Shown: one piece after another, positions 1 through 62,743 of the stretch
Layout of the letters: each line of letters begins with the position of its first letter
Numbering within the stretch: the first letter of the stretch is position 1
Origin: an uncultured Verrucomicrobiales bacterium
Lineage (GTDB): Bacteria > Pseudomonadota > Alphaproteobacteria > Paracaedibacterales > CAIOTO01
Direction: 5' to 3'
NCBI GenBank assembly: GCA_964478775.1
Contig: CAYZJC010000005.1
Span: 8,848 to 71,590, forward strand
Length of the DNA stretch: 62,743 nt
Program-made: the position numbers and the translations under genes
The notes under the pieces: model-generated
Told to the model about the DNA's origin: nothing
The model's input: the letters and a program-made list of their open reading frames with translations, nothing else
The model's database searches: none

Positions 1-2369
1 ATATATACAGGAATCGCAACTGGCACATAAACATAATTTTCAACTGTAGGTGCTTGTGGAGGCATCACGTTTTGTGTGGAGCAAGGCTGACAGTATTGAG
101 TGGTTATTTGTGGTGCAATAGATTGAGAAGGGGGTTGTATTGCAGTAACGATGGCCGTTGAGACAGGAGGGGCACTGTTCGGTGTTGACGCACTATCAAG
201 TGCTGGCGTATGGTCAAGCGATGGCACCTCAGTTTTTTCTTCAGCCATTCCCGCTGCATCTGAAAGCCTAGGCTTTGAGTCGGTTTCAAGGAATGCTGTT
301 TGCAAAATTTCCGTTGATGACCCTAAAGGTTGTGCACCATTTGGTGATTTTTTAGCAGAATTTTCTGCGTTTTGTGCTAAAGCCGTTTCCCTTAGTGTAG
401 TTTGTTCTAAGGGGGCTGGCTGTGTGTGAAGTGCTGCGTTGGCATTCTCCACAACTTCAGCTTCAACTGCAGCGTTAGGTTCAACGTTAGTTTTTTCAAC
501 TGATCCTTCGGTGATAGCCTCTGTTTGAACTTTCTCTTGCTCAAGGGTTTGGGCTACACCTTTTTTCTTATCCACTTTTTTTGCAGAGGAAGTTTTCTTG
601 GTTGTAATTGGATTGGGTACAGCTGGGAAGTGTTCAGCAATGACAATGTCAGGGGTTGCAGCATTTTGTATGGCCGCATTATCTGGTATTTGATTTAAAG
701 CTCTACTTTGCGCAACGGGTTGTGGGGTGGCTTTTTCCTTTTTTGGTGCAGGTGTAAGCTTTTCAACTTTATTTTTGTGAGTTGATGGCAGGGTTGATGT
801 CTTTTTCTTTTCAGCTTTTTTTTCTACAAGGGTAAAGTCTGACAATTCAATCTCATCTGCAAGGGTTGTAATACCACTCAGCTCACTTGTTGATGTCGGT
901 GTGCTGACGAGAGGGGGCTGTTCATCTGACGTATCGCTTGCTGTATTGCCCACTGGTACGTTTTCTTCATAAAGTGGTTTAATGTTTTTGGGGCTTTGCT
1001 TTTTCTTCTTTTTAACTGTCGATGAATGACTTTTAAGAGCTGGTTTTTCATCTTGTAGGCTCCTTAATAATTCGTCTTCTTTTTCTTTTGCAATTTTACG
1101 TTGCGCCATTAACTTAATGATTTGAATCTCTTTTTTCTCGTCAATGATATCATACAAATTGGTAAAGAAAGTGTCCCACAACATAAGTGCGTGCATAATC
1201 AAATTAAGGTAGTTTTCTTTATCGGGCATTCTTAATATGCCTATCTTTTCAATACATGCGGGAGCATTCGTCTTTGTTTTAGATCGTTGCTTGAGGGGGA
1301 TGTAAGTTAAAACGTCCTTAAGATCTTCCATAAAGTGAGAGGTGAATTTTTGTTCACTATCAGATGCGAATGTTTTAAATTCCTCTTCATTAAGGTGATT
1401 GGCATAAGTTGCAAACCAAGTGGGTAGTAGCTGGGTGGAAATATCTTTTTTAATTTCGTAAAGGAGGTGTGCTTTATTGCAAGCAATAATGGGGTCTTCA
1501 GGGTCAAACGTAGCTTCACAAAGTTCAGTAAATGCGCGATCAAAGCTGATATAACAAGCAATTTCTTCGTTCATATAGTTTGCTGTTTTTGACGGTAAAA
1601 TATTTTGGAAATATATATAGGCTGATTTTTCTCTTGGTGTTTTCCTTTCGCTAAAATGTGTTTGCAAAATTAATAAGGCATTCTTTTTGTGTTGAACCAA
1701 CATATTGGGTGACGCAATATTTACATGTAAAAATGCGGCCAAGATGTTTTCAAAACGGTTCAGCATTGATTCAAGTTCAGGCGTTTTAAACAACGGATTG
1801 CCGCAATAATTAAAAAAATCAGTCTTTAAAAATTCGCTTACGTCTTTACTTGTGACTAATATATCATGTGTATTTTGGGTTTGAAGATGCGCATGAAATA
1901 CAAATGTTTTTAATAGTGTTTTTAAAAAATCATAAAGGTCGAGGTAATATTCAAATTGAATATGATTTATATCTTTAACAAATACATTGTTCTTATCTGA
2001 AAAAACCTTCGTTAAAAAACTGTTGATAAAATTGTCGGTAAAGGGCTTCTCAAAGTAAATAAGGTTTAATAACGAAAAGGCTGGGTGGATTGTTATATGA
2101 TTGTTTGTGCACGTTTGCTTATGCGTGTGTAGGAGTTGCTGTATAATAGACAATTCATCTGCAGTAAGGGTGCAAGTTGGGTTGGTGTATTGCAAGTAAT
2201 GCGCAGCGCTTAATTTTTGTGAGGATGGGGGATTGTCTATAACGCAGTATGGAGTTGTTAAGGAAATGGGTGTTCGTGCTGTTTCCATTTCCATTGCAAG
2301 GGAGTGATGAGAATAAAATAAAAATAAAATAAATAAAAATATTTTGATTTTTTGGTAATAATGTTTCAT
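1..2369 (-). CDS. Large secreted hypothetical protein. The 5' end is complete and the 3' end lies beyond the window (>=789 codons). Helical-looking N-terminal part followed by a K/P/T/A-rich low-complexity tail.
   Basis: Absent from the supplied ORF track because it is truncated at the window edge. I checked every triplet of this minus-strand frame from 2369 down to position 3 and found no stop. The ATG is at 2369-2367 and the nearest upstream in-frame stop is at 2391-2393. The N-terminus MKHYYQKIKIFLFILFLFYSHHSLA|MEME looks like a Sec signal peptide. No family recognised. Confidence 0.65.
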   Translation of the reverse strand, partial: MKHYYQKIKIFLFILFLFYSHHSLAMEMETARTPISLTTPYCVIDNPPSSQKLSAAHYLQYTNPTCTLTADELSIIQQLLHTHKQTCTNNHITIHPAFSLLNLIYFEKPFTDNFINSFLTKVFSDKNNVFVKDINHIQFEYYLDLYDFLKTLLKTFVFHAHLQTQNTHDILVTSKDVSEFLKTDFFNYCGNPLFKTPELESMLNRFENILAAFLHVNIASPNMLVQHKKNALLILQTHFSERKTPREKSAYIYFQNILPSKTANYMNEEIACYISFDRAFTELCEATFDPEDPIIACNKAHLLYEIKKDISTQLLPTWFATYANHLNEEEFKTFASDSEQKFTSHFMEDLKDVLTYIPLKQRSKTKTNAPACIEKIGILRMPDKENYLNLIMHALMLWDTFFTNLYDIIDEKKEIQIIKLMAQRKIAKEKEDELLRSLQDEKPALKSHSSTVKKKKKQSPKNIKPLYEENVPVGNTASDTSDEQPPLVSTPTSTSELSGITTLADEIELSDFTLVEKKAEKKKTSTLPSTHKNKVEKLTPAPKKEKATPQPVAQSRALNQIPDNAAIQNAATPDIVIAEHFPAVPNPITTKKTSSAKKVDKKKGVAQTLEQEKVQTEAITEGSVEKTNVEPNAAVEAEVVENANAALHTQPAPLEQTTLRETALAQNAENSAKKSPNGAQPLGSSTEILQTAFLETDSKPRLSDAAGMAEEKTEVPSLDHTPALDSASTPNSAPPVSTAIVTAIQPPSQSIAPQITTQYCQPCSTQNVMPPQAPTVENYVYVPVAIPVY

Positions 2370-2527
2370 GCTGACAGGCCTAATTTGAATTTAATAATTT
2401 TTTTTAACGAAACAAATGGGCAATGTCAAACGAAATCGTGCTTTTATGCATTTTGTTTTGCGTTAAAGCCTTAGGTATTAATAACTTTCAAGGAGGGACG
2501 GCCTTACATCATTCTTACATTTTTACT

Positions 2528-3280
2528 TTACCTGTTCTTTTTCTTCTTTTTCTTTTTCTTCTTTTTCTCTTGTGCTTTTTGCGGTGAAATAGGGGTGCAT
2601 TTAGGGGCAGGCATGACGTATTCTTCCCCTAGGCAGATCGCTGTTTTAGAAGGTAAGTCATCGCCTTCAGGTTCTTCTATTAACCTGGTTGATAAGATGT
2701 ATTTCACTTGTGCCTCAACTTGTGCATCACGTTCATTTTCACCTTCAACGTACAATATAGCGGGTGGGTCAAATTCAGGTTCCATATACATCATCGTTTT
2801 GGGTGCTTCTTCTTGTTGATTCACTAACAAGGTTGCAGCTTCACGTTCGACATCTTGAATGAGTGTTGTAACACCAGCTTGCTCGGTATTATCCCCCTCT
2901 GCTTGTTGTCCATCAGTAGCCCTTGTTGAAAATTGTTCTTCCTTTTCTATGGCCAATACGACTGATGCTTCATTTTCTTGCGGTTCCGGGATAAGTGTCG
3001 TGATCTGAGTGGCTGGCACTGCACTGGGGTCTTCTTCTGTTTCATTTTCACCACTTTTCACCAATGTAGTCGGTTGAAAGACTGGTGTTATGAGGTTTAA
3101 AACTGATGACATAAAACTGCTTGGTTTATCGCCAGATGCGGTTTCAGAATCTATAGGTGCGGCAGGAGGAGGGGGCTCTTGCGCATGAGTGGTTGTTGAC
3201 AAACATAAAAAGGGCAAAACAAAAACAATTTTAATTAAAAACTTATATTTTTGTGGTTGCGTCATTTTAAAGATATACAT
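2528..3280 (-). CDS. Secreted acidic hypothetical protein with a C-terminal deca-lysine tail
   Basis: 250-aa ORF. The N-terminus KYKFLIKIVFVLPFLCLSTTTHA|QEPPP is signal-peptide-like. The mature part is E/D/T/P/Q-rich. The C-terminus is ...AQEKKKKKKKKKKNR, with 10 Lys encoded by alternating AAA/AAG. No family recognised. Confidence 0.55.
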   Translation of the reverse strand: MYIFKMTQPQKYKFLIKIVFVLPFLCLSTTTHAQEPPPPAAPIDSETASGDKPSSFMSSVLNLITPVFQPTTLVKSGENETEEDPSAVPATQITTLIPEPQENEASVVLAIEKEEQFSTRATDGQQAEGDNTEQAGVTTLIQDVEREAATLLVNQQEEAPKTMMYMEPEFDPPAILYVEGENERDAQVEAQVKYILSTRLIEEPEGDDLPSKTAICLGEEYVMPAPKCTPISPQKAQEKKKKKKKKKKNR

Positions 3281-3304
3281 AAAAGTTTCTTTCCGCGTGC
3301 AAAG

Positions 3305-3856
3305 TTACTGTAAGTCTGGTGATGGTTTATCATCCAATAATGTTGGGGCGTCAATTCCTTTAGGAGGCATAAACAAAACCATTGGTAAGTTGGGGTGGTA
3401 GTCATAGCTTGGCCCAGGTGGGTCAATAGTGATTGAAGGAAGGCCAGTCTGGTCGTACGGGTCATAGGCTTTTACAGTTGCCTGCACCTTAGCGGGCTTT
3501 GGCAATGGCTTTGGTAATGCTTGTGGTGTTTTAGGTGAAGCCGCTTTCGCAAGAACAGGTAGTGACGCAAGTGCTGCCTTTTTCTTCTGTTTTTCTTTTT
3601 TGGGTGCCAGCTTGCTTACCGACTTCACCATTTTCTTTGCCTGTTTCATAGGAGCCTTGGCTGCTTTTTTCAACTTCTTTGAAACGCTACCAATACCTTT
3701 TTTTTTCTTTTTTTTATTTTTTTTATCTGGATTACCTGTATCCGCTTTTTCATTAAGGCGTTGGTCATTATTAGCTGCATAAGACATAAAAGCTGTAAAT
3801 GTAAAACTTACAATAATGAAGAAGCTATATTTTTTTAACGTACCCAAAAAGCTCAT
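3305..3856 (-). CDS. Secreted Lys/Pro/Ala-rich (histone-H1-tail-like) hypothetical protein
   Basis: 183-aa ORF. The hydrophobic N-terminus is YSFFIIVSFTFTAFMSYA|ANND. It is followed by KKNKKKKKKG, KKLKKAAKAPMKQAKKMVK, APKKEKQKKKAAL and LPKPLPKPAK tracts, and a Pro/Asp/Tyr-rich C-terminus. No family recognised. Confidence 0.55.
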   Translation of the reverse strand: MSFLGTLKKYSFFIIVSFTFTAFMSYAANNDQRLNEKADTGNPDKKNKKKKKKGIGSVSKKLKKAAKAPMKQAKKMVKSVSKLAPKKEKQKKKAALASLPVLAKAASPKTPQALPKPLPKPAKVQATVKAYDPYDQTGLPSITIDPPGPSYDYHPNLPMVLFMPPKGIDAPTLLDDKPSPDLQ

Positions 3857-3877
3857 TTTTAAAAAGAACCATCCCTT

Positions 3878-4753
3878 TTATTGTTTGTGTGTATTTTGAT
3901 AAACTTGATTTTTCTTGATGTCATTCACTAAGCCAGCAAGAGAAGGTTTCTGTGGTGGTTGTGTCACATTTGCCTCGGGTTTTGGATCTTCTGCTTTTGG
4001 CGCAGGCGCAGGCGCAGCTGCTGGTTCATTTTTTTTCTTAGCTTTACCTGGTTTAGGCGTCTTATTTTCCTGATTGATATGCTTATCAAATTTTTCATTG
4101 TCTTTAGTTAGCGCGTCGAGTTTTTTATCTATCTCAGCAATATCTTTAATATTGCTTTCTCTGTCTTTCTTTTCGTCTGTTAATAACTTAATCAGCCCTT
4201 CACGTTCACTTTTACTCATTTCATAGACTTCTTTGAGTTGGTCTGTGACTTTGTTTAAGCTTTCAAGCAACCCTTGTCGTTTTTTGTTAAGAATAATCAA
4301 TATCTCCTCATTCTTTTTAAAATAGGCTTCTATAACATCTTTCCCGCTTTGCAGCTTAGCGGGGGGAGTTTCTTTTTCAGCATTCTTTTTAGGGGAAGGC
4401 TTGGTCGTCGTACTTTTCTTTAAATTCTTTTTAGCTTTTTTTGCGGGGGGTGAATCGGTGTGATTATTCTCTGAACTGTTTTCCCTGCCTCTTTTCACTG
4501 CTGCCTTTTTCGGTGTTGAGTTTTGAGTTTGTTCATCCTGAAATAAATTATCAAACATTGTAAATTCATCACTTTGTGCAATACAATCATTTCCAGTGAG
4601 GAATGTCATTGCCATTAGACAGCACCATAGAGATAGACCTTTTCTTTTATTATTGTTAAGTACCTCAACAGCAGTCATGTTGGCTTGATTTATAATTTGC
4701 ATATCCATTTTCTTCTTCATTCCTTTGCAGGGTTTCTTATTGCGTCCTCGCAC
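3878..4753 (-). CDS. Secreted Lys-rich coiled-coil hypothetical protein
   Basis: 291-aa ORF. The hydrophobic segment GLSLWCCLMAMTFLTGNDCIA|QSD follows a basic N-region; the start could be the internal MKKKMDM. It has a PPAKKAKKNLKK / PSPKK tract, a central heptad-like K/E/L-rich region, an APAPAPKAEDPKPE tract and the C-terminus ...PSLAGLVNDIKKNQVYQNTHKQ. Confidence 0.55.
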   Translation of the reverse strand: MRGRNKKPCKGMKKKMDMQIINQANMTAVEVLNNNKRKGLSLWCCLMAMTFLTGNDCIAQSDEFTMFDNLFQDEQTQNSTPKKAAVKRGRENSSENNHTDSPPAKKAKKNLKKSTTTKPSPKKNAEKETPPAKLQSGKDVIEAYFKKNEEILIILNKKRQGLLESLNKVTDQLKEVYEMSKSEREGLIKLLTDEKKDRESNIKDIAEIDKKLDALTKDNEKFDKHINQENKTPKPGKAKKKNEPAAAPAPAPKAEDPKPEANVTQPPQKPSLAGLVNDIKKNQVYQNTHKQ

Positions 4754-4758
4754 ACTTT

Positions 4759-5508
4759 TTATCTTTTACTAAACCAACCTGTTTTGGGTTGTGTTTGAGC
4801 TATCGTTTTATTTTGCTGAGTGCTTAAGTTCTTGTTGTTTTTTGCAACTGCATTTGCAGCAGCTTTTCTAGCACTATTATCTGACTTTTGTTGGTTTGTT
4901 AATTGCTTTTGTTTATTTGTATAAAATTTAAGTTCTTCTTTTTTTTGCCCCAACTCAGAACCTAATACCTTAATTTGATTTGCTAAATTAGTAATATCGT
5001 TATTTAACATGGAAATAATTTCATTGGCATTTTGCATTTGCTGCTGCATGGCATATTGGTCTTGTTGCATAAGTTCTTGCAGACGACCATTCGAATTTGG
5101 CCCCATGTTTTGCATGCCGTTATTGTAACCTTGGTTAAAATTTCCACCGCCTGGTGCGCCGTTGAAACCACCATTGGAGCCACCACCAAAGTTGTTATTA
5201 TTTTGGCCGAAGTTTCCACCACCGTTAAAGCCACCACCGCCTGGTGCGCCGCCGAAACCACCATTGGGGGCACCACCAAAGTTGTTATTGTTATTAAAGT
5301 TGTTGCTGGGGGGGGCAAAGCCGCCGCCGCCTGGTGCGCCGCCGAAACTGCCATTGGGGGCACCACCACCGCCATAGTTATTGCTTTGGCCATAGTTTCC
5401 ACCGCCTCCACCGCTGCTTCCACCACTAAAGCCACCAAATCTACTGCCGCCACTACAGTATGGTATAAGCAATGTCATTATAAGAAGGCATTTAAGTACA
5501 AAGTGCAT
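4759..5508 (-). CDS. Secreted Gly/Asn-rich (FG-dipeptide repeat) protein with a Q/N-rich coiled-coil C-terminus
   Basis: 249-aa ORF. The N-terminus is MHFVLKCLLIMTLLIPYCSGG. About 115 aa of G/N/F/A/P repeats follow (GGAPNGSFGGAPGGGGF...), then QELMQQDQYAMQQQMQNANEIISMLNNDITNLANQIKVLGSELGQKKEELK. No family recognised. Confidence 0.55.
   Translation of the reverse strand: MHFVLKCLLIMTLLIPYCSGGSRFGGFSGGSSGGGGGNYGQSNNYGGGGAPNGSFGGAPGGGGFAPPSNNFNNNNNFGGAPNGGFGGAPGGGGFNGGGNFGQNNNNFGGGSNGGFNGAPGGGNFNQGYNNGMQNMGPNSNGRLQELMQQDQYAMQQQMQNANEIISMLNNDITNLANQIKVLGSELGQKKEELKFYTNKQKQLTNQQKSDNSARKAAANAVAKNNKNLSTQQNKTIAQTQPKTGWFSKR
5147..5416 (-). repeat. Three imperfect tandem copies of a 90-bp (30-aa) unit inside the Gly/Asn-rich gene
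   Basis: The core cgcctggtgcgccgccgaaaccaccattgggggcaccacc recurs with an exact 90-bp period; ctggtgcgcc occurs at 5151, 5241 and 5331. The peptide units are roughly GGAPNG(S/G)FGGAPGGGGF-x13. Confidence 0.85.
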
Positions 5509-5797
5509 GTGTTGACCAATAACAATATATAGGAATCTTATAGCAATATTGTATCAACCTAAATCTTGCGAAAAGGTTAATTTAATTGAAAAAATATTTA
5601 AAACTAATGTTTTATGCTTTACCCATAGTCCTATGCCTATTTAAATTCATTTAAAGGAATAAAATTTTTCCTTCATAAAACAGGCCTTCTTGAAACAATT
5701 GCATTTTAACTACATTCACATGTAGAATGTAGCATAATAAAGTCCGTTTTTTATCGGGCAACTTAATAAACAAATTGCGAATACAAAGGAATGTTTT

Positions 5798-7099
5798 ATG
5801 CGCTTGTCTCACTATTTCTTACCAACTTTAAAAGAAACACCGGCAGAAGCACAAATCGCCTCACACCGCTTAATGCTGCGCGCTGGGCTTGTGAACCAAT
5901 GCGCATCTGGTTTATATTCATGGCTGCCTATGGGGCAACGCGTTTTAAAGAATATTGAAAACATTATTGAAAAAGAACAAGACGTTATTGGTTGTCATCG
6001 CGTGATTATGCCAACACTACAACCTGCAAGCTTGTGGATTGAAAGTGGCAGATACGAAGACTACGGCAAGGAAATGCTGCGTGTGAAAGACCGCCATGAC
6101 CGCGATTTATTGTTTGGCCCAACCAACGAAGAAGTGATTACTGATGTTGTCAGGCAATACATTAAAAGCTATCGCGACTTACCACAAACTTTATACCAAA
6201 TTACCTGGAAGTTCAGAGACGAAATCCGCCCACGCTTTGGTGTGATGAGAGGGCGTGAATTTTTGATGAAGGACGGCTATTCTTTTGATATTGACTACGA
6301 TTCAGCCAGGGCCACTTATAAAAAGATATTTGAAAGCTATATTAGAACCTTTGCAAAAATGGGTCTTGCTGCTATTCCTGTGCGGGCTGACTCTGGTGCT
6401 ATTGGTGGTGACCTTAGTCATGAATTTCAAATTATGGCCGAAACAGGCGAGAGCACCATTTACTATGATGGGGCGTATGATGACCTATCCACAAACGAAA
6501 AAACATTTGAAAGACTGCAAGACATTTATACTGCAGCTGATGAAATGCATGATGCAGATAATTGCCCAGTGCCACAAGACCGCTTAAAGTCTGCACGCGG
6601 CATTGAAGTGGGGCACATCTTTTATTTTGGGCAAAAGTATTCTAAAGCTATGAACCTTAAAGTCGTTGGGCCAGATAGCCAAAACATTATTCCAGAAATG
6701 GGCTCATATGGTATTGGGGTTTCACGTCTTGTGGGCGCAATTATTGAAGCCCACCATGATGACAATGGGATTATATGGCCGGAAGCTATCGCACCCTTTC
6801 AAGTGGGTCTCCTTCAATTGCAATTAGAAGACGAAGCTGTCGTAACCCTTTCGCAAGATATCTACAATCAGCTTAATCAAGCGGGAGTGAGTGTATTGTG
6901 GGACGATAGAAATGAAAGACCAGGTGCTAAATTTGCCAATATGGATCTTATCGGTCTTCCACATCAACTTATTATTGGTGCTAAGTCATTACAAGAAGGT
7001 AAAGTTGAATATAAAAATAGAAAGACGAATGAGCGAACCTTGTTGAACGTTTCAGATATTCCTGCATGGATTAATGAACGTGCAAAAGCTATAGCGTAG
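5798..7099 (+). CDS. proS: Prolyl-tRNA synthetase (short type without the INS editing domain)
   Basis: 433 aa. The N-terminus is [31 protein letters not shown]. Class-II motifs present: [25 protein letters not shown] and [16 protein letters not shown]. Confidence 0.95.
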
Positions 7100-7132
7100 T
7101 CTTTAATAGTAAGAATCAAAAATAGACATAAC

Positions 7133-7858
7133 ATGACACAATTTAAAAAACCTGATAAGGTCACAAAGCTCAACAGCAAGAAGAAGCGCACAAATTCGTC
7201 AAGGCAATGGCTGCTAAGGCAGCTCAATGACCCGTTTGTTGCTGCCGCAAAAAAAGAAGGCTACCGTTCCAGGGCTGCTTTTAAGCTTGTTGAAATTCAA
7301 GACAAATATAAATTAATGCGACGCGCAAGCCGCGTGCTAGACCTTGGGGCGGCACCTGGGGGTTGGTGTCAGGTTGCTATTAAAATTGTTGGCGATAGCG
7401 GCCATGTCATTGGGGTTGACTTAACAGATATTGAACCCATAGCAGGTGTGCACTTTATTCATGGTGACTTTTTAGATGAAGGCATTCAACAACAAATCAT
7501 CACAGCGTTTGATGGTAATAAAGCCCACGTCATTATGAGTGATATGGCAGCAAAAGCCTGCGGTATTCCTGAAGTTGACCACTTAAGGCTTATGGATTTG
7601 CTTGAAAATTCTTACCTGTTTGCGCTAGATCACCTAGAAGCAGGGGGGCACTTTGTCGCCAAAGTATTGCGTGGGGGGACAGAACACAATTTACTAAAGC
7701 AACTCAAGTCAAGTTTTGCAAAAGTGCACCACTTTAAACCAGATTCGAGTAGGTCAGAGTCAGCAGAGCTTTATATGGTTGCACTTGGTTACAAACCAAG
7801 CAAAAATAAAACAATGCGTGCAGATAACCTAACCCAAGCAGATATTGAAAACGCTTAA
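7133..7858 (+). CDS. rlmE: 23S rRNA (uridine-2'-O)-methyltransferase RlmE/FtsJ
   Basis: SSRQWLLRQLNDPFV..GYRSRAAFKLVEI, the SAM-binding motif LDLGAAPGGWCQV, and VIMSDMAAKACG. Lies immediately downstream of proS. Confidence 0.9.
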   Translation: MTQFKKPDKVTKLNSKKKRTNSSRQWLLRQLNDPFVAAAKKEGYRSRAAFKLVEIQDKYKLMRRASRVLDLGAAPGGWCQVAIKIVGDSGHVIGVDLTDIEPIAGVHFIHGDFLDEGIQQQIITAFDGNKAHVIMSDMAAKACGIPEVDHLRLMDLLENSYLFALDHLEAGGHFVAKVLRGGTEHNLLKQLKSSFAKVHHFKPDSSRSESAELYMVALGYKPSKNKTMRADNLTQADIENA

Positions 7859-7870
7859 GGAGCCAAGCAG

Positions 7871-8788
7871 ATGACAATTATTGATGGCGTATTAATTGGT
7901 ATGACATTTATTTCAGCCGTGCTGGGTTTTATGCGCGGCCTCACACGTGAAGTTTTAAGCTTGGCGTCTTGGGGCTGTAGTGCGTTAATCACCTATACGT
8001 GCTGGACGTACGCACAAGCTATTGCCCAGCAGTTCGTAGAAAATAAAATGATGGCAGATACCACAGCAATTGTGGCCATGTTTGTATTACTCCTCATTTG
8101 TTTTTATTTAATTAGTCATGTATTGACCAGCGTGATACGTGACAGTATGCTGGGCGGACTTGATAGATCCCTCGGGTTTTTGTTTGGTATTTTCCGTGCT
8201 TGTCTTATTGTCTGTGGTTTTTACATATCAGCAACACTCTTTATTGCTTTAGAAGATATGCCCGAGATGATTCGATCAAGTCGTTTTATACCCTTCATTC
8301 AAAACAGTAGTCAAGCTGTTCTTTCTGTCGTGCCGCACAATATCACCGCCTATATTAGCGAACAACAACAAAAGGTGCATTTAAAAAAGGTCAATAATAA
8401 CCCGAACGCTGGAATGAGTAGCCACAATGGCCAACAGGTCATAGAAAATGGTATAGATGCCTTAAGTCAAAAAGCCGCTGAAATTGCCAACAATGCTGTT
8501 CAAAATTCAGTTAAAGCCGCCATTCATGAACGCATGTCAGAACAACAAATTCAAAATGCAAAAGCGTATGCCCAACAACAAGCCGACAACCTTGCAAGAC
8601 TGCAACCCAAAGTTGTAGCCCCGCAAGCCCAACAAATGGATGAAACCGGTGTCACGGCAAAACAAGAAAAAGCCTTAGATAAGTTTTTAAACACAACATC
8701 TATTGATGAGCCTACGGAGCAAGTTTCAACACCAGAAACAGCAGATGCTGCTTCGGCTCAGACAGCCGCATCGGCCCCCACCATGTAA
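7871..8788 (+). CDS. cvpA: CvpA-family membrane protein with a long Q/A-rich C-terminal extension
   Basis: The N-terminal multi-TM core (IIDGVLIGMTFISAVLGFMRGLTREVLSLASW...) is typical of the colicin V production protein family. The last ~140 aa are low-complexity Q/A/N-rich. Confidence 0.75.
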   Translation: MTIIDGVLIGMTFISAVLGFMRGLTREVLSLASWGCSALITYTCWTYAQAIAQQFVENKMMADTTAIVAMFVLLLICFYLISHVLTSVIRDSMLGGLDRSLGFLFGIFRACLIVCGFYISATLFIALEDMPEMIRSSRFIPFIQNSSQAVLSVVPHNITAYISEQQQKVHLKKVNNNPNAGMSSHNGQQVIENGIDALSQKAAEIANNAVQNSVKAAIHERMSEQQIQNAKAYAQQQADNLARLQPKVVAPQAQQMDETGVTAKQEKALDKFLNTTSIDEPTEQVSTPETADAASAQTAASAPTM

Positions 8789-9032
8789 GCATTGTAATCT
8801 CAGGTCTTATTACTAAAATCAAATTTGTGAGCCGATAGAAGAGACGATAGATTTAAGTCAACTTAATTTGGTGACATGAATGAGATAAGCTATAGTTGGG
8901 GTGCGACTGAATACCCAATGACATAGCGTACTAAAACTATATTTTTTTATATAACTTTAAGACTTGCTTAATCTTTCTTTGCCATAGTGAAGGTAACATC
9001 TCTAACTGATTAATGTTTTTAGGAAGCACGTC

Positions 9033-12000
9033 ATGAAAAAAGTTACCGCTCACTCTATTGCGCTTGCAATTTTACTTACCTCTTCAACCCTTGTTAATAT
9101 TGCCGTTTCTGCAGTTCTTTCATCTCCTGCAGCTCCTGGCGGTGATGGACCATCTGTGATTCCTTCTTCCTCACCACAAGCTGCTGCCCCTGCAACGTCA
9201 GTGGCTCCTGTGGCGGCAACTCCAGCAGCTACTCCAGCAGCTACTCCAGAAAATAAAGAAGAAGCTAAAAAAGAAGCATCTGGTGGGCTTAATATTTCTG
9301 TATGTCAATTAAAAGAGTCAGGCATGTTAGGCAGAGCATTAGGGGAAGGTTACGGTAAAGACTGTGTAACGCAAGCTAGAAAAGACGCTCTCCTTAATGC
9401 CATAAACAACATGGATGATGAAAACACACGCGAAGAAGTTAGAAAACTATTTGCAGTCAAACCATGGTATCGTGTCTTCTTACCAGCGCCATTTTCAATG
9501 GATGATTATAGTCAAATAGCTAATGTATTTAAAGTGGCAAGCGCACAACCACTCATTCAAGGTCTGCAAGGTATTAAAGCCGCTGCTGATTCATATAAAC
9601 AGTCAGCGAATGTTTCTGACCATAACACCAATGCTGCAAATGCAGAGGCCAATAAAACCGCTGATGATGTTAATACCCGCCTTAAAACAGCAGAACACAT
9701 TCTTGAAAACGAAGAAAAACCAGTATTAAACTTTACTAAAACTGATGTAGGTAGTGCACTTCACTATTTAAAATTATTTTTCATGAACAAAACTTTGTCT
9801 GAGAAATCTATTTTTGATGAGAGTTTAGGTTCAAAAGCCCACATAGAAGACTTTTTAAAGAACTACAATAAAGAGAGTGATGAAGCATCTTATAAAAAGA
9901 ATTTAAAATATGCATATATACAAACAACGTATGATGCTTATAATGCTGCATGGAAAAAAGTCGTGTTAACTGCGGCTACATTGTCTTTATATTCATCACA
10001 ATTAAAAGATTTAGAAACTGCCCTTACAGACTTAGACGAAGACGTGATTGATGAAATTATTGAAAAAGTCAATGGCATTGAGTTGATTAAGAAAGATATA
10101 GGTAAAATTGAGCCACGTCGTTTTGCAGAAATCATTTCTAAAATCAATGACGAGCTTTCCTTTGATAAGGGTAAGTATCACAACAGAATTATATATATAG
10201 ATGATAGAGAAGTCACAACAGAACCTGAACAAAAGAGAATTTTAATTAAAATTAAACAAGAGACTTTTGAATACGTTAACAAAAATATAAATAGTCAAGA
10301 AATTAAAGACATTCAAGAGCAAATTGAAGAAGTTGTTTCAAAGGTTGGGGAATTGCATCCACGTTATAGAAAAGGGCGCGTTCACCACGTCAAACTGAGT
10401 GCACAATTATTAGATGCTATTATCACGACAGATAAAGCACAAGTGAACCAGGCGTCAGAAAATAATATTTTAGAAAATGAACCGCTAAAAGAAAAAGTTT
10501 CAAACCGTAAACTTGACAATTTGCAGGCTAACATTAAGGCAGTTCTTGCTTTTGCAAAAGAATGTGCGCACCTTGACGTGAAACCTATGTGGTTACCCAG
10601 TATTGTGTCTGCAATGCTTGACCACGATGTGGATGCAAGCCAAATAGAAAAAACAAAGCATGCGGAATTTATTACCCTGCTTGCAAACAAGTTAAGCAAT
10701 ATGCGCGTGCCAGCAGAAAATAACGCTGCAAATAAAAAATCACCATTAGTCCATGGCCAAAAGGATGCAAAAAAAGTGATGGACGCAATTGTTCAACATG
10801 AATCATTCAAGGCTGAACCTTATATATTGCTTGAACTTGTCAATGGTGCCATAGACATAAAAGACCTTCTTCCTGCTGATGTAATAGACAATGATGATGA
10901 AGTCAAAGCAACTGCAGAAAAGCCAGTGTCTGAGCTTGACAAAGTTATTGAGATTATCAATAAAACAAGCAAAGACAACATTAGACCAGCCCTTAACAAA
11001 ATTTTAGAAATTAAATATGCCGAACAACAAGGAAAAGCATGGGCTAAAACAAAAAGAATCGCCGCAAAGTTTTGGAGATGGTTAAAGCGCGATAAAGGCA
11101 TGGTAACCTGGATGCAAAAAAACCACGGTATTGTTGATGGTATGAATAATAGGGCTGCAGCTGTCTACCCCGCTATGAAAGAAGGAATGAATGCTGCCGC
11201 AATTAAATTTAATGAACTTAAACAAAAACGTCAGGCTAATGCACAAGCAAGTGCTGTAGGGGCAGATGATGAAGGCAGTGCAGTTGAGATGAGTTCTCCA
11301 AAGGTTGCGCACACACAACAAGCGGGAGTGGCTCAGCAGGATGAGCAAGAGCTGTCGCTAGCGCAAAAAAAGCAAGTCTTAGAAGATTTACTGAACAGTA
11401 ACGCAAACAGGAATGAAGGCCCACAGCAACCTCAAAATCAACCTGAAGTGGTTGTAGCAAGTGGACCCAGTGTATCTTCACCCACACGTTCTGCTTTATC
11501 TGATGCGGTTCTCAATCAAATTAAAACGCGCCAAGCTATTCACAATGCCAGCATTGAATCTTTAGAGAATCACGTAGCTGACAATCAACCACAAAATAGT
11601 GCTGAACATCCAAGAGGCACAATAGATAATAATGTCCTAGAGGAACTGAAAGCTAAGGCTCAAAAAGATCGATCAGATAAAATACAAAAGCTTGAAGAAA
11701 AAAGGCTCAAACAACAAGCATCATCAAATGTTAATCCACAAGCAAAAGAATTGGCTGCTAACGCAAAAGAATTGGAAGAAAAAAGGCAGAAAAAGCTTAA
11801 AGAAGCGGAAGTATTAGAAAGTCTCCAACGCCAATTAGCACAACTTCAACAGGCACAAAATAGCCAAGTAGATAGTGTAGGTGGTGACCGTCTACCCTCA
11901 CAAGCAGAGTTGGTAACTCAAATCAGTGAACTTGAGAAGCAGCAACTTAATGCCAGAGTGTTAAATGATCTAAGACCAAAAGATGAAAAAGAAGCTGTTA

Positions 12001-12458
12001 AACCGTCCGCTAATATACAAGAAATATACAATAATCCGGAAGTTAAAAAAGACGTGTTAGAAATGACCAATAGGATCAGTAGCATCAAAGAAAGCGATGC
12101 AAGCTGGAAGGAACGTGAAAAAAGGAACGCGGAAATAAAAAAGCTAAAAGAAAACTCAGAGCAAGTGTCACCCCAACTTCAAGACCAACAACAGGAGGCC
12201 CCATCAGTAAATCAAGCTAATCAAATAGCTGCAACCACAGCCGATAACAATTTGGTAAGCAACCAACAAGAGGCTGTAAATGACCAACAGACTATGCCAC
12301 AAGTTTCAGAGATGGAAAAAAAACGCCAAGAGGCAGAGAAGAATCAACTAGAAGCCCAAATTCAAGCCCTAGAACCAACTGACCAAGCATCAACCCAACC
12401 CAACCTTCCACAAGATCCCCACCTTCCAACAGGCAACACACCAATTAACAGTCAGTAA
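9033..12458 (+). CDS. Very large (1141 aa) secreted hypothetical protein: helical N-terminal two-thirds and a Q/E/K-rich coiled-coil C-terminal third
   Basis: The SD AGGAAG precedes the ATG. The signal-like N-terminus is MKKVTAHSIALAILLTSSTLVNIAVSA. An Ala/Pro/Thr linker follows (ATPAATPAATPE). The C-terminus contains long E/K/Q heptad-like stretches. No family recognised. Confidence 0.6.
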   Translation: MKKVTAHSIALAILLTSSTLVNIAVSAVLSSPAAPGGDGPSVIPSSSPQAAAPATSVAPVAATPAATPAATPENKEEAKKEASGGLNISVCQLKESGMLGRALGEGYGKDCVTQARKDALLNAINNMDDENTREEVRKLFAVKPWYRVFLPAPFSMDDYSQIANVFKVASAQPLIQGLQGIKAAADSYKQSANVSDHNTNAANAEANKTADDVNTRLKTAEHILENEEKPVLNFTKTDVGSALHYLKLFFMNKTLSEKSIFDESLGSKAHIEDFLKNYNKESDEASYKKNLKYAYIQTTYDAYNAAWKKVVLTAATLSLYSSQLKDLETALTDLDEDVIDEIIEKVNGIELIKKDIGKIEPRRFAEIISKINDELSFDKGKYHNRIIYIDDREVTTEPEQKRILIKIKQETFEYVNKNINSQEIKDIQEQIEEVVSKVGELHPRYRKGRVHHVKLSAQLLDAIITTDKAQVNQASENNILENEPLKEKVSNRKLDNLQANIKAVLAFAKECAHLDVKPMWLPSIVSAMLDHDVDASQIEKTKHAEFITLLANKLSNMRVPAENNAANKKSPLVHGQKDAKKVMDAIVQHESFKAEPYILLELVNGAIDIKDLLPADVIDNDDEVKATAEKPVSELDKVIEIINKTSKDNIRPALNKILEIKYAEQQGKAWAKTKRIAAKFWRWLKRDKGMVTWMQKNHGIVDGMNNRAAAVYPAMKEGMNAAAIKFNELKQKRQANAQASAVGADDEGSAVEMSSPKVAHTQQAGVAQQDEQELSLAQKKQVLEDLLNSNANRNEGPQQPQNQPEVVVASGPSVSSPTRSALSDAVLNQIKTRQAIHNASIESLENHVADNQPQNSAEHPRGTIDNNVLEELKAKAQKDRSDKIQKLEEKRLKQQASSNVNPQAKELAANAKELEEKRQKKLKEAEVLESLQRQLAQLQQAQNSQVDSVGGDRLPSQAELVTQISELEKQQLNARVLNDLRPKDEKEAVKPSANIQEIYNNPEVKKDVLEMTNRISSIKESDASWKEREKRNAEIKKLKENSEQVSPQLQDQQQEAPSVNQANQIAATTADNNLVSNQQEAVNDQQTMPQVSEMEKKRQEAEKNQLEAQIQALEPTDQASTQPNLPQDPHLPTGNTPINSQ

Positions 12459-12483
12459 GTCCAACTAACCAACCCAAACGTAG

Positions 12484-12507
12484 AGGGGCCTCCATTGTGG
12501 GGCCCTT
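12484..12507. terminator. GC-rich hairpin between the convergent 1141-aa gene and mutL (possible terminator; no clear U-tract)
   Basis: aggggcctc / cattgt / ggggccctt forms a 9-bp stem (two G-U pairs) with a 6-nt loop. It lies 26 nt after the plus-strand stop and 44 nt after the mutL stop. Confidence 0.3.
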
Positions 12508-12550
12508 ATGCATATATAGCCAAATTAAATTCACTTCAACCTATATGAAC

Positions 12551-14485
12551 TTATCTGCGTTGAAACAAAGACTCAATATCTTTTAACGACAAGGCGATAT
12601 ACGTTGGCCTTCCATGGTTGCAGGTGGCAGACTTTGGCGTTTGTTCAATTTGGCGCAGCAAATGGTTCATTTCTTGATAGTTAAGGGCGTCATTGGCGCG
12701 AATACTGGTATGACACGCATGGGTAGCAAGGTAATGCAGTAGCTTATCTTCCAAAGCTAAGGTGCCATCTCCTGCGGTCAAGTCATCTAGCAGGTCGGTA
12801 AGGGTTTGTTCTAAATCTTTGCCTTGCAAGGCTGTTTGTAAAATAACAGGGTATGAACGACACAACACATGGTCTTGAAAAATATCTAAGTCAAAGCCTA
12901 GTTTTTTAATGTGGCTTTCTTGTTGTTTTAACAGCTCTGCTTGTTCAGCTGTGATCTTAAACATCAATGGCGTTAGGATATGCTGACGTGCCACACCGTC
13001 TTTCATATACGCTTCTTTAAGGCCTTCATAGCGCACACGTTCATGGGCGGCGTGTTGGTCAATCAGCATAAGACCATCTGCGGTGCGTGATACAATATAA
13101 CTTTTGGCAATTTGCCCTAACGCATGGCCTAAAAACCCAACGTTACTGTTAGCCCCTGCTTCACCCTCATGAAGGGGACTTGTTTCTTGCGGTGACAGCA
13201 TGTCGTGTTCAAAGGCTAAGGTCTGATCGAGGGTTTTCATCATTGCAGCGGGGCCATACGCCGTGTTGGTTTTGGAAAAATGAGAGGTCGCATTCACCCC
13301 TCTTCCATAAGAAGCTGCGGACCTTGAAGGGGAAAATTGTGCAAAAGGCAAAGTTTTTTCAATGATCCGCTCTTCAAGGATTCGCTCTTGGGGCTGCGTT
13401 TGAACCGCTTGAAAGCGGCGCATCATATGGTCTGACAAGGCTGGCGTTGCCACTTGTCCGTGTTCTGTAAGGGTTGCGCGTATGATACCAATCAATAACG
13501 ACCTTAGGCTTTGCTCTGGGCGAAATCTCACCTCTGCCTTTGTGGGGTGAACGTTTACGTCAACTTCCCTTGGGTCAATTTGCACAAAGATAGCCACAAC
13601 CGGGTGCCGACCGCGTTCAATAAAGTCTTGATACGCTGCTTTTAACACCCCTAAGAACAATTTATCACGCACAGGTCTGTTGTTGACGAAAAAATATTGG
13701 TCATTGGCTTGGCTTTTATGAAAGGTGGGTAAAGACACCAGTCCATGCACAACCATACCATCGCGTTCAGCAGCAAATGCACGAAGGTTCTCACATGCTT
13801 TGTCTGAAAGCACGTCTTCAATACGGTCTTGCAGTTGTGCCTTTGCTTTATATGAAAAAACGGTTCTCTCTTCCACCTGACAGCTAAAAGCAATGTGCGG
13901 GTAACAAAGGGCCAACCGCTTTAATATTTCAATACATGCTGTTGTTTCACTGGCATCTGTTTTTAAAAACTTTAAGCGTGCTGGCGTTGCATAAAATAAA
14001 TCTTTAATGGTGATACGCGTTCCTTTTGCGGCATATGCAACCACTTTTGGTTCACTGATCACGCCGCCTTCAACGGTAATCTCCATCGCAGTGTGTTGAT
14101 CACTGTTTTTAGGGTTGCTGATAATTTGCAGCCTTGAGACAGACCCTATGGAAGGAAGCGCCTCACCACGAAACCCTAGTGTTGTAATATTAAACAAGTC
14201 AAACTCTGGTAATTTTGACGTTGCATGGCGTTGTAGGGCAATTTTCAGATCATCACCTGTCATGCCAACACCATCATCGGTAACTTGAATTAGGCTTTTG
14301 CCGCCGTCACGCAAGACAACACTAATATGTTTAGCCTTTGCATCAATCGCATTTTCCACAAGTTCTTTTAAAGCAGCAGCAGGGCGTTCAATGACTTCCC
14401 CCGCTGCAATTTGGTTGATGAGTGTTTGATTGAGTTGACGGATAACAGGACGAGACATAAGGTTTTTTTCTATTGTTAAAGCCAT
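12551..14485 (-). CDS. mutL: DNA mismatch repair protein MutL
   Basis: GHKL ATPase motifs NQIAAGEVIERPAAALKELVENAIDA, DDGVGM and GFRGEAL; 644 aa. The true start may be the internal Met at 14458 (MSRPVIRQL). Confidence 0.95.
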   Translation of the reverse strand: MALTIEKNLMSRPVIRQLNQTLINQIAAGEVIERPAAALKELVENAIDAKAKHISVVLRDGGKSLIQVTDDGVGMTGDDLKIALQRHATSKLPEFDLFNITTLGFRGEALPSIGSVSRLQIISNPKNSDQHTAMEITVEGGVISEPKVVAYAAKGTRITIKDLFYATPARLKFLKTDASETTACIEILKRLALCYPHIAFSCQVEERTVFSYKAKAQLQDRIEDVLSDKACENLRAFAAERDGMVVHGLVSLPTFHKSQANDQYFFVNNRPVRDKLFLGVLKAAYQDFIERGRHPVVAIFVQIDPREVDVNVHPTKAEVRFRPEQSLRSLLIGIIRATLTEHGQVATPALSDHMMRRFQAVQTQPQERILEERIIEKTLPFAQFSPSRSAASYGRGVNATSHFSKTNTAYGPAAMMKTLDQTLAFEHDMLSPQETSPLHEGEAGANSNVGFLGHALGQIAKSYIVSRTADGLMLIDQHAAHERVRYEGLKEAYMKDGVARQHILTPLMFKITAEQAELLKQQESHIKKLGFDLDIFQDHVLCRSYPVILQTALQGKDLEQTLTDLLDDLTAGDGTLALEDKLLHYLATHACHTSIRANDALNYQEMNHLLRQIEQTPKSATCNHGRPTYIALSLKDIESLFQRR

Positions 14486-14602
14486 TTCAGGGGTTAACTG
14501 AATTGTTGCAAGTGTGTTCCAAGCGGCCTTTGTTTATAGCTTTATCTTTATATTGATTGGGATGATGTTCATTTCAAAGCGCGCTACGGGGGGGGTAACA
14601 CC

Positions 14603-15187
14603 CTATGCCGTTTGATATTTGCCAGGAACCCATAAAATGTCTGTATTGCCATTGTCGTTGGCAACACGTGCCATAACAAAGAACAGGTCAGATAATCGGT
14701 TCATATAACATAATAAATGCGCATTTAAGGTTTCATCTTGATGCAGGGCGATAATACAACGTTCAGTGCGTCTTGCAACGGCTCTACACACATGCATTTG
14801 TCCCGCAAGTGGCGTGCCACCGGGCAACACAAATGAAGAAAGGGGCGCCAAGTTACCATTGTACTTTTCTACCAACTTTTCCAGATGAAGAACCTGCGCA
14901 TGGTTAATGCGTAATGCCTCTTGGCCCTGTTCAGGCAAACATAAGTCAGACCCCATATCAAACAAGTCATTTTGAAGCATTTCAAGGTCTTGCACTAATG
15001 TGCTTAAGGAAGACGGGCTGGGGTGTGGCCCTACTAAGGTTAAGGCTTGACCAATAAAGCAATTGAGTTCGTCAACGGCGCCGATGGCCTCTATCCGAAG
15101 GCTATGTTTAGACAAACGCCTACCATCCCCTAAAGATGTTTTGCCACTATCACCGCCTCGTGTTGTTATGCATGTGAGTTGAACCAT
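14603..15187 (-). CDS. PduO/MMAB-type ATP:cob(I)alamin adenosyltransferase
   Basis: 194 aa. TRGGDSGKTSLGDGRRLSK, IEAIGAVDELNCFIG and VLPGG..LAGQMHVCRAVARRTER are characteristic of the PduO-type family. Confidence 0.85.
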   Translation of the reverse strand: MVQLTCITTRGGDSGKTSLGDGRRLSKHSLRIEAIGAVDELNCFIGQALTLVGPHPSPSSLSTLVQDLEMLQNDLFDMGSDLCLPEQGQEALRINHAQVLHLEKLVEKYNGNLAPLSSFVLPGGTPLAGQMHVCRAVARRTERCIIALHQDETLNAHLLCYMNRLSDLFFVMARVANDNGNTDILWVPGKYQTA

Positions 15188-15224
15188 ATCGGACTCTCCT
15201 TTAAGTTAATTATAATATGATGAG

Positions 15225-15419
15225 CTAAGCCCTTAGACTGAGCATAAGCAGAAATAAGATTAAGGTCAATCCCTGCAATGCAACGCGCCAACGCATGGCT
15301 CGGTTACTATACAAACGGGCAACTTCTCCTCCCTTGAAATAGGCATATAAGCCAAAGGACAAGCTTAACGCTGTCGCGGAAAGGGAAATAAAAAATAAAA
15401 TTTCAACAAGTTTATACAT
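15225..15419 (-). CDS. HIG1-domain 'twin transmembrane helix' small protein
   Basis: About 64 aa with two TM helices joined by ...RLYSNRAMRWRVALQG (R-x-R-V-x-x-Q signature). The ATG at 15419 is preceded by AGGAAA; the ORF-track start at 15422 is a GTG one codon upstream. Confidence 0.7.
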   Translation of the reverse strand: MYKLVEILFFISLSATALSLSFGLYAYFKGGEVARLYSNRAMRWRVALQGLTLILFLLMLSLRA

Positions 15420-15462
15420 CACTTTGGTTTCCTAATAGGCGCAGATGATCTGTTCCCACTAT

Positions 15463-15511
15463 AAGAGGTCAGCAGCAGTTTCTCAACTGATTTCCTGCTG
15501 CTGTCCCTCTT
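15463..15511. other. Strong intergenic stem-loop built on CAGCAGCAG / CTGCTGCTG
   Basis: aagagg-t-cagcagcag (15463-15478) pairs with ctgctgctg-tc-cctctt (15495-15511), giving 9 + 6 bp around a 16-nt loop. It lies between two minus-strand genes. Confidence 0.5.
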
Positions 15512-15582
15512 TTAAGCAAAGGCTGCTCAGCCCAAAACATGAAAGGCTTGTCTGTTTAATTATCAGAATCATCCGATAATAA

Positions 15583-16173
15583 TCAGGCTGGAAAAGCAGC
15601 GTCATCTGCCAGTTCATTGGCAGTATCTTCTTCGTACGCATCAGCTCCATCATTAACTTGGTTTAAAAAATTCATCATGTCGGGGGACAGTAGAAAATTT
15701 AAATTCAGTGCAGCTGTATGATGAAAACCGGGGAAAGGAGGAAGCTCAGTTAAATGTGCAAGGCCTATATTCGTAGGGGAAGGTGTGTTGTCAAATAGAC
15801 TTCTGAGATTTATTGGTTGAGGTCTTGAAATTTCACTGTCGGTATGTGTATTCAAAGGAAGCAAACAGCGGCTTCTTTTAGACACTGGGGTGTGGAATGG
15901 GTCATCATTATTGTTAACGGTAGGTGAAGCTTCTGCATCAAAATCTAACCTCATTGTGCCTGTTGCGTCAAAATCTTCTCCACTTCTTGACCTTTTGGCT
16001 TTTCTTGCAAGCTGTGGAGGCGTAAAATTTTGGGCATTAAGCTGTGGTGTTGGTGTATTAAACTCAGCTACCTGTGTATTTTGCGCTACGTTTTCCATTG
16101 CATTTACAGACGTAAATCCAGTAACGGCAAGCATTAAGCCCAAAGCATATTTTGTATTTTGTAATAAGTTCAT
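15583..16173 (-). CDS. Small secreted hypothetical protein (196 aa)
   Basis: The signal-like N-terminus is MNLLQNTKYALGLMLAVTGFTSVNA|MENV. It has basic patches (RKAKRSRS, SKRSR) and an acidic C-terminus. No family recognised. An antisense ORF (15890..16228) is considered spurious. Confidence 0.5.
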   Translation of the reverse strand: MNLLQNTKYALGLMLAVTGFTSVNAMENVAQNTQVAEFNTPTPQLNAQNFTPPQLARKAKRSRSGEDFDATGTMRLDFDAEASPTVNNNDDPFHTPVSKRSRCLLPLNTHTDSEISRPQPINLRSLFDNTPSPTNIGLAHLTELPPFPGFHHTAALNLNFLLSPDMMNFLNQVNDGADAYEEDTANELADDAAFPA

Positions 16174-16277
16174 TGTTTTGCCTTTTAAATTAAATGAAAT
16201 ATTTATTATTTTTTTAAACCAAAATTAAATGTGTCATTTTTTATGAATGGCACATTTAATATTAAATTCAATACGTA

Positions 16278-16604
16278 CTATTGTGCAGGTGCTCCATCTG
16301 CGTCAGTACCACTTACTTCAACGTCCATTGCATTGTCTTCATTATCTGAATCACTATCTTGGAAAAGGTTATTTTGCGCAAATGTGTCTGCTAGTGTAAC
16401 TGGGCTTATGCTTCTTGCTGCTGCCCTGCGTTCAGCAATCGCTGCTCTACGTTCTGCTTTAATATCAAATCTGGAAATATCAAGAGCTCCGGCTCCTTGT
16501 TCTGGCGAGTGTGGTGCAAATTGTTCCATTGCATTTGCAGTTGTAATAAAGTTCGCAATGACAGCTGCGCTTAAAGTGTATGCAATTTTTTGAAAAGAAT
16601 TCAT
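16278..16604 (-). CDS. Small secreted acidic hypothetical protein (108 aa)
   Basis: The start is placed at the ATG at 16604, preceded by AAGGAAG. The signal-like N-terminus is MNSFQKIAYTLSAAVIANFITTANA|MEQF. It contains ERRAAIAERRAAARS and an acidic SDSDNEDN tail. Confidence 0.5.
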   Translation of the reverse strand: MNSFQKIAYTLSAAVIANFITTANAMEQFAPHSPEQGAGALDISRFDIKAERRAAIAERRAAARSISPVTLADTFAQNNLFQDSDSDNEDNAMDVEVSGTDADGAPAQ

Positions 16605-16922
16605 GATTTCTTCCTTATGTGTAAAGTTTCGATTCGTTATACAAATCAAATAGGTATGTTTTTCTAAAAAACAAGGGCTGATATAAAAAATAATTATGAT
16701 TAGTTAATATTTTGTATATCTCCTCCACAGCATCTCACCAACAGTATGTTTTCTGCTGGCTATCTGTGTTCTATGAAAATGAAATTTTATTGCGAAATTT
16801 ATATACCTCATATATTATACACCCTGAATCACCTCGTTTTTTAATACATTATTTATAGTCATGAGGAACAAACATAAAAATTTACGTTTAATGTTTTCTT
16901 TTTTGATATGTAAAATAGTGTA

Positions 16923-17774
16923 ATGGTGAATAACTTTTTAGGTTTTATTTTTTTGGTACGTGTATTTTTATTTTTGCTATCTGTTTTTTTATTAACGGAA
17001 AGCTTTGCCCCAAATGTGTGTCTTGCATCACCCAATAAAACACGCAAAAGCTTTCTTAGCAGGCAAGAAAAATGGGTTGACTGCAGTTTGAAATTTTGCA
17101 GTATCGAACATATTCAACAAGGTCTAGATAGTGGCTTTAGTATTAATGCGAAAAGTAAATGCGGTACGACCTTGCTGATGAGCGCAATTTGTTGCAATAA
17201 TACTGAAGTTGCAGATTTTATATTAAATAAAGGGGCAGATTTTACCCTCGTTGACTTGGAAGGAAGCACCACCCTTCATTGGTGTGCCTTATTTGGCTGT
17301 CTAGAAATTTCAAAGCGTTTACTCGCTATGGGTGCGAACCCAAATCAATCAACCCCGTTAGGAACAACACCCTTAATGCAAACCGTAATTTACAACAAGC
17401 CACATCTCACCAGACAGTTACTTGCGCAACCAGGAATTGATGTAAACGCCTATAATGTGTGTGCAAGCACAGCACTTAGTCAAGCCGTTGCATACAATCA
17501 TATTGAAATAGTAGCGTTGTTATTAGAACATCCAGGTACGCACTATTACCTAACAGACAATCAGCACACGGCAGTTCATGAGTATGCGAAGACTGCTGAA
17601 ATGAAAGGTATATTAAGGCTTCATCGACTTAAACCCTTTTTAGCGTTTTTAAAGGTGTCACAAATTCAAACCCCTTACACGCAAGTGATACTTGGAGAAG
17701 AGATTAAGCTAATGCACACAACAACAATTTTAGAAAACCCAGACCTTACACGTTATGTATGTGGCTTTCTATGA
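16923..17774 (+). CDS. Ankyrin-repeat protein with N-terminal signal-like sequence (ANK-1)
   Basis: The hydrophobic N-terminus is FLGFIFLVRVFLFLLSVFLLTESFA. There are 4-5 ANK repeats (GTTLLMSAICCNNTEVADFILNKGAD, GSTTLHWCALFGCLEISKRLLAMGANPN, GTTPLMQTVIYNK..., STALSQAVAYNHIEIVALLLEHPG). The C-terminal tail is ...KPFLAFLKVSQIQTP...ENPDLTRYVCGFL. Confidence 0.85.
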   Translation: MVNNFLGFIFLVRVFLFLLSVFLLTESFAPNVCLASPNKTRKSFLSRQEKWVDCSLKFCSIEHIQQGLDSGFSINAKSKCGTTLLMSAICCNNTEVADFILNKGADFTLVDLEGSTTLHWCALFGCLEISKRLLAMGANPNQSTPLGTTPLMQTVIYNKPHLTRQLLAQPGIDVNAYNVCASTALSQAVAYNHIEIVALLLEHPGTHYYLTDNQHTAVHEYAKTAEMKGILRLHRLKPFLAFLKVSQIQTPYTQVILGEEIKLMHTTTILENPDLTRYVCGFL

Positions 17775-17807
17775 TTTATTTGATATGAATACAAAAGCAG
17801 GATAGGC

Positions 17808-18641
17808 ATGAATTTTATACGGCTCAAAAGTCTTGCACTACAAGCTCTTTTAATATTACTTGTAAGTTGCCTATATACTGGTGCAGGTCATGCTATGATA
17901 CGACTTGCACTGCAATCCGCTTATTTTGAAAGAACTTGGATTGATCAACACTTTGAGTCATGTAGTATTGAGTCAGCGAAGAAATATATAGATAATGGCA
18001 ATTGCATTAATTTGCAAAGTCCAGCTGGCACAACATTCTTAATGCAGGCAATTATTCATCATCAAATTGAAACTGTTGATTTTATTTTAGATAATGAACC
18101 AGATGTTAATCTTGCCAACAAGATTGGTGGTACAGCTTTGCATTATGCAGCGCAAGCAGGCCTTGAAGAAGTTGCACAAAGACTATTGCAGATGGGGGCA
18201 AACCCTAATGCGAAAAGCTGGATGGGGTGGACCCCTTTAATGTCTGCAGAAACGTATGAGCAAATTAATGTCCTTCGACAATTGCTAATGCACCCACAAG
18301 TGGATGTCAACGCTCAAGACTGTAGTGGCTATACAGCTCTAATGTATGCTGCGTTAAGCAATAAATGTGAGATTGCTGCAATACTACTTAACCACCCGTC
18401 AATTGATATTCATATTGTGGATGATTTAGCGTGTATGGTCGACCTCAGTATTCTTACACCTGAAATGAGGGGGGAATTTCGGTTTCACACCTTAAGTCCC
18501 TTTTTAAAATTTTTACAAAGTTCACAAATTCAAACGCCGACAACGTCCATGATGCCTGCGCAAGTAGAAAGAATCCCTCATGTGATAAAAGCTCTAGAAA
18601 ACCGAGACCTCACACGTTTTTTGTGTGAATTTATTGGCTAG
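17808..18641 (+). CDS. Ankyrin-repeat protein with N-terminal signal-like sequence (ANK-2; tandem paralogue of ANK-1)
   Basis: The SD AGGA precedes the ATG. The N-terminus is LKSLALQALLILLVSCLYTGAGHA. ANK repeats include GTTFLMQAIIHHQIETVDFILDNEPD and GGTALHYAAQAGLEEVAQRLLQMGANPN. It is colinear with ANK-1 throughout (about 40-45% identity by eye). The tail is ...SPFLKFLQSSQIQTP...ENRDLTRFLCEFIG. Confidence 0.85.
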   Translation: MNFIRLKSLALQALLILLVSCLYTGAGHAMIRLALQSAYFERTWIDQHFESCSIESAKKYIDNGNCINLQSPAGTTFLMQAIIHHQIETVDFILDNEPDVNLANKIGGTALHYAAQAGLEEVAQRLLQMGANPNAKSWMGWTPLMSAETYEQINVLRQLLMHPQVDVNAQDCSGYTALMYAALSNKCEIAAILLNHPSIDIHIVDDLACMVDLSILTPEMRGEFRFHTLSPFLKFLQSSQIQTPTTSMMPAQVERIPHVIKALENRDLTRFLCEFIG

Positions 18642-18662
18642 GCAGCTGCGCTAAAGCATGCC

Positions 18663-20159
<1,497 letters not shown>

Positions 20160-20193
20160 TCAAAGGCTTAAGCATTAGGTTAATATCATGGGC

Positions 20194-21078
20194 TTAAGCT
20201 GCAGCGCTTGCACCTGCTAAAATTTCAATTAATTCATTGGTTATTTGCGACTGTCTTTTTTGGTTGTAATCAAGCTGTAGGCGGTCAATCATATCGCGGG
20301 CATTTTTAGATGCATTATCCATAGCAGACATTCTTGCTGCTTGTTCACACACATTATTTTCAATCAACAAAATTTGCAGCTGAACCAATAGATTTATTTC
20401 AAGTACCTTTGGTAATAATTTTCCAACATGTGGTTCACATTCCATCATGCGTAAATCAGCATGGTGACCTTGTGTCTCTTGATAAGGGAATGGAAGCAAT
20501 GTTCTGGTTTCAATAGGTTGTGATAGCACACTTTTAAATTTGCCAGTCACGAGATGAATTTCCCCAATCTCTTTTTCAGCAATATAACACAGCAATGTTT
20601 TATGTAATGTGTGCACATCACAAGACGAGGCCTGCATACGATAATAAAATGTCAACAAATGTGTAGGGTAATCTTGTGTAAAGTTATCATGTGCAAAAAC
20701 TTCATGTAATTTTCGCCCTATTGGAAAAAACAAAGGTGTTTTCCCGTGCTTTTTCAATGTGTTGGCAAGTTGTCTCATTTCACGCGCAACGTTGGTTGTG
20801 TACGAACCACAAAGACCACGATGTGCACCAATTCCCACAATAAGAACGACACCACTCGCATGCCCTGTTAATAAGGTAGATGTCAAACCTTCTGTGCGTG
20901 CAAGGGCTGCAACATCACGTGTGAAACGGGAAAAAGAAGTGGTAAATTTAATACTTTTAAAGAGAGTATCTTGGGCACGTCTTAGTTTTGCAGACGCCAC
21001 CATCTTCATGGCAGATGTAATTTTCTGTGTTGACTTCACAGACTTAATACGCAAACGCAGTTCTTTTAGTGTGCTCAT
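20194..21078 (-). CDS. atpG: F1 ATP synthase gamma subunit
   Basis: The N-terminus is [33 protein letters not shown] and the C-terminus is [25 protein letters not shown]. Positioned between atpA and atpD. Confidence 0.9.
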
Positions 21079-22634
21079 GCTGTGCCTTCATTAGTACCAA
21101 GTTTTTGAAGAAGGAAAGTTTTAACAAAATCAGGTAAGAATGACTTTAATAATTGATCATTATCATCTGACAGCACTTTACTTGTTTTAATATCTTCAAT
21201 GATTTGTGGGTGATAATGTTCTACATGGTCAAACAAAGCCATTTCGAAAGCTTTTACATGAATTGTTGGGATGGTATCTAAAAACAATGAAATAACTTCA
21301 TGGGCTAGTCCAAGTGGTGAATTGTTTGATTGCTTTAACAGTTCAGTTAAACGCTGACCCCTGTCTAATAATTTTCTTGTAGAAGCATCAAGGTCGCTTG
21401 CAAACTGAGAAAAAGCAGCCATTTCCCGGTATTGCGCTAATTCCAGTTTAATACTTCCCGACACTTTTTTCATAGCCTTGGTCTGCGCTGCTGAACCCAC
21501 ACGGCTTACAGATAAACCAACGTTAATCGCAGGTCTAACCCCTTTATAAAACAGTTCAGACTCTAAAAAGATTTGCCCATCCGTAATTGAAATAATGTTT
21601 GTTGGAATGTATGCAGACACGTCACCTGCTTGTGTTTCAACAATAGGAAGCGCGGTAAGGGAACCTGCGCCTTGGGCATCACTCATCTTCGCGGCACGTT
21701 CAAGTAAACGTGAATGCAGGTAAAACACATCACCAGGGTACGCTTCACGCCCTGGGGGGCGACGAAGCAATAAAGACATTTGACGATACGCAACAGCATG
21801 CTTTGACAAGTCATCATAAATAATTAAGGCATGCATCCCGTTGTCACGAAAATATTCCCCCATTGTACAGGCTATATAAGGCGCCAGGTATTGTAAGGGA
21901 GCCGGATCCGAAGCCGTTGCTTGCACCACAATTGTATAATCCATCGCATCTTGTTCTTCTAACGCTTTTACAATACGTGCAACAGATGACCGTTTTTGAC
22001 CAATCGCAACATAAATACAATAGACTTTGTCTTTTGCTGACGCTGTGCGGTTAAATTCTTTTTGGTTTAAAATGGTGTCAATTGCAATACTGGTTTTTCC
22101 TGTTTGACGGTCACCAATAATTAATTCACGCTGACCACGCCCTATGGGGACCAAAGAATCAATCGCCTTGATACCTGTCATCATGGGTTCATGAACAGAT
22201 TTACGTGCGATAATACCAGGGGCCTTTTTTTCAACAGGCGTTTTTTCAACATTTTCTAAGGGGCCTTTTCCATCTAATGGCTCACCAAGCCCGTCAACTA
22301 CGCGGCCAAGCAAGCCCATGCCGACAAAAGTGTCCACAATTGTGTTCGTGCGCCTTACAAGGTCACCTTCGGTTACATCTCTGTCAGAACCCGCAATCAC
22401 AACGCCCACGTTGTCGACTTCAAGGTTGGTGGCAATTCCTTTAATAATTTTCCCTGTTTTCTTTGAAACAAATTCAACCCATTCACCAGCTTGTACTTGG
22501 TCAATGCCATGCACACGGGCAACACCATCACCAACTGACAACACGAAACCCGTTTCCAAAATAGTGGCGGCTGGTGTAAAGTTTAAGATTTTTTCCTTAA
22601 TTAAAGTTGACACTTCAGATACTTTAGTGGTCAT
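21075..22634 (-). CDS. atpA: F1 ATP synthase alpha subunit
   Basis: Walker A GDRQTGKT, plus [21 protein letters not shown]; 519 aa. It has 4-nt overlaps with both atpH and atpG. Confidence 0.97.
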
Positions 22635-23212
22635 TTATTATCTCCTTTAAGGGTGGCGTCTGTTAAAGTTTTATGTAATTGGCTAATTTGTGTGGAAACA
22701 CTGGCGTCAATTTGCAAGGTGTCTTGAACATTTGCAACAAAGCCACCGATGAGAGATGGTATGGCCTGATACTCATACCGCATTTCTTTTCCAAATAATT
22801 GTGTGATTTTCTCTTCCAATTGTTTGCGTTGTGAAACATCTGGCATTTCAGCCACACTCAGCATAACAGATAAACGATTTTGCGCATGATCATTTAAACT
22901 TTCAAACACGTCAATAATACTCGGCAACAAATTAATTCTTCTAGATTGATGAATGATTTTGAAAAATTGCCCAAGATACGCTGGCCATTTAAGTTTCGTC
23001 ACACAATCTGCGATTAATTCACTAAATTGATCTGCATTCAAGAACAATAACTCGCTAGTGCGGATGTTGTGCACTTGCATTGAAGCATAAAAAAAATTGA
23101 GACCCGTTAGTACAGCATCTGTTTGTTGTTGCGTTAAAGCCACCTCAAACAAAGCTTTGGCATAACGCCCTGGCATTGAGGTTTGCAGTCCTCTGAGTCG
23201 TGAAGCATCCAT
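22631..23212 (-). CDS. atpH: F1 ATP synthase delta (OSCP) subunit
   Basis: 193 aa. The OSCP-like N-terminus is [12 protein letters not shown]. It occupies the first position of the atpHAGD cluster. Confidence 0.85.
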
Positions 23213-23461
23213 AAAATTGTCTTAAAAAAATATTAATTGTAAAATAGATCTATATAAACTCTACCACACATTATTTGCGCATGCCAACAGATTGTGTGTC
23301 TTTAACAACATCATGCCTTTTTGACTTTCAGTTACTTAAATTAAAGGGGGGGTTATGATAATGTGCATTGCATTTGGCACTTCTCGGTTGTCACGATATT
23401 CTGGCGTAAGCTATGAGTGAAAACTTTCCCACCACAAGGGCTGATATGAGTGAGTGTAGGA

Positions 23462-24403
23462 TTATTTTGTATGCTTATCAACTTGAAATAACATTAAGGG
23501 AACAACGACAACGACAATAATGGAGACGGCTAAAGCACAGGCTTGCGGCCAGTCGCGGTTATTGAAAAATTCACTCCACAATGTGCGGCCAATCATTAGC
23601 GTGTCAGGCCCTCCTAAGAGTTCCGGGATTACAAATTCTCCCACCGCAGGCACAAAGACCAACACAAAGCCCGCTATAATTCCGGGCATTGCAGAGGGCA
23701 CAATAATGCGCCAGAATGTCATCCATGGGGTAGCTCCTAAATCATACGATACCTCTATTAAAGTAGAATCTATTTTTTGCAAACTTGTATAAATTGGCAA
23801 CACCATAAATGGCAAATAACAATAAACAATTCCAATACATACCGCATATGTGTTCCCCAGCATTAAAAGCGGGGAAGAAATAAGCCCAAGCTTCATCAGC
23901 AATTGATTGATCATCCCTGTTGCACTCAGTAATGACATCCACCCATACACACGAATTAAAAATGATGTCCAAAAGGGTAAGATAATAAGAAACAAACAGA
24001 GAAGACGCATGCGCTTAGGTGTTTTTGAAATGCCATAGGCCATCATAAAACCTAGCACCAAGCAAACACACGCAGAAAGCCCAGCCACCGAAAGGGAAGA
24101 CACGAATGTTGAAAGATAAATATCATCGCTCAACAGCATTTTGTAGTTTGAAAAATTAATTTGAATTTTAAGCAAGTAAGGCTGCACCCATTCAAAAATG
24201 GCTGAGTATGGTGGCATACCAATAATCGCATTTGACAAACTGATTTTAACAATCAGCAAAAAAGGAATCAGAAAAAATAACCCTAGCCAAGCGTACGCAG
24301 GTAAAATGACAAGCCAGCTCTTTTGTTGCATAAAGCTATTTACAATTTTTCTGTGCAGAAAAGCAAACCAATGGTTTAGTTTTAAATAGGCGGATGTCAT
24401 CAT
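23462..24403 (-). CDS. ABC transporter permease, PotB/PotH (polyamine) type
   Basis: 313 aa with 6 TM segments. The EAA-loop motif is SLQKIDSTLIEVSYDLGATPWMTFWRIIVP. No partner ABC genes are adjacent. Confidence 0.8.
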   Translation of the reverse strand: MMTSAYLKLNHWFAFLHRKIVNSFMQQKSWLVILPAYAWLGLFFLIPFLLIVKISLSNAIIGMPPYSAIFEWVQPYLLKIQINFSNYKMLLSDDIYLSTFVSSLSVAGLSACVCLVLGFMMAYGISKTPKRMRLLCLFLIILPFWTSFLIRVYGWMSLLSATGMINQLLMKLGLISSPLLMLGNTYAVCIGIVYCYLPFMVLPIYTSLQKIDSTLIEVSYDLGATPWMTFWRIIVPSAMPGIIAGFVLVFVPAVGEFVIPELLGGPDTLMIGRTLWSEFFNNRDWPQACALAVSIIVVVVVPLMLFQVDKHTK

Positions 24404-24622
24404 TTATATTTCATTTTTCTAAAAAAATTACACAACACATTAACTAACTATCAATGTTCTATTCGTATAATCTAATTAAGAGCATCATAAGGCAGGGCAT
24501 ATGCATTGTGTAAAAACCAATTGCCCTAACTTGTTTTAATAAGATCATACTTACCAGTACTGTATCACACACAGGTTAACTTTAAAATAAAGACCTGAGG
24601 TGTGAAATAAAAGAAAGGAAGT

Positions 24623-25984
24623 ATGCAGGAGACTTGGACCATGACAACAGCAGCGTCGATACCGGCTGAATCAACAAAAAATTGGCAGGACAATGAAGTG
24701 TTAAAAGAATGCATCACCAAGTCCGTGCATGACTTTTGCGCAAACATAGAAGAAAGCGATTCCGTAAGACATGACTCGCCAGCCATTTATGTTGCAAGTG
24801 AATATCCAAATCTAGCAATGGATAAAAAAATGGTGTTGCAATCCTTGCTTCATGAACATTGGCAAGCGCTTGCGACAGTTTCCCATGAGGAATTACAAGG
24901 TCTTACCAGAACTTTATTTACTGAATTTGAAAAGTTAGGCTTGAACCGTGAATGGTTTAGACAAGCCCAATGCTTTATCTTAGAATCTGTAACTGACTTT
25001 TATGCCTCGCATCTTCATAAAAGGTCATATGGCAACACGTCTTCCACAAGCCAACAACTGCGAGACATTCAAAAAATCATCTTAAACGGTATAGCAGACT
25101 TTTACTCTTTAAGTTCAGAGCGAAGAATCGACAACCTGCTCAATGACAAAAATTATCTCATTTCTGTGTTAAAGCAAAATATTGCCAATGTTATTAATGG
25201 TATTGCTATATCAGGTAATGACTTATCAGGCACAACCAGCCGTGTGTTAGCGTCTTCAAAATCAACATATGGAAAAGCTGTGGCTATGGTGTCAATGTCT
25301 GAACAGTTTTCACAAAATGTTTCCTCTGTATCTATGGCAACGCAAAACCTTTCCACTTCAATTGATGAAATCGCAACGCAGCTTTCAAAAGGTGCTAATA
25401 TGACCCGCAAAAGCGCGTCAGAAGCTAAAAAAGCACAAGAAGTGGTACAAAGCCTATCTAGTGCTGCACAAAAAATTGGGGAAGTTGTTAAAATTATTAA
25501 TGAAATCGCCAATCAGACAAATCTATTGGCGTTAAATGCAACAATTGAAGCTGCGCGTGCAGGTAATGCCGGCAAAGGCTTTTCTGTTGTTGCATCTGAA
25601 GTGAAAAACCTTGCTGGTCAAACAGCCAAAGCAACAGATGAAATCACCAAACAAATTAAAGAAATGCAAGATGCCACAGAAAAAGTGGTTACATCGATTA
25701 AAGAAATGACAACCACCATTGCAGATATCAATAGCGGCACCTCTATTATTTCATCTGCGGTCAATGAACAAGGCAGTGCTACGCAGGAAATTTTCAGAAG
25801 CATTGCCCATGTGGCATCATCAAGTGTAACGTTTATTAACCTAATTAATCAGCTAAAATCTTTCACTGGTGAAACAGCGAATGCGACCCAAGAAAGTTTA
25901 AACATCGCCATTAAGGTGACAGACCAGTCCTTATATTTAAGAGAATCGCTCCAGCAAATTATTGACTTTATGTCTTCAAATTAA
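24623..25984 (+). CDS. Soluble methyl-accepting chemotaxis protein with an N-terminal globin-coupled-sensor-like domain
   Basis: The SD AAAGGAAG precedes the ATG. The signalling hairpin tip is [38 protein letters not shown] see no TM helices. The N-terminal segment ...[26 protein letters not shown] resembles the HemAT globin motif. Confidence 0.85.
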
Positions 25985-26026
25985 GCAGTTGTTACCTTAT
26001 TCCCGTAGCTGATTGGGCTTTATCAT

Positions 26027-26842
26027 TTAACGTTCCGCACAATATGCAGGAACAGAAAAGGATGCTGTGCAACCTGGTGAGTCAGCATTATTTTTTAAAG
26101 ACAGCGTGTGGGCTTGGCGGCCCAAAAACACGTGGCATAAGGTGCAGCCGATTCCTAAACCATCTTCTGAGTTTTTCACTGAAAGTTCCTGTTCTTGGGT
26201 AAGTGATAATTTTTTGCCATTATTTTTTAAAAAGAAGGTAATTAAGTTATTGTTTCTTTCTGCACTTAGTTCAATGATATGTTTTTCTTCACCCATATTT
26301 TTAATTGCATTATGGATTAAGTTAATAAAAACATGCGTGAGTTTTGTGTGGTTAGCAAGCACGTCTGGCAATTTTGTTGTCACGACAATTTCTGTGCCGC
26401 CCCCTTCATGCATGGCTTCCCACAGCATTTCTTTTACATCTTCTAAAACGGCAGAAATATTAACCCTGGAGTCGATATTTTTATGGTCATTCATATGGGT
26501 TTGAATGATATTATTTACAAACGCATTGAGCCGCTGTACGTTTTTTTTCATCATAGATATAAAGAGTTCAGATTCCTGGGTGAATTGATTTTGTGAATCA
26601 GAGCTGATGATGTCAAGAAAGCTATTAATTGTTCGAAGCGGTTCTCGTAAATCGTGCGCTAAGAACAGCGCAAGAGTGTTTGATTTTTCTTCTAAGCTTT
26701 TGCGGGTTACACACTTTTCCTCATACCCACAAGGTTTGGTGTTCTGCAAAGACTCATCAATCGTGGTCACTGTGCAAGGCTCTGCTTGCCTTGCACCCAG
26801 CGCACAAGTCTCATTTGTTTTTTTCTGACAATTATTTTCCAT
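26027..26842 (-). CDS. Minimal cytoplasmic sensor histidine kinase (DHp + CA only)
   Basis: H-box LFLAHDLREPLRTINSF, N-box FINLIHNAIKNM and G-box GLGIGCTL; 271 aa. No TM segments, and only a ~50-aa Cys-rich leader lies ahead of the H-box. Confidence 0.8.
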   Translation of the reverse strand: MENNCQKKTNETCALGARQAEPCTVTTIDESLQNTKPCGYEEKCVTRKSLEEKSNTLALFLAHDLREPLRTINSFLDIISSDSQNQFTQESELFISMMKKNVQRLNAFVNNIIQTHMNDHKNIDSRVNISAVLEDVKEMLWEAMHEGGGTEIVVTTKLPDVLANHTKLTHVFINLIHNAIKNMGEEKHIIELSAERNNNLITFFLKNNGKKLSLTQEQELSVKNSEDGLGIGCTLCHVFLGRQAHTLSLKNNADSPGCTASFSVPAYCAER

Positions 26843-27208
26843 ACGGCCTCACAACTTAATTTTGTAAAGAGTCTCATTACCGTAATCACAGCTAATTATT
26901 GATAGAGCTCCCTGAAAATTAGCCGTAACTGAAGCTTCGCTCATCTCGGACATAAATGTAGCACTTTTCAATATAATATGCAATATAGAAAAGTGTAACC
27001 CTTTTCAAACGAAATAATATGTAAAAGTTTAAATTAAGTAAGCGAATTTTAAATATGAATAAGGCTGTAAGTTTATATCAGAAATTCATTTTATCAGATC
27101 GTATGTTAATGATTATTACAAAACTGATTTTTTACTAAGTAATTAAATTACGCATGAAAAAGTTAAAACAACAAAACCTTCCAATTGATCACCTCACACC
27201 CTCAACGG

Positions 27209-27913
27209 TTACTCTTTTGTTTTCAAAAATGAACCTGTTGCGCTACCAGAAGTAACAACCACGCAAAAATCTGGTTTATCTAGCATGCTTTCAAATTCAG
27301 ACTTGATAGAATGAAAGGGAACACCGCGTACTTTCCAAGACAATTTTGCATCTTCATGAAAGCTAAAGGCAAAAGAACCTGTTCCTTGTGTGAGGGAAAC
27401 TGTTTGCTGTTTTGCATTGTTGGGATGTGGTGCAAATTTACCAGTCACATTGCCCGAACCTAAATTCATGCGTACCATTCCTTTCACGTGAGTGAGATTA
27501 ATATCACCAGCCCCTAAGTTTGCAGAAATTGTGCCTTCAAGACGTGTCATATTGATATTTCCAGAGCCAAGACTAATTGTATGTTTCGTTTTTGGGTTTG
27601 TTACCACTAATTTCATATTGACTTGGCATTGCACATTGTCTGTTGGTTCTGTTTTATTCACAATGATAACCAAATCTTGTTTATTCATTGACGTTTTTAT
27701 AAAACACTTTTTTTCATCAAAATTGATTTTTTCAATGATGAGGGATTGTTGTTCACCCGTTTCAATATCTATATGACCTGAATCAATACTAATTTTAGTA
27801 AGACGAATTTCAGTATTTTCAACCGCCCCAACTGTGTGTGGACTTGCTTTCACATCTCCTATTTGTAAGGCCAATATCATTAAAGATAAGCGAATTTTTT
27901 TTGCAAGGTTCAT
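27209..27913 (-). CDS. Secreted DUF4097-like ('putative adhesin' beta-helix) protein
   Basis: The start is placed at the ATG at 27913, preceded by AAGGAG. The signal is MNLAKKIRLSLMILALQIGDVKA|SPH. Repeated strands GSGNINMTRLEGTISANLGAGDINLTHVKGMVRMNLGSGNVTGKF are typical of the DUF4097/LiaG-like fold. Confidence 0.5.
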   Translation of the reverse strand: MNLAKKIRLSLMILALQIGDVKASPHTVGAVENTEIRLTKISIDSGHIDIETGEQQSLIIEKINFDEKKCFIKTSMNKQDLVIIVNKTEPTDNVQCQVNMKLVVTNPKTKHTISLGSGNINMTRLEGTISANLGAGDINLTHVKGMVRMNLGSGNVTGKFAPHPNNAKQQTVSLTQGTGSFAFSFHEDAKLSWKVRGVPFHSIKSEFESMLDKPDFCVVVTSGSATGSFLKTKE

Positions 27914-28048
27914 AAGCGACGTATCTCCTTTTTTCAAACGTACTTTTTTGCATACTTTACCAAGCATTAAAAAAACCTGGCAAAGAAGTGAGGCATATAC
28001 TATTGTAAAATTACCTTTATATTATGCTTAACATACACGAAATACAAG

Positions 28049-29410
28049 ATGACAAATCACATTTTTGGAACAGATGGCATTCGCGCCACCGCAAATTCTT
28101 ACCCTATGACTGCCGATATGGTGTTGAAAATCGCATTAGCGACTGGCCATCACTTCGTTGAAAAATGTAAGGGAAAGCGTGCAGGCCACCCCAGGTTCAC
28201 AGTCGTCATTGGAAAAGACACAAGGCTTTCAGGTTACATGGTTGAATCAGCACTGGTATCTGGTTTCGTTTCAATGGGGATAGATGTGATACAATTAGGC
28301 CCTATCCCCACACCAGGCATTGCTATTTTAACACGTTCACTTCGGGCAGACCTTGGGGTGATGATATCCGCATCACATAATCCTTACACAGACAATGGTA
28401 TAAAGTTTTTCCAAAGTGATGGTCAAAAAATTTTACCCGAAGATGAAAAAGCCATTGAGCATTTGACGCATCATCTTCCTGGATTAGTGCCATCGCATCA
28501 ATTAGGGAAAGCCAAGCGCCTTGATGACGCTGTGGGACGTTATATTGAATTTATTAAAGCGACCTTCCCACGGGGGCAAAGGCTAGATGGTCTTAGAATT
28601 GTGCTTGATTGCGCCAACGGCGCAGCCTATAAAGTAGCCCCACGTGTTTTATGGGAACTAGGGGCAGATGTTGTTGCCATAGGCGATGACCCCCAAGGGG
28701 ACAACATTAATGCAAAATGTGGTGCAACCTACCCACAATATTTAGCAGCAAAAGTTTTAGAACACCAAGCCGATATTGGTATCGCTTTAGATGGCGATGC
28801 CGACCGGGTCATTTTATCAGACGAAGAAGGTAACATTATAGATGGTGACCAAGTCATGGCTGCCATTGCACAAAGGTGGCACGCACGTGGTTTACTTCGT
28901 GGTAGTGGGATTGTTGCAACAACGATGTCTAACCTAGGCCTTGAGCGGTTTATGGAAGAAAAAGGCTTAACGCTTTATCGCGCTGCAGTGGGGGACAGAA
29001 ATGTTGCATTAATGATGCAAGAAAAAGGGTGCAACGTTGGCGGCGAACAATCTGGCCATATCTTACTGAGTGATTATTGCACAACAGGTGATGGTATCAT
29101 TGCTGCCCTTCAAATTTTAAGCCTCTTACAAGAACGTGGGCTAAAAGCCAGTGAAGCTTTACAAATCTTCAAGCCTGTTCCACAAAAACTTCAAAACATT
29201 AAGCTTGTTAAACCTATTAATGTAAGCGACCCCAAGCTTGCACGCGCTATAGAAGAAGCAAGGTCACGCTTAGGAAAAGGGGGGCAGATTTTGGTACGCC
29301 CTTCTGGCACTGAACCTTTGGTAAGGCTCATGGTCCAAGGCGACGACGAGGTGCTTCTCACCACTATCTTACATGAACTTGCCGACGTTGTAGAAGGAAT
29401 GCAACAATGA
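28049..29410 (+). CDS. glmM: Phosphoglucosamine mutase
   Basis: IFGTDGIRATAN, active-site SASHNPYTDNGIKFF, DGDADR and GGEQSGH; 453 aa. Confidence 0.95.
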   Translation: MTNHIFGTDGIRATANSYPMTADMVLKIALATGHHFVEKCKGKRAGHPRFTVVIGKDTRLSGYMVESALVSGFVSMGIDVIQLGPIPTPGIAILTRSLRADLGVMISASHNPYTDNGIKFFQSDGQKILPEDEKAIEHLTHHLPGLVPSHQLGKAKRLDDAVGRYIEFIKATFPRGQRLDGLRIVLDCANGAAYKVAPRVLWELGADVVAIGDDPQGDNINAKCGATYPQYLAAKVLEHQADIGIALDGDADRVILSDEEGNIIDGDQVMAAIAQRWHARGLLRGSGIVATTMSNLGLERFMEEKGLTLYRAAVGDRNVALMMQEKGCNVGGEQSGHILLSDYCTTGDGIIAALQILSLLQERGLKASEALQIFKPVPQKLQNIKLVKPINVSDPKLARAIEEARSRLGKGGQILVRPSGTEPLVRLMVQGDDEVLLTTILHELADVVEGMQQ

Positions 29411-29862
29411 ATACCTTAAATTATAATATCTACCTAGCAAGTGACCACGCAGGTGTTGAATTAAAAGAACAGCTTATGCACACGTTAAGTGCTGAAGGTG
29501 TGTCTGCCCATGACCTAGGCCCCACGACGACAAATTCAGTTGACTACCCAGATTATGCACACCGATTATGTCATGCAATAACAGATGAAAAAGACTTTGG
29601 CATTTTAATTTGTGGAAGTGGTATAGGCATGAGTATTGCCGCCAATCGTCACCCCCACATAAGGGCGGCTTTATGCAAAACAGTTGAAGATGCAGCGCTT
29701 TCGCGTCAACACAATAACGCAAATGTTTTATGCCTTGGTGCGCGCGTTACAAACGAAACAGTGGCCCTTCAAATTGTGAAGGCATTCCTTAATACAAAGT
29801 TTGAAGGGGGTAGGCATCAACAACGTGTTGGAAAAATCAACCTTGTTGCGTGTGTTCAATAA
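29407..29862 (+). CDS. rpiB: Ribose-5-phosphate isomerase B
   Basis: 151 aa. LICGSGIGMSIAANR, NANVLCLGARV and GGRHQQRV. The start overlaps the glmM stop in ATGA. Confidence 0.9.
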   Translation: MNTLNYNIYLASDHAGVELKEQLMHTLSAEGVSAHDLGPTTTNSVDYPDYAHRLCHAITDEKDFGILICGSGIGMSIAANRHPHIRAALCKTVEDAALSRQHNNANVLCLGARVTNETVALQIVKAFLNTKFEGGRHQQRVGKINLVACVQ

Positions 29863-29885
29863 TCTTTCATGTGGATTGCTTTATA

Positions 29886-32723
29886 TTAAGCAGCTTTCGC
29901 TTCTTGTTTGAGCTTATCTTGCAAGTCGTATAAGAAATCAAGGGCTTGCTTAGGCGTGAGCGTGTTTAAGTCTAACTGTTGCACTTGTGTTTGCAAAATA
30001 TGAAAGTCATTTGGTGTTTCTACACTTGTCAATTGATCACTGTTTTGTTGCTGCGGCACAAAAGAAATTATATGTGTTGACGGATTCTCATTCAAAGGGT
30101 TCTCATTTAAATGCCCCTCATTCAACAGTGGCTTTCCATTTTCCAAGTCATGCAAAACTTGTTCAGCACGTGTAATAACAGACTTTGGAAGCCCAGCCCT
30201 TGCTGCCACGTAAACTCCATAGGAACGGTCAGCTGACCCTTTTACAACATGATGCAAAAACACGATTTGATCCTTATGTGTTTGCACCTCAACCGTTAAG
30301 CACCCAAGCTGTGGCATAATGGCTGTGCATTGGGTTAGTTCATGATAATGCGTTGCGAAAAGGCCACGACATTGCAAGGTGTTATAAAGATAATCTGTTA
30401 CTGCATATGCGATGGCAAGGCCATCGTACGTGGCGGTTCCTCTTCCAATTTCATCTAATATAACAAAGGAACGACTTGTTGACTGGTTTAAAATGGCGGC
30501 TGTTTCTATCATCTCTACCATAAAGGTTGAACGGCCTGCGGCCAAATCATCGAACGCACCTACACGTGAAGAGAGCCTGTCAACATAACCAATATGTGCA
30601 AACTCACACGGTACAAACATCCCCATTTGGGCCATAATCACAATTAAGGCATTTTGTCTAAGGTAAGTACTTTTCCCGCCCATGTTAGGCCCTGTCATTA
30701 ACCAAAAACGTTTGTCTTGGCAAATTTCACAGTCATTCGCAGCAAAGGGTGTGCCGCTTGATTTAAGAACATGTTCCACAACAAGATGGCGCCCCCCTTT
30801 AATAATAAGGTTATGCGAATCATCCACAATGGGTTTGCTTAAATTTTCATCACGTGCCAAGGTCGCATGACTTGCCACAACGTCAATACTTGCAATGGTA
30901 TGAAACACTTCCTTTAACATCCCAATCTCACTTAAGACAACTTGTAAAAGACTGTCATACAACGCTAGTTCTCTTTGTAATGAAGCTTCGTAAGCGCTTG
31001 ATAATTCTTTTTCAAGTTCTGCTAGTTCCACGGTGGTATAGCGATGTGACGTTGACAAATTTTGTCTGTGAATAAATGTTTCCGGCACTTTGCTTGTGTG
31101 ACTTGGGCTAACATCTATATGGTAACCTAACACATGGTTGTGGCGAATTTTAAGATTCGTTATTGTGGTTTCTTGGGCATACCTGCTTTGTAAATCCTCA
31201 ATCAGGGTTTTGCTATTCGTTTGTAGATGACGCAGCCTGTCAAGTTCACTGTCATACCCAGCGGCGATAAAGTTGCCGTCTCGTGCAAACATAGGAAGGG
31301 TGCCTTCCTTCAGCACAAGGCTTAAATGTCGACAAAGTTCTTGTGCGTTTTCAAGCCTGCTTTGCCATGTGGTAAGGGCAATATGCCCTGAATGCGCTGT
31401 GTCATGACTTGTATCATGCTGCTGGGCGATGTGTTCCTGTAAGGTATGTGCCATCTGTAGCGCACTTTGAAGGGCTGCTAAAATTAACCCTAAGTCACGT
31501 GGACCACCGCGTTGCATCATGAGACGATTAAGGGCCCTTTCACCATCTGGGCATTGCTGTAAAGCTGTTCTTAAGTGTTTGCAAAATTCACGTTCATTTA
31601 CAAAAAGTTCAACAAGGGCTAAACGCTTTTGAATGTTATGGATATCAAGTAAGGGGGCCGCTAAATGGTTCATCAATAAACGCCCACCAAGGGGTGTTAA
31701 GGTGCTATCGATATGGTATAAAAATGCCCCTTTCATATCACCCGATTGTGTGTGGGTAAGCTCAAGGCTTTTTCGTGTAGCAGGGTCAATTTGCAAACTC
31801 GATGCGTGACTGAGGACTTTTGGAAAGTCAAGCTTGGGTAAAGTTTCTTTTTGGGTAATGCACACATAATCTAAGATCACCCCTGCTGCCATAATACATT
31901 CCGTTGGTAAGTTGCCAAAGGCCTCTAGGGTCTGTGTGTTATAAAAGGCCAGCAAGCGTTCATGTGCATTTTTCACATTAAAGCGCACCTTTGGAAGGGG
32001 GGAACATATCTTAATGAAGGTTTCTAAAATAGGGCGCATGTCATGTGTGTCTGCACTAAGATACGTGTCAGGCACCACAATTTCTGCCGCCCATAGCCGT
32101 GCCAATGCGGAAGGTAATTCTTGTAAACTTAAAGATTCGATTTGAAAATGCCCAGTTGAAATGTCAATAGCTGCAAGGCCAAAACGCGCCTCTTCATTGT
32201 GAGGCTGACCTTGACCATAAGCACAAGGCAAAGAAATAGCCGCTAAAAAGTTATTGCGGGCTTGGGGAAGTAAATTTTCTTCAAATACCGTGCCTGGTGT
32301 GATAATGCGCACAACATCACGGCGAAGAGGGCCCTTAGCGCCCCTACTTTTTGCTTCTTGCGGTGATTCCATTTGTTCACAAATCGCGATACGATGGCCA
32401 CGCGTAATGAGTTTTGCCAAATAGCTTTCCACACTGTGAAAGGGAACCCCGCACATAGGAATATCTTCCCCCTCACTTTTGCCACGTTTGGTAAGCGCAA
32501 TGCCAAGTTCACGTGAGGCAACCACAGCGTCATCATGAAAAAGTTCATAAAAATCGCCCATACGGTAAAACAATAGCTCATTGGTGTGTTCATTTTTAAC
32601 ACGCCAATATTGTTCCATCATTGGGGTCATTGCCGCAGGTTCTTTTAAAGGACTGTGAGACATAACAGATGATTCATGTGACTTAGCCTCATTGATGTCT
32701 TTAAGAGGTAGGGTTTTCATCAT
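29886..32723 (-). CDS. mutS: DNA mismatch repair protein MutS
   Basis: [26 protein letters not shown], Walker [10 protein letters not shown], and [12 protein letters not shown]. The true start may be an internal Met (MSHSPLKEP...). Confidence 0.95.
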
Positions 32724-33021
32724 CTGTTTGTTTCCTTAACATATATAAATTAAGTTTAAAGTATAAGTTGTTTGTTTTTAATTTTGGCTTCGTGCAGTTG
32801 CACTTAAAGTCAAGCATGACGTTATGCTTAAGTCCCACCTTATCGTAGCTCTCTTTTTTTTTCAATGTGTTTTGTGTTATGAATTGTCGCAACGTAACTT
32901 ATTTTTTTAAAATTAACGATTAGTTAATTAATTTGGTCTATATTTTGCGTATGAGGCTTTTAATGTATATGCTTTATCTGTATTGGTTTTGCTGCATAAT
33001 ATAAAAATCGGAGTTCTGTTA

Positions 33022-34050
33022 ATGTTAAAATTTATATTTGTGTTTTGTGCGTGTTCATTTTTGCACATTAGCTATTTATTTGCGAGTGTTGCTATTCAAG
33101 GAACGGTTTCTTGCAACATAAAGGGGGAAAGTGCAGATCAAAAAGCTAAGTCTTGTGAAATGTCATCTGCTGCTAATGTTGGCCAATATATTATGGCTGG
33201 AAATGACAAAGACGACAGTTCGTTTTATATGTATAAGATAGAAGACTTTAAGTCAGAAGATGGCCCAGCGAATACGTTTATGAATTACCGTTTGCCTGTA
33301 GCAGATGACTTACAAATTAAAAAAAATGAATCTATCACTATGTTTAAAGACTGGGTGCTGGCCTTTTCGGCTTTTGATAGAACAACAAAACCTGAATATA
33401 CCAAAGCTATTGCCTTTAAGCCTGACCATGCCTCAAAGACCATGCAAAATGGCCACGTCATTGCAGATAGAAAATTGATGGATAAAGTCTTAGCTTTACT
33501 TCAAGTAGATTTTACGAAAAAGCTAGGTTATGTCGCAATTGAAAGTGCCGTCGTTGTAAAAGACCCAGCTCATGCTGATAAGCATCTGTTATTGATGGGG
33601 GTTAGAACCACAGGTGAAACATACCAAGACCCAGAACTTTCTTATTTGGTGAAAATTATTTCATTTCCTATTAAAGAAGAAGGTGGAAAAGTTGTCATTG
33701 ATATTGAGCAAGCAAAGGTTGCATACAACAGCACAAAGTATGAGAAGTTTGGAATGTCTGATTTAGCCTATTCAGCCAAAGACGATATGTTGTATATGCT
33801 CTTGTCCTTTGAAAAGGATGATAAGTTTAATGGCAAATTATTAAAAATACAGATGGAAGATTTTTGGGAAAATGAAGAGGCTACCCTTGTTGATGATGCG
33901 TTATTTAATGAACATAAAACAGAAGGCTTAACTATTTTGGATGATGGGAAAATCTTTGTTCTGTGTGATGATGACCGCGGTCTTACCCCAATTACTAGTG
34001 AGAAAAATCGAGATTTAAGTCAGGCGCGCTTTTGGATTCTCAATAATTAA
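33022..34050 (+). CDS. Secreted hypothetical protein (342 aa)
   Basis: The ATG at 33022 is preceded by GGAG; the ORF-track start is an upstream TTG. The signal is [21 protein letters not shown]|SVA. The C-terminal ...[23 protein letters not shown] is faintly reminiscent of DUF3616/propeller-like proteins, which I could not verify. Confidence 0.45.
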
Positions 34051-34070
34051 CGACAGGGAAGATTGATCTT

Positions 34071-35375
34071 ATGGAACACAAGCCAATACATGACTTTAAA
34101 GTTGCCAATATGAACCTTGCTGAACTTGGAAGAAAAGCCATTTCTTTAGCTGAAACAGAAATGCCAGGCCTTATGGCGCTGCGTGAACGTTGGGGGGCTG
34201 AAAAGCCATTAGCAGGTGCTAGAATTTGTGGTTGCCTACATATGACAACGCAAACAGCCGTTCTAATTGAAACCTTAATTGTGTTAGGGGCCAGTGTTCG
34301 CTGGAGTTCCTGTAATGTGTTTTCAACAGAAGACGAAGCTGCTGCGGCCATTGCTGCAGCCGGCATACCTGTGTTCGCCTGGAAAGGTGAAAACGAAGAA
34401 GACTATTGGTGGTGCATTGAACAAACCTTAAGCGCGAGCGATGGCTGGACGCCTAATATGTTACTTGATGATGGTGGTGACCTTACCCAGTATATTTTGG
34501 AAAAAAGACCAGATATCGCGCAACATATTATTGGTGTGAGTGAAGAAACCACAACAGGTGTGCACCGTTTATATGGGTTTGAACAAGAAGGCAAATTATT
34601 ATTTCCTGCTGTCAATGTGAATGATTCTGTCACAAAGTCTAAGTTTGATAATTTGTATGGCTGCCGCGAGAGCTTGCTGGATGGGATTAAGCGCGCAACG
34701 GATGTGATGATCGCTGGAAAACTTGCGGTGGTACTAGGTTATGGTGACGTTGGCAAAGGTTGTGCGGCAAGTTTACGAGGGATGGGTGCAAGAGTTGTTG
34801 TAACCGAAATTGACCCTATTTGTGCATTACAAGCCTCTATGGAAGGTTATCAAGTTGTAACCTTGGATGATGTCGTTAGTCAAGCAGATATTTTTATAAC
34901 AGCAACAGGCAATTGTGATATTGTGCGTCATGAACATATGTTACAGATGAAAGATAGAGCTATTTTAGGAAACATTGGCCACTTTGATTCTGAAATTGAG
35001 GTGGCAAGTTTGCGTCAATACCCATGGGTGAATATAAAACCACAGGTCGATGAAGTGCATCTACCTCATGGCAATAGATTAGTATTATTGGCCGAGGGGC
35101 GTTTGCTTAATCTCGGGTGCGCAACTGGTCATTCCAGCTTTGTAATGAGCATGTCATTTACGAACCAGGTATTGGCCCAAATTGACTTATTTACCAGACG
35201 TGACGCTTATGCGCAAAAGAAGGTGTATAGACTTCCTCAAACGTTAGATGAATATGTGGCAAGACTCCATTTGCCAAAGCTAGGTGTCAAACTCACAACG
35301 CTGACACAAAAACAAGCACAGTATCTTGGTGTGTCCGTAGAAGGGCCATTTAAGTCTGAGCATTACAGATATTAA
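34071..35375 (+). CDS. ahcY: Adenosylhomocysteinase
   Basis: [31 protein letters not shown], the NAD-binding motif [10 protein letters not shown], and the C-terminus [10 protein letters not shown]; 434 aa. Confidence 0.95.
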
Positions 35376-35458
35376 ACGGAAATAAACTTGTTCGTGCAAG
35401 TGTAGTATTTTTTAATGTAGATTGTTATTTATAATCTGGTTGAAGCGTCATGTCGGAA

Positions 35459-35494
35459 CTGGTGTAGCAAAACCTACACTTCGCTCCTCATATC
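35459..35494 (+). repeat. Copy A of a ~36-nt hairpin-containing intergenic element
   Basis: ctGGTGTAGcaaaacCTACACTTCGctcctcatatc has 26/36 identity with 41174-41209. The stem gtgtag/ctacac is preserved. Confidence 0.5.
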
Positions 35495-35550
35495 AGTAAC
35501 CAAATTAAATTGCCTTACTTAAGCCATATAGTTTAGCTTTAGCTCTTAAT

Positions 35551-37029
35551 CTAAACATACACTAAAAAAGAAATGACGTGAGAAATCCATTTAATCAATG
35601 GGTTTGGGGCAATGGTGAGCGCAAGCAATATAATCACAAGTAATATAATCATGATCATTTCATTGCGATCAGTGCGTAAAGCTGACAAAACTTTTGCACG
35701 TGGCTCATCTGGGGTATCTATAAACATTGACTTGATTAAAAATAAATAATAGGCAGCCGCCAACACACTATACACAACGCCTATAATCGCAAGGGTGTAA
35801 CGTTCGTGTGATACAGTTGTTTGAAGCAGTAATAACTTTGGCATAAAGCCTGCAAAGGGGGGGATGCCCGCCATTGATAGCACAAAGAAACCAAGGCATG
35901 TTGCCAAGATGGGGTGATTCTTTCCAAGACCCGCGAAATCTTCAATGCGTTGTAATGAAAGCTTTTTATCATTTGTTAAAGTCATGACAATGGCCAAAAA
36001 CCCAATTAGGGCAATGATATAATAGACCAAAAACAGTAAGGTATTCGTATACCCATGTTCGCTTGCAAGACTAAGCCCCATCATCGCAAAACCAATTTGA
36101 CCAATGGAACTATAGGCAATAAATCTTTTAAGGGAACGTTGTGTGAGCGTTGCAATGCCCCCTACCAGCATTGATGAAATCGCAATGATAGCAAGCAATA
36201 GCCACCACTTTGAATGCAAGGCATTAAAAGGCCCTGCCAACAAACGCAGCAATAATGCAAATAATGAAAACTTAGGAACCGTTGCTAAAAATGTAAGGAT
36301 AGGTAACGGAATGCCTTGGTAAACATCTGGAGCCCAATTGTGAAAAGGTGCCCCTGCCACCTTAAAGCTAAGCCCAGACAATAACAAAGTGAAACCAAGC
36401 AAAATATAAAAATGGTCTTCTGTGGTTTTGTGACTTACAAACCTTTCAAGGGTTGAAAAGTCTGTTGATCCTGCATAGCCGTAAATCCAAGAAATGCCAT
36501 ACAGCATTAACCCAGAAGCAAGGCCTCCTAAAATAAAGTACTTTAAGCTAGCCTCACTGCTTTCTAAATTTTTACGCTTAAGCGCAAGCAAAACATAAAG
36601 GCTAAGACTTAATAATTCAATGGCCATAAAAACGGTTAAAAAATCATTGGCTGAACACATCAGCATCATGCCCAAGACAGACGACAACACCAGTAAGGGC
36701 AATTCAAATTGGTTTAATTGAAAAGACTCAAATGATTTTTTACACACCGCCAATACATAAACTGCAAATGACAAAAGGCAAGATTTTATAAAAATACTAA
36801 AGGGGTCACTTATAAAAAAGCCATTAAAAATAATTTCGGTCGTTTGTGGTTGCTTTAAAACCAACAGCAAGCTTACCAGAAGTGTTCCTTGACTTAATTG
36901 ATACACTCTTTTAAATGCAATGTCTTTTTTTAAAAAAGTTCCCAATAGTAAAAGAATTAGCAATGCTGATGCAATGAATAATTCAGGCAATGCCTGATAA
37001 ATTGTATTTAATGAGATATGTGCGGACAT
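35551..37029 (-). CDS. nuoN: NADH-quinone oxidoreductase subunit N
   Basis: 492 aa with about 14 TM segments. FKVAGAPFHNWAPDVYQGIPLPILTFLATVPK is the NuoN/ND2 signature. Confidence 0.9.
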   Translation of the reverse strand: MSAHISLNTIYQALPELFIASALLILLLLGTFLKKDIAFKRVYQLSQGTLLVSLLLVLKQPQTTEIIFNGFFISDPFSIFIKSCLLSFAVYVLAVCKKSFESFQLNQFELPLLVLSSVLGMMLMCSANDFLTVFMAIELLSLSLYVLLALKRKNLESSEASLKYFILGGLASGLMLYGISWIYGYAGSTDFSTLERFVSHKTTEDHFYILLGFTLLLSGLSFKVAGAPFHNWAPDVYQGIPLPILTFLATVPKFSLFALLLRLLAGPFNALHSKWWLLLAIIAISSMLVGGIATLTQRSLKRFIAYSSIGQIGFAMMGLSLASEHGYTNTLLFLVYYIIALIGFLAIVMTLTNDKKLSLQRIEDFAGLGKNHPILATCLGFFVLSMAGIPPFAGFMPKLLLLQTTVSHERYTLAIIGVVYSVLAAAYYLFLIKSMFIDTPDEPRAKVLSALRTDRNEMIMIILLVIILLALTIAPNPLIKWISHVISFLVYV

Positions 37030-37135
37030 AAAAAACGCTGTGTACTATAAGTCTTTGTAACTATCATCGTAGAAGCTGCAGGAACAGGATGCAAGTATGA
37101 TGTCGCATCTATAACCATTTGTTTTGAAAATGCGT

Positions 37136-38638
37136 TTATTCTTCTACCCAAGCAACCCCGGGTAATACTTCTTGTAACATATCTTCAAGGTGTGTGCATA
37201 CCGCATGCTGTGCTGGTTCAAAATAACTTTCGTAGCGCGCCACTAAATACGGGGATGTGTTAGACGCACGAAGCAACCACCATCCCCCTTCTAAAGACAA
37301 TCTAATACCGTCAATATCGATAAATTGCATGTTTTGCTTTGCCAAAATGCGTTTCACTTTGGCAATGATTTCAAATTTCTTATCATCAGCGCAAGGAATT
37401 TTAATTTCCTTAGACGGGAAAAATTTGGGAAGCAATGTTAAAAAATGCCCAATGTCATAGCCTTGCGAAGTCAGTTCTAGTAAACGCAGCATAGCGTATA
37501 TACCATCGTCGAAACCAAAATATCTGTCTTTAAAGAAATAATGCCCACTCATTTCGCCGCCAAACAAGACATCATGTTTTGGCATTAAGGACTTAAAGTA
37601 TGAATGTCCTGTTGGGCACATAATAGATTGGCCGCCTGATGCTTCGATGGCTTCAAAAACAAGTTGGCTCGACTTGACATCAGCCATAATGGTTGCCCCT
37701 GAATTGGCGCGCAATATAGAAACCGCAAAGAAAAGGGTGAGCTGGTCACCTGTTATGACATTCCCATGCCTGTCAACCACACCTAAGCGATCACCGTCAC
37801 CATCAAAAGCAATACCAAGGTCTAGCTTTTCACGCTTAACCCTGTCAATAAGTGCTGTTAAGTTTGAAGCAACTGCTGGGTCTGGGTGATGATTTGGAAA
37901 TGTGCCATCAATGTCTTCATACATCAGTTGCACATGTATACGCGAAGGTAAACGCTTGATAAGGTGCGTAATCAAGTCTCCCGTTGCCCCATTTCCACAA
38001 TCAATAGCAATACGAAGTAGTGTGTCTGTAAACTGAATGCCATGTAATAAACGGTTGATATAGGTTGCCATAATGGCAATGTGACCTTCATGAGACGCGT
38101 CATCTTCGGTTATATTATCTGCATCACCTATGATATCTTGTGGTAACTCTATTGGTAAGTTCAAACTTTGAATGTCTTCACCGAAAAATGGCCTGTCTTG
38201 CAGCGTTATTTTAAAACCGTTATCATCTGCAGGGTTGTGTGACCCTGTAATCATGATGCCAGCGTCCATTTGTAGGTGTTGAACGGCGAAATAAAGCATT
38301 GGCGTTGGCCCTAAGCCAATTTCACAGACGTCTAGCCCCATTACTGTAAGGCCGCTAATTAAAGCATCACGCAGAGGTGGTGAGCTTAATCTGCCATCAT
38401 ACCCAATGACAATCGAATTTTTATTGTGTGCACGCATCCACGCCCCAAATTGCTTGCCTAAGGTGTGTGCCATCTCAACACTTAATGTTTTGCCAAACGT
38501 CCCACGAATATCGTAAGCACGCAAAATGGTTGGGTCAAAAAACAAAGGCGGATTACTTTTATTTGAACTTGAATCCGTCTGATGTTTGCCAATTTTGCCT
38601 TCGGTTGGCTTGCTGGGTTGATTGTCCTTTTTTTCCAT
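37136..38638 (-). CDS. Phosphomannomutase/phosphoglucomutase (alpha-D-phosphohexomutase)
   Basis: Active-site TGSHNPADDNGFK, metal loop FDGDGDRLG and sugar loop GEMSGH; 500 aa with a ~30-aa S/K/P-rich N-terminal extension. Confidence 0.9.
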   Translation of the reverse strand: MEKKDNQPSKPTEGKIGKHQTDSSSNKSNPPLFFDPTILRAYDIRGTFGKTLSVEMAHTLGKQFGAWMRAHNKNSIVIGYDGRLSSPPLRDALISGLTVMGLDVCEIGLGPTPMLYFAVQHLQMDAGIMITGSHNPADDNGFKITLQDRPFFGEDIQSLNLPIELPQDIIGDADNITEDDASHEGHIAIMATYINRLLHGIQFTDTLLRIAIDCGNGATGDLITHLIKRLPSRIHVQLMYEDIDGTFPNHHPDPAVASNLTALIDRVKREKLDLGIAFDGDGDRLGVVDRHGNVITGDQLTLFFAVSILRANSGATIMADVKSSQLVFEAIEASGGQSIMCPTGHSYFKSLMPKHDVLFGGEMSGHYFFKDRYFGFDDGIYAMLRLLELTSQGYDIGHFLTLLPKFFPSKEIKIPCADDKKFEIIAKVKRILAKQNMQFIDIDGIRLSLEGGWWLLRASNTSPYLVARYESYFEPAQHAVCTHLEDMLQEVLPGVAWVEE

Positions 38639-38918
38639 AAACTCTTAACACGTCCCTTTTACGTAGCAATAATGCCATATTTTCATTTATATAACACTTC
38701 ATTAAAGGTGAATGATGGTCATTTATCCACTATAGACGATTCGACAATCAATACCAATATACAATTAACGCTGCAGAACCACTGCACTAAAATTTTAATA
38801 ATTCAAAAAAATGAAAGCTGCAATGCACATAATTATTAACAAATAGAAAATATTAACCTTTTGTTAATAGTTAGGTAATAGTATTGTATAGTCAAATATA
38901 AAGAGTGAGGATTATTTA

Positions 38919-39746
38919 ATGTTTATCTTAAATAAGAATGTATTTATTAATGTGTGTTTTTTGTGTTGCATCTGCGTCACTGAAACGATCGCAGAGCCGT
39001 CGCCCCAATTGGTAGAACAAGAAAGGTTAGATACAGCCCTTGTTGTTGCGCTTCATTATTCTGACCAATATGGTGCCATTGAATTATTAGACGCTGGTGC
39101 CAATCCAAATGTTGCTGACAAATCAAACAAATCAGCTTTGTGTATTGCCCTTGTTAAAAAACTAGAAGATGCAGCCATTTTGTTAATTGAAAAAGGGGCT
39201 GACTTAAATGTATGCAGTTGGAATGGGACACCTGCTTTATGGCTGTCTCTGCGGTTTGGCACCCCAAAGGTGGCCCTTTCCATGATTGAACATGGTGCTG
39301 ATCCGAATGCTGTTTATATGTCTGATTCCATATTGTACACCAGCATTCTGCACCAGTGGCCACGTGTGGCGATATCTTTGTTGGAAGCAGGTGCGAACCC
39401 CAATATTGGTGAAGACCCACTTTATATGCATTCTCCTCTTATGATAGCAGGACTATTCCAACAACATGAAGTCATCAAAAAATTAATTGATTGCGGGGCT
39501 AACTTAAATGCCACAACGGCACAGGGCCTTACATTATGGGACATCGTTGATGAACACACAGCAAAATTTATTGTGCGTTATCGTCAAAAGGCAGCGACTA
39601 TGCCCTTTTTAATGGCGCTTCATGGGTCAGGCTACCAAGGGCCACGTAGCTTGACGCCAGATCCAAGCCCACCTCACACAGTTGAAAGCAAAGATGCTGT
39701 GTTGTACTGTAAGGAATTAGTTCGCTACATAGCAAAGTACCTGTGA
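38919..39746 (+). CDS. Ankyrin-repeat protein with N-terminal signal-like sequence (ANK-3)
   Basis: The SD GAGTGAGGA precedes the ATG. The N-terminus is VFINVCFLCCICVTETIA|EPS. ANK repeats include SALCIALVKKLEDAAILLIEKGADLN, GTPALWLSLRFGTPKVALSMIEHGADPN and SPLMIAGLFQQHEVIKKLIDCGANLN. The tail is ...MPFLMALHG...KELVRYIAKYL. Confidence 0.85.
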   Translation: MFILNKNVFINVCFLCCICVTETIAEPSPQLVEQERLDTALVVALHYSDQYGAIELLDAGANPNVADKSNKSALCIALVKKLEDAAILLIEKGADLNVCSWNGTPALWLSLRFGTPKVALSMIEHGADPNAVYMSDSILYTSILHQWPRVAISLLEAGANPNIGEDPLYMHSPLMIAGLFQQHEVIKKLIDCGANLNATTAQGLTLWDIVDEHTAKFIVRYRQKAATMPFLMALHGSGYQGPRSLTPDPSPPHTVESKDAVLYCKELVRYIAKYL

Positions 39747-39949
39747 CAGTCAATAATTGCTTAAAAATGGGTGATTTTAATAATTCATTACCCTTATTGT
39801 TAAGGCTAATTTTAAATAATTACAAACCAATTAAATTGCATTTTTTAGGAAAATGTGTAATCGTTTTGGTATCATGTGCACCTTAGCTTTCAGCAAGTCA
39901 GATGAAATATATCAATATAAGATCAAAATGTTTTAGGAGAATCAATCAT

Positions 39950-41068
39950 ATGATTATTGGCGTTCCAAAGGAAATTAAAAACCATGAATACCGAGTGGGA
40001 TTGGTACCATCATCGGTAGCTGAACTTGTACGTAATGGGCATCAAGTTATTGTAGAAGCACATGCAGGTGCTGGTATTGGTTTTAGCAATGAAGACTATA
40101 TTAAAGTCGGGGCTGAAATTTTTGAAACACCAAAAGAAATTTTTGACAAAGCAGATATGATTGTAAAGGTGAAAGAACCACAATTAAATGAATGTGAAAT
40201 GCTGCAAGAAGGACAAATTCTATTTACATTCTTGCATCTTGCGCCAGACCCAGAGCAAACCAAAGCCTTGATAAATTCTAAATGCATTGCGATTGCTTAT
40301 GAAACCGTGACAGACAATTATGGTGGTCTTCCCTTACTTGCCCCTATGAGCGAGGTCGCGGGTCGCATGTCTATTCAAGTGGGTGCATGGTTGCTTGAAA
40401 AAGCACAAGGAGGCATCGGGGTTTTACTAGGTGGTGTTCCGGGTGTGTTGCCAACTAAAGTTGTGATTTTAGGGGGCGGAGTTGTAGGGCTCAATGCTGC
40501 ACGTATGGCCGTTGGTATGGGCGCAGATGTCACTATAGTTGACAAAAACCAACGTCGCCTTCAAGAAATAGATTCTATGTTCCATGGCGCCCTTAAAACT
40601 GTTGTGCCTACATATGATATTGTGCAAGAACTTGTGAAATCAGCTGACTTGGTGGTGGGTGCAGTGCTGGTTGCAGGGGCTGCTGCACCGCGTCTTGTCA
40701 CTGCTGAGATGGTAAAAACAATGAAAACTGGCGCTGTCATGGTTGATGTTGCGATTGACCAAGGGGGCTGCTTTGAAACCAGTAAGCCTACCACCCATGC
40801 AAACCCTTATTATGTGGTTGATGGTGTAACACACTATTGTGTGACCAATATGCCTGGTGCTGTTGCGCGCACATCTGCACTTGCCTTAAACAATGCGACA
40901 TTGCCCTTTACACTTGCGCTTGCCAACAAAGGGTATAAAGCTGCATTGATGGCTGATGCACACCTTAAAAACGGACTAAATGTTTGTTTGGGCCATGTCA
41001 CCTATGAAGCTGTGGCACATGATTTAGGCTTAGCCTATACCCCGGCAGACTCCTTTATTAAGGGGTAA
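39950..41068 (+). CDS. ald: Alanine dehydrogenase
   Basis: [21 protein letters not shown], with the ATG at 39950 preceded by AGGAGA; the ORF-track start at 39902 is probably too long. NAD motif [15 protein letters not shown]. Confidence 0.92.
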
Positions 41069-41098
41069 GACGGCTACACTCCTGATGAATTTATATCC

Positions 41099-41133
41099 CC
41101 ACCCTTGAGCCATGCCTTAAGGGTGGTTTTTTT
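41099..41133 (+). terminator. Rho-independent terminator after ald (family CCACCCTT...AAGGGTGG + T-run)
   Basis: ccacccttgag / ccatgc / cttaagggtgg forms an 11-bp stem followed by T7. It begins 31 nt after the ald stop. Confidence 0.75.
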
Positions 41134-41173
41134 AGTTTGTCACTTATCATTTGGCTTAATCGTTATATTGTCA

Positions 41174-41209
41174 ATGGTGTGGAAATATCTACACTTCGTC
41201 ACACATTTC
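41174..41209 (+). repeat. Copy B of the ~36-nt hairpin-containing intergenic element
   Basis: atGGTGTGGaaatatCTACACTTCGtcacacatttc. See copy A at 35459-35494. The A-to-G change in the stem keeps pairing as G-U. Confidence 0.5.
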
Positions 41210-41325
41210 TGCACCTATAATGAATTGACATCCACTATGTAATATATATAATTTTTTAACTAAATTTTATGTTTTCCCCTTTAGGATTACAAAGGTATTC
41301 AAACAATTTTTGAGAGTGTATCGAA

Positions 41326-42897
41326 ATGAAAAAAATCCATTTAAATTTAACAAGATTAGCACTTGGCACGACATCTTACCTAATTGGGTGTGTGTGCCAT
41401 GCTGCTGCAATCTCAGCTACTATTCAGGTAGAGGATAATATAGTGGCCACACAAATTGAAGGAACCCTTTGTGTTGCTCAAGATAAGGCATTACATAAAA
41501 CAGGTAATGGGACGTTCTTTTTAAGTGGTGACCATAGTGGTGCAGGAAAGTTAGAAGGTGACTTTTATGCGGATGAAGGTATAGTTGCATTTGACCATGC
41601 TGGCTCACTTGGTGCTGGTGTGATCATGGCAAGTGGTACTTCCTTACAAGCTTTGGCTGATGATGTTGCATTAGCAGGTGACATTAGCCTAGCAGATGGT
41701 GCATCCATAGTAATAGATGCCAATGACCACCCTTCTGAATTTGTAGGAGAAATTAAACAAATGGGAATTAATCCTGTAACTATTGTGTTTGAAAATAGTG
41801 GCACGCAAATGACTGACCTTAAATTGCATAGCGATTATACAGCTGCTGATGCAAATGCAGATACCATGATTATTAGTGGTAAGGTGAATATCAGCATTGA
41901 CGGTAATAGCAATGCGAGTTCAGCTATGACGGTTGGGCAATTTCGTGCACTCAATGGAAGCTTAATGTTTAGGTCAGGCTTTGGAGTTTACGGGGGATTT
42001 ATAGTTGGGAATTTTGCTGCACCCTTCACAGACACGACTTACGATAATGAAATTGTTTATCAGGCTGACGAATACCAGGTGTTTTATATAAATTATGAAG
42101 AAAAAAATTATAATGTTAATCTTATGTATAGAGAGCAAGATAAACTGTCAAATTACACGCCCGAGGAAATTTTTTATGACGGTGTTACGATGGCTAATGG
42201 ATTTAGATTATCTTCAGCCAATATTACTTATGATACGTTAGCAGATTTAACAGATATTGATACGACGCAAGGTCTTTATAGCTTCTCCAATGATGGTAAT
42301 CGTAAGCTTTGGCTAACGAGTGGCAATAATACACGTCAAGAAGCTTATGATAGCAATAATACGCGTCTTACAATAGCTTATTTTAGTGGAAATATTTATA
42401 TTCCACAAGGTGGTAGTATTCAAAATGGATTTTACAGTGTTCAAAATACTGTCGAGGCAATGAATCATAACCCTACCTCTGTTGATGATAGTTTAATTTA
42501 TAGTCTAAGTGGTTTGAGTTCTAACTCTATTCTTTACTTAAATTCAGACCTTCCAGCATCTATTAAACGTGTTGAGATGTATCAGCCAAGACACAGGAAT
42601 GTTGTATACATGAGCTCAGCAGGTTTAGGTGCTGGCTTCTATATAGCCCCAACTGGCGACTTTAACATTGAGATAGATTTGTTGCCTGAATATGAATCTG
42701 TTTCTTATTATAGTGATGCAGATGATATTAATGGTTTATTGTATCCACTCCCTCGGTATAAAAGTACAATTCAAGTTCAAGGAGGAGAGGGAGTAAAAAA
42801 GCGTTTAGCGATGAACGTTGATATGTTAGATGGTTCAAAGCTTTCTATTACAGATAATGCTGAACTGCCTCACTTGAATATCAAATCAGTCGTATAA
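41326..42897 (+). CDS. Secreted hypothetical protein (523 aa): beta-helix/autotransporter-passenger-like N-terminal half and a Tyr/Asn/Ser-rich C-terminal half
   Basis: The signal-like N-terminus is MKKIHLNLTRLALGTTSYLIGCVCHA|AAI. Segments such as KTGNGTFFLSGDHSGAGKLEGDFYADEGIVAF and ALAGDISLADGASIVIDAN are passenger-like. It ends ...LPHLNIKSVV. No family recognised with confidence. Confidence 0.45.
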   Translation: MKKIHLNLTRLALGTTSYLIGCVCHAAAISATIQVEDNIVATQIEGTLCVAQDKALHKTGNGTFFLSGDHSGAGKLEGDFYADEGIVAFDHAGSLGAGVIMASGTSLQALADDVALAGDISLADGASIVIDANDHPSEFVGEIKQMGINPVTIVFENSGTQMTDLKLHSDYTAADANADTMIISGKVNISIDGNSNASSAMTVGQFRALNGSLMFRSGFGVYGGFIVGNFAAPFTDTTYDNEIVYQADEYQVFYINYEEKNYNVNLMYREQDKLSNYTPEEIFYDGVTMANGFRLSSANITYDTLADLTDIDTTQGLYSFSNDGNRKLWLTSGNNTRQEAYDSNNTRLTIAYFSGNIYIPQGGSIQNGFYSVQNTVEAMNHNPTSVDDSLIYSLSGLSSNSILYLNSDLPASIKRVEMYQPRHRNVVYMSSAGLGAGFYIAPTGDFNIEIDLLPEYESVSYYSDADDINGLLYPLPRYKSTIQVQGGEGVKKRLAMNVDMLDGSKLSITDNAELPHLNIKSVV

Positions 42898-42920
42898 CAT
42901 TCTCATAAGGTTTATCATGA

Positions 42921-42952
42921 CCACCTTTAGTTTATCTTAAGGGTGGTTTTTT
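42921..42952 (+). terminator. Rho-independent terminator (same hairpin family)
   Basis: ccaccttta...taagggtgg stem (one G-U pair) followed by T6. It begins 24 nt after the stop of the 523-aa gene. Confidence 0.7.
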
Positions 42953-43077
42953 AAATGGTTTATTCTTTTTTAATTTGCACCCTTGAAATTTCATAAAAAA
43001 GCCTTAACTAATATAATATGTAAAATTATAGCATATTTATCAATGTTGAATTTAATAACAAAGAATAGGAAAATTGT

Positions 43078-44217
43078 ATGAGATTAAAAAGAAATGTTCT
43101 TGCATTGGCTGTTTTATTAACAAGCTTTATTGCAGATAATGGCTTTGCCGTAAATAATCACAACCAAATTGTCAGACCAAATCAATGGTTTGAGGCAGCA
43201 GTGTCTGGTGACACGGACACAATGAAAAGGGCTATTTCACAAAGGTTTGATATTAATATGCGTCACCAGAAGCTTGATCAAACTGCTTTATCTATGGCCA
43301 TTGCAGAAAATAAGGTTGAGGTAGTGAAACTATTGCTCAATCATAATGCGAGTTTAGTGGAGCTGGACTCAGCTAACCTTACTGCTTTCAGTAGATTCAT
43401 GAAGTATTCACCTAACTGCTCTGAAATTGCAAGCCTCTTGTGTGCAAAAGGTGCAGATCTGGCAGAGCTTAATATGATTAGTCCTTATCGCAGAACACGT
43501 TTGTATGACATGCTTAGTTATTCTAAAGAACACACAAAAACATTAGATATATTACTATCACAAGAAAATAGCAAAATAATAAATCTTGATGAAAAAGATA
43601 TATTGGAGCTTTCTTTGCTGCATAGGGCAGCATTGTCTGGACACCATAACATTGTAAAGCTACTCATTGAACGTGGCGCAAATGTAATGACAAAATCAAA
43701 AACAGGTGAGACACTTTTATTTTTCACGACAAATATTTCAAATCAAAACGAGAAGCAGCACGATTATCATGGTTTGATTATTAACAATGATAATCGAGCA
43801 GAAAAAGTTTCACACTTGCATGAAATCATAAATGCTTATATTGATAATGGTGTTGACATTAATCACCAAAACCAGTGGGGCTTCACTGCTGCAATGTGGG
43901 CAATGGCTTACTGTAAAACTGCCTCAAAATCTAATAACCTGGCCACTGTTAAAGGCTGGTATAACATTGCATGGTACTTAATTAAACACCCGAAGTTTAA
44001 TGTCTGGCTTCAAGACAACAAGCATAGAACAATCTTAGAATACGCCTCCATTTCTGTTGTGATGAGAAAAGAAATTCTTTGGAAAATGTTAATCATCAAT
44101 GAAGGAAGTGCTTTACAGCAACAGCACACAACTGCACCGTCACAAAAGCGCACAACAGCACAGTATGAAGTTTTTAAAAATTCTCCATTGGTTCGTAAGA
44201 TCGTTGATTTTTTATAA
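43078..44217 (+). CDS. Ankyrin-repeat protein with N-terminal signal-like sequence (ANK-4)
   Basis: The SD AGGAAA precedes the ATG. The N-terminus is MRLKRNVLALAVLLTSFIADNGFA|VNN. ANK repeats include QTALSMAIAENKVEVVKLLLNHNASL, LSLLHRAALSGHHNIVKLLIERGANV and FTAAMWAMAY. The tail ends ...NSPLVRKIVDFL. Confidence 0.8.
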   Translation: MRLKRNVLALAVLLTSFIADNGFAVNNHNQIVRPNQWFEAAVSGDTDTMKRAISQRFDINMRHQKLDQTALSMAIAENKVEVVKLLLNHNASLVELDSANLTAFSRFMKYSPNCSEIASLLCAKGADLAELNMISPYRRTRLYDMLSYSKEHTKTLDILLSQENSKIINLDEKDILELSLLHRAALSGHHNIVKLLIERGANVMTKSKTGETLLFFTTNISNQNEKQHDYHGLIINNDNRAEKVSHLHEIINAYIDNGVDINHQNQWGFTAAMWAMAYCKTASKSNNLATVKGWYNIAWYLIKHPKFNVWLQDNKHRTILEYASISVVMRKEILWKMLIINEGSALQQQHTTAPSQKRTTAQYEVFKNSPLVRKIVDFL

Positions 44218-44311
44218 AAGTCATTAACGTTGCTTTTAACGTGACTAGCCTTATGATTGTCACACATTAGCAGTAAATTAATTCCTACTATTACTATAAT
44301 TGCAAGTGTCA

Positions 44312-44347
44312 CCACCCTTAGCTTTGTCTTAAGGGTGGTTTTATTTT
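44312..44347 (+). terminator. Rho-independent terminator (same hairpin family) between convergent genes
   Basis: ccaccctta / gctttgtct / taagggtgg followed by ttttatttt. It lies 95 nt after the ANK-4 stop and 15 nt beyond the stop of the minus-strand gene 44362..45306. Confidence 0.65.
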
Positions 44348-44361
44348 ATGATAATGACCAC

Positions 44362-45306
44362 CTAAAAGTCAAAAAATGAGGTATCAGGTCTAAAATGAAC
44401 ATGTATATGTTGAAAAGAATACATATCTTCTGGCCACTCAATGTGAAAACTTGACGTCATCTGAAAATCTGAAATTACGTTATCAGTAAATATCTCACCC
44501 ATAATGACACCAGGTTCCTGGTTAATAGTGACATCAGGTTTCTGAATCCTCACAATAGGAAGTGGCTTTACAAAAAGTGTTGTGTAAGGGTTAGCGGCAA
44601 AATATGTTCTAAGCGCATTTTTTATATCGTGATTTAAATACTCTTGAGGGGTTATCATCACACAGTGTGGGGGTTCGTTATGTGTCCAACTAGCAAGCTT
44701 TGAAAACTCACAAACGCAAGTAGGTATTTCTGCGTCAATTTTTGCTGCTACTTGTTCAAAATTACTTTCACTTGCTATTGTAAAATGGCTAAGAAAATAG
44801 GCCTGCCTTTCACGACTTGAATCAATAAAGTCTTTTAAATATTTAAGTCTTGGTTCGTTTCGTATTAAACGTAACAGACTTGGAAAAAACGGGTCATCTT
44901 CACTGATGATCTTCACATCGTTCAACTGAAGGATATCTTGAACCGTCATTATAGTCGGCTTTATTCCCTGTTTTTCCATAGGTAGGAACATCATTTTAGA
45001 GGATAGAATAACTGGTTTATTATTTAAATTCACTTTTAAATAATAATAAATATTTCCGGTTCCCTGATGATTGTACTTTGCTTTCCAAAGGATGTCTAGA
45101 AATCCTATATTTGAGTGAAATGCATGTATATTGGATACTAAACCATCAGAACAATTATCAGAACTATCAACTGCTTCAAGCGTTGAAATGGGTTTATTTA
45201 ATGCTACTGGGTTATCAATTGATAAATCCGCATCTACAGCATAAGAAAAATGGGTTAATAGCAATAACGAGGCTATAAAGCTTTGTTTGAAAAAATTGTC
45301 TTTCAT
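44362..45306 (-). CDS. Secreted hypothetical protein (314 aa) immediately downstream of the 1509-aa gene
   Basis: The ATG at 45306 is preceded by AAGGAG with a 5-nt spacer. The signal is MKDNFFKQSFIASLLLLTHFSYA|VDA. It ends ...HFRPDTSFFDF. No family recognised. Confidence 0.5.
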   Translation of the reverse strand: MKDNFFKQSFIASLLLLTHFSYAVDADLSIDNPVALNKPISTLEAVDSSDNCSDGLVSNIHAFHSNIGFLDILWKAKYNHQGTGNIYYYLKVNLNNKPVILSSKMMFLPMEKQGIKPTIMTVQDILQLNDVKIISEDDPFFPSLLRLIRNEPRLKYLKDFIDSSRERQAYFLSHFTIASESNFEQVAAKIDAEIPTCVCEFSKLASWTHNEPPHCVMITPQEYLNHDIKNALRTYFAANPYTTLFVKPLPIVRIQKPDVTINQEPGVIMGEIFTDNVISDFQMTSSFHIEWPEDMYSFQHIHVHFRPDTSFFDF

Positions 45307-45402
45307 AAAAACTCCTTTTGGTATGAACATGACACTATTAAAAACAAAGACCCTAAAACTGTCGTAGCTTTAAGGTCTGTGTCAATTAATTTTAATTAAA
45401 TT

Positions 45403-48400
45403 TTAAACAACTAACAAGCTTTTCAATGCGCCATTTGCCATGTCCATTGGGTCTTGGAAGATTGGTGTGATGTCAGTGTTATTGTAGGTGAGAACATAAG
45501 ACGTGTTTTCATCTGCGCAAACAATTTTTAAGTTGCTGTTAATTTGGTTGAGTTGTAATTCAAATGCCCCACCTGATAAAATAATTGTTCCAGCGAAGTT
45601 GCTTACATCACCTAACGCAATTGAACGTATTTCTTCCAGGTCTGTCAAAGTTGTATTAAACTGAATGACACCTTCACCGCTAAGGGTTCCAGCAAGGTTC
45701 GTGTCAGTCAATACTTTTGCCATTACGTTTGCATTTGTGGGCACAACCAAGTTTGCATTTAATACTGTACCATCAAACCTAAAGTTTGAAATGATAGCAC
45801 CTTGATCATCAGCCTCAAAAGTAACTGTTGTATTGCTTGTGAGCAAACCATCACCTTTTATATAAAGACCGCTTCCTTGCACAATTGTAATGTCAGTGGA
45901 AGCTAGGGCATGTGTAATTGCAAGTGTATTGCTTGTAGTTACAACATGTTCAGGGGTTACGTTCGCCAATACTCTGATAGGATTATCAAAGTCATAGGTT
46001 TTAGCAAGTTCAATTAAATTGTGACCGTAAGCCCCGTGAATATTTAATTGCGCATTTGGACTGAGGCCAAAGTCGCCAGAAATCATTAAAGCTTCAGTTG
46101 CGTTATTGTCTTCACTTAGAAGATCAAGGTCAGCATTTAATGCCACTGCGTCATATCCATCCGCTTGCAAAGCAGCAGCTGTGATTGTCACGTTTCCTTG
46201 TCCATTTGTAATACCTATGCTTAATGTTTTTTGGCGGGTTAAGATTTCACCATCATTACAGCGCAAACTATTGTTTTCTGTAAAGGCTTGATCTTTTCCA
46301 ATGGTTAATTTGGTTTTCTCACCCTCTAACAAGACACTGACATTAGATGTACCAGCGTAATCTAATGTAGCGGATATATTCTTATTAATAGTTAGCAAAC
46401 TTGCATTGACGGGGCCATTGAAAACGGCTTCTCCTCCAAGTGTGGTTGTAAGGATTACATCTTGTTCTGTTGCATCTACAAGTTTAGAGAAAGTATTGCT
46501 TCCTGTAAGGTCAAGATTAATGCCAGCAGCTGTTGCATCTATTGTTGCATTGACTGTTGAGTCGTTGATCAACATGTCAGCTTTTTCCTTTGCTGTAATG
46601 GTGGGGTTCTCAACATTTTCAGCAAATAAGAATGTAGCTGAGCTTACAAACTTAACCTCTTTTTTCTTCAATACAAGTGCTGATGCTGAAAAGCTTTTTG
46701 TTGCAGTTACTGTTCCGGAAGTCTCTTCTTCACCAATAGTGAGTGTGCCGCTAAATGTAGTGTCTTTTTTGAGTGTGACAGTAGAATTTTGAGTAGGAAT
46801 AATGTTTACATGGGTTCCACTAATATCACCATTGATTTCCGTATCCATTTCACAAATCAAATTTAGTGTTGTAGGCTCGCCAATTTTTGCACTAAGGGTT
46901 CCATTTATATTTGTAATAATTGCCTCTCTCTTGGGAACAATAATTTTAACGGCATCATTATATTCAATGACTGGGAACACAATTACGTCATCAAATAGTT
47001 TATCGCACCCTACATGGAACTTTAGGCCACTGTCAATATACACATAAGAAGTGTTAAGGGTGTTTTTTAATAATGTTGATGCATAAACATGCAATTCTTT
47101 TGAAGTAATGATGCCTTGCATTTCAAAATAGTAAGCTGGGTTTGTATCAACAACAGCATATTGTCGAAGTTTTAATACTGTATCAACTGGGGTTGTAATA
47201 TTACCGGCAAACAATGTGGACTCGACAAGTGTGTCAAGATATGAAATTCCTTCATCTCCTAATGCTGTGAAAATGAGTTCTGGAATCGTTACAGATAGCT
47301 GATTCACCCCTATGGTGCTTCCTACAGGCACTGAAATAACCGCATTTCCTGATATAAAAGGGGTTACACTAAAGATAGTTGCCCCAGTTGAATTTGTACG
47401 CGTCAAATTTTCAGATTCTAGGGCGAATGATTTGTTGATTGTCACTGTTCCACCATTGTCAATGTAGGTAGAGCCTGTATGTTCTAGTGTTGAACCGTTT
47501 GTAAATGTGAGAGCTGTTTCATTATCTAAGAATTTAATTTTAAAATCATAATCACCAGAAATAGTACCGCTGTATTCACAATTTTGCTTAATTGTAAGCT
47601 CAGCAGTGCTATTGCCAATAGCAATCTTAGTGCTTGAAGAAGCTAGGTCTAAAATGAGTTTTGCACCGTCACCAATTTCGAGTTGTGAAATTTTAGGGAA
47701 GTTTGCAGTGCCTGCAAGCGTTAATTGAGACCCAGTGTCCACTTCAATGGAAGATGTCTGCATGGTATTTCCAATAGTGACAAGTGCATTTTTAAATTCA
47801 GTTGGCCCGGTGTAGGTTTGTTCACCGCTAATGGTGATGTTTTTCATTTCTTGCGCTGTGTTTTCAAAAGTAACTTTCGCATTTGTGTTTGTATTTTTAT
47901 CATCCATGAGAAAAATAGCACCTGTGTATTCAAAATCACTATCGCTCTGCAGTATAAAGTCGTCACCAATTGTTATGTTATTAGAAAGAGAAGGCATCCC
48001 TGTGGTTGCAATCGTGACTGTACTTAAGGTAAAGAGGTTCACGCCACTCACTTGATCTTGGTCATTAATCGTCATGGTTCCCGCCCCAATACTTACCATA
48101 TTAGGAAGTGAAATCCCATCTTGCAAGACGAAATTAGACTGTAATAAATAGAGTTCATCAATACCACTAAATGCACTGCTGAGATTGATTGTAGAAGCCT
48201 GTATGTTTCCCGGTAACATCCAGAACTTTTGACTAGCTTCGCTTCCATTAGCCTTTATAACATTAATTGCTCCAGAAAAAGTCGTGTTTGCATTAAATAA
48301 TAGCATCGTTATACCCTTAGCAGAGGTATATGTTAAAGGGTTATCAATGGTGTAGTTTGCACCTTTGACGATTAAGTATGCATCTTCATCGAAATTAATA

Positions 48401-49932
48401 CTTTTTCCTGATGGTAGGGGATTATTTGTCGCAGACAGTACTAAGCCTGGGCAAGTTGCAAAGTCTGGACTTTCTTGGTCAGCAATAGATGTGCGATAAT
48501 CTTGTGAAGTTGTAACATTGATTTCATTTGCGCTTAATAGGGCATTTTCATCTAACACTAATCTTATATCGCGTGTTGTGAAAGTTTTAGTGTTTATGTT
48601 GTTTGTGTGTGTAATGGTTCTAATGGTAGAGGTATCTGAAAGAAGGGACAAGTCATTAAAGTCAACCATCATTTGGGTTGCCCAAGTACCTGTGAGTTTT
48701 GCATTAGCTGAAACATCTACTGTTAAACCGTTGGGTGCAGTTAAGCTGTTTTCCAAAATAAGACCATCATAATTTAGACCTATCTTTGTGTTGTTGAGTT
48801 TCAATGTAGCATTGGTGTTGCCAAAAGGCTTGGCACAGGAAAGCTTGAGGTAGGAAAGCCCTGTGTTGCTTGAGTCGGATATGTCAATAATGGGTTGGCT
48901 TTCAGAATCTGCAATAATTGTCTTTTGAATATCAAATTTTAGCTTATCAGACGTAATGGGGCCAGCTGCAGTATAGGTGTCTGAGTTAAAGACAACTAAT
49001 TCACCATTTGTACCTGTCATCCCAACAGAAGCGGGGTATGCAATTTTTTCATCAGCAATGCTGTTTGTGAAAGTGGCATTAGCAGAAATGGTCATACGTG
49101 GTGCCGCTGACTTTTCAATTGAATTTTCTATCAGGGTCTTATAAAGAAGATTTGGTAGTGTGCTTACTGACGCTGCAATGTCAAAAGTTGCATAATCATG
49201 TAAGCTAATTGTTGAAGAGGGGTTAAGACCTTTCGCAGTGCCAAGGCGGGCAATTGCATGCGCTAGCACTTCAATATTAGAAATTGTTGGTGCTATTTCA
49301 TGAGAGTCTTCAAATGACAAAGTTCCCTCGCTAACGACAAAAGAACCATTGTGTGTGCGGTGAAAGGCAGACTTTAAGATTGTGATCCCTGTTCCTTCAA
49401 AAATAATTTTCGCAATTTTTTCGGGTGTATATATTTCGCTTGTACGTGCATCGTCGCTTGCAATTTCTGCCCAGAGACCTGACAAGGTTAATTCACCATC
49501 GTCATTACCAATGTATTGTGTAGATGGAGACCCCTCATCACCTGCGCGAAACTTAAGTATGTTTGTGAAGGCTTCACTGCTGTTCATGTGGAATTTTGCA
49601 CCATTACCGAGAATCAAGGGATTAGTTGCCCCTAAAGATAATGGAGTGCCTAATGTCAATGTGCCTAGTACCTGTTCCCATGGTGCCGTTCTATCAGTTG
49701 AATCACCTGTAATCGTATAATCCCCTGAACATAATACAGTCGCATCGCCCGAAATGGCAGGGACTTCAAGCAGAACGTCTGTGGTGAGTGTTTGTATGAC
49801 TTCTGAGCTTGCGCTTGCATCACTGGAATAAAGAGCAGTTGTTGCGAGTAAGACTAAAGCATACTTTTTAACTTTGGAGCTGAAAAAAGAAGTTGATTTG
49901 ATTGACTGATTGTTGTTTTGGAAACGATCCAT
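45403..49932 (-). CDS. Giant (1509 aa) secreted beta-helical, autotransporter-passenger-like protein with no recognisable C-terminal translocator barrel
   Basis: The N-terminus is ...KVKKYALVLLATTALYSSDASA|SSE. The protein is T/N/S/G/I/L-rich throughout. Recurring segments resemble autotransporter-associated beta-strand repeats (GELTLSGLWAEI, ITISGEQTYTGPTEFKNALVTIGN, AGTLSGEGVIQF, FAGTIILSGGAFEL). It ends ...MANGALKSLLVV. Confidence 0.6.
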   Translation of the reverse strand: MDRFQNNNQSIKSTSFFSSKVKKYALVLLATTALYSSDASASSEVIQTLTTDVLLEVPAISGDATVLCSGDYTITGDSTDRTAPWEQVLGTLTLGTPLSLGATNPLILGNGAKFHMNSSEAFTNILKFRAGDEGSPSTQYIGNDDGELTLSGLWAEIASDDARTSEIYTPEKIAKIIFEGTGITILKSAFHRTHNGSFVVSEGTLSFEDSHEIAPTISNIEVLAHAIARLGTAKGLNPSSTISLHDYATFDIAASVSTLPNLLYKTLIENSIEKSAAPRMTISANATFTNSIADEKIAYPASVGMTGTNGELVVFNSDTYTAAGPITSDKLKFDIQKTIIADSESQPIIDISDSSNTGLSYLKLSCAKPFGNTNATLKLNNTKIGLNYDGLILENSLTAPNGLTVDVSANAKLTGTWATQMMVDFNDLSLLSDTSTIRTITHTNNINTKTFTTRDIRLVLDENALLSANEINVTTSQDYRTSIADQESPDFATCPGLVLSATNNPLPSGKSINFDEDAYLIVKGANYTIDNPLTYTSAKGITMLLFNANTTFSGAINVIKANGSEASQKFWMLPGNIQASTINLSSAFSGIDELYLLQSNFVLQDGISLPNMVSIGAGTMTINDQDQVSGVNLFTLSTVTIATTGMPSLSNNITIGDDFILQSDSDFEYTGAIFLMDDKNTNTNAKVTFENTAQEMKNITISGEQTYTGPTEFKNALVTIGNTMQTSSIEVDTGSQLTLAGTANFPKISQLEIGDGAKLILDLASSSTKIAIGNSTAELTIKQNCEYSGTISGDYDFKIKFLDNETALTFTNGSTLEHTGSTYIDNGGTVTINKSFALESENLTRTNSTGATIFSVTPFISGNAVISVPVGSTIGVNQLSVTIPELIFTALGDEGISYLDTLVESTLFAGNITTPVDTVLKLRQYAVVDTNPAYYFEMQGIITSKELHVYASTLLKNTLNTSYVYIDSGLKFHVGCDKLFDDVIVFPVIEYNDAVKIIVPKREAIITNINGTLSAKIGEPTTLNLICEMDTEINGDISGTHVNIIPTQNSTVTLKKDTTFSGTLTIGEEETSGTVTATKSFSASALVLKKKEVKFVSSATFLFAENVENPTITAKEKADMLINDSTVNATIDATAAGINLDLTGSNTFSKLVDATEQDVILTTTLGGEAVFNGPVNASLLTINKNISATLDYAGTSNVSVLLEGEKTKLTIGKDQAFTENNSLRCNDGEILTRQKTLSIGITNGQGNVTITAAALQADGYDAVALNADLDLLSEDNNATEALMISGDFGLSPNAQLNIHGAYGHNLIELAKTYDFDNPIRVLANVTPEHVVTTSNTLAITHALASTDITIVQGSGLYIKGDGLLTSNTTVTFEADDQGAIISNFRFDGTVLNANLVVPTNANVMAKVLTDTNLAGTLSGEGVIQFNTTLTDLEEIRSIALGDVSNFAGTIILSGGAFELQLNQINSNLKIVCADENTSYVLTYNNTDITPIFQDPMDMANGALKSLLVV

Positions 49933-50116
49933 GGCTGATACCCTTCACTGTTAAACTTAGCATGTTTTATGGTAGATGAATTGGTTTGATAATTAAACAT
50001 TTTTTGCAAAAAATTAATTAAAATTTTCTTAAGTAGCAAGCATTGAGGGAATTTTGCCAAAGAAAAAAGTGCAAGTTAGGGTGTTTACTTTAAAAACAAC
50101 GTTCATCTTTGCTGTT

Positions 50117-50132
50117 TGGCATAAACTTTGCA
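50117..50132 (+). promoter_or_regulatory. Sigma54 (-24/-12) type promoter upstream of the flagellar operon
   Basis: TGGCATaaactTTGCA matches the consensus TGGCAC-N5-TTGCW, with the GG and GC separated by exactly 10 nt. It lies 38 nt upstream of the ATG at 50170, which has the SD AAGGTG. Confidence 0.55.
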
Positions 50133-50169
50133 TATACCTTTTGTATGAAATTATAATACAAGGTGCGTC

Positions 50170-50541
50170 ATGTCCTCTTTATCTTCTATATCGGGTTCTG
50201 CAATGTCCTCTTCAGCTTATGCTGTTGAAGATATGAAGTCACGCCTTTCAGATGCGAAAGAAAAAAACGCACAAAAGACAGCGCAAGAATTTAACACGAT
50301 GTTTTTAAAGTTTTTCTTAACGAAGATCATGCCTGAAATGCCAGATGGCTATTTTGGCGGGTCCACTAATGAAATATATCAAGGCTTATGGATAGACGCT
50401 TTAGCTGAAGATTTAGCAAAAAATGATCCACTCGGCCTTGAAAAGTTGGCAAGAAAGCATTTGAAATTAGAAGGGGAAGTGCCTGCTTATGCTACCCCCA
50501 CATTACAAGAAAGGGGACCTCTTCATGACATTGTCGTCTAA
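50170..50541 (+). CDS. Flagellar rod-binding protein (FlgJ N-terminal domain / CheL-like)
   Basis: 123 aa. AQEFNTMFLKFFLTKIMPEM...YQGLWIDALAEDLAKNDPLGLEKL fits the Rod_binding family pattern. It is the first gene of the flgK operon. Confidence 0.7.
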   Translation: MSSLSSISGSAMSSSAYAVEDMKSRLSDAKEKNAQKTAQEFNTMFLKFFLTKIMPEMPDGYFGGSTNEIYQGLWIDALAEDLAKNDPLGLEKLARKHLKLEGEVPAYATPTLQERGPLHDIVV

Positions 50542-51034
50542 CATGAATCATGCACATAACGCAGAGGAAGTTTTGCCATTATCTGCCTATTCAAGTGCAG
50601 ATATTGACCAATTTATTCAAGATTATCAGTTATTGGTTCAGCAATTTATAGATGTTCTTAATCATGAAAACGAAATGATTAAAGACTATTCAATGCGAAC
50701 ATCCGGTAAAGCTGACTACCAAATTGTGTTGCAAAAAAAGGACGTGCTGTCACAGGACTTAACCCTATTTCATACAAGCTTTACGCAAATGATGGATGAA
50801 AATATATTATCAGCGAGTCAAATGAAATTGCTACGCCAGTCATACAAACGCTTTTATAAGGCGATGCAGGAAAATCTTTCCTATTTAGACTTGGCTCAAG
50901 CCTTAAATGAAACGATATTGGGCTATTTTATTGACGCACATGGTCAACTCAATAAATATTCATATAATGCGTTTGGCCATGAAAATTCTTTAACCAATTC
51001 AGACACTGTAGGATTTTTAAATCAAAATGCATAA
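50525..51034 (+). CDS. Putative FlgN-like export chaperone for hook-associated proteins
   Basis: The call rests mainly on position directly upstream of flgK. It is a ~169-aa helical protein with an FlgN-like segment (LLVQQFIDVLNHENEMIKDY). The ATG at 50525 is preceded by AAGGGGA; the start is uncertain. Confidence 0.4.
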   Translation: MTLSSNMNHAHNAEEVLPLSAYSSADIDQFIQDYQLLVQQFIDVLNHENEMIKDYSMRTSGKADYQIVLQKKDVLSQDLTLFHTSFTQMMDENILSASQMKLLRQSYKRFYKAMQENLSYLDLAQALNETILGYFIDAHGQLNKYSYNAFGHENSLTNSDTVGFLNQNA

Positions 51035-51083
51035 CAACACACTTTTCATCATTCAGTGTTTCTATCAAGTAAAGTAGTTTGCT

Positions 51084-52952
51084 ATGGCGTCAATACACAT
51101 TGGAACAAAACATCTATTAAGGTCGGCATATAGTGCCTACCAGGGGAAATTAACGCTTTCACAACAAAATGTGACCCAAAAAGATGTGGAAAACTATGTT
51201 TCTCAAGATGTGGACATGAGAAGTGCCTCCGCAGGTGGGTATACATATGGCGTAAAACTTATGACTGTGCGCCAAAAGGTGAATGAATCACTCTTTGCGA
51301 ACTTAAGACAAGCAAATAACACACTTGGTGGTTTAAAAATTGCGATGGCGTATCGAGAAAATGTAAATAAAATTTTCAGTGATAAGCAGCAACAACAGTC
51401 TTTGTCTCATCTTGCAAGAGCAGTGGCAGACTCACTTAAAACATATGCATCTCGTTCAACGGATATGGTGGCGGCCCAAAATGCTGTGGCAGATATGCAA
51501 ACATTAACAAAAAATATTCAGTCAATGAGTAACAGCATTCAGCAAGAACGTGCTAATGCCGACACAGACATTGGTGAGACTGTTAACACAATTAATTCTT
51601 TACTAGAAAAAATACGACAAGTGTCAACAGATATATCAATGCGTGCTGAATCTGCCGATGGGGCTGCTTTTCCTTTTATCAATGAACGACGAGATTTGCT
51701 TCAACAATTATCTGCCTATATTCAAATTGACGAGAGGGCTTATAGTCCTTTAGATTTAAAAAACTTTGAATTGTTTGATGTTGATGGCAATACCTTAATT
51801 CAAAATAATTTATGTTCACAACTTGTTTTTAAAAACACTTTTGCCTTTTCCACACCCACAAATGGTTATGATATTCAGTTTGTTGATATGTCTGGGGTCC
51901 AAAAGAAATATTCAATTATGAATGATGGGCGTCAAGGGGCCTTGCATGAATTGGTGAAAGCGCGCGATGTTATATTGCCACAAATGCAACAAGAACTCGA
52001 TGCGTATACAGGCACACTACGTGACACCTTCAACCAAATTCATAATGAAGGTCTCGCGCTTAAGCCAGCAACGTCATTAACAAGTTTTAAAACAGTGCCA
52101 GATGGTCATATTATTGGTGATGGGCATGGTTCCCTTAATCTTGCAGAAGATATGAAACTATCAGGTTCAGGTACGGTGCGTTTTGCTGTTATTAATCTTA
52201 ATGATGGTATTATGCAAAGCAAGTTTGACCTTGAATTGTCTGCGGATATGTCACTTGGTGATATCATCACAAGAATTAATGATGCTGACATTGGGCTTAC
52301 TGCATCACTCACACCAGATGGTAAGTTTAACATTGAATCTAACGACCCCGCATTTGGGGTGGCGATCAGTAATGCTGAAGAAGGAAAGATGCCTAAAATA
52401 TGTGCGAACGATGTCTACAATCCAACAAGAGCCTTTGGCTTTTCTCACTTTTTTGGTTTTAACAATTTGTTTGATAGTGACACCAATGTCTTAGGGGATT
52501 CCCTAGATGGCGTGTCAGAAACATTTCGTGTGCGCCCAGATATTATCAGTAATGCTAAACGTTTAGCGACAGGCCAACTGAGCTTAAAGAAAGATGTTTT
52601 TGAAAAAGTATTACATGTTGGTGACGTGTCTAATTTGGAAAAATTATCTAATGCTTTAAGTATTGGGGTGTCTTTTCAAAGAAATACATTGGTTCAAGCC
52701 CAGGTCACAACGTTAGAAGGTTACGCTAGTGGGTTTGCAAAACGTAATATAACTGAAGAGCAAAGCCTGCTCAGTGTTATACAAAAACAAAACTATGCAT
52801 TTGAAGGTTTGTCACAAGAACTGAGTGATTTAAGTGGTGTGGATGAACAATATGAATTGTCTATTTCATTAGACTTGGTGACTTCTATTAGCTATATCAC
52901 ACGTATGATGTCTTTTAATAAAGAATTAGATGATAGGGTTTTGAGTATATGA
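51084..52952 (+). CDS. flgK: Flagellar hook-associated protein 1
   Basis: 622 aa. The N-terminal rod/hook-family helix is divergent. The C-terminal ...LSDLSGVDEQYELSISLDLVTSISYITRMMSFNKELDDRVLSI matches the FlgK C-terminal pattern (SGV..DEE...L...Q.aY.A). Synteny with flgL. Confidence 0.85.
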   Translation: MASIHIGTKHLLRSAYSAYQGKLTLSQQNVTQKDVENYVSQDVDMRSASAGGYTYGVKLMTVRQKVNESLFANLRQANNTLGGLKIAMAYRENVNKIFSDKQQQQSLSHLARAVADSLKTYASRSTDMVAAQNAVADMQTLTKNIQSMSNSIQQERANADTDIGETVNTINSLLEKIRQVSTDISMRAESADGAAFPFINERRDLLQQLSAYIQIDERAYSPLDLKNFELFDVDGNTLIQNNLCSQLVFKNTFAFSTPTNGYDIQFVDMSGVQKKYSIMNDGRQGALHELVKARDVILPQMQQELDAYTGTLRDTFNQIHNEGLALKPATSLTSFKTVPDGHIIGDGHGSLNLAEDMKLSGSGTVRFAVINLNDGIMQSKFDLELSADMSLGDIITRINDADIGLTASLTPDGKFNIESNDPAFGVAISNAEEGKMPKICANDVYNPTRAFGFSHFFGFNNLFDSDTNVLGDSLDGVSETFRVRPDIISNAKRLATGQLSLKKDVFEKVLHVGDVSNLEKLSNALSIGVSFQRNTLVQAQVTTLEGYASGFAKRNITEEQSLLSVIQKQNYAFEGLSQELSDLSGVDEQYELSISLDLVTSISYITRMMSFNKELDDRVLSI

Positions 52953-52998
52953 AAATCCGAAAATATCTAATAATTTGTTTTAAATAAAGGGAAATTTT

Positions 52999-53949
52999 AT
53001 GTCAATGTATTCATCAGTCTCGTTTGTTTCTAACCCACTTTTTTTTAAAGCCTCACAGGTTGCGATGGCCAAAAATAGAGCAGTTCAACAAGAAATCATG
53101 AAGGCAGAAACGATTTTAAGTTCAAAAGAAGGTGCGCCAGATTATGCTTCCACCCTTGATGCAGGTGCTTATATTCAAACTGAAATGAATTTGAAGACCT
53201 ATCCCAAGTTACAAAATATTGCGCAAAATTACCAAGACAGGTATGTCACCATTAAGCAACAAGTCAGTGATGTCAAAGATATTGCCTTGCAAGCAAAGAC
53301 GGCTATGATGCAACTGACTGTAACTGACCAAGGTGTTATGAATTATGAACTTTTTATCAGTCAAATGAAAAGCTGTCTGGATTCCTTAACGCAAATTTTA
53401 AATCGCACTGACGGACTTTCCACGACCTTAGCCGGTGTGGGAGAAGACGGTAAGGCAGTAAAAGATTTGTCAAAACTCCCCCAGCTTGAAGAACTCAATG
53501 ATATTAGGTATGACTACTATGTTGGTGATGAAGGAAACCTGGTCTTAGACATTAAAGGAACACAAATTAATAAATTCCCCATTACAGCCAGTGATGACAT
53601 GTTTGCAAAAGTGATACATGCCTGTCGGATCTGTTTGCAATATGAACCAAGAGACGGAGGCAGAGCAACCGTTGATCGTGCACAAGGTTTGTGTGAAGAA
53701 GCTATAAGAGATTTTTTAAGTGCAAGTCAAAAAGTAGATGCCCAACTTGGGGAAACGAATAAATTATTAGAACAAATACCGGCAGATATTATTAACGAAG
53801 AAAAGAAACAAAGTACAATTAGTAACCAAGACCAAATGATTGCTTTATTAAAACAAATGGAATTGAGCAGTTCTCTTCAAATTATGAGACATTTGCAAAC
53901 GCAAAACGCCTCTATGTCAAAACGATTTGCAGAATCATTAGGGGCATAG
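52999..53949 (+). CDS. flgL: Flagellar hook-associated protein 3 (flagellin-family)
   Basis: 316 aa. The SD AAGGGA precedes the ATG. It lies directly after flgK and has helical N- and C-termini (C-terminus ...DQMIALLKQMELSSSLQIMRHLQTQNASMSKRF). The sequence is divergent. Confidence 0.65.
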   Translation: MSMYSSVSFVSNPLFFKASQVAMAKNRAVQQEIMKAETILSSKEGAPDYASTLDAGAYIQTEMNLKTYPKLQNIAQNYQDRYVTIKQQVSDVKDIALQAKTAMMQLTVTDQGVMNYELFISQMKSCLDSLTQILNRTDGLSTTLAGVGEDGKAVKDLSKLPQLEELNDIRYDYYVGDEGNLVLDIKGTQINKFPITASDDMFAKVIHACRICLQYEPRDGGRATVDRAQGLCEEAIRDFLSASQKVDAQLGETNKLLEQIPADIINEEKKQSTISNQDQMIALLKQMELSSSLQIMRHLQTQNASMSKRFAESLGA

Positions 53950-54013
53950 TTAATAGTAAAATAAGAAAAATATATAAAACAAATTTAAATTAATTTAGAA
54001 AAGGAATAAATAT

Positions 54014-54517
54014 ATGTCAAGTGAAACACGGACTTCTTGCACACTAAAGATTAATGCGGAAATGGTGTCCGCCGTCTCTTTTATGACAATGTCGACACGT
54101 ATGGGGCTGATTACCTATAGCCCAGAAGATATTTACACTATAGAAGATGGCTTAGCAGGCTTTAGGCATGTGAAGGCATTTATTAAAACAGCTTTGCCAG
54201 GTGCGCAAGAAAATGCTTCTTATGGAATTTTACAAGCCAAAGAAGACGAAGACTTAGCATTTATTTTGTTTTTTCCAACGTTAGATGTTACGCAGTATTC
54301 TGTCATTGCGCAGCGTGTAAAAACTATTTTAATGGGTGAGTCGCTTAAAGCCTCTGTTCCAGCGCGCAATGGTCTAGATGATAACAATATGAGTGTTGGT
54401 TTTTTAGTGATTGTGAAAAAAACAGAAGATGGAAGTTCTGAGGTAAGCTGTGTGCAAGATGCCCCAATCGTCTTTTTGCATTCACACAAAAAAGCATGGC
54501 AAATCGTTTTAAGTTAA
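54014..54517 (+). CDS. fliW: Flagellar assembly factor FliW
   Basis: IYTIEDGLAGFRHVKAF, YGILQAKEDEDLAFILFFP...QY and QDAPIVFLHSHKKAWQIVL align by eye with the three conserved FliW blocks (F..G.pGF, f..LqS.ed..laF.v..P, NL.APIv.N....g.Qv.L). There is a ~25-aa N-terminal extension. The SD AAAGGA precedes the ATG. Confidence 0.8.
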   Translation: MSSETRTSCTLKINAEMVSAVSFMTMSTRMGLITYSPEDIYTIEDGLAGFRHVKAFIKTALPGAQENASYGILQAKEDEDLAFILFFPTLDVTQYSVIAQRVKTILMGESLKASVPARNGLDDNNMSVGFLVIVKKTEDGSSEVSCVQDAPIVFLHSHKKAWQIVLS

Positions 54518-54562
54518 AGCGCGAAGTGTGTGATGGGGTGCATATTTGATGGAAGTCAGAAT

Positions 54563-54638
54563 TGGTGGGCCCTGAAGGATTCGAACCTTCGACCACCTGA
54601 TTAAAAGTCAGATGCTCTACCAACTGAGCTAAGGGCCC
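54563..54638 (-). tRNA. trnK: tRNA-Lys (anticodon UUU), with the CCA end encoded
   Basis: The reverse complement is GGGCCCT-TA-GCTC-AGTTGGTA-GAGC-A-TCTGA-CTTTTAA-TCAGG-TGGTC-GAAGG-TTCGAAT-CCTTC-AGGGCCC-A-CCA. This is a full 76-nt cloverleaf with all four stems pairing. Confidence 0.95.
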
Positions 54639-54640
54639 AA

Positions 54641-54690
54641 TTTGCTTGATGTGGAGAGACAGTTTTTATTGTTGTTATTCATCAAGCAAA
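54641..54690. other. Perfect 11-bp inverted repeat abutting the 5' side of tRNA-Lys
   Basis: tttgcttgatg (54641-54651) and catcaagcaaa (54680-54690) are separated by 28 nt. Confidence 0.45.
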
Positions 54691-54894
54691 CAGTGTCTTT
54701 AATATAATGAAACAAACAGACAGAGTCAAGGACTTTTTGCGTGTTAAGGCTAAAAAATGCATTTGGGCATGGGGTTAATAAAAATATTCACACTTTGCGT
54801 TTCAACAATGCCATCATAGAACGATAGAAGACAAATATAATGGCCTACCTTTCAAATAGGGTTAAGCCTTTTAGAATCAAAAATAGGAATCAAA

Positions 54895-56481
54895 GTGCTC
54901 TCTAAAGCGTATACAGTTTCATTTCAAGGTATTGATGTTTTTCCTGTAACAGTTGAGGTTGTGATAGCCAATGGGTTGCCTAGCTTTACAATTGTTGGTT
55001 TGGCAGACAAAGCTGTGGCTGAATCACGTGAACGTATTCGTGGGTGTTTTCATACATTAGGGGTCGCATTTCCAGCCAAACGTATTGTTGTAAACCTTTC
55101 CCCGGCGGATGTCCCCAAAGAAGGGGCGCATTTTGACTTACCTATAGCGTTAGGGCTTTTGTCAGCATTGGGTATTTGTGACCCCTTGCAGCTTGAAGAA
55201 TATATTGCATTGGGTGAACTGAGTATGGACGGCACCATTAACCCCTGTGTTGGTATTTTGCCAGCAGCTTTGCATGCACTGCAAGTTAACCGCGGTATGA
55301 TATGCCCGAAAAGTAGTGGACCAGAAGCTGCGTGGGTGGGCCTTGAACAAATTATTGCACCGCCTCATCTCACAGCTCTCATTAACCATTTAAAAGGCAC
55401 GCAGGTTCTGCCATTGCCAGAAGTTTCAAGTGACATTAATCAGTTTTATTTTCCCTATGACATGAAGGAAGTCAAGGGGCAGCATGTGGCAAGGCGCGGT
55501 CTTGAAATTGCGGCTGTTGGCGGGCATAATGTTTTAATGAGTGGGCCACCTGGTGCTGGAAAGTCGATGCTCGCACAACGTTTTGCAACGATTCTTTCTC
55601 CCTTAAGTCCACAAGAAGCCTTAGAAGTTTCAATTATCCATAGCATTGCTGGTTTATTACCTGAAAGTGGTTTTGTGTGTCAGCGTACCTTTCGTGACCC
55701 ACATCATTCTATTTCAACACCAGCAATGGTTGGGGGTGGTTCAAAAGCAAAGCCTGGGGAAATTTCACTTGCCCACAATGGTGTGTTATTTTTAGATGAG
55801 CTTCCCGAATTTTCAAGGCAGTCACTCGAAGCCTTAAGACAACCTTTAGAAACAGGGGAAGTGCTAATCGCAAGAGCCAGTCAACATGCCAGATTCCCGG
55901 CCAGGTTTCAATTGATAGGGGCGATGAACCCTTGTAAGTGTGGTTATTTGGGTGAAAAAAAACGAGAATGTCACCGTGCCCCACAATGTTCTGTTGATTA
56001 TCAGTCTAAGCTCTCAGGCCCACTGCTTGACCGGTTTGATATGTTTATCACGGTCAATCGGATTGACCCAAAAGATATTGTTCTCAGCACTTCAAACCAA
56101 GAGAGGGCAGATGAGATGACACTCGCTTCTATTGATAATGTGCAGGAACCTGAGTCTTCGCAAACCGTTCGCCAACGTGTTTTGAAGGCAATTGAGTTTC
56201 AAAAGACACGCGGGCAAAGTGTGCGCAACTGTGAACTTAAGGGTGATGACTTAATGTTACAAGTTGAAAACGACGACCACACCAGTGCCTTAATTAAAAA
56301 TGCCTTTGAAAAGTTTCATTTGAGCGCACGTGGTTTTTATAGAATGATGCGGGTTGCCAGAAGTATTGCTGACTTGGATGCAAGTGCTTCTATTAAAACT
56401 GAACATATTTTAGAAGCTTTGCAATACCGTGTGTTTGGTGCATATGAAAATAAGAATGACAACATAGCATTCCCTGGGTGA
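54895..56481 (+). CDS. comM: YifB/ComM-family Mg-chelatase-like AAA+ ATPase
   Basis: The GTG start is preceded by AGGAA. The N-terminal Lon-like domain is LPSFTIVGLADKAVAESRERIR. Walker A GPPGAGKSM and Walker B VLFLDELPEF are present; 528 aa. Confidence 0.9.
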   Translation: MLSKAYTVSFQGIDVFPVTVEVVIANGLPSFTIVGLADKAVAESRERIRGCFHTLGVAFPAKRIVVNLSPADVPKEGAHFDLPIALGLLSALGICDPLQLEEYIALGELSMDGTINPCVGILPAALHALQVNRGMICPKSSGPEAAWVGLEQIIAPPHLTALINHLKGTQVLPLPEVSSDINQFYFPYDMKEVKGQHVARRGLEIAAVGGHNVLMSGPPGAGKSMLAQRFATILSPLSPQEALEVSIIHSIAGLLPESGFVCQRTFRDPHHSISTPAMVGGGSKAKPGEISLAHNGVLFLDELPEFSRQSLEALRQPLETGEVLIARASQHARFPARFQLIGAMNPCKCGYLGEKKRECHRAPQCSVDYQSKLSGPLLDRFDMFITVNRIDPKDIVLSTSNQERADEMTLASIDNVQEPESSQTVRQRVLKAIEFQKTRGQSVRNCELKGDDLMLQVENDDHTSALIKNAFEKFHLSARGFYRMMRVARSIADLDASASIKTEHILEALQYRVFGAYENKNDNIAFPG

Positions 56482-56509
56482 TTGATATACTTTATTAATT
56501 GTAAAAACA

Positions 56510-56546
56510 CCAATAATAAAATGGGGGGATTAACTTGTAATCCCCC
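56510..56546 (-). terminator. Rho-independent terminator of htrA (hairpin possibly shared with convergent comM)
   Basis: gggggatta / acttg / taatccccc is a perfect 9-bp stem (56524-56546). On the minus strand it is followed by CATTTTATTATT. It lies 38 nt beyond the htrA stop. Confidence 0.65.
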
Positions 56547-56583
56547 ACTGGTTTGTGGCTAGGTTTTTCTAAGAAAGGCTTGC

Positions 56584-58422
56584 CTAAGCAGGGTCGTTGC
56601 TCTGCTTTTGACTTTTCTTTTTAGCGTCTTCCTTCTTTGCTTCCTCTACGTCGTCTGTAGATTCCTCTAACTTAATTGGCAGATAAATCGTATCGTTCCC
56701 ACGAGAGACCAGAAGCAAAGCTGTTTTTCCACCTGATTTTTTAGCTTCCTTAATTGCTTTTTCAATTTCAGCTTTAAATTTTTGAACTGTATCTACAGAA
56801 ACTTGGTTCACTTGCCTGATGATATCCCCCACATTGAGGCCTGCATCTTCTGCATTTCCAAGTGGTGATCTGTCAACGACCATGACTCCTGTAATACCTT
56901 GCTTTGCATGTTCAGGTGTAATGGCTCCTAACTTCATACCTAAAATTTCTACGGTGTCTGTTCCTGGAACTGAACCACCGGCAACAGATGACTTGCTTTC
57001 CAGCTTACCTTCTTTAAGGGCTTCTTCATATTCACCAATTTTAACCTTTAAGGTTACATTGCCTTCACCTTTACGGTATACCTTTACAACAACAGTAGAA
57101 TTAATTTCCGATTCACCAACCAAGCGTGTGATACGGTTTTGTTCATTAATGGTTTTTCCATTAAATTCAAATACGATATCTCCAGCTTTCATTCCACCTT
57201 TTTCAGCAGGTCCGCCTGGGGTTAAGTCCATCACAATGTCACCTTGTCCTTTAAGACCAAGACTTGACAATGCCTCTTCTGTTAAGTGCTGAACACGTAC
57301 ACCCAGCCAGCCACGCTTTGTTCTGCCAAATTGAATGAGTTGATCAACGGTTCGTTTGGCTACCCCAGCGGGTGTTGCAAACCCAACACCAACGTTTCCA
57401 CCAGAAGGCGATAAGATGGCGGTGTTTACACCCAATACTCTTCCATTCATGTCGAGTAGGCAGCCACCAGAGTTACCCATGTTAATTTGTGCACTGTGTT
57501 GAATATAGTCATCCACATAGCTGTTGGCTTTTCCACGACCAGGGGTTAGCAAGTCTCTGCCTTTACTAGAAATAATACCATTGGTGACTGAACTTCCAAG
57601 GCCAAATGGGTTTCCAATAGCAATGACCCATTCCCCAATTCTGGCTTCCTCTGCATTTGCCCATTCCAGTGGTTTAATTTTCTTATTTTTATCAGACAAG
57701 CTTGAGATTTTAATTTTTAACACTGCAATGTCAGTTCTTTCATCGGAACCGTGTAGCTGCGCATCTACTTCTGTTTTGTCATTCAAAAAGACAGTGATTT
57801 TTTTAGCTTCAGCAATCACGTGGTGGTTAGTTACGATATACATCACGTCTTTTGTGGCGCCAATAATAAAGCCAGACCCTAAAGATTGTACTTTACGTGG
57901 GGCTTCATTATGCCCATGTGGTACCATAAAGTCACGAAAGAGTTCTTCAAGTGGGTTTCCACTGCCTGAAAAGCGTTGGCTTTCACCATTGCTTTGGGCT
58001 TTTGGGTCCACAATTTGTGTCGTGGCAATGTTAACAACGGCTGGCAATGATTGTTCAGCGATATCTGCAAAGCATTTTAAAAAGCTATGTTCGCTTTGCG
58101 TAGATACATGGCTTTGCGTAGTGATTTTTTCTTCTACAACTTTTGGTGCTGTGGGGGCTGTAACTTCTGGCTTTTCTTCTGGCTGTTGTGTTTTTACTTC
58201 AACCTTACTCTCATCTGCATCTTCGGTGGCTTCTTTGGTTTCCTTTGTTGGTTCATTATCCTTTTTTCCAACAAATTTTTCCCACAAAGTCGGTTTTTTT
58301 TCTTTGTTGTTTACTGTTTCCACTTGGGGTGAATGTGAAGTGATTTTCTCAGCCAGAGCAAGATTTGCAAGTGCACTTGAAATTAACAGAGCACTGAAAA
58401 TTTTTTTAAGTTCTAATGTCAT
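56584..58422 (-). CDS. htrA: Periplasmic serine endoprotease DegP/HtrA (Do family, two PDZ domains)
   Basis: The signal is ...SSALANLALA|EK. The catalytic triad contexts are TNHHVI, TDIAVLKI and GNSGGCLLD. Two PDZ-like regions are present. The N-terminal linker and C-terminal tail are E/K/T-rich. Confidence 0.9.
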   Translation of the reverse strand: MTLELKKIFSALLISSALANLALAEKITSHSPQVETVNNKEKKPTLWEKFVGKKDNEPTKETKEATEDADESKVEVKTQQPEEKPEVTAPTAPKVVEEKITTQSHVSTQSEHSFLKCFADIAEQSLPAVVNIATTQIVDPKAQSNGESQRFSGSGNPLEELFRDFMVPHGHNEAPRKVQSLGSGFIIGATKDVMYIVTNHHVIAEAKKITVFLNDKTEVDAQLHGSDERTDIAVLKIKISSLSDKNKKIKPLEWANAEEARIGEWVIAIGNPFGLGSSVTNGIISSKGRDLLTPGRGKANSYVDDYIQHSAQINMGNSGGCLLDMNGRVLGVNTAILSPSGGNVGVGFATPAGVAKRTVDQLIQFGRTKRGWLGVRVQHLTEEALSSLGLKGQGDIVMDLTPGGPAEKGGMKAGDIVFEFNGKTINEQNRITRLVGESEINSTVVVKVYRKGEGNVTLKVKIGEYEEALKEGKLESKSSVAGGSVPGTDTVEILGMKLGAITPEHAKQGITGVMVVDRSPLGNAEDAGLNVGDIIRQVNQVSVDTVQKFKAEIEKAIKEAKKSGGKTALLLVSRGNDTIYLPIKLEESTDDVEEAKKEDAKKKSQKQSNDPA

Positions 58423-58483
58423 AATGTTTTCCCTTAAGGATTTATCTGTTGTCTTTTATTCATAGATTAATTTAAGCAATCAT

Positions 58484-59356
58484 TTAAGATTTTTCTTTTA
58501 AAGTCAAGTACTTGAAAAAGGGGTGGTCCATTGATAAATACATTTGGGTTTGGTCTTTCATCACCTCTTTGTAGGATTCTAACGACCTATAAAAGGCATA
58601 AAAGTCTGGGTCAACTTGGAAAGCTTTGTTGGTAATTTCCATAGCGGTTGCATCGCCCTTACCGCGAAGGCCTTGTGCTTTTTTTTGTGCTTCTGCAATT
58701 AACACGATGCATTCACGGTCGGCACCTGCTCTGACGCCTCTTGCTTTTTCTTCCCCGTCTGCACGGTTCCCTTTAGCTGACCTGATCAAGGTTTGGTTGA
58801 AACGTTCAAACACAGCGGGTCGGTTTTCTTCTGGCAGTTCAGTCCTTACAATGCGAACGTCCACAATTTCAATGCCAATGGGTTTTGCAAGTTGTGCAAT
58901 TGAGACTTGGATTTTTTTCATGATCTCAACACGTTTAGGGCTTAACAAATCGCGCAAGGGAATCTTACCTAAAACGTTTTTAATGCTGCTGGGAATCATG
59001 GCATCGAGGCGAATTTTTGTACCTATTTCGTTTGCAGGTTGAACCCCTTTGTAAAAGGCTAACACATCTGTAATTCTATAGCGTACATACGCATCAACCA
59101 TAAGACGCTTTTTGTCAACCGTCTTTATGTCAATCAAATTAACGGAATCATAGTCTATAACTCGTTTTTCAAAATATTGAACGTCTTGAATGAAAGGCAC
59201 TTTAAATTTAAGGCCTGGTTCCGTATGAACTGTTTTATATTCACCAAATTGCAGTACAATGGCCTGCGTTGTTTGTTCAACAATAAAGATAGAGGACGAT
59301 ACAAAAAAGAGTATTACTGCTGAGAAGATGGAAAAGCGAAGCATGTTTGGTGTCAT
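58484..59356 (-). CDS. hflC: Protease modulator HflC (SPFH/band-7)
   Basis: 290 aa. The N-terminal TM segment is followed by IVEQTTQAIVLQFGEYKTVHTEPGLKFKVPFIQDV. Conserved hflK-hflC-htrA order. Confidence 0.9.
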   Translation of the reverse strand: MTPNMLRFSIFSAVILFFVSSSIFIVEQTTQAIVLQFGEYKTVHTEPGLKFKVPFIQDVQYFEKRVIDYDSVNLIDIKTVDKKRLMVDAYVRYRITDVLAFYKGVQPANEIGTKIRLDAMIPSSIKNVLGKIPLRDLLSPKRVEIMKKIQVSIAQLAKPIGIEIVDVRIVRTELPEENRPAVFERFNQTLIRSAKGNRADGEEKARGVRAGADRECIVLIAEAQKKAQGLRGKGDATAMEITNKAFQVDPDFYAFYRSLESYKEVMKDQTQMYLSMDHPFFKYLTLKEKS

Positions 59357-59428
59357 GATGATAGACTCCCTTGAAGATGTGTTGAAAACCTAGCTGGTAT
59401 TAAAGTAATGAAGAGTGAAGATATGATG

Positions 59429-60814
59429 TTATTGTTTTCCATTTTTACCCCCAGTCGTATCGCCTACAGTAGCTTCACTTGCCTTAACACTGCCTTGTGG
59501 TTGAAGATTTAAGTACGGCACAATGCCTGGTGCGGCTTTAGCATCAACGAGAATCTTGGGTGATTTAGATAAAATACTCTCTAATGTGTCGATGTATAGA
59601 CGGCGGCTAGACACTGTTGGGTTCTTTTTATATTGTTCATAAATAGCTGTGAACCTGTCTGCTTCACCTTGTGCGCGTGCGACAACTTGCTGTGCATAAC
59701 CTTCAGCCTCTTGTGCAATTTTAGAAGCTTCACCACGGGCTTTTGGAACAACTTCTGAACGGTAAGCCTCTGCTTTAATACGAAGACCGTCACCATCTGT
59801 TAAGGAAGCTTGCATATCATTAAATGCTTCTACAACTTCTTTGGGTGGCTCAACACGTTGCAACTCAACTTTCACGATTTGAACACCAATGTTGTATGAG
59901 TCCATTACTTTTTGCAGCATTTCACTGGCCTTTTGTGAAATTTCATCTCGTTCATCAGTTAGGGCAGACAAAGCTTCTGTTTGACCAATGACTTCACGAA
60001 TAATACTTTCCGTTGCCGCTAAAATAGTCATGTCTGGGTTTCTGACGTGAAATAAATAGGAAGGTAGGTCTTTTATTTTCCAAGTGACTGTGTAGCTGAT
60101 ATGAATAATATTTTCATCACCCGTTAAAACAAGGGTTTGGTCTGACTTGTCAGCGGTTGCTCTGGAAATAGAAGTTCTGCCTTCGCTATTCATCACATTG
60201 TTAGCTGAAACGTTTCTGATAATTTCTTGCTCAAAAGGGTAGGGAAGTCTGTATTGTAAACCAGGGCCTACAATTTTTGTAAACTTTCCAAGGCGCATAA
60301 TGGCGGCCATATCGGTTTCTTGAACCCTAAAGATACCTGAGGCTAACCAAAGCCCAAACACAACAACCAAACCAAGCATGACTACGGTTTTATTGATAGG
60401 GGGTTCATTAAACTGGCCTGATCCCAGTGGCCCTCTTGGGCCGTTTGAACCTTTCGCAGACTGTGTGCGATTATAAGATGAGTCGTTGTTTAGCTTGTTT
60501 TTATAATCACCAAATGACTTTGTTATGTCCTGCCACGCAGATTGAGGAGGCGTACTAGCTTTATCCTTTGGCTTTTTTGGTGTGCCTTTATCTGATGATG
60601 CGCCCCAGGGGTTGTCAGCATTCAACGGGTGCACGTTTGTGTTTTCCTTTGACTGACTTTTGTTTGGTTCACTGTCTTTAGGCCCTGTAACGGTGTCACT
60701 GGTGGCTTCCCTTGTGCTTGACCCATTTTCAGTGTCAGACCATGGGTTTACGGTTGTTTCCTCTTGTGATGTCTTATCTTTTTGATCATCTGAATCGGAT
60801 GAATCGTAGTGCAT
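59429..60814 (-). CDS. hflK: Protease modulator HflK (SPFH/band-7) with a long disordered N-terminus
   Basis: 461 aa. It has a ~140-aa S/D/K/P/N-rich N-terminus, a TM segment (VVMLGLVVVFGLWLASGIF), the SPFH core RVQETDMAAIMRLGKFTKIVGPGLQYRLPYPFE and a coiled C-terminus. Confidence 0.9.
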   Translation of the reverse strand: MHYDSSDSDDQKDKTSQEETTVNPWSDTENGSSTREATSDTVTGPKDSEPNKSQSKENTNVHPLNADNPWGASSDKGTPKKPKDKASTPPQSAWQDITKSFGDYKNKLNNDSSYNRTQSAKGSNGPRGPLGSGQFNEPPINKTVVMLGLVVVFGLWLASGIFRVQETDMAAIMRLGKFTKIVGPGLQYRLPYPFEQEIIRNVSANNVMNSEGRTSISRATADKSDQTLVLTGDENIIHISYTVTWKIKDLPSYLFHVRNPDMTILAATESIIREVIGQTEALSALTDERDEISQKASEMLQKVMDSYNIGVQIVKVELQRVEPPKEVVEAFNDMQASLTDGDGLRIKAEAYRSEVVPKARGEASKIAQEAEGYAQQVVARAQGEADRFTAIYEQYKKNPTVSSRRLYIDTLESILSKSPKILVDAKAAPGIVPYLNLQPQGSVKASEATVGDTTGGKNGKQ

Positions 60815-61141
60815 AATTGCCTCGCCTTACTTATCGCAAAATTTATATGCATAAAGTTTTTGTGTTATCTTTATGCTAGTGGTTATTTGAGTATAGGCGA
60901 ATTCCAACCCTCTCACAAGGCCCTGGCTTTTAATTTATTTTAAACTTTTAAACATTTTTGATTATAATATATGAAGTTTTGTATTTTTGTATGCAGCGTT
61001 CGACAAATGCGCAAACATGCGGCGAAAATGATGGCCCTTTTAAAAGCTTTACTTGAGGTTTTATGTTATCTGCCGTACACTTGAGGAAAATAAAAGACAC
61101 TTATTTTTATCACTTTATCTTAACCGGAAGAGAGCTTAGTC

Positions 61142-61699
61142 ATGACACAATATTCCCCACAAGACATCCTTACTAATGAATTTAGCCGCATCATTAACGT
61201 GCACCATGTGGGTGTTGGGAGTCCTGCAACTTGTGCCCATAACGCAAATGAAGAAGAACTGAAAGCGTTGAGTGAACGCTTTGAATATTGCGAAGTTTTA
61301 TCAGCGCAATTTACATGTACCGTCACAGCGCGTGGTAGCTATGCTGTTGACCATGATGTGAAAGGAACCTATAAAGCTATTTTGGTAGATCAAGATGAAC
61401 AAGGTGAAGCCCAAGAGAACATTATTGAGGGTGACTTTGATATTCGTATTGCTTCTTTTGACCAAGAAGAAATGTATGATCATGAAGATTATGATGATTT
61501 AGATATTGAATTTACGCAAGATGGTGCAGTCGATATTGGCGAGATCATATCACAATATATTATTATTGAATATTGTTCGTTGAATTATGATTTTTCTCAA
61601 GAGGATGAGGGGGATGAAGATGATACAGATGCAGATAATACAGATAATGCCAAACGAAACCCGTTTGCAGATCTCGCTACACTGCTGAACCCGAAATAA
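61142..61699 (+). CDS. DUF177 / YceD-family protein
   Basis: 185 aa. The C-terminal half is acidic and ends ...KRNPFADLATLLNPK, the typical YceD NPFA.L..L ending. Confidence 0.7.
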   Translation: MTQYSPQDILTNEFSRIINVHHVGVGSPATCAHNANEEELKALSERFEYCEVLSAQFTCTVTARGSYAVDHDVKGTYKAILVDQDEQGEAQENIIEGDFDIRIASFDQEEMYDHEDYDDLDIEFTQDGAVDIGEIISQYIIIEYCSLNYDFSQEDEGDEDDTDADNTDNAKRNPFADLATLLNPK

Positions 61700-62743
61700 A
61701 TGATTCCATTTTACAAAGCACAATCTTTAGGTAATATCTTTAATGTTGTTGGGTTAGACCAGCTGCCTATATGGATTCAAACCCAATTGAAAGAGGGGTT
61801 TCAAAAAAATAGCTACGAGGATCTTTCTTTTTTTAATGATATTGCCAAGGATATGTGCAGTGCAAAACGGGGTTCTTTATGCGATCAATTATTAGTTGTG
61901 TGGCAGGAAGATGAATACCCCCCACAAAATCCCCCGTCAGATATTATGTCTCAGATAAGTGACTTTACCCATGTTTCGGTTTTGTTCTTTAATGCTGATG
62001 GTTCAATGGCTGAAAGCTGTGGGAATGGGTCGCGTGCGCTTGCTAATATGATAATGCAAGAAGAACAAGTTAATAGTGTTTGTATACATACTGTTGCGGG
62101 TCTTGTGTGGGCATCACACTGAAAAAGAGTTTGCTCTACGCGAAGACGCATTGGCACAAGAAAGAGAAGTTGAGGTTTTCTTTCCTATTCGCAGTATTGA
62201 GCCTTTTCGTCTTAAAAAGCTTGAACTTGCAAAGTCTAAAGAATTTTCAACATCAAAAAAAACAGCTTATGTGGTAGATATGGGAAATCCCCACCTTGTA
62301 ATTATTCATGAGCCAGGCGTTGTAGGTTTGTGGATTGAAATACGCGAAGAGCTTGCAATTGAGGCTGAAAAATTTGGTTTGCAAATTGAAATTGATCAAC
62401 GTTTTGTCAACAGAACAAATGTAGGGTTTGCATCATCCTTAACCGATGAGCAATTAGCCCTTGTCGTTCATGAACGCGGTGCAGGTATCACGCAAGCTTG
62501 TGGTACGGGTGCATTGGCAGCAGCAGTTGCAAAGTGGACACAAGATAATAACAACAATGACATACGCACTAAGACGCATAAACCTATCACAGTCTGCCAA
62601 GCAGGCGGAAATGTTGTTGTAAGTCACTACAAAAACTGGGTAGGGCAATTAGGCCAAGCTAGTGTTGTGTTTAAAGGCGAGTTGTTAGGTAACCGTCAAC
62701 ACAACCCCATCTTTTTAAAAAACTGGAAATGTGTCATGTTGAG
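61700..62743 (+). pseudogene. dapF: Diaminopimelate epimerase split by a 1-nt frameshift near 62108-62125 (or an assembly error); the 3' part runs beyond the window
   Basis: The first-part frame (start 61700) reads MIPFYKAQSLGNIFNVV...FFNADGSMAESCGNGSRALA...CIHTVAGLVWASH and stops at 62120-62122. A second frame, absent from the ORF track, is open from 62055 to the window end. It reads ...TEKEFALRED...YVVDMGNPHLVIIHE...VGFASSL...VVHERGAGITQACGTGALAAAVA. Both catalytic-Cys motifs (CGNG, ACGTG) are intact. Confidence 0.75.

Follow-up and report, generated by a model that had tools for sequence, protein, structure and literature searches.

The Rickettsia protein RARP-1 has a Sec signal, a disordered region and ankyrin repeats. 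It was first taken for a secreted effector and then proved to be periplasmic, where it supports growth and invasion. The infectious form of Holospora obtusa contains periplasmic proteins (PRP1/63-kDa, 89-kDa and 5.4-kDa) that are stored and then released to the host at invasion, and PRP1 binds host nuclear DNA weakly. In the Holosporales-like group, a review regards type VI as the most credible secretion route.

The locus described here is part of a 62,743-nt stretch of DNA (the window) and consists of five co-directional genes on the minus strand, all found as ORFs where an earlier note on this DNA had placed them. They are g1 (1..2369, open at the window edge with 789 codons visible), g2 (2528..3280, 250 aa), g3 (3305..3856, 183 aa), g4 (3878..4720, about 276–280 aa from the likely ATG) and g5 (4759..5508, 249 aa). 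The g4 ORF reaches a GTG at 4753. An ATG at 4720 or 4708 is the likelier start of g4, as indicated by its orthologue and by a conserved AAGGA box. A GTG start leaves 5 bp between g5 and g4, an ATG start 38–50 bp; the other gaps are 21 bp (g4-g3), 24 bp (g3-g2) and 158 bp (g2-g1, positions 2370..2527 on the minus strand), in agreement with the 5–160 bp of the note. Codon-usage scores of the five frames are 0.26–0.35 bits/codon, compared with 0.10–0.39 for the remaining genes of the window. The other five frames score -0.70 to +0.04, i.e., about zero or lower, so that codon usage matches that of the window's housekeeping genes in the named frames only. The neighbors of the block are proS, rlmE and cvpA. 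With a probability of about one half, g5 to g2 represent a lineage-restricted operon that, together with neighboring g1, encodes Sec-exported disordered coiled-coil proteins of the envelope or surface of a Holosporales-like symbiont.

Each of the five proteins has exactly one hydrophobic segment. It is N-terminal and signal-peptide-like in 5/5, as had been claimed, when judged by our own hydrophobicity and -3/-1 rule, which flags some cytoplasmic proteins as well. Signal peptidase I-like sites are SLA|M (g1), THA|Q (g2), SYA|A (g3) and CIA|Q (g4). AXA-type sites (AHA|Q, SYA|T and ANA|K) persist in the g2, g3 and g4 orthologues described below, although the signal sequences drift. The g4 N-region is unusually long, and the g5 N-terminus (LIPYCSGG) is non-canonical as a lipobox and has no clear cleavage site; the signal of g4 or g5 may be an uncleaved anchor. 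By the same heuristic, signal-like N-termini are present in 16/48 window ORFs, including all four ankyrin genes. Combined with at least 20% low complexity they are found in 4/48 window ORFs, all inside the array, and in 20/1164 ORFs of 80 comparison loci. The five products are probably exported by Sec. In a diderm, a Sec signal peptide leads to the periplasm and not to a host.

The earlier note described all five proteins as being of extreme low complexity. This holds for g5 (75% of residues in low-entropy windows) and g3 (55%), in part for g4 (35%) and for g1 in its C-terminal part (21% over the entire protein), and it barely fits g2 (12%). The quoted K-rich, basic tracts are all present in g2, g3 and g4. 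Heptad patterns are limited to g4 and g5. In g1, a signal-like N-terminus (residues 1–25, 2295..2369) is followed by about 425 aa of helix-rich, non-repetitive sequence (1020..2294) and then by at least 339 aa of disordered sequence rich in T/P/A/S/K/E (3..1019); the AF2 single-sequence model is unusable, with a pLDDT of 36. The signal-like N-terminus of g2 (3182..3280) ends at THA|Q. This is the acidic protein with a K10 end of the note: the body is acidic (mature pI 4.5), there are two Cys near the C-terminus, and the C-terminal tail is EKKKKKKKKKKNR (2531..2569). Gene g3 encodes a signal peptide (3776..3856), a linker with 30% Lys (3479..3775) and, at the C-terminus, a conserved Pro-rich module of 57 aa (3308..3478). 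Its tracts include DKKNKKKKKKG and LPKPLPKPAK.

The g4 protein begins with an N-terminal extension and the hydrophobic segment (4577..4720), followed by a K-rich disordered linker (4355..4576) and a single 95-residue helix with a heptad pattern (4061..4345). A K/P/A linker (3947..4060) and a short C-terminal helix (3881..3946) complete it, and one of its basic tracts is SPPAKKAKKNLKK. AF2 modeling with a two-sequence alignment gives the helix at residues 126–220 with pLDDT 95–98, and the linkers are below 50. In g5, the hydrophobic N-terminus (5452..5508) precedes a nearly uncharged Gly/Asn/Phe region (5104..5451) and a Q/N-rich heptad region with a basic tail (4762..5103). Gly makes up 41% and Asn+Gln 25% of residues 20–135, which include a single charged residue. 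A 90-bp tandem repeat (5144..5368; 2.5 copies at 80%) lies within the Gly/Asn/Phe region. The Gly/Asn tract with FG dipeptides reported earlier is present, with 6 FG and 5 GF and not about eight FG. Net charges are about -17 (g2), +21 (g3), +11 (g4) and +9 (g5), and the orthologues conserve them where a comparison is possible.

A 2.4-kb Logan contig from one related organism (L082) carries the genes in the order g5-g4-g3-g2 with 76% nucleotide identity to the window. Its gaps are 53, 20 and 24 bp, compared with 38, 21 and 24 bp in the window (g4 start at 4720). A second Logan contig (L081) has an identical copy of the first 330 codons of g1, and the g2 protein itself is on record as a nameless entry (P0001). 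Comparison with the orthologues reveals a mosaic of conservation. The modules, i.e., the g4 helix, the g5 heptad region and tail and the g3 C-terminus, are about 90% identical with ω about 0.07–0.10. In the linkers, with ω 0.23–0.40, the Lys content and net charge are retained and the sequence is not. The g3 protein is 73% identical overall to its orthologue P0003, with 91% identity and ω 0.10 in the C-terminal module and 59% identity in the linker, where Lys stays at 30–31%. The g4 core is 88% identical to that of P0004 (ω 0.08), compared with 34–49% for the linkers (ω about 0.4). K-runs are at matching positions in the g3 and g4 orthologues. Against the partial L082 orthologues, g2 is 70% identical over 149 aa (dN/dS 0.29), and g5 is 90% identical over residues 136–249, the heptad region and tail (ω 0.066), or 89% over all 142 aligned codons (ω 0.07). 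The overall dN/dS of 0.07–0.30 between window and L082 pairs, estimated from one pairwise comparison with dS of 0.6–1.0, indicates that g5 to g2 are real and functional genes under purifying selection.

The operon-like character claimed for the block is borne out in that the gene order and two of three spacings are also present in the second organism. Genes g5-g4-g3-g2 would form one transcription unit. No terminators were found within the g5-g1 block. The g2-g1 spacer has no terminator-like hairpin (fold z-score -0.28) and contains a candidate g1 promoter, a perfect TTGACA (2424..2429) followed after 17 nt by TAAAAA. Gene g1 is probably an adjacent gene with its own promoter, and it may be unrelated to g2-g5. 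The g5-g2 unit is probably transcribed from the 289 bp that separate g5 from the divergent proS (5509..5797); the promoter is placed there because of the gene arrangement, and matches to the consensus promoter in this region are weak.

As the note had stated, none of the five proteins matches a known family. Beyond the block of the related organism, searches of Pfam, NCBIfam, PHROGs, PDB sequences and JGI metagenomes gave no homologues, and neither did 80 syntenic proS loci or two protein sets with 5.8 billion and 1.84 billion entries. For g1 there is no homologue in the 5.8 billion proteins, and none for its residues 1–470 in the 1.84 billion representatives or JGI metagenomes. The ankyrin-rich context is confirmed by four ankyrin-repeat genes in the window, which also has many ORFans, some of them with Lys-rich tracts as well. 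The window ProRS is closest to those of uncultured Paracaedibacter/Finniella-like MAGs, and a relative with 75% ProRS identity has an unrelated signal-peptide protein with G/S/M/Q/N repeats near proS. The organism looks like a host-associated, protist-symbiont-like alphaproteobacterium of the Holosporales/Paracaedibacter type. The block is of an ordinary kind, symbiont ORFans, and is neater than most.

In the favored interpretation, the products would enter Sec through the N-terminal signal peptide and have an extracytoplasmic role, either periplasmic or on the surface of the cell. Because no envelope-protein domain was found, an envelope location is the default from Sec biology. Each protein would be modular, combining a short, strongly conserved interaction module (the g4 95-residue helix, the g5 heptad region and basic tail, the g3 Pro-rich C-terminus) with fast-evolving, compositionally constrained disordered segments. 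The latter are of polybasic type in g3 and g4; g2 contributes an acidic segment with the K10 tail, and g5 the uncharged Gly/Asn/Phe region. The helices would oligomerize into coiled coils, and the charged segments may bind polyanions or one another electrostatically, e.g., LPS, peptidoglycan-associated material or acidic g2. Together they would build a scaffold, spacer or coat outside the cytoplasm. Both complex formation among the five proteins and their location are inferred.

A tentative alternative is that the proteins are host-directed effectors, released after Sec export from the periplasm or surface by a second step, by vesicles or by a periplasmic discharge like that of Holospora infectious forms. 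Inside the host they would bind polyanions or membranes, using their coiled coils and polybasic tracts. The PRP1 precedent makes release to the host possible, and the host-associated look of the organism (ankyrin-repeat genes, ORFans, ProRS) speaks for it as well. The narrow taxonomy, the fast-evolving linkers and the coiled coils are typical of effectors. However, no gene for a secretion system or autotransporter domain adjoins the block, and the strong purifying selection on the modules is not an arms-race pattern. Type VI substrates normally have no Sec signal peptides. This counts against release by the route that the review prefers for the group, and RARP-1 demonstrates that the same design can be periplasmic.

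It is unlikely that acidic g2, basic g3 and g4 and prion-like g5 co-assemble outside the cell as a secreted matrix, coacervate or functional amyloid, giving a gel, adhesive or fiber. Opposite net charges within one operon, conserved in comparable orthologues, would suit such a product, and the uncharged G/N-rich tract of g5 with its aromatics resembles amyloid-prone or prion-like sequence. In CsgA of curli and other secreted, Gly/Asn/Gln-rich functional amyloid subunits, too, a signal peptide precedes Gly/Asn-rich sequence, and their genes lie in operons for exported proteins. The argument is one of composition, however: no curli (Curlin_rpt), Fap, chaplin or other amyloid family is matched, no dedicated outer-membrane export gene such as a CsgG-like channel gene is nearby, and the conserved heptad-repeat C-terminal half of g5 is absent from amyloid subunits.

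Highly doubtful is a nuclear role, with the K-runs acting as NLS and histone-H1-like DNA binders and the g5 Gly/Asn/Phe region engaging nuclear-pore FG meshworks. The equivalent positions of the K-runs in g3 and g4 orthologues, a g5 tract nearly free of charge as in cohesive FG domains, and the nuclear fate of PRP1 are consistent with it. However, the few FG dipeptides of g5 are in GGF/NFGG contexts, part of its tract goes back to a recent tandem duplication of 90 bp, and no nucleoporin, histone or HMG family was matched at any E value up to 1. Low-G+C genomes often have Lys-rich tracts, and Lys runs would be cheap in this one (39% G+C). Host, nuclear or chromatin targeting, an FG-nucleoporin relation and condensate formation, all raised in the note, rest on amino-acid composition, and no test supports them. 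Very improbable are divergent TolA, TonB, Pal-associated or Lpp-like spacers, anchored in the inner membrane and spanning the periplasm by K/P/A linkers: the architecture fits (in g3 a hydrophobic N-terminus, Lys/Pro-rich linker and small C-terminal module, in g4 a long helix, as in the extended or helical Lys/Pro/Ala-rich linkers of TolA/TonB), but the defining C-terminal domains are absent, with no TonB_C, TolA, OmpA/Pal, Skp, LysM or SPOR match (Pfam, NCBIfam, E up to 1) and none to PDB sequences, the neighbors are not tol-pal or exbBD, and the family is confined to two organisms whereas Tol/Ton proteins are universal in the group.

Holospora belongs to the same broad group (Holosporales/Holosporineae) and is the nearest biological precedent for the host-nucleus idea. 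It differs in that the database searches above detected no homology, and in that the window ProRS points to the Paracaedibacter/Finniella-like MAGs. The four ankyrin proteins of the window share signal-like N-termini, a design for which RARP-1 is the one tested precedent, and a periplasmic one. The block has no sequence similarity to RARP-1, its five proteins are without ankyrin repeats, and it comprises four or five genes, compared with a single gene conserved across a genus. RARP-1, which comes from an obligate intracellular alphaproteobacterium, combines an N-terminal Sec signal with a long disordered region, and its likeness to the block is in this architecture and in export followed by an extracytoplasmic role.

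Five consecutive minus-strand ORFs, here numbered g1 to g5 from the edge of the window, occupy positions 1–5508. The first of these, g1 (1..2369), runs off the window edge after 789 visible codons. It is followed by g2 (2528..3280, 250 aa), g3 (3305..3856, 183 aa), g4 (3878..4753) and g5 (4759..5508, 249 aa). The g4 ORF begins at GTG; a likelier start, judged by a conserved AAGGA box and the start of its orthologue, is one of the ATG codons at 4720 and 4708. When g4 is read from ATG, the gaps are ~38–50 bp (g5/g4), 21 bp (g4/g3), 24 bp (g3/g2) and 158 bp (g2/g1). Beyond g5 lies proS (5798..7099), transcribed divergently from the array. Scans of the region for promoters and terminators give results no better than shuffled controls. 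Between g2 and g1 the spacer has a TTGACA-17-TAAAAA match and lacks significant structure.

Codon-usage log-odds, with the 39 other genes of the window as the training set, are 0.26–0.35 bits/codon for the named frames of g1–g5, compared with 0.10–0.39 for the other window genes. For the five alternative frames the range is -0.70 to +0.04 bits/codon, about zero or lower. All of g1–g5 are native protein-coding genes and not chance ORFs. Two ORFs inside g5, at 5032..5532 (plus strand) and 5004..5453 (minus strand), are shadows of its GGN-rich repeats, with frames that reach at most about zero versus 0.35 for the named frame.

Four of the five genes have orthologues in the same order on a Logan contig of a related organism (L082, from SRR11646522, 2,393 bp). 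The contig aligns collinearly with the window, with a nucleotide identity of 76%, and carries a partial g5, g4, g3 and a partial g2, with gaps of 53, 20 and 24 bp. The Nei-Gojobori dN/dS values that follow come from one pairwise comparison, window versus L082, with dS 0.6–1.0. Identity is highest for g5 (142 aligned codons, 89%, dN/dS 0.07), followed by g3 (73%, 0.21), the first 149 codons of g2 (70%, 0.29) and g4 (59%, 0.30). Conservation is concentrated in modules: the g4 helix (88% identity, dN/dS 0.08), the C-terminal module of g3 (91%, 0.10) and the heptad region and tail of g5 (90%, 0.07). The K-rich linkers show 34–59% identity and dN/dS of 0.23–0.40. Despite this divergence the lysine content of the linkers is held (30 versus 31% in g3, 19 versus 25% in the first linker of g4), and their net positive charge is likewise retained in the orthologues. 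As far as one pair of sequences can indicate, this pattern is the hallmark of modular, functional proteins whose disordered spacers are constrained in composition.

Each of the five proteins has a single hydrophobic segment, which is N-terminal, with basic residues before it and small residues at -3/-1 after it (ambiguous in g5). The features of a Sec/SPase I signal (basic n-region, uncharged h-region, small residues at -3/-1) are found in g1–g4 by our own rule-based scan and by eye, with cleavage-like motifs SLA|M (g1), THA|Q (g2), SYA|A (g3) and CIA|Q (g4). The corresponding region of g5, LIPYCSGG, is ambiguous and is not a canonical lipobox. The orthologues of g2, g3 and g4 retain cleavage motifs (AHA|Q, SYA|T and ANA|K, respectively) while their signal sequences have drifted. 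The Sec-type signal-like N-termini that the earlier note had described are present in all five proteins.

Beyond the signals the proteins differ in construction. A helix-rich, non-repetitive region of ~425 aa in g1 is followed by at least 339 aa rich in T/P/A/S/K/E; a single-sequence AF2 model of the N-domain has a pLDDT of 36 and is unusable. The g2 protein is acidic (pI 4.5), and its C-terminal end is EKKKKKKKKKKNR. A linker with 30% Lys (DKKNKKKKKKG, LPKPLPKPAK) precedes a 57-aa Pro-rich C-terminus in g3. The order in g4 is a K-rich linker, a single 95-residue helix, a K/P/A linker and a short C-terminal helix; with a two-sequence alignment, AF2 models the long helix at pLDDT 95–98 and the linkers at <50. 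A 116-aa stretch of g5 is 41% Gly and 25% Asn+Gln, with one charged residue, six FG and five GF dipeptides. This tract is partly a 90-bp tandem repeat (2.5 copies at 80%), and beyond it are a Q/N-rich heptad region (approximately residues 145–209) and a basic tail. All the low-complexity tracts quoted in the earlier note are present, but its count of about eight FG dipeptides was too high, and its description of the proteins as of "extreme" low complexity suits g5 and g3 better than g2. The Lys runs are coded differently in two of the genes. Those of g3 (3697..3728) contain long homopolymeric A runs (8, 8 and 9 A) at which slippage could occur. In the K10 tail of g2 (2535..2580) AAA and AAG codons alternate and long A runs are avoided.

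The concentration of such proteins is unusual. A signal-like N-terminus without further hydrophobic segment is present in 16 of the 48 window ORFs by a loose rule-based heuristic of our own that also picks up some cytoplasmic proteins. Combined with at least 20% low-entropy sequence, it is found in only four of the 48, which are g1, g3, g4 and g5, and in 20 of 1164 ORFs from 80 comparison loci. The clustering in the array is far beyond this background, the loose heuristic notwithstanding. The share of putatively exported ORFans in the window is also high, judged by the same 16 signal-bearing ORFs. An ORFan of 1141 aa (9033..12458, plus strand), 3.5 kb from the array, is partly low-complexity and predicted to be exported; its N-terminus is signal-like, its C-terminal half is Q-rich and heptad-like, and it contains a PAATPAATPAATP tract and has no Pfam match. 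No Pfam matches are found either for signal-bearing ORFs of 1509 aa (45403..49932, minus strand), 523 aa (41326..42897, plus strand), 322 aa (44362..45330, minus strand) and 196 aa (15583..16173, minus strand). Four ankyrin-repeat genes, all on the plus strand (16923..17774, 17808..18641, 38919..39746 and 43078..44217; Pfam Ank families, E 1e-13 to 1e-26), encode proteins that all have signal-peptide-like N-termini. This suggests that eukaryote-like repeat proteins are exported here in a Sec-dependent manner, to be either periplasmic, as is RARP-1, or secreted in two steps.

The window also contains genes for an MCP, flgK, fliW, proS, rlmE, cvpA, mutL, ATP synthase and other housekeeping functions. 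The cvpA product (7871..8788, plus strand) matches the Colicin_V domain at residues 4–146 only, followed by a Q/A/S-rich extension of ~160 aa. A 93-nt "tRNA-Stop (anticodon tta)" reported by ARAGORN at 52619..52711 (plus strand), within flgK (51084..52952), is probably a false positive; it does not reach the Rfam gathering score. The ProRS sequence is 75–76% identical to those of two uncultured alphaproteobacterial MAGs and 69% identical to that of a Candidatus Finniella MAG. These identities, from which we infer the name, indicate a probable Holosporales/Paracaedibacter-like lineage.

Homologs of the array are rare. Searches of g1–g5 against Pfam and NCBIfam with E up to 1 return only sub-threshold coiled-coil and low-complexity noise, PHROGs gives nothing of note, and among PDB sequences neither single-sequence nor two-sequence-profile queries have a meaningful match, in agreement with the earlier note, which had recognized no family. 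There are zero matches for g1 among 5.8 billion proteins, and zero for its residues 1–470 among 1.84 billion representatives (exhaustive HMMER) and in JGI metagenomes. The other four were queried as concatenates (g2+g3 and g4+g5) with the worst low-complexity parts removed, and these queries return only g2 and g3 themselves and two proteins of the one Logan contig. An alignment of g4 has no match in JGI metagenomes, and one of g3 has none in IMG/VR, a weak test as poly-K patterns were used in the scan. The g2 and g3 proteins are present, unnamed, in the 5.8-billion-protein collection; g1, g4 and g5 were not returned though identical sequences were expected, and they may be unannotated, given other starts or withheld in the source record. 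The five proteins are not paralogous to one another or to any window ORF. Tblastn of g1–g5 against 80 proS loci from related and distant alphaproteobacteria finds no match, and the closest relatives (75–76% ProRS identity) have different genes upstream of proS. In the MAG with 75% ProRS identity, 3 kb upstream of proS (6475..7227, minus strand), there is a gene for a 250-aa signal-peptide protein unrelated to g1–g5, with G/S/M/Q/N-rich repeats (SMMGSMLSGGT..., QQGAWSNQNGQQQ...). The lineage may have a habit of encoding secreted repeat proteins near proS.

In the best-supported reading g5–g2 are an operon, g1 is its neighbour, and the encoded proteins, for the most part disordered, are exported by Sec and work in the periplasm or at the cell surface. 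We infer the export, co-transcription and assembly of these products. Helical modules would mediate oligomerization, and electrostatic binding would be the part of the charged tracts. In a diderm bacterium, a Sec signal leads by default to periplasmic delivery. The tested precedent, RARP-1, a signal-peptide, disorder-containing protein of an obligate intracellular alphaproteobacterium, turned out to be periplasmic, although it had been assumed to be secreted.

The g5–g2 products could instead be directed to the host after export. There is a precedent in Holospora, where periplasmic proteins are released on invasion and one of them, PRP1, binds host DNA weakly. However, the likely secretion route for this lineage is, according to a review, type VI, and no link is seen between the block and type VI secretion. 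No secretion apparatus lies beside the block or elsewhere in the 62.7-kb window, which has flgK and fliW and is devoid of autotransporter, tol-pal and exbBD genes. An extended form of this proposal is improbable in our estimation: that oppositely charged disordered proteins and the prion-like Gly/Asn/Phe protein, bound by long coiled coils, constitute a self-assembling extracytoplasmic material, stored in the periplasm or at the surface and discharged into the host, where polybasic parts bind nucleic acids or chromatin. If true, this would be a Sec-dependent, condensate-type bacterial effector system in a protist symbiont.

The more mundane alternative, envelope spacers related to TolA or TonB, fails on both the defining domains and gene context. 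The C-terminal TonB_C or TonB_2 domain, which follows a Pro-rich spacer in the TonB family, is not detected in g1–g5 by Pfam or NCBIfam with E up to 1, no PDB chain matches the profile built from g3 and its orthologue, and the neighbours in the window have no ExbB, ExbD or MotA family match. For TolA, defined by its C-terminal domain III and a place in a tol-pal cluster, there is likewise no TolA or Tol-Pal family match, the profile of g4 and its orthologue is without a PDB chain, and tol-pal genes are absent nearby. Curli and Fap amyloids consist of imperfect Q/N/G repeats and have a gene for a dedicated outer-membrane secretion channel in their cluster; g1–g5 have no Curlin_rpt or Fap match in Pfam or NCBIfam, and no CsgG/FapF-like neighbour is present. 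The likeness to histone H1 is compositional only, with no linker-histone or Hc1 match in the same two databases, and the N-terminal export signals argue against a nucleoid role for g1–g5. FG-nucleoporin domains have many FxFG/GLFG/PSFG motifs, polar uncharged linkers, a length of hundreds of residues and a nucleoporin anchor domain; the few FG dipeptides of g5 are in GGF/NFGG contexts with no nucleoporin family match, and this resemblance, as well as that of the NLS-like runs, is one of composition only.

If the proteins act as proposed, the block is a compact, conserved case, tractable by experiment, of the lineage-specific envelope or host-interface structures of intracellular protist symbionts, built from disordered proteins with patterned charge that are linked to short coiled-coil modules. 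The mosaic conservation shows the first targets for mutation, namely the modules with dN/dS of ~0.07–0.10 and the linkers, which keep composition only. At present the block is mainly a well-delimited candidate set. Because the families are known from two organisms only, they are new at the level of sequence. The kind is a well-known one: obligate intracellular bacteria commonly have signal-peptide-bearing ORFans of restricted taxonomic range, and these are disordered or coiled-coil examples of such ORFans of host-associated bacteria. The block stands slightly above the routine for this kind by its retained order of four genes, its complementary charges, its clean selection mosaic and the prion-like Gly/Asn/Phe domain.

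Follow-up and report, generated by a model that had tools for sequence, protein, structure and literature searches.

The window, by which we mean the whole stretch of 62,743 nucleotides analysed here, encodes four paralogous ankyrin-repeat (ANK) proteins, which belong to a protein family that is very small and restricted to one lineage. In these proteins, a leader and a stack of ankyrin repeats are followed by a constant tail of about 55 aa, consisting of a cap helix, a disordered linker and a terminal amphipathic helix; this helix-linker-helix tail is previously undescribed. Our best explanation, to which we give a little less than an even chance, is that Sec would export these ANK proteins, that their target contacts have diversified, and that their tethered terminal helix would dock to one common partner.

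The family and its members

All four genes lie on the + strand. P1 (16923..17774; ORF of 283 aa; Pfam ANK E = 2.5e-21) and P2 (17808..18641; 277 aa; E = 3e-26) form a tandem pair and are 42% identical from end to end (E = 3e-63). The other two are P3 (38919..39746; 275 aa) and the divergent member P4 (43078..44217; 379 aa), which also match Pfam ANK. A six-frame scan of the window has shown that these are its only ORFs with ankyrin repeats, which agrees with the preliminary description in number and position. The matches of P1-P4 to Ank_2, Ank, Ank_3 and Ank_4 are far over the Pfam gathering thresholds (E = 1.7e-13 to 3.1e-26), and the assignment to the ankyrin repeats (Ank_2 PF12796, Ank PF00023; a stacked helix-turn-helix fold) holds for all four by profile and for P1 and P2 by model. 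The number of repeats varies among the members from about 4 to about 12; the count of 4-5 repeats given earlier for each protein does not apply to P4, which has more repeats, with insertions. That the combination of leader, repeats and shared tail defines a real family is borne out by the Pfam matches, an HMM of the tail, the identity of P1 and P2 and shuffle tests.

Among the window ORFs, the tail HMM, whose construction had been proposed together with the motif, matches P1-P4 only (next best E = 0.25). Outside this set of paralogues, only two members, P0124 and P0125, were added when 1.84 billion proteins (1.84e9 representatives) were searched exhaustively with a profile. They too have ankyrin repeats and carry the tail at their very C-terminal end; they come from other NCBI contigs, which may represent several species or the contigs of one genome. 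In summary, the family has six members (P1-P4, P0124 and P0125) among about 15 billion public proteins. P2 is also found on a 2.8-kb Logan contig (L001, run SRR12712864).

We were not able to find any further relatives elsewhere. Scans of the GTDB representative genomes with the tails of P1 and P2, and with the four closest tails, gave pattern matches of which none was confirmed, and the genome of the window is apparently absent from that set. No relatives turned up when JGI metagenome contigs and IMG/VR were scanned. Full-length P2, run against 5.8e9 proteins in a word-indexed search, had generic ANK matches only, which span about half of the query and leave the tail uncovered. PADLOC gave generic ANK models only, and NCBIfam has no match to the tails.

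MutS of the window finds its best named matches in a Ca. Paracaedibacteraceae MAG (57%) and in Ca. Finniella inopinata (50%), and the window also encodes ProS of alphaproteobacterial type and flgK. Judged by these genes, the source organism is a deep-branching, protist-symbiont-like alphaproteobacterium related to the Paracaedibacteraceae (Holosporales).

A constant tail with a drifting linker

The cap helix continues from the last repeat and caps it, with the consensus ELRFHxLKPFLxFL-x-S-x-x-Q, and is conserved in five of the six members. Next come a linker of 15-25 aa, which is disordered and not conserved, and the terminal helix, D-L-[TVM]-R-[YFK]-phi-[CAV]-x-[FY]-[LI], which ends at the C-terminus or one to two residues before it. 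The invariant residues of the terminal helix are L and R. Its hydrophobic face follows an i/i+4/i+8 spacing, often with a Cys, and hydrophobic moments of 0.44-0.74 were calculated for the terminal 12-mers.

AlphaFold2 models of P1 and P2 agree on this layout, with a pLDDT of about 80 for the cap helix, which is modelled with confidence, below 50 for the linker and 40-50 for the terminal helices, which are undocked. Since the confidence in the terminal helices is low and comes from an alignment of six sequences, the helicity of the terminal segment is a prediction only. In P1, the helix after the last repeat covers aa 225-245 (17595..17657, +), contains LRLHRLKPFLAFLKVSQ and falls in pLDDT from about 88 to 60; the linker covers aa 246-264 (17658..17714, +; pLDDT < 50), and the terminal segment, aa 265-283 (17715..17771, +), ends with ENPDLTRYVCGFL and has predicted helices at 265-269 and 273-282, again with low pLDDT and undocked. 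The corresponding parts of P2 are the cap helix PEMRGEFRFHTLSPFLKFLQS at aa 218-238 (18459..18521, +; pLDDT about 82 falling to 68), the disordered linker at aa 239-256 (18522..18575, +; about 41) and the terminal helices at aa 257-277 (18576..18638, +), which end with ALENRDLTRFLCEFIG and are predicted at 257-263 and 266-276 (pLDDT 41-49). The hydrophobic moment of the P2 terminal helix, 0.73, is reached by 1.5% of shuffles. Between P1 and P2, 15/25 positions are identical in the cap helix, 2/16 in the linker and 9/15 in the terminal helix.

The tail of P3 (aa 216-275; 39564..39743, +) has an MPFLMAL block, a Pro-rich linker and the terminal KELVRYIAKYL. Scored with an HMM from which P3 and P4 had been left out, it reaches 14.9 bits, a value that none of 5000 shuffles attains. 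The same HMM gives the tail of P4 (aa 327-379; 44056..44214, +) only 4.1 bits, which 70 of 5000 shuffles reach (p about 0.014); here the upstream block is degenerated and the terminal SPLVRKIVDFL is kept. The last nine residues of P4 agree with six of nine residue classes that were defined without P4 (chance about 1.5e-4 per register); each of the 239 control proteins matches four of nine at most. With a tail that is weak by profile and a terminal 9-mer that matches, P4 is thus a divergent member that has lost the PFL block. The 9-mer pattern occurs in 4 of 200 window ORFs of at least 50 aa, which are P1-P4, and is C-terminal every time. The C-terminal peptides and positions listed in the preliminary description are correct, and so is its remark that three of the four proteins share the PFL block (P1, P2 and P3).

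The repeat stack and its contact positions

The ANK stack of P1 (aa ~61-221; 17103..17585, +), identified by Pfam, is modelled as paired helices with a pLDDT above 90, and a separate AlphaFold2 model of P2 also exceeds 90 over its stack. Foldseek matches are ANK stacks only, with DARPins, gankyrin and ankyrin-B/G at the top. When P1 and P2 are compared, only 2 of 24 DARPin-type contact positions are identical, as opposed to 56 of 110 framework positions (Fisher p = 8e-5). In this alignment, the divergence of the contact positions between the two tandem genes is almost complete. On the other hand, the cap and terminal helices are 60% identical, compared with 43% for the ANK region.

N-terminal leaders

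The leaders were judged with a heuristic scan (charge, hydrophobic core, A-x-A-like site, lipobox regular expression) and are thus predicted only; they may be cleaved or may act as membrane anchors. By these features P2, P3 and P4 each have a positive start, a hydrophobic core of 12-15 residues and an A-x-A-like site, and their Met1 is preceded by a Shine-Dalgarno sequence. P0125 also fits a Sec leader of the signal peptidase I kind (positive n-region, core of 7-15 residues, small residues at -3/-1); the leader of P1 is longer than is typical, and that of P0124 is weak or truncated. Hydrophobicity of the leader is kept in five of the six members without conservation of its sequence. The earlier claim of a Sec-type leader on each of the four proteins is thus supported, as a prediction, for P2, P3 and P4, and less clearly so for P1.

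The leader of P3 (aa 1-25; 38919-38993, +) has a TIA|EP site and a GAGGA Shine-Dalgarno sequence, and that of P4 (aa 1-24; 43078-43149, +) has three K/R, a GFA|VN site and AGGAAA. By sequence, both leaders resemble those of signal-peptidase-I substrates. In P2 (aa 1-29; 17808..17894, +) two K/R are combined with an uncharged run of 24 residues and a GHA|M site; an AGGA Shine-Dalgarno sequence lies upstream of Met1, and the in-frame Met30 would yield a leaderless form. P2 alone matches the lipobox [LVI][ASTVI][GAS]C of signal peptidase II (LVSC, aa 18-21; 17859-17870, +), by regular expression only, and may be a lipoprotein. The leader of P1 (aa 1-35; 16923..17027, +; mean Kyte-Doolittle value of 3.12 over 10 aa; candidate sites TES|F and CLA|S) is atypically long, and its Met1 is not preceded by a clear Shine-Dalgarno sequence; translation may instead start from a TTG at codon 11, which would give MVRVFLFLLSVFLLTESFA. 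Mature P1 contains nine Cys (3.6%), which would be awkward in an oxidising periplasm.

Comparison with known ankyrin-repeat proteins

Among the "eukaryote-like" proteins of intracellular bacteria, those with ANK repeats are the most common. Sec leaders have been described for RARP-1 of R. parkeri, AnkB of P. aeruginosa and a periplasmic ANK protein of Bdellovibrio, with localisation to the envelope where this was tested (PMC9553169). A signal sequence is also present in Tli of Enterobacter, a six-repeat ANK immunity protein of Tle6 effectors (PMC11470151), in 79 of 126 ANK proteins of Babela massiliensis (PMC4378268) and in an ANK protein of the Paracaedibacteraceae symbiont of Bodo, Ca. Bodocaedibacter vickermanii (PMC8163844). 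The view that such leaders are atypical of ANK effectors, as put forward before, was consequently overstated.

RARP-1, AnkB, the Bdellovibrio protein and Tli resemble P1-P4 in having an N-terminal Sec-type signal and then an ANK stack. However, the helix-linker-helix tail is unreported in them, and the similarity of P1-P4 to them is generic to ankyrin repeats. RARP-1, furthermore, has a central disordered region and C-terminal repeats, unlike P1-P4, and the tli gene adjoins its lipase gene, whereas P1-P4 have no such neighbour. Babela and Ca. Bodocaedibacter vickermanii share with our case an intracellular, protist-associated life and lineage-specific ANK proteins with signal peptides and a presumed host interaction, but a common C-terminal module is undescribed there, and the present family is tiny (six members).

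Possible functions of the tail

In our preferred explanation, Sec would export the ANK proteins into the cell envelope, where the ANK groove, with its diverged contact positions, would bind different targets and the tethered terminal helix would serve as a shared docking peptide for one common partner in trans. The drifting linker between the best-conserved cap and terminal helices argues for a discrete function and not for passive inheritance. The docking of the terminal helix to a partner is, nevertheless, a proposal from sequence and predicted structure. As the partner we slightly prefer a component of the bacterial envelope, which would retain or anchor the proteins or pass them on for further export, over a host protein. 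The atypical leader of P1, the lack of a clear leader in P0124, the possible leaderless form of P2 and the Cys content of mature P1 speak against this explanation.

The family can be seen as a clean natural experiment, in which a fast-evolving binding surface is combined with two conserved tail blocks and a drifting linker. If the terminal helix is a sorting or docking signal, it would provide a sequence handle by which proteins exported for host interaction could be sought in symbionts of the Holosporales type; should it be no more than a family-specific structural appendage, we would be dealing with an ordinary paralogous ANK family.

The latter would fit periplasmic housekeeping or immunity proteins akin to RARP-1, AnkB or Tli, which would bind bacterial proteins, for example to neutralise lipase-type toxins of the T6SS, and in which the tail would be just a structural C-cap plus a family-specific appendage passed on among paralogues. 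We consider this unlikely. The cited Sec-leader ANK proteins that have been localised are periplasmic, barring an earlier report on R. typhi RARP-1, and T6SS are common in Holosporales (PMC9992710). The tandem duplication of P1 and P2, the lipobox of P2 and the fast divergence of the contacts would all fit immunity arrays, and the architecture is compatible with that of Tli; in that case the genes may be orphan immunity genes. However, an adjacent toxin or lipase gene is absent: among the neighbouring orphans we found neither GxSxG in a lipase-like context nor a Pfam match, and thus no cognate lipase by motif or by Pfam. Moreover, P3 and P4 are solitary among housekeeping genes, and a mere appendage does not sit well with cap and terminal helices that are the most conserved parts on either side of a drifting linker.

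Potentially, the tail could be a second-step secretion or sorting signal that is read by an outer-membrane route (TolC-dependent, T2SS-like, a T4SS acting from the periplasm, or vesicles), so that the ANK proteins would reach the host cytoplasm as effectors. The constant ends around a variable middle are in favour of this, as are the other orphan leader-bearing genes in the neighbourhood. Export of Sec-leader proteins in two steps is known from pertussis toxin, which leaves through a T4SS. The source organism falls within a clade whose members are cytoplasmic protist symbionts, and for which signal-bearing lineage-specific proteins have been proposed as host factors (PMC8163844, PMC4378268). 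RARP-1 of R. typhi was reported to be secreted by Sec and TolC, but RARP-1 of R. parkeri proved to be periplasmic (PMC9553169). A further difficulty is that the tail is restricted to ANK proteins, which account for all six matches in 1.84e9 proteins, and that at least nine other leader-bearing orphans in the window are without it. Generic sorting signals are normally found on diverse cargo. The idea of a shared sorting signal is weakened accordingly, and secretion-system genes were not found among the window ORFs scanned. Neither does the tail look like a T1SS signal. T1SS substrates have no Sec leader, and their last 60 aa are rich in LDAVTSIF, poor in KHPMWC and Cys and acidic in pI (PMC4315096); here, leaders are present, the C-terminal pI is 8.6-9.7 in five of six members, KHPMWC make up 12-27% and Cys up to 3.6%. 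The LDAVTSIF content of 47-60% is within the T1SS range and does not discriminate. All in all, we regard a second-step signal as unlikely.

Unlikely as well, in our estimate, is a tail of a new kind altogether, either a new dedicated recognition signal leading from the periplasm through the outer membrane to the protist cytoplasm or a new minimal helix that binds a host adaptor and is missed by profiles, like the cryptic poxviral BC box. If true, it would be a delivery or adaptor module without described counterpart in Proteobacteria.

Is the tail an F-box or a SOCS box?

The preliminary description compared the tail to the F-box, PRANC and SOCS box. If this were so, the proteins would mimic adaptors of E3 ligases, with the tail recruiting host Skp1 or Elongin B/C and the ANK stack picking the substrates. 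The order of parts is indeed that of poxviral ANK/F-box (PRANC) and ANK/BC proteins, of Orientia Ank proteins and of ASB proteins, in which the ANK region varies and the short box after it, at the C-terminus, is constant (PMC6232478, PMC4315096). These proteins lack a Sec leader, however, and P1-P4 lack their defining motifs and profiles; the Orientia Anks are T1SS substrates (PMC4315096). The analogy failed in each test that was run, that is, with Pfam, hhalign, a PDB profile search, Foldseek and motif regular expressions, and the tail profile has no detectable similarity to PRANC (PF09372), F-box (PF00646) or SOCS-box (PF07525).

Pfam found no F-box, PRANC or SOCS-box in the full proteins at E <= 1 and none in the six tails at E <= 10. 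In the same test, genuine F-box and SOCS-box segments of 40-50 aa, used as positive controls, gave E = 1e-5 to 1e-18 (six F-boxes 1e-8 to 1e-18, four SOCS boxes 1.7e-5 to 6e-14). With hhalign the tail had a probability of 0.3% against the F-box profile and of 0.3% against the SOCS-box profile, no better than the F-box/SOCS-box negative control; the one alignment that hhalign gives, which would favour the analogy, sets TILENPDLTRYVC against LPxxLxxYL in the SOCS box. Skp2, FBXW7, ASB and SOCS chains were all absent from the matches of the PDB profile search. We then used the published definitions of the BC box and the poxviral F-box (PMC6232478). The BC box [TSP]-L-x3-[CSA]-x3-phi is found in none of the six tails, where the Cys is at L+5 and not at L+4; neither the LPxE of the F-box (PF00646 / PF12937) nor the LPxP of the Cul5 box occurs in any of them. 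The poxviral core phi-P-x2-phi-x3-phi matches P0125 only, at tail residue 7, which belongs to the cap helix and not to the terminal helix. Furthermore, the protein ends 0-2 residues after the motif, a single short helix, so that there is no room for F-box helices 2 and 3, although contact with Skp1 takes all three helices, and a Sec leader would route it to the periplasm and not straight to the host cytosol. On the other hand, protein 010 of ectromelia virus has a cryptic truncated BC box that is overlooked by profile methods (PMC6232478), and the i/i+4/i+8 hydrophobic face, often with a Cys, would be in keeping with such a box. We consider E3 mimicry to be very improbable. The F-box/SOCS-box analogy is unsupported and should be kept out of the annotation, which is a negative yet useful result.

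Other signals at the extreme C-terminus

In Legionella AnkB, a CaaX box is found together with ANK repeats. A CaaX anchor, in which host prenyltransferases would lipidate the near-terminal Cys and tether the ANK proteins to host membranes, is hardly credible here: P1 ends with CGFL and P0125 with CEFL (Cys at -4, X = L, of geranylgeranyl type), but the Cys is at -5 in P2 and P0124 and missing in P3 and P4, it is L and R and not C that are invariant, and lipidation would require the proteins to get out of the periplasm first. Compared by its architecture (F-box, ANK and CaaX), Legionella AnkB shares with the family the repeats and, for two of six members, the Cys-containing end; unlike it, the family has no F-box and no conserved Cys position, and has a Sec leader.

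The tail is unlikely to end in a membrane-targeting helix of the MinD type, as the terminal 12-mers have net charges of -2 to +2 and a mean hydrophobicity near 0. Inspection by eye showed no signal for PDZ or tail-specific-protease recognition, LIR, dileucine or PTS1 that would be consistent across all members. Nor does the motif merely reflect a conserved DNA element: codon choice differs between the 3' ends, also in P3 and P4, and the tail is therefore conserved as protein. As a separate observation, a terminator-like hairpin lies within the last codons of P2 and is specific to this gene.

Ankyrin proteins with a common C-terminal tail

The window encodes four ankyrin (ANK) proteins, all on the + strand and located where the preliminary description had placed them: a tandem pair, P1 (16923-17774, 283 aa) and P2 (17808-18641, 277 aa), and the separate P3 (38919-39746, 275 aa) and P4 (43078-44217, 379 aa). 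In a Pfam scan of the four proteins, ANK families were matched far above threshold, and no non-ANK family was found even at E <= 1. A six-frame scan of the 62.7-kb window with the ANK consensus returned exactly these four ORFs. The same four, and no others, were found in the window by an HMM of the tail, that is, the C-terminal module after the ANK repeats (next best E-value, 0.25). Of the 200 ORFs that are 50 aa or longer, only P1-P4 contain the pattern proposed for the last nine residues, and in each it stands at the C-terminus. The claim that the four share a tail is borne out, P4 being a divergent member.

P1 and P2 are 42% identical from about residue 45 through the last residue (E = 3e-63) and clearly are tandem paralogues. 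For the other two, we ran a chance test of tail likeness, in which an HMM built without P3 and P4 was scored against 5000 shuffles. The P3 tail obtained 14.9 bits, a score reached by 0/5000 shuffles, and the P4 tail only 4.1 bits, reached by 70/5000. The last nine residues of P4 match residue classes defined without P4 at 6 of 9 positions (chance about 1.5e-4); none of 239 control proteins scored above 4 in the same nine-class test. Given the weak HMM score together with the terminal match, we therefore regard P4 as a divergent member that has kept the terminal helix and lost the PFL block. Since P3 and P4 differ from P1 and P2 in their 3'-terminal codons, the tail is conserved at the protein level and is not a DNA element.

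We searched 1.84 billion representative proteins exhaustively (HMMER, cut-off E = 0.001) with a profile of the four tails. Besides the four queries, there were two new matches, P0124 (543 aa) and P0125 (346 aa). Both are ANK proteins with the tail at the extreme C-terminus (...ELRFHSLKPFLSFIEGSQIQ...SDLTRFLCEYID and ...ELRFYPNKFFLTFLSSAGFQGP...ALENSDLMRYVCEFL, respectively). They lie on other NCBI contigs (132,940 and 154,325 bp) than that of the window (71,590 bp), and at 90% identity each of the six family proteins is a singleton. No further relative turned up when GTDB representative genomes, JGI metagenome contigs and IMG/VR were scanned. Note that a word-indexed protein search with P2 omitted the 42%-identical P1, though P1 is present in the collection, and with the short tail alignment it did not return even self matches, so that its negatives call for caution with this family. 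The tail-bearing ANK proteins form a genuine, rare and lineage-restricted family.

Predicted structure and conservation of the tail

Two independent AlphaFold2 models, of P2 and P1, each from the six-member alignment, are mutually consistent. The ANK stack (about 54-214 in P2 and 61-221 in P1, pLDDT > 90) is followed by a helix after the last repeat (218-238 and 225-245, pLDDT about 80), a linker predicted to be disordered (239-256 and 246-264, pLDDT < 50) and short terminal helices modelled as undocked (257-263 and 266-276 in P2, 265-269 and 273-282 in P1, pLDDT 40-50).

Counting identical positions per region, we see that P1/P2 identity differs sharply: 15/25 in the cap helix plus SQIQTP, 2/16 in the linker, 9/15 in the terminal helix and 58/134 in the ANK region. 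The target-contact positions of ANK repeats are those randomised in designed ANK binders; here they are identical at only 2/24, against 56/110 for the framework (Fisher p = 8e-5). If helical, the terminal 12-mers are amphipathic (hydrophobic moment, 0.44-0.74). Only five tail columns (R, L, Q, L, R) are invariant in all six members, two of which, L and R, sit in the terminal motif D-L-x-R. The picture is that of a variable recognition surface flanked by two constant ends, the C-terminal one consisting of two conserved blocks with a freely drifting tether between them.

Leaders and predicted Sec export

Shine-Dalgarno sequences precede Met1 in P2, P3 and P4. Their leaders have a positively charged start, an uncharged core of 12-24 residues and small-residue sites (GHA-M in P2, TIA-E in P3 and GFA-V in P4); the leader of P0125 is similar. 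The P1 leader is atypically long and a clear ribosome-binding site is absent, while the N-terminus of P0124 appears weak or truncated. The hydrophobic character of the leader, which may be cleaved or serve as an anchor, is kept without conservation of its sequence, which argues that it is functional. The P2 leader also contains a lipobox-like LVSC (17859-17870, +), and an in-frame Met30 directly follows it (17895-17897, +), so that exported and leaderless forms would both be conceivable in principle. For Enterobacter Tli, a commentary implies both forms (PMC10294624).

Sec leaders had been called atypical for ANK effectors, which several documented precedents contradict. Periplasmic ANK proteins include R. 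parkeri RARP-1, P. aeruginosa AnkB and one from Bdellovibrio, and Sec-TolC secretion has been reported for R. typhi RARP-1 (PMC9553169). Tle6 T6SS lipases invariably come with signal-bearing ANK immunity proteins (PMC11470151), signal peptides are predicted on 79 of 126 ANK proteins of Babela (PMC4378268), and a signal-bearing ANK protein is among the 158 predicted secreted proteins of Bodo's Paracaedibacteraceae symbiont (PMC8163844). Leader-bearing ANK proteins of symbionts are already known, and the tail is undescribed.

Possible functions of the tail

The best-supported account is that of a small paralogous family of ANK proteins, putatively exported by Sec, whose binding surfaces have diversified with a family-specific C-terminal module held constant. 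In this module of cap helix, flexible tether and terminal amphipathic helix, the last would serve as a tethered docking peptide for a single common partner. The sequence itself points directly only to an envelope location; the common partner and any onward delivery to the host are what we infer.

The family could also consist of Tli-like immunity proteins. The architecture is compatible with this, but the adjacent genes encode no lipase-like or other recognisable toxin. A generic sorting signal is a weakened explanation, because the tail is confined to ANK proteins (6/6), and at least nine further orphan proteins of the window have a leader but no tail.

The preliminary description had likened the tail to the F-box, PRANC and SOCS-box modules. 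We were not able to find any match for the six tails in Pfam, even at E <= 10, or in NCBIfam. As a positive control, segments of six F-boxes and four SOCS boxes were scanned against Pfam and scored 1.7e-5 to 1.3e-18 against PF12937, PF00646 and PF07525; segments of such length are therefore detectable. In a profile-profile comparison, the tail alignment had a probability of 0.3% with either the F-box or the SOCS-box alignment, no better than the F-box against the SOCS box (0.5%). The sole aligned stretch, TILENPDLTRYVC on GLPLPTRLKDYLE, has no statistical support and is the resemblance seen earlier. Searched with the tail profile, the full set of PDB sequences gave weak PRP24 noise only, and Foldseek returned ANK stacks only. 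Since truncated, cryptic boxes exist, such as that of the poxviral ANK/BC protein 010, overlooked by domain searches (PMC6232478), we also tested published minimal motifs. The BC box motif, LPxE and LPxP each occur in 0/6 tails, and the pox F-box core in one (P0125), in the wrong helix. The tail Cys is at +5 from the invariant Leu, not +4, and P3 and P4 have no such Cys; the tail-bearing proteins stop immediately past the terminal helix. As all these profile, structure and motif tests failed, we reject membership in the three families, and a functional analogy with E3-adaptor boxes, though conceivable, has nothing to support it.

By published criteria for T1SS substrates (PMC4315096), we also reject a T1SS signal: the proteins carry leaders, their C-termini are basic, and neither KHPMWC residues nor Cys are scarce. 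As a feature of the family, a CaaX motif is rejected, as only P1 (CGFL, 17760-17771, +) and P0125 (CEFL) fit, with X = Leu in both, and the Cys of P2 and P0124 is one residue further from the C-terminus.

Source organism and other genes

Among named sources, the best relative of the MutS, at 57% identity, is from a Ca. Paracaedibacteraceae MAG, followed by that of Ca. Finniella inopinata at 50%; the best match of any kind reaches only 59%. Other genes of the window include those for an alphaproteobacterial-type ProS and a chemoreceptor, together with flgK and the ATP synthase operon. The source would thus seem to be a deep-branching alphaproteobacterium, to which these genes point, related to Holosporales. 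Holosporales are intracellular symbionts of protists. Sec and a reduced T6SS are typical of them, with T1SS, T4SS or T5SS additionally in some Paracaedibacteraceae (PMC9992710). A gene for a methyl-accepting chemotaxis protein (24623-25984) and genes for hook-associated flagellar proteins (flgK and, in all probability, flgL; 51084-52952 and 52999-53949), all on the + strand, show that motility and chemotaxis genes were retained, though the nearest named relatives are intracellular Paracaedibacteraceae.

Four large orphans have an N-terminal hydrophobic leader and no Pfam family: 9033-12458 (+, 1141 aa), 41326-42897 (+, 523 aa), 44362-45330 (-, 322 aa, C-terminus FFDF) and 45403-49932 (-, 1509 aa). 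Three of them flank P4. Gly, Asn and Ser abound in the 523-aa protein, which resembles a beta-helical passenger domain lacking a barrel. A cluster of leader-bearing orphans (2528-3280, 3305-3856 and 4759-5508, all -) has no NCBIfam match; one has a C-terminal run of ten lysines (...QEKKKKKKKKKKNR), and another is Gly/Ser-rich past a possible lipoprotein-like Cys (...LLIPYCSGGSRFGG...). Directly upstream of P1-P2, on the opposite strand, are two small orphans without a Pfam family (15583-16173 and 16278-16649, both -). Their leaders, the only parts that align (E = 0.001), are similar and end in ...NA-ME (MNLLQNTKYALGLMLAVTGFTSVNAMEN and MNSFQKIAYTLSAAVIANFITTANAMEQ); next comes acidic sequence of low complexity that contains KRSR-type basic clusters.

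Finally, a terminator-like hairpin (TCACACG-TTTTT-TGTGTGA, then a T-rich tail) lies in the last codons of P2, encoding LTRFLCEF (18610-18628, +). It is specific to P2, being absent from P3 and P4; its stem is made of ACA (Thr) and TGT (Cys) codons, and it lies 22 nt ahead of the stop of atpD, a convergent gene.

Follow-up and report, generated by a model that had tools for sequence, protein, structure and literature searches.

In Gram-negative bacteria, beta-solenoid proteins that are very large, rich in T/N/S and marked by PATR-like motifs are mostly located at the surface or secreted. Passenger-type repeats also occur without an autotransporter barrel: proteins with TIGR02601 repeats and non-barrel C-terminal anchors exist, such as PEP-CTERM proteins of Verrucomicrobia and Planctomycetes, so a barrel-less state is not unprecedented. 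RsaA, an alphaproteobacterial S-layer protein, lacks a Sec leader and leaves the cell by type I secretion. The closest described systems to the present locus further include type Va autotransporters with PATR passengers (Ag43, IcsA, Brucella BmaC) and the TpsA exoproteins of type Vb (FHA, HMW1, EtpA, ShlA/HpmA), which carry an N-terminal TPS domain with a conserved NPNG motif (PMC5422565).

The locus lies in a 62,743-nucleotide window, the whole stretch of DNA that was analysed, whose host is an uncultured, symbiont-like and probably alphaproteobacterial organism. Four genes, all present with the lengths given by an earlier sequence-only reading, stand between ald (AlaDh Pfam domains, E 5e-83) and a flagellar flank made up of a FlgJ-like rod-binding gene and FlgK. 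Gene coordinates are ORF calls, and the features are as follows:

41225..41252, + strand: sigma-70-type promoter-like site (TTGACA-16-TATAAT, 12/12 consensus) upstream of the 523-aa gene; a consensus match only
41326..42897, + strand: 523-aa orphan gene
42919..42948, + strand: terminator-like hairpin of the CCACCCTTAAG hairpin family, 3' of the 523-aa gene
43078..44217, + strand: ANK-4, 379 aa, one of four paralogues in the window
44311..44339, + strand: terminator-like hairpin of the same family, between the convergent ANK-4 and 314-aa genes
44362..45309, - strand: 314-aa orphan gene (the 322-aa ORF spans 44362-45330)
45348..45378, - strand: weak terminator-like hairpin of 13 pairs (4 G-C), in the 93-nt gap between the stop of the giant gene and the start of the 314-aa gene
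45403..49932, - strand: 1509-aa orphan gene, here called the giant

The 314-aa length holds once the 322-aa ORF is trimmed to its most likely start, an ATG at 45309 after an AAAGGAG ribosome-binding site. Sec-type leaders are likewise found on all four proteins: each N-terminus is tripartite, with a basic n-region, a hydrophobic core and an AXA-like site, as called by our own heuristic rather than by SignalP. The description of the locus as an accessory island fares less well, since its GC content of 34-41% is the same as elsewhere in the window and mobility genes are absent from it. Orphans of this kind are common in the window, where further signal-peptide ORFs likewise lack a Pfam match, and the host genome would carry many such genes.

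The giant resembles the type Va autotransporters in its long Sec leader (an extended 41 residues, ...SDASA|SSE) and in its all-beta body, which is as rich in T, N, S and G as first described (36.5% of residues combined). Its recurring ...L-x-L-x-x-x-[YF]-[ST]-G-x-T... motifs also resemble the PATR core. Unlike type Va proteins, it has no C-terminal barrel, linker helix, aromatic terminus or ESPR, and PATR HMMs give 8-13 bits against a cut-off of 27. No Pfam or NCBIfam domain is found in it, and at E≤10 neither PF03797 nor TIGR01414 matches the giant, the 523-aa protein or the 314-aa protein, whether scanned at full length or cut into 300-aa pieces. The earlier statement that the giant lacks a C-terminal barrel therefore stands, and its last residue is Val (...ALKSLLVV). 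An aromatic C-terminal beta-signal is absent here, as it is from the 523-aa protein (...NIKSVV) and from P0005 (...DYVNLIG), the homologue described below. Searches of PDB sequences with the giant, as a single sequence or as a profile, return no relatives. Between the giant and the next ORF lie three in-frame stops and a hairpin, and that ORF comes with a ribosome-binding site and a leader of its own; the gene of the giant is therefore complete and not a fragment of a longer frameshifted one. This has practical value, as it documents a barrel-less PATR-like giant as a complete gene that is neither an assembly nor a frameshift artefact.

A HMMER scan of 1.84e9 representative proteins with giant residues 311-1509 as query returned P0005 as its only match (E 9.7e-5). 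Residues 1-310 and the 523-aa and 314-aa proteins were run through a less sensitive word-indexed search, which had missed P0005. This homologue, 1382 aa long and from a different low-GC organism, is 27% identical to the giant over the whole length. BLASTP aligns the two at E 5e-25 (residues 20-411) and 4e-19 (residues 569-1066), and a MAFFT alignment is collinear, with ends within about 20 columns of each other and poor agreement over the last ~80 residues. P0005 thus ends at a position equivalent to the end of the giant, and it too contains no autotransporter barrel. P0005 is encoded by a complete, stand-alone gene on a 6.6-kb contig (GC about 33%), with a terminator and ksgA coming after it. 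Judged from these sequences, the family is very small, with two known members. Its plan would begin with an extended signal peptide and a comparatively conserved N-terminal stretch of ~400 residues, followed by a long, degenerate all-beta body, in which PATR-like ...L-x-L-x(2-5)-[YF]-[ST]-G-x-[TI]... motifs run right up to the C-terminus. None of the giant's neighbours has a counterpart within the 6.6 kb of the P0005 locus, which speaks against tying them to the giant.

The explanation that fits best, and that we hold with moderate confidence, is that the four genes are independent, lineage-specific genes for Sec-exported proteins and that the giant's outer-membrane route is not encoded locally. 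The giant would be exported by Sec, cleaved by signal peptidase I and then act as an adhesin-like rod of the envelope or surface. Any crossing of the outer membrane would depend on a machine encoded elsewhere, be it a general pathway or a partner that is not linked, and would involve neither the neighbouring genes nor a barrel within the giant. ANK-4 and the 523-aa and 314-aa proteins would be unrelated neighbours.

The resemblance to autotransporter repeats survives in part. Four PATR-core-like motifs occur in the giant, at residues 544, 699, 779 and 1052, against 0.24 expected, and only 1 of 500 shuffles reaches four. All PATR HMM scores remain far below threshold, the match of PF12951 to residues 180-206 reaching E=4 and 8 bits against a cut-off of 27, so "passenger-like" describes a resemblance and not a classification. 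An AlphaFold2 model of residues 311-1509 consists of short beta strands and only three helices of 3-5 residues, at a pLDDT of 45. Foldseek matches to this model are non-significant and mostly beta-solenoids (RsaA, EspP, Ag43, tapirin, HxuA, EtpA, tailspikes), with the type Va passengers EspP, Ag43 and IgA1 protease among them and no membrane barrel. The best, RsaA (6p5t; E 0.067, probability 0.12, TM 0.10), is also not significant; it shares with the giant a large all-beta build, and unlike it the giant bears a Sec leader. Additionally, the autocorrelation of hydrophobicity has its peak at lag 21 in the giant as well as in P0005, with z of only 2-3. The model is all-beta at low confidence, the evidence behind the "autotransporter-like beta-helix" label is weak, and the body of the giant would probably be a beta-solenoid whose rungs span ~21 residues. 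The giant itself is probably an adhesin-like envelope or surface protein.

With its own barrel absent, the giant also invites comparison with two-partner secretion, in which it would be a TpsA-like protein moved by a separate outer-membrane transporter. Like TpsA exoproteins, it is Sec-dependent and beta-rich, and its best-conserved part is N-terminal; the layout of a 37-42-residue leader, a conserved N-terminal region of ~400 residues (E 5e-25) and a barrel-less variable body is TpsA-like (PMC5422565). HxuA, HpmA and EtpA all appear in the non-significant Foldseek list. Unlike TpsA proteins, it has no TPS domain and no NPNG motif: PF05860 does not match residues 1-300 at E≤10, no TPS, POTRA or ESPR match is found in the whole protein or its 300-aa pieces at the same cut-off, and the alignment with P0005 holds no conserved NPNG or NPNL, an 'NPL' of the giant not being kept in the homologue. 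The transporter could be encoded elsewhere or by a neighbour, the local candidates being the C-terminal half of the 523-aa protein and the 314-aa protein (leader ...HFSYA|VDA). The gene of the latter follows the giant on the same strand with only a weak hairpin between them, and the protein ends in Phe (...SFFDF). Neither candidate is borne out as the split or trans-acting translocator proposed earlier, for neither matches POTRA, ShlB, Omp85 or an autotransporter barrel, and the same POTRA, ShlB and Omp85 searches find nothing in the other neighbours or the other scanned ORFs of the window. The composition of the 314-aa protein (Gly 2.5%, Pro 6.2%) is Gly-poor and Pro-rich, which weighs weakly against a barrel. 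No adjacent POTRA-bearing TpsB gene exists at the giant's locus, and the P0005 contig contains no TpsB-type partner either. Two-partner-like secretion is thus a rather unlikely account.

The 523-aa protein was earlier grouped with the giant as one of two autotransporter-like beta-helix proteins; BLASTP (best E 0.043) and hhalign (E 0.13) detect no relatedness between them. Its best sub-threshold matches, PF12951 at residues 56-71 (E=0.11, 13 bits against 27) and TIGR02601 at residues 55-71 (E=0.019, 14.8 bits against 19.85), amount to a single sub-threshold PATR half-repeat. These matches would suit a small, divergent classical autotransporter with a leader, a PATR-like passenger of ~240 residues, a linker helix and a degenerate 12-strand barrel, and the low-confidence model does place helices at 271-290 followed by many strands to the C-terminus. 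This is nonetheless very improbable. The Tyr/Asn/Ser-rich C-terminal half, scanned alone, has no PF03797 or TIGR01414 match at E≤10, a search of PDB sequences gives no match to solved autotransporter barrels, the ...KSVV end offers no aromatic terminus, and the modelled strands are just 3-9 residues long. At a pLDDT of 33 the model is unusable for fold and carries no weight.

The leader of the 523-aa protein can be read in two ways, either as carrying a lipobox-like LIGC (Cys22) or as cleaved by signal peptidase I at AAA|ISA. L19-I20-G21-C22 agrees with the short lipobox [LVI][ASTVI][GAS]C, while Tyr18 breaks the longer PROSITE-type pattern. Since LIGC lacks Asp at +2, the motif suggests that the protein may be an outer-membrane lipoprotein. 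This fit also suits a further reading, in which the giant and the 523-aa protein remain in the periplasm or on the periplasmic side of the outer membrane, as structural or storage proteins, and need no translocator. Both have Sec leaders, yet neither shows a recognisable outer-membrane targeting, anchoring or secretion domain. Set against the usual surface or secreted location of large T/N/S-rich solenoids in Gram-negative bacteria, retention is unlikely, although it deserves some weight.

The similar C-terminal tails noted on the giant and the 523-aa protein are literally present, and the preferred explanation of independent genes offers no account of them. Among the 953 stop-to-stop segments of the window, five end in VV and only these two end in KS-x(0-2)-VV; on a rough estimate, chance would give a pair chosen beforehand this match about one time in a thousand. 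Given this rarity, and since export and PATR-like segments are common to the two proteins, K-S-x(0-2)-V-V-COOH could be functional, either as a tag by which barrel-less passenger-like proteins are sorted or secreted or as a PDZ-type ligand. In the ligand variant, S-V-V of the 523-aa protein is a class I form and L-V-V of the giant a class II form, and the reader would be a PDZ protease of the bacterium or PDZ proteins of the host; the window does encode an HtrA-type protease with two PDZ domains. Several points make a functional tail improbable. The pattern was defined after the data were seen, an unrelated FlgJ-like ORF ends in ...DIVV, and the tails are accompanied by neither a transmembrane segment nor a basic cluster and match no known sorting domain. 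Moreover, the sole homologue, P0005, lacks the tail, so that its role as a conserved sorting signal is not supported. Unlike the PEP-CTERM proteins with TIGR02601 repeats, the giant and the 523-aa protein have no sorting domain, PEP-CTERM or otherwise, and no transmembrane tail, and the repeats are too degenerate for HMM thresholds.

A broader proposal would make the giant and P0005 an undescribed class of Sec-dependent, passenger-like beta-solenoid exoproteins of intracellular bacteria, whose ~400-residue N-terminal module, KS..VV tail or both would be read by an unlinked or novel outer-membrane factor, with no attached barrel or TPS domain. We regard this as doubtful and quite unlikely. If the giant were surface-exposed, it would be a large passenger-type protein that crosses the outer membrane without using either known type V solution, a fused barrel or a TPS domain with TpsB, which, if true, would be relevant to the biology of intracellular symbionts. 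Nothing shows that these genes form a new secretion system, and a new export mechanism would be an argument from absence only. On present evidence, the giant is better seen as one more orphan exported family, with two members.

The proposed independence of the four genes also bears on the earlier idea of one export or anchoring system physically coupled to an ankyrin effector. ANK-4 does carry ankyrin repeats (Ank_2, E 3.1e-24, 85.8 bits against a threshold of 27.3), but it belongs to a set of four signal-peptide ANK paralogues dispersed over the window, which argues against a specific coupling to the giant. A single system is further disfavoured by transcription signals: a separate terminator-like hairpin follows each of the two genes on the + strand, and a 12/12 promoter-like site precedes the 523-aa gene, in a region where such sites are no more numerous than in shuffles. 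On the - strand, the hairpin at 45348..45378 may be a partial terminator and, because it is weak, the giant and the 314-aa gene may be co-transcribed.

Four genes lie between an alanine dehydrogenase gene, ald (AlaDh domains, E 5e-83), on one flank and genes for a FlgJ-like rod-binding protein, FlgK and FliW on the other. Their coordinates bear out the sequence-only reading, including its 314-aa protein: AAAGGAG precedes the second ATG (45309) of the third ORF, making this the most likely start.

41326-42897 (+), 523-aa ORF
43078-44217 (+), ANK-4, a 379-aa ankyrin-repeat protein
44362-45330 (-), 322-aa ORF, 314 aa from the likely start ATG 45309
45403-49932 (-), 1509-aa ORF, here called the giant

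By our own heuristic, all four N-termini carry a basic n-region, a hydrophobic core and an AXA-like cleavage site, in agreement with the Sec-type leaders attributed to them. A 3641-nt contig assembled from an independent read set (L009, Logan SRR12712864) matches window positions 42083-45723 with 100% identity, taking in the 314-aa gene and ANK-4 together with the 3' ends of the giant and the 523-aa gene; it therefore supports the assembly of the locus, including the giant's stop codon.

The giant was originally singled out as a passenger-like protein without a translocator barrel. That observation holds in essence: the barrel is truly missing, and its absence is conserved. The autotransporter barrel models PF03797 and TIGR01414, as well as TPS, POTRA and ESPR models, find no match in the giant, even when it is searched as 300-aa pieces at E<=10. 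No Pfam or NCBIfam domain whatever is detected in it or in the 314-aa protein, and PDB sequence searches with the giant alone and with a profile of the giant and its relative P0005 return nothing relevant. P0005, a 1382-aa protein (E 9.7e-5), is the single relative recovered by a full HMMER scan of giant residues 311-1509 against 1.84 billion representative proteins. BLASTP aligns the pair at residues 20-411 (E 5e-25) and 569-1066 (E 4e-19) of the giant; globally the two align collinearly (27% identity), with no more than about 20 columns between their C-termini. The giant's long leader, with predicted cleavage near residue 41, aligns with an equally long leader in P0005. P0005 comes from a different organism than the window: its 6.6-kb Logan contig has a GC content of about 33%, against ~40% for the window. 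It too lacks the barrel. Because this gene is complete and collinear with the giant to the C-terminus, the barrel-less state is ancestral to the small giant/P0005 family rather than an artefact.

A barrel could also be missing if the giant were a fragment of a frameshifted gene, and the 314-aa ORF does share its frame. However, three in-frame stops and a hairpin intervene, and the 314-aa ORF has its own ribosome-binding site and signal peptide, so the giant is not part of a split gene. Two metagenome scans with giant/P0005 alignments yielded no further family members, and a PHROGs search and plasmid tblastn found nothing. All four proteins form singleton clusters. A word-indexed homology search recovered nothing beyond the query for the giant, the 523-aa protein or the 314-aa protein; as that search missed P0005, the label "orphan" is provisional for the latter two.

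Several lines of evidence, all of them suggestive, make a beta-solenoid the likely fold of the giant, in which T, N, S and G make up 36.5% of residues. An AlphaFold2 model of residues 311-1509 from the two-sequence alignment (pLDDT 45) consists essentially of short strands throughout, which in its better parts show a spacing of about 20 residues; the hydrophobicity autocorrelations of the giant and of P0005 are both highest at lag 21, with z of only 2-3. A Foldseek search of this model against the PDB gave no significant match (best E 0.067, TM ~0.1). Its non-significant list contains mostly beta-solenoids (RsaA, EspP, Ag43, tapirins, HxuA, HpmA, EtpA, tailspikes and pectate lyase) and no membrane barrel. 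The autotransporter-associated beta-strand repeat (PATR) model reaches 8 bits (E=4) on residues 180-206, against a cut-off of 27 bits. A PATR-core-like regular expression of our own occurs four times in the giant (residues 544, 699, 779 and 1052) versus 0.24 expected, a count reached in 1 of 500 shuffles, and P0005 carries alignable copies. The earlier description of an autotransporter-like beta-helix is thus no more than suggested. Apart from its Sec-type leader, the giant shows none of the testable features of type Va (classical autotransporter) or type Vb (two-partner secretion) substrates.

The 523-aa protein had been paired with the giant as a second protein of this kind, a kinship that the comparisons do not detect. 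Giant residues 162-254 and 523-aa residues 28-132 resemble each other collinearly at non-significant values (E 0.04-0.13), and paralogy was rejected on BLASTP (E 0.043) and hhalign (E 0.13). Its one autotransporter-like feature, at residues 55-71, is half a repeat (TIGR02601 E 0.019, PF12951 E 0.11). The leader contains a lipobox-like L-I-G-C22, so the protein may be a lipoprotein. In its C-terminal half no protein family is recognised, the autotransporter barrel models included at E<=10; this half may be a membrane domain, but a divergent barrel is very improbable. A PDB sequence search with the protein gave nothing relevant, and a single-sequence AlphaFold2 model was discarded (pLDDT 33). 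The 314-aa protein, which is Gly-poor and Pro-rich and ends in ...SFFDF, has no homologue in the word-indexed search and no family (Pfam/NCBIfam) or PDB sequence match.

The giant and the 523-aa protein do end in similar short tails, ...ALKSLLVV and ...NIKSVV. A recurrence of this K-S-x(0-2)-V-V ending on other large proteins had been proposed as a check; among the 953 stop-to-stop segments of the window, only these two carry it (five end in VV). For two proteins chosen beforehand, the probability of this coincidence is roughly estimated at near 1e-3, so it is not dismissed, although the pattern was defined post hoc. P0005 ends in ...DYVNLIG, with its C-terminal ~80 residues poorly conserved, and the unrelated FlgJ-like ORF ends in ...DIVV. 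A role for the tail as a signal particular to this species, or as a PDZ-type ligand, has low probability.

Whether the four genes form one system was judged from their arrangement. A perfect TTGACA-16-TATAAT site lies upstream of the 523-aa gene, and terminator-like hairpins follow several genes, with a weaker one after the giant.

41099-41126, terminator-like hairpin after ald
42919-42948, terminator-like hairpin after the 523-aa gene
44311-44339, terminator-like hairpin after ANK-4

The stems of these three hairpins are almost identical, CCACCCTTAAG ... CTTAAGGGTGG, and a T-run comes after each. CTTAAGGGTGG is found without mismatch at no other site, and allowing one mismatch gives 6 matches versus 0.76 expected; the shared stem may reflect repeated use of one terminator cassette, or be a trace of gene insertion.

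At the P0005 locus, none of the giant's neighbours is present on the 6.6-kb contig; a terminator, ksgA and a methyltransferase gene lie downstream. ANK-4, described as physically coupled to the system, belongs to a set of four signal-peptide ANK paralogues dispersed over the window; the others are found next to the ATP synthase genes or upstream of ald.

16923-17774 (+), ANK paralogue
17808-18641 (+), ANK paralogue
38919-39746 (+), ANK paralogue
43078-44217 (+), ANK-4

At their extreme C-termini all four carry a conserved tail of the approximate form L-[TV]-R-[YFK]-[IVL]-x-x-[FY]-[LI] (...DLTRYVCGFL, ...DLTRFLCEFIG, ...ELVRYIAKYL and ...PLVRKIVDFL). A Sec leader combined with a conserved C-terminal motif is unusual for presumed host-targeted effectors.

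Nothing here positively supports a new system for export or anchoring with a coupled ANK effector, and these features speak against a single system. Nor does GC composition give any sign of horizontal transfer or a foreign island, as "accessory island" had implied. Orphan ORFs with leaders are frequent throughout the window. Two further large proteins with leaders but no Pfam or NCBIfam match are encoded at 3-2369 (-, at least 789 aa) and 9033-12458 (+, 1141 aa), so orphan exported proteins are a general feature of this genome, not a peculiarity of the 41-50 kb region. The most likely picture is of four independent lineage-specific exported proteins, among which the giant would be a probable beta-solenoid adhesin-like protein whose passage through the outer membrane, if any, would depend on something encoded elsewhere.

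Elsewhere in the window, a Gly-rich, leader-bearing ORF at 4759-5508 (-) (GGSSGGGGGNYG...) contains three 90-nt tandem repeat units at 5134-5382, and a neighbouring leader-bearing ORF (2528-3280) ends in ten lysines; neither has a Pfam match. A search of genome contigs with FlgK recovered only Rhodospirillales-type MAGs at 25-29% identity and no close relative, and an hflK/hflC-like Band 7 gene pair adjoins an HtrA-type protease gene. Taken together, these suggest a deep-branching alphaproteobacterial symbiont as host. Inside the flgK coding sequence, ARAGORN reports a 93-nt "tRNA-Stop (anticodon tta)" at 52619-52711 (+), probably a false positive, with no Rfam match at gathering score. A single sigma-54-type promoter match occurs in the window, TGGCAT-N5-TTGCA at 50117-50132 (+); it lies 38 nt upstream of the flgJ-like/flgK genes in a 237-nt region divergently shared with the giant, and chance alone would give about 0.6 across the window. 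The FlgJ-like protein itself (50170-50541, +; 123 aa) comprises a rod-binding domain alone, with no muramidase domain, and its ORF overlaps the next by 53 nt.
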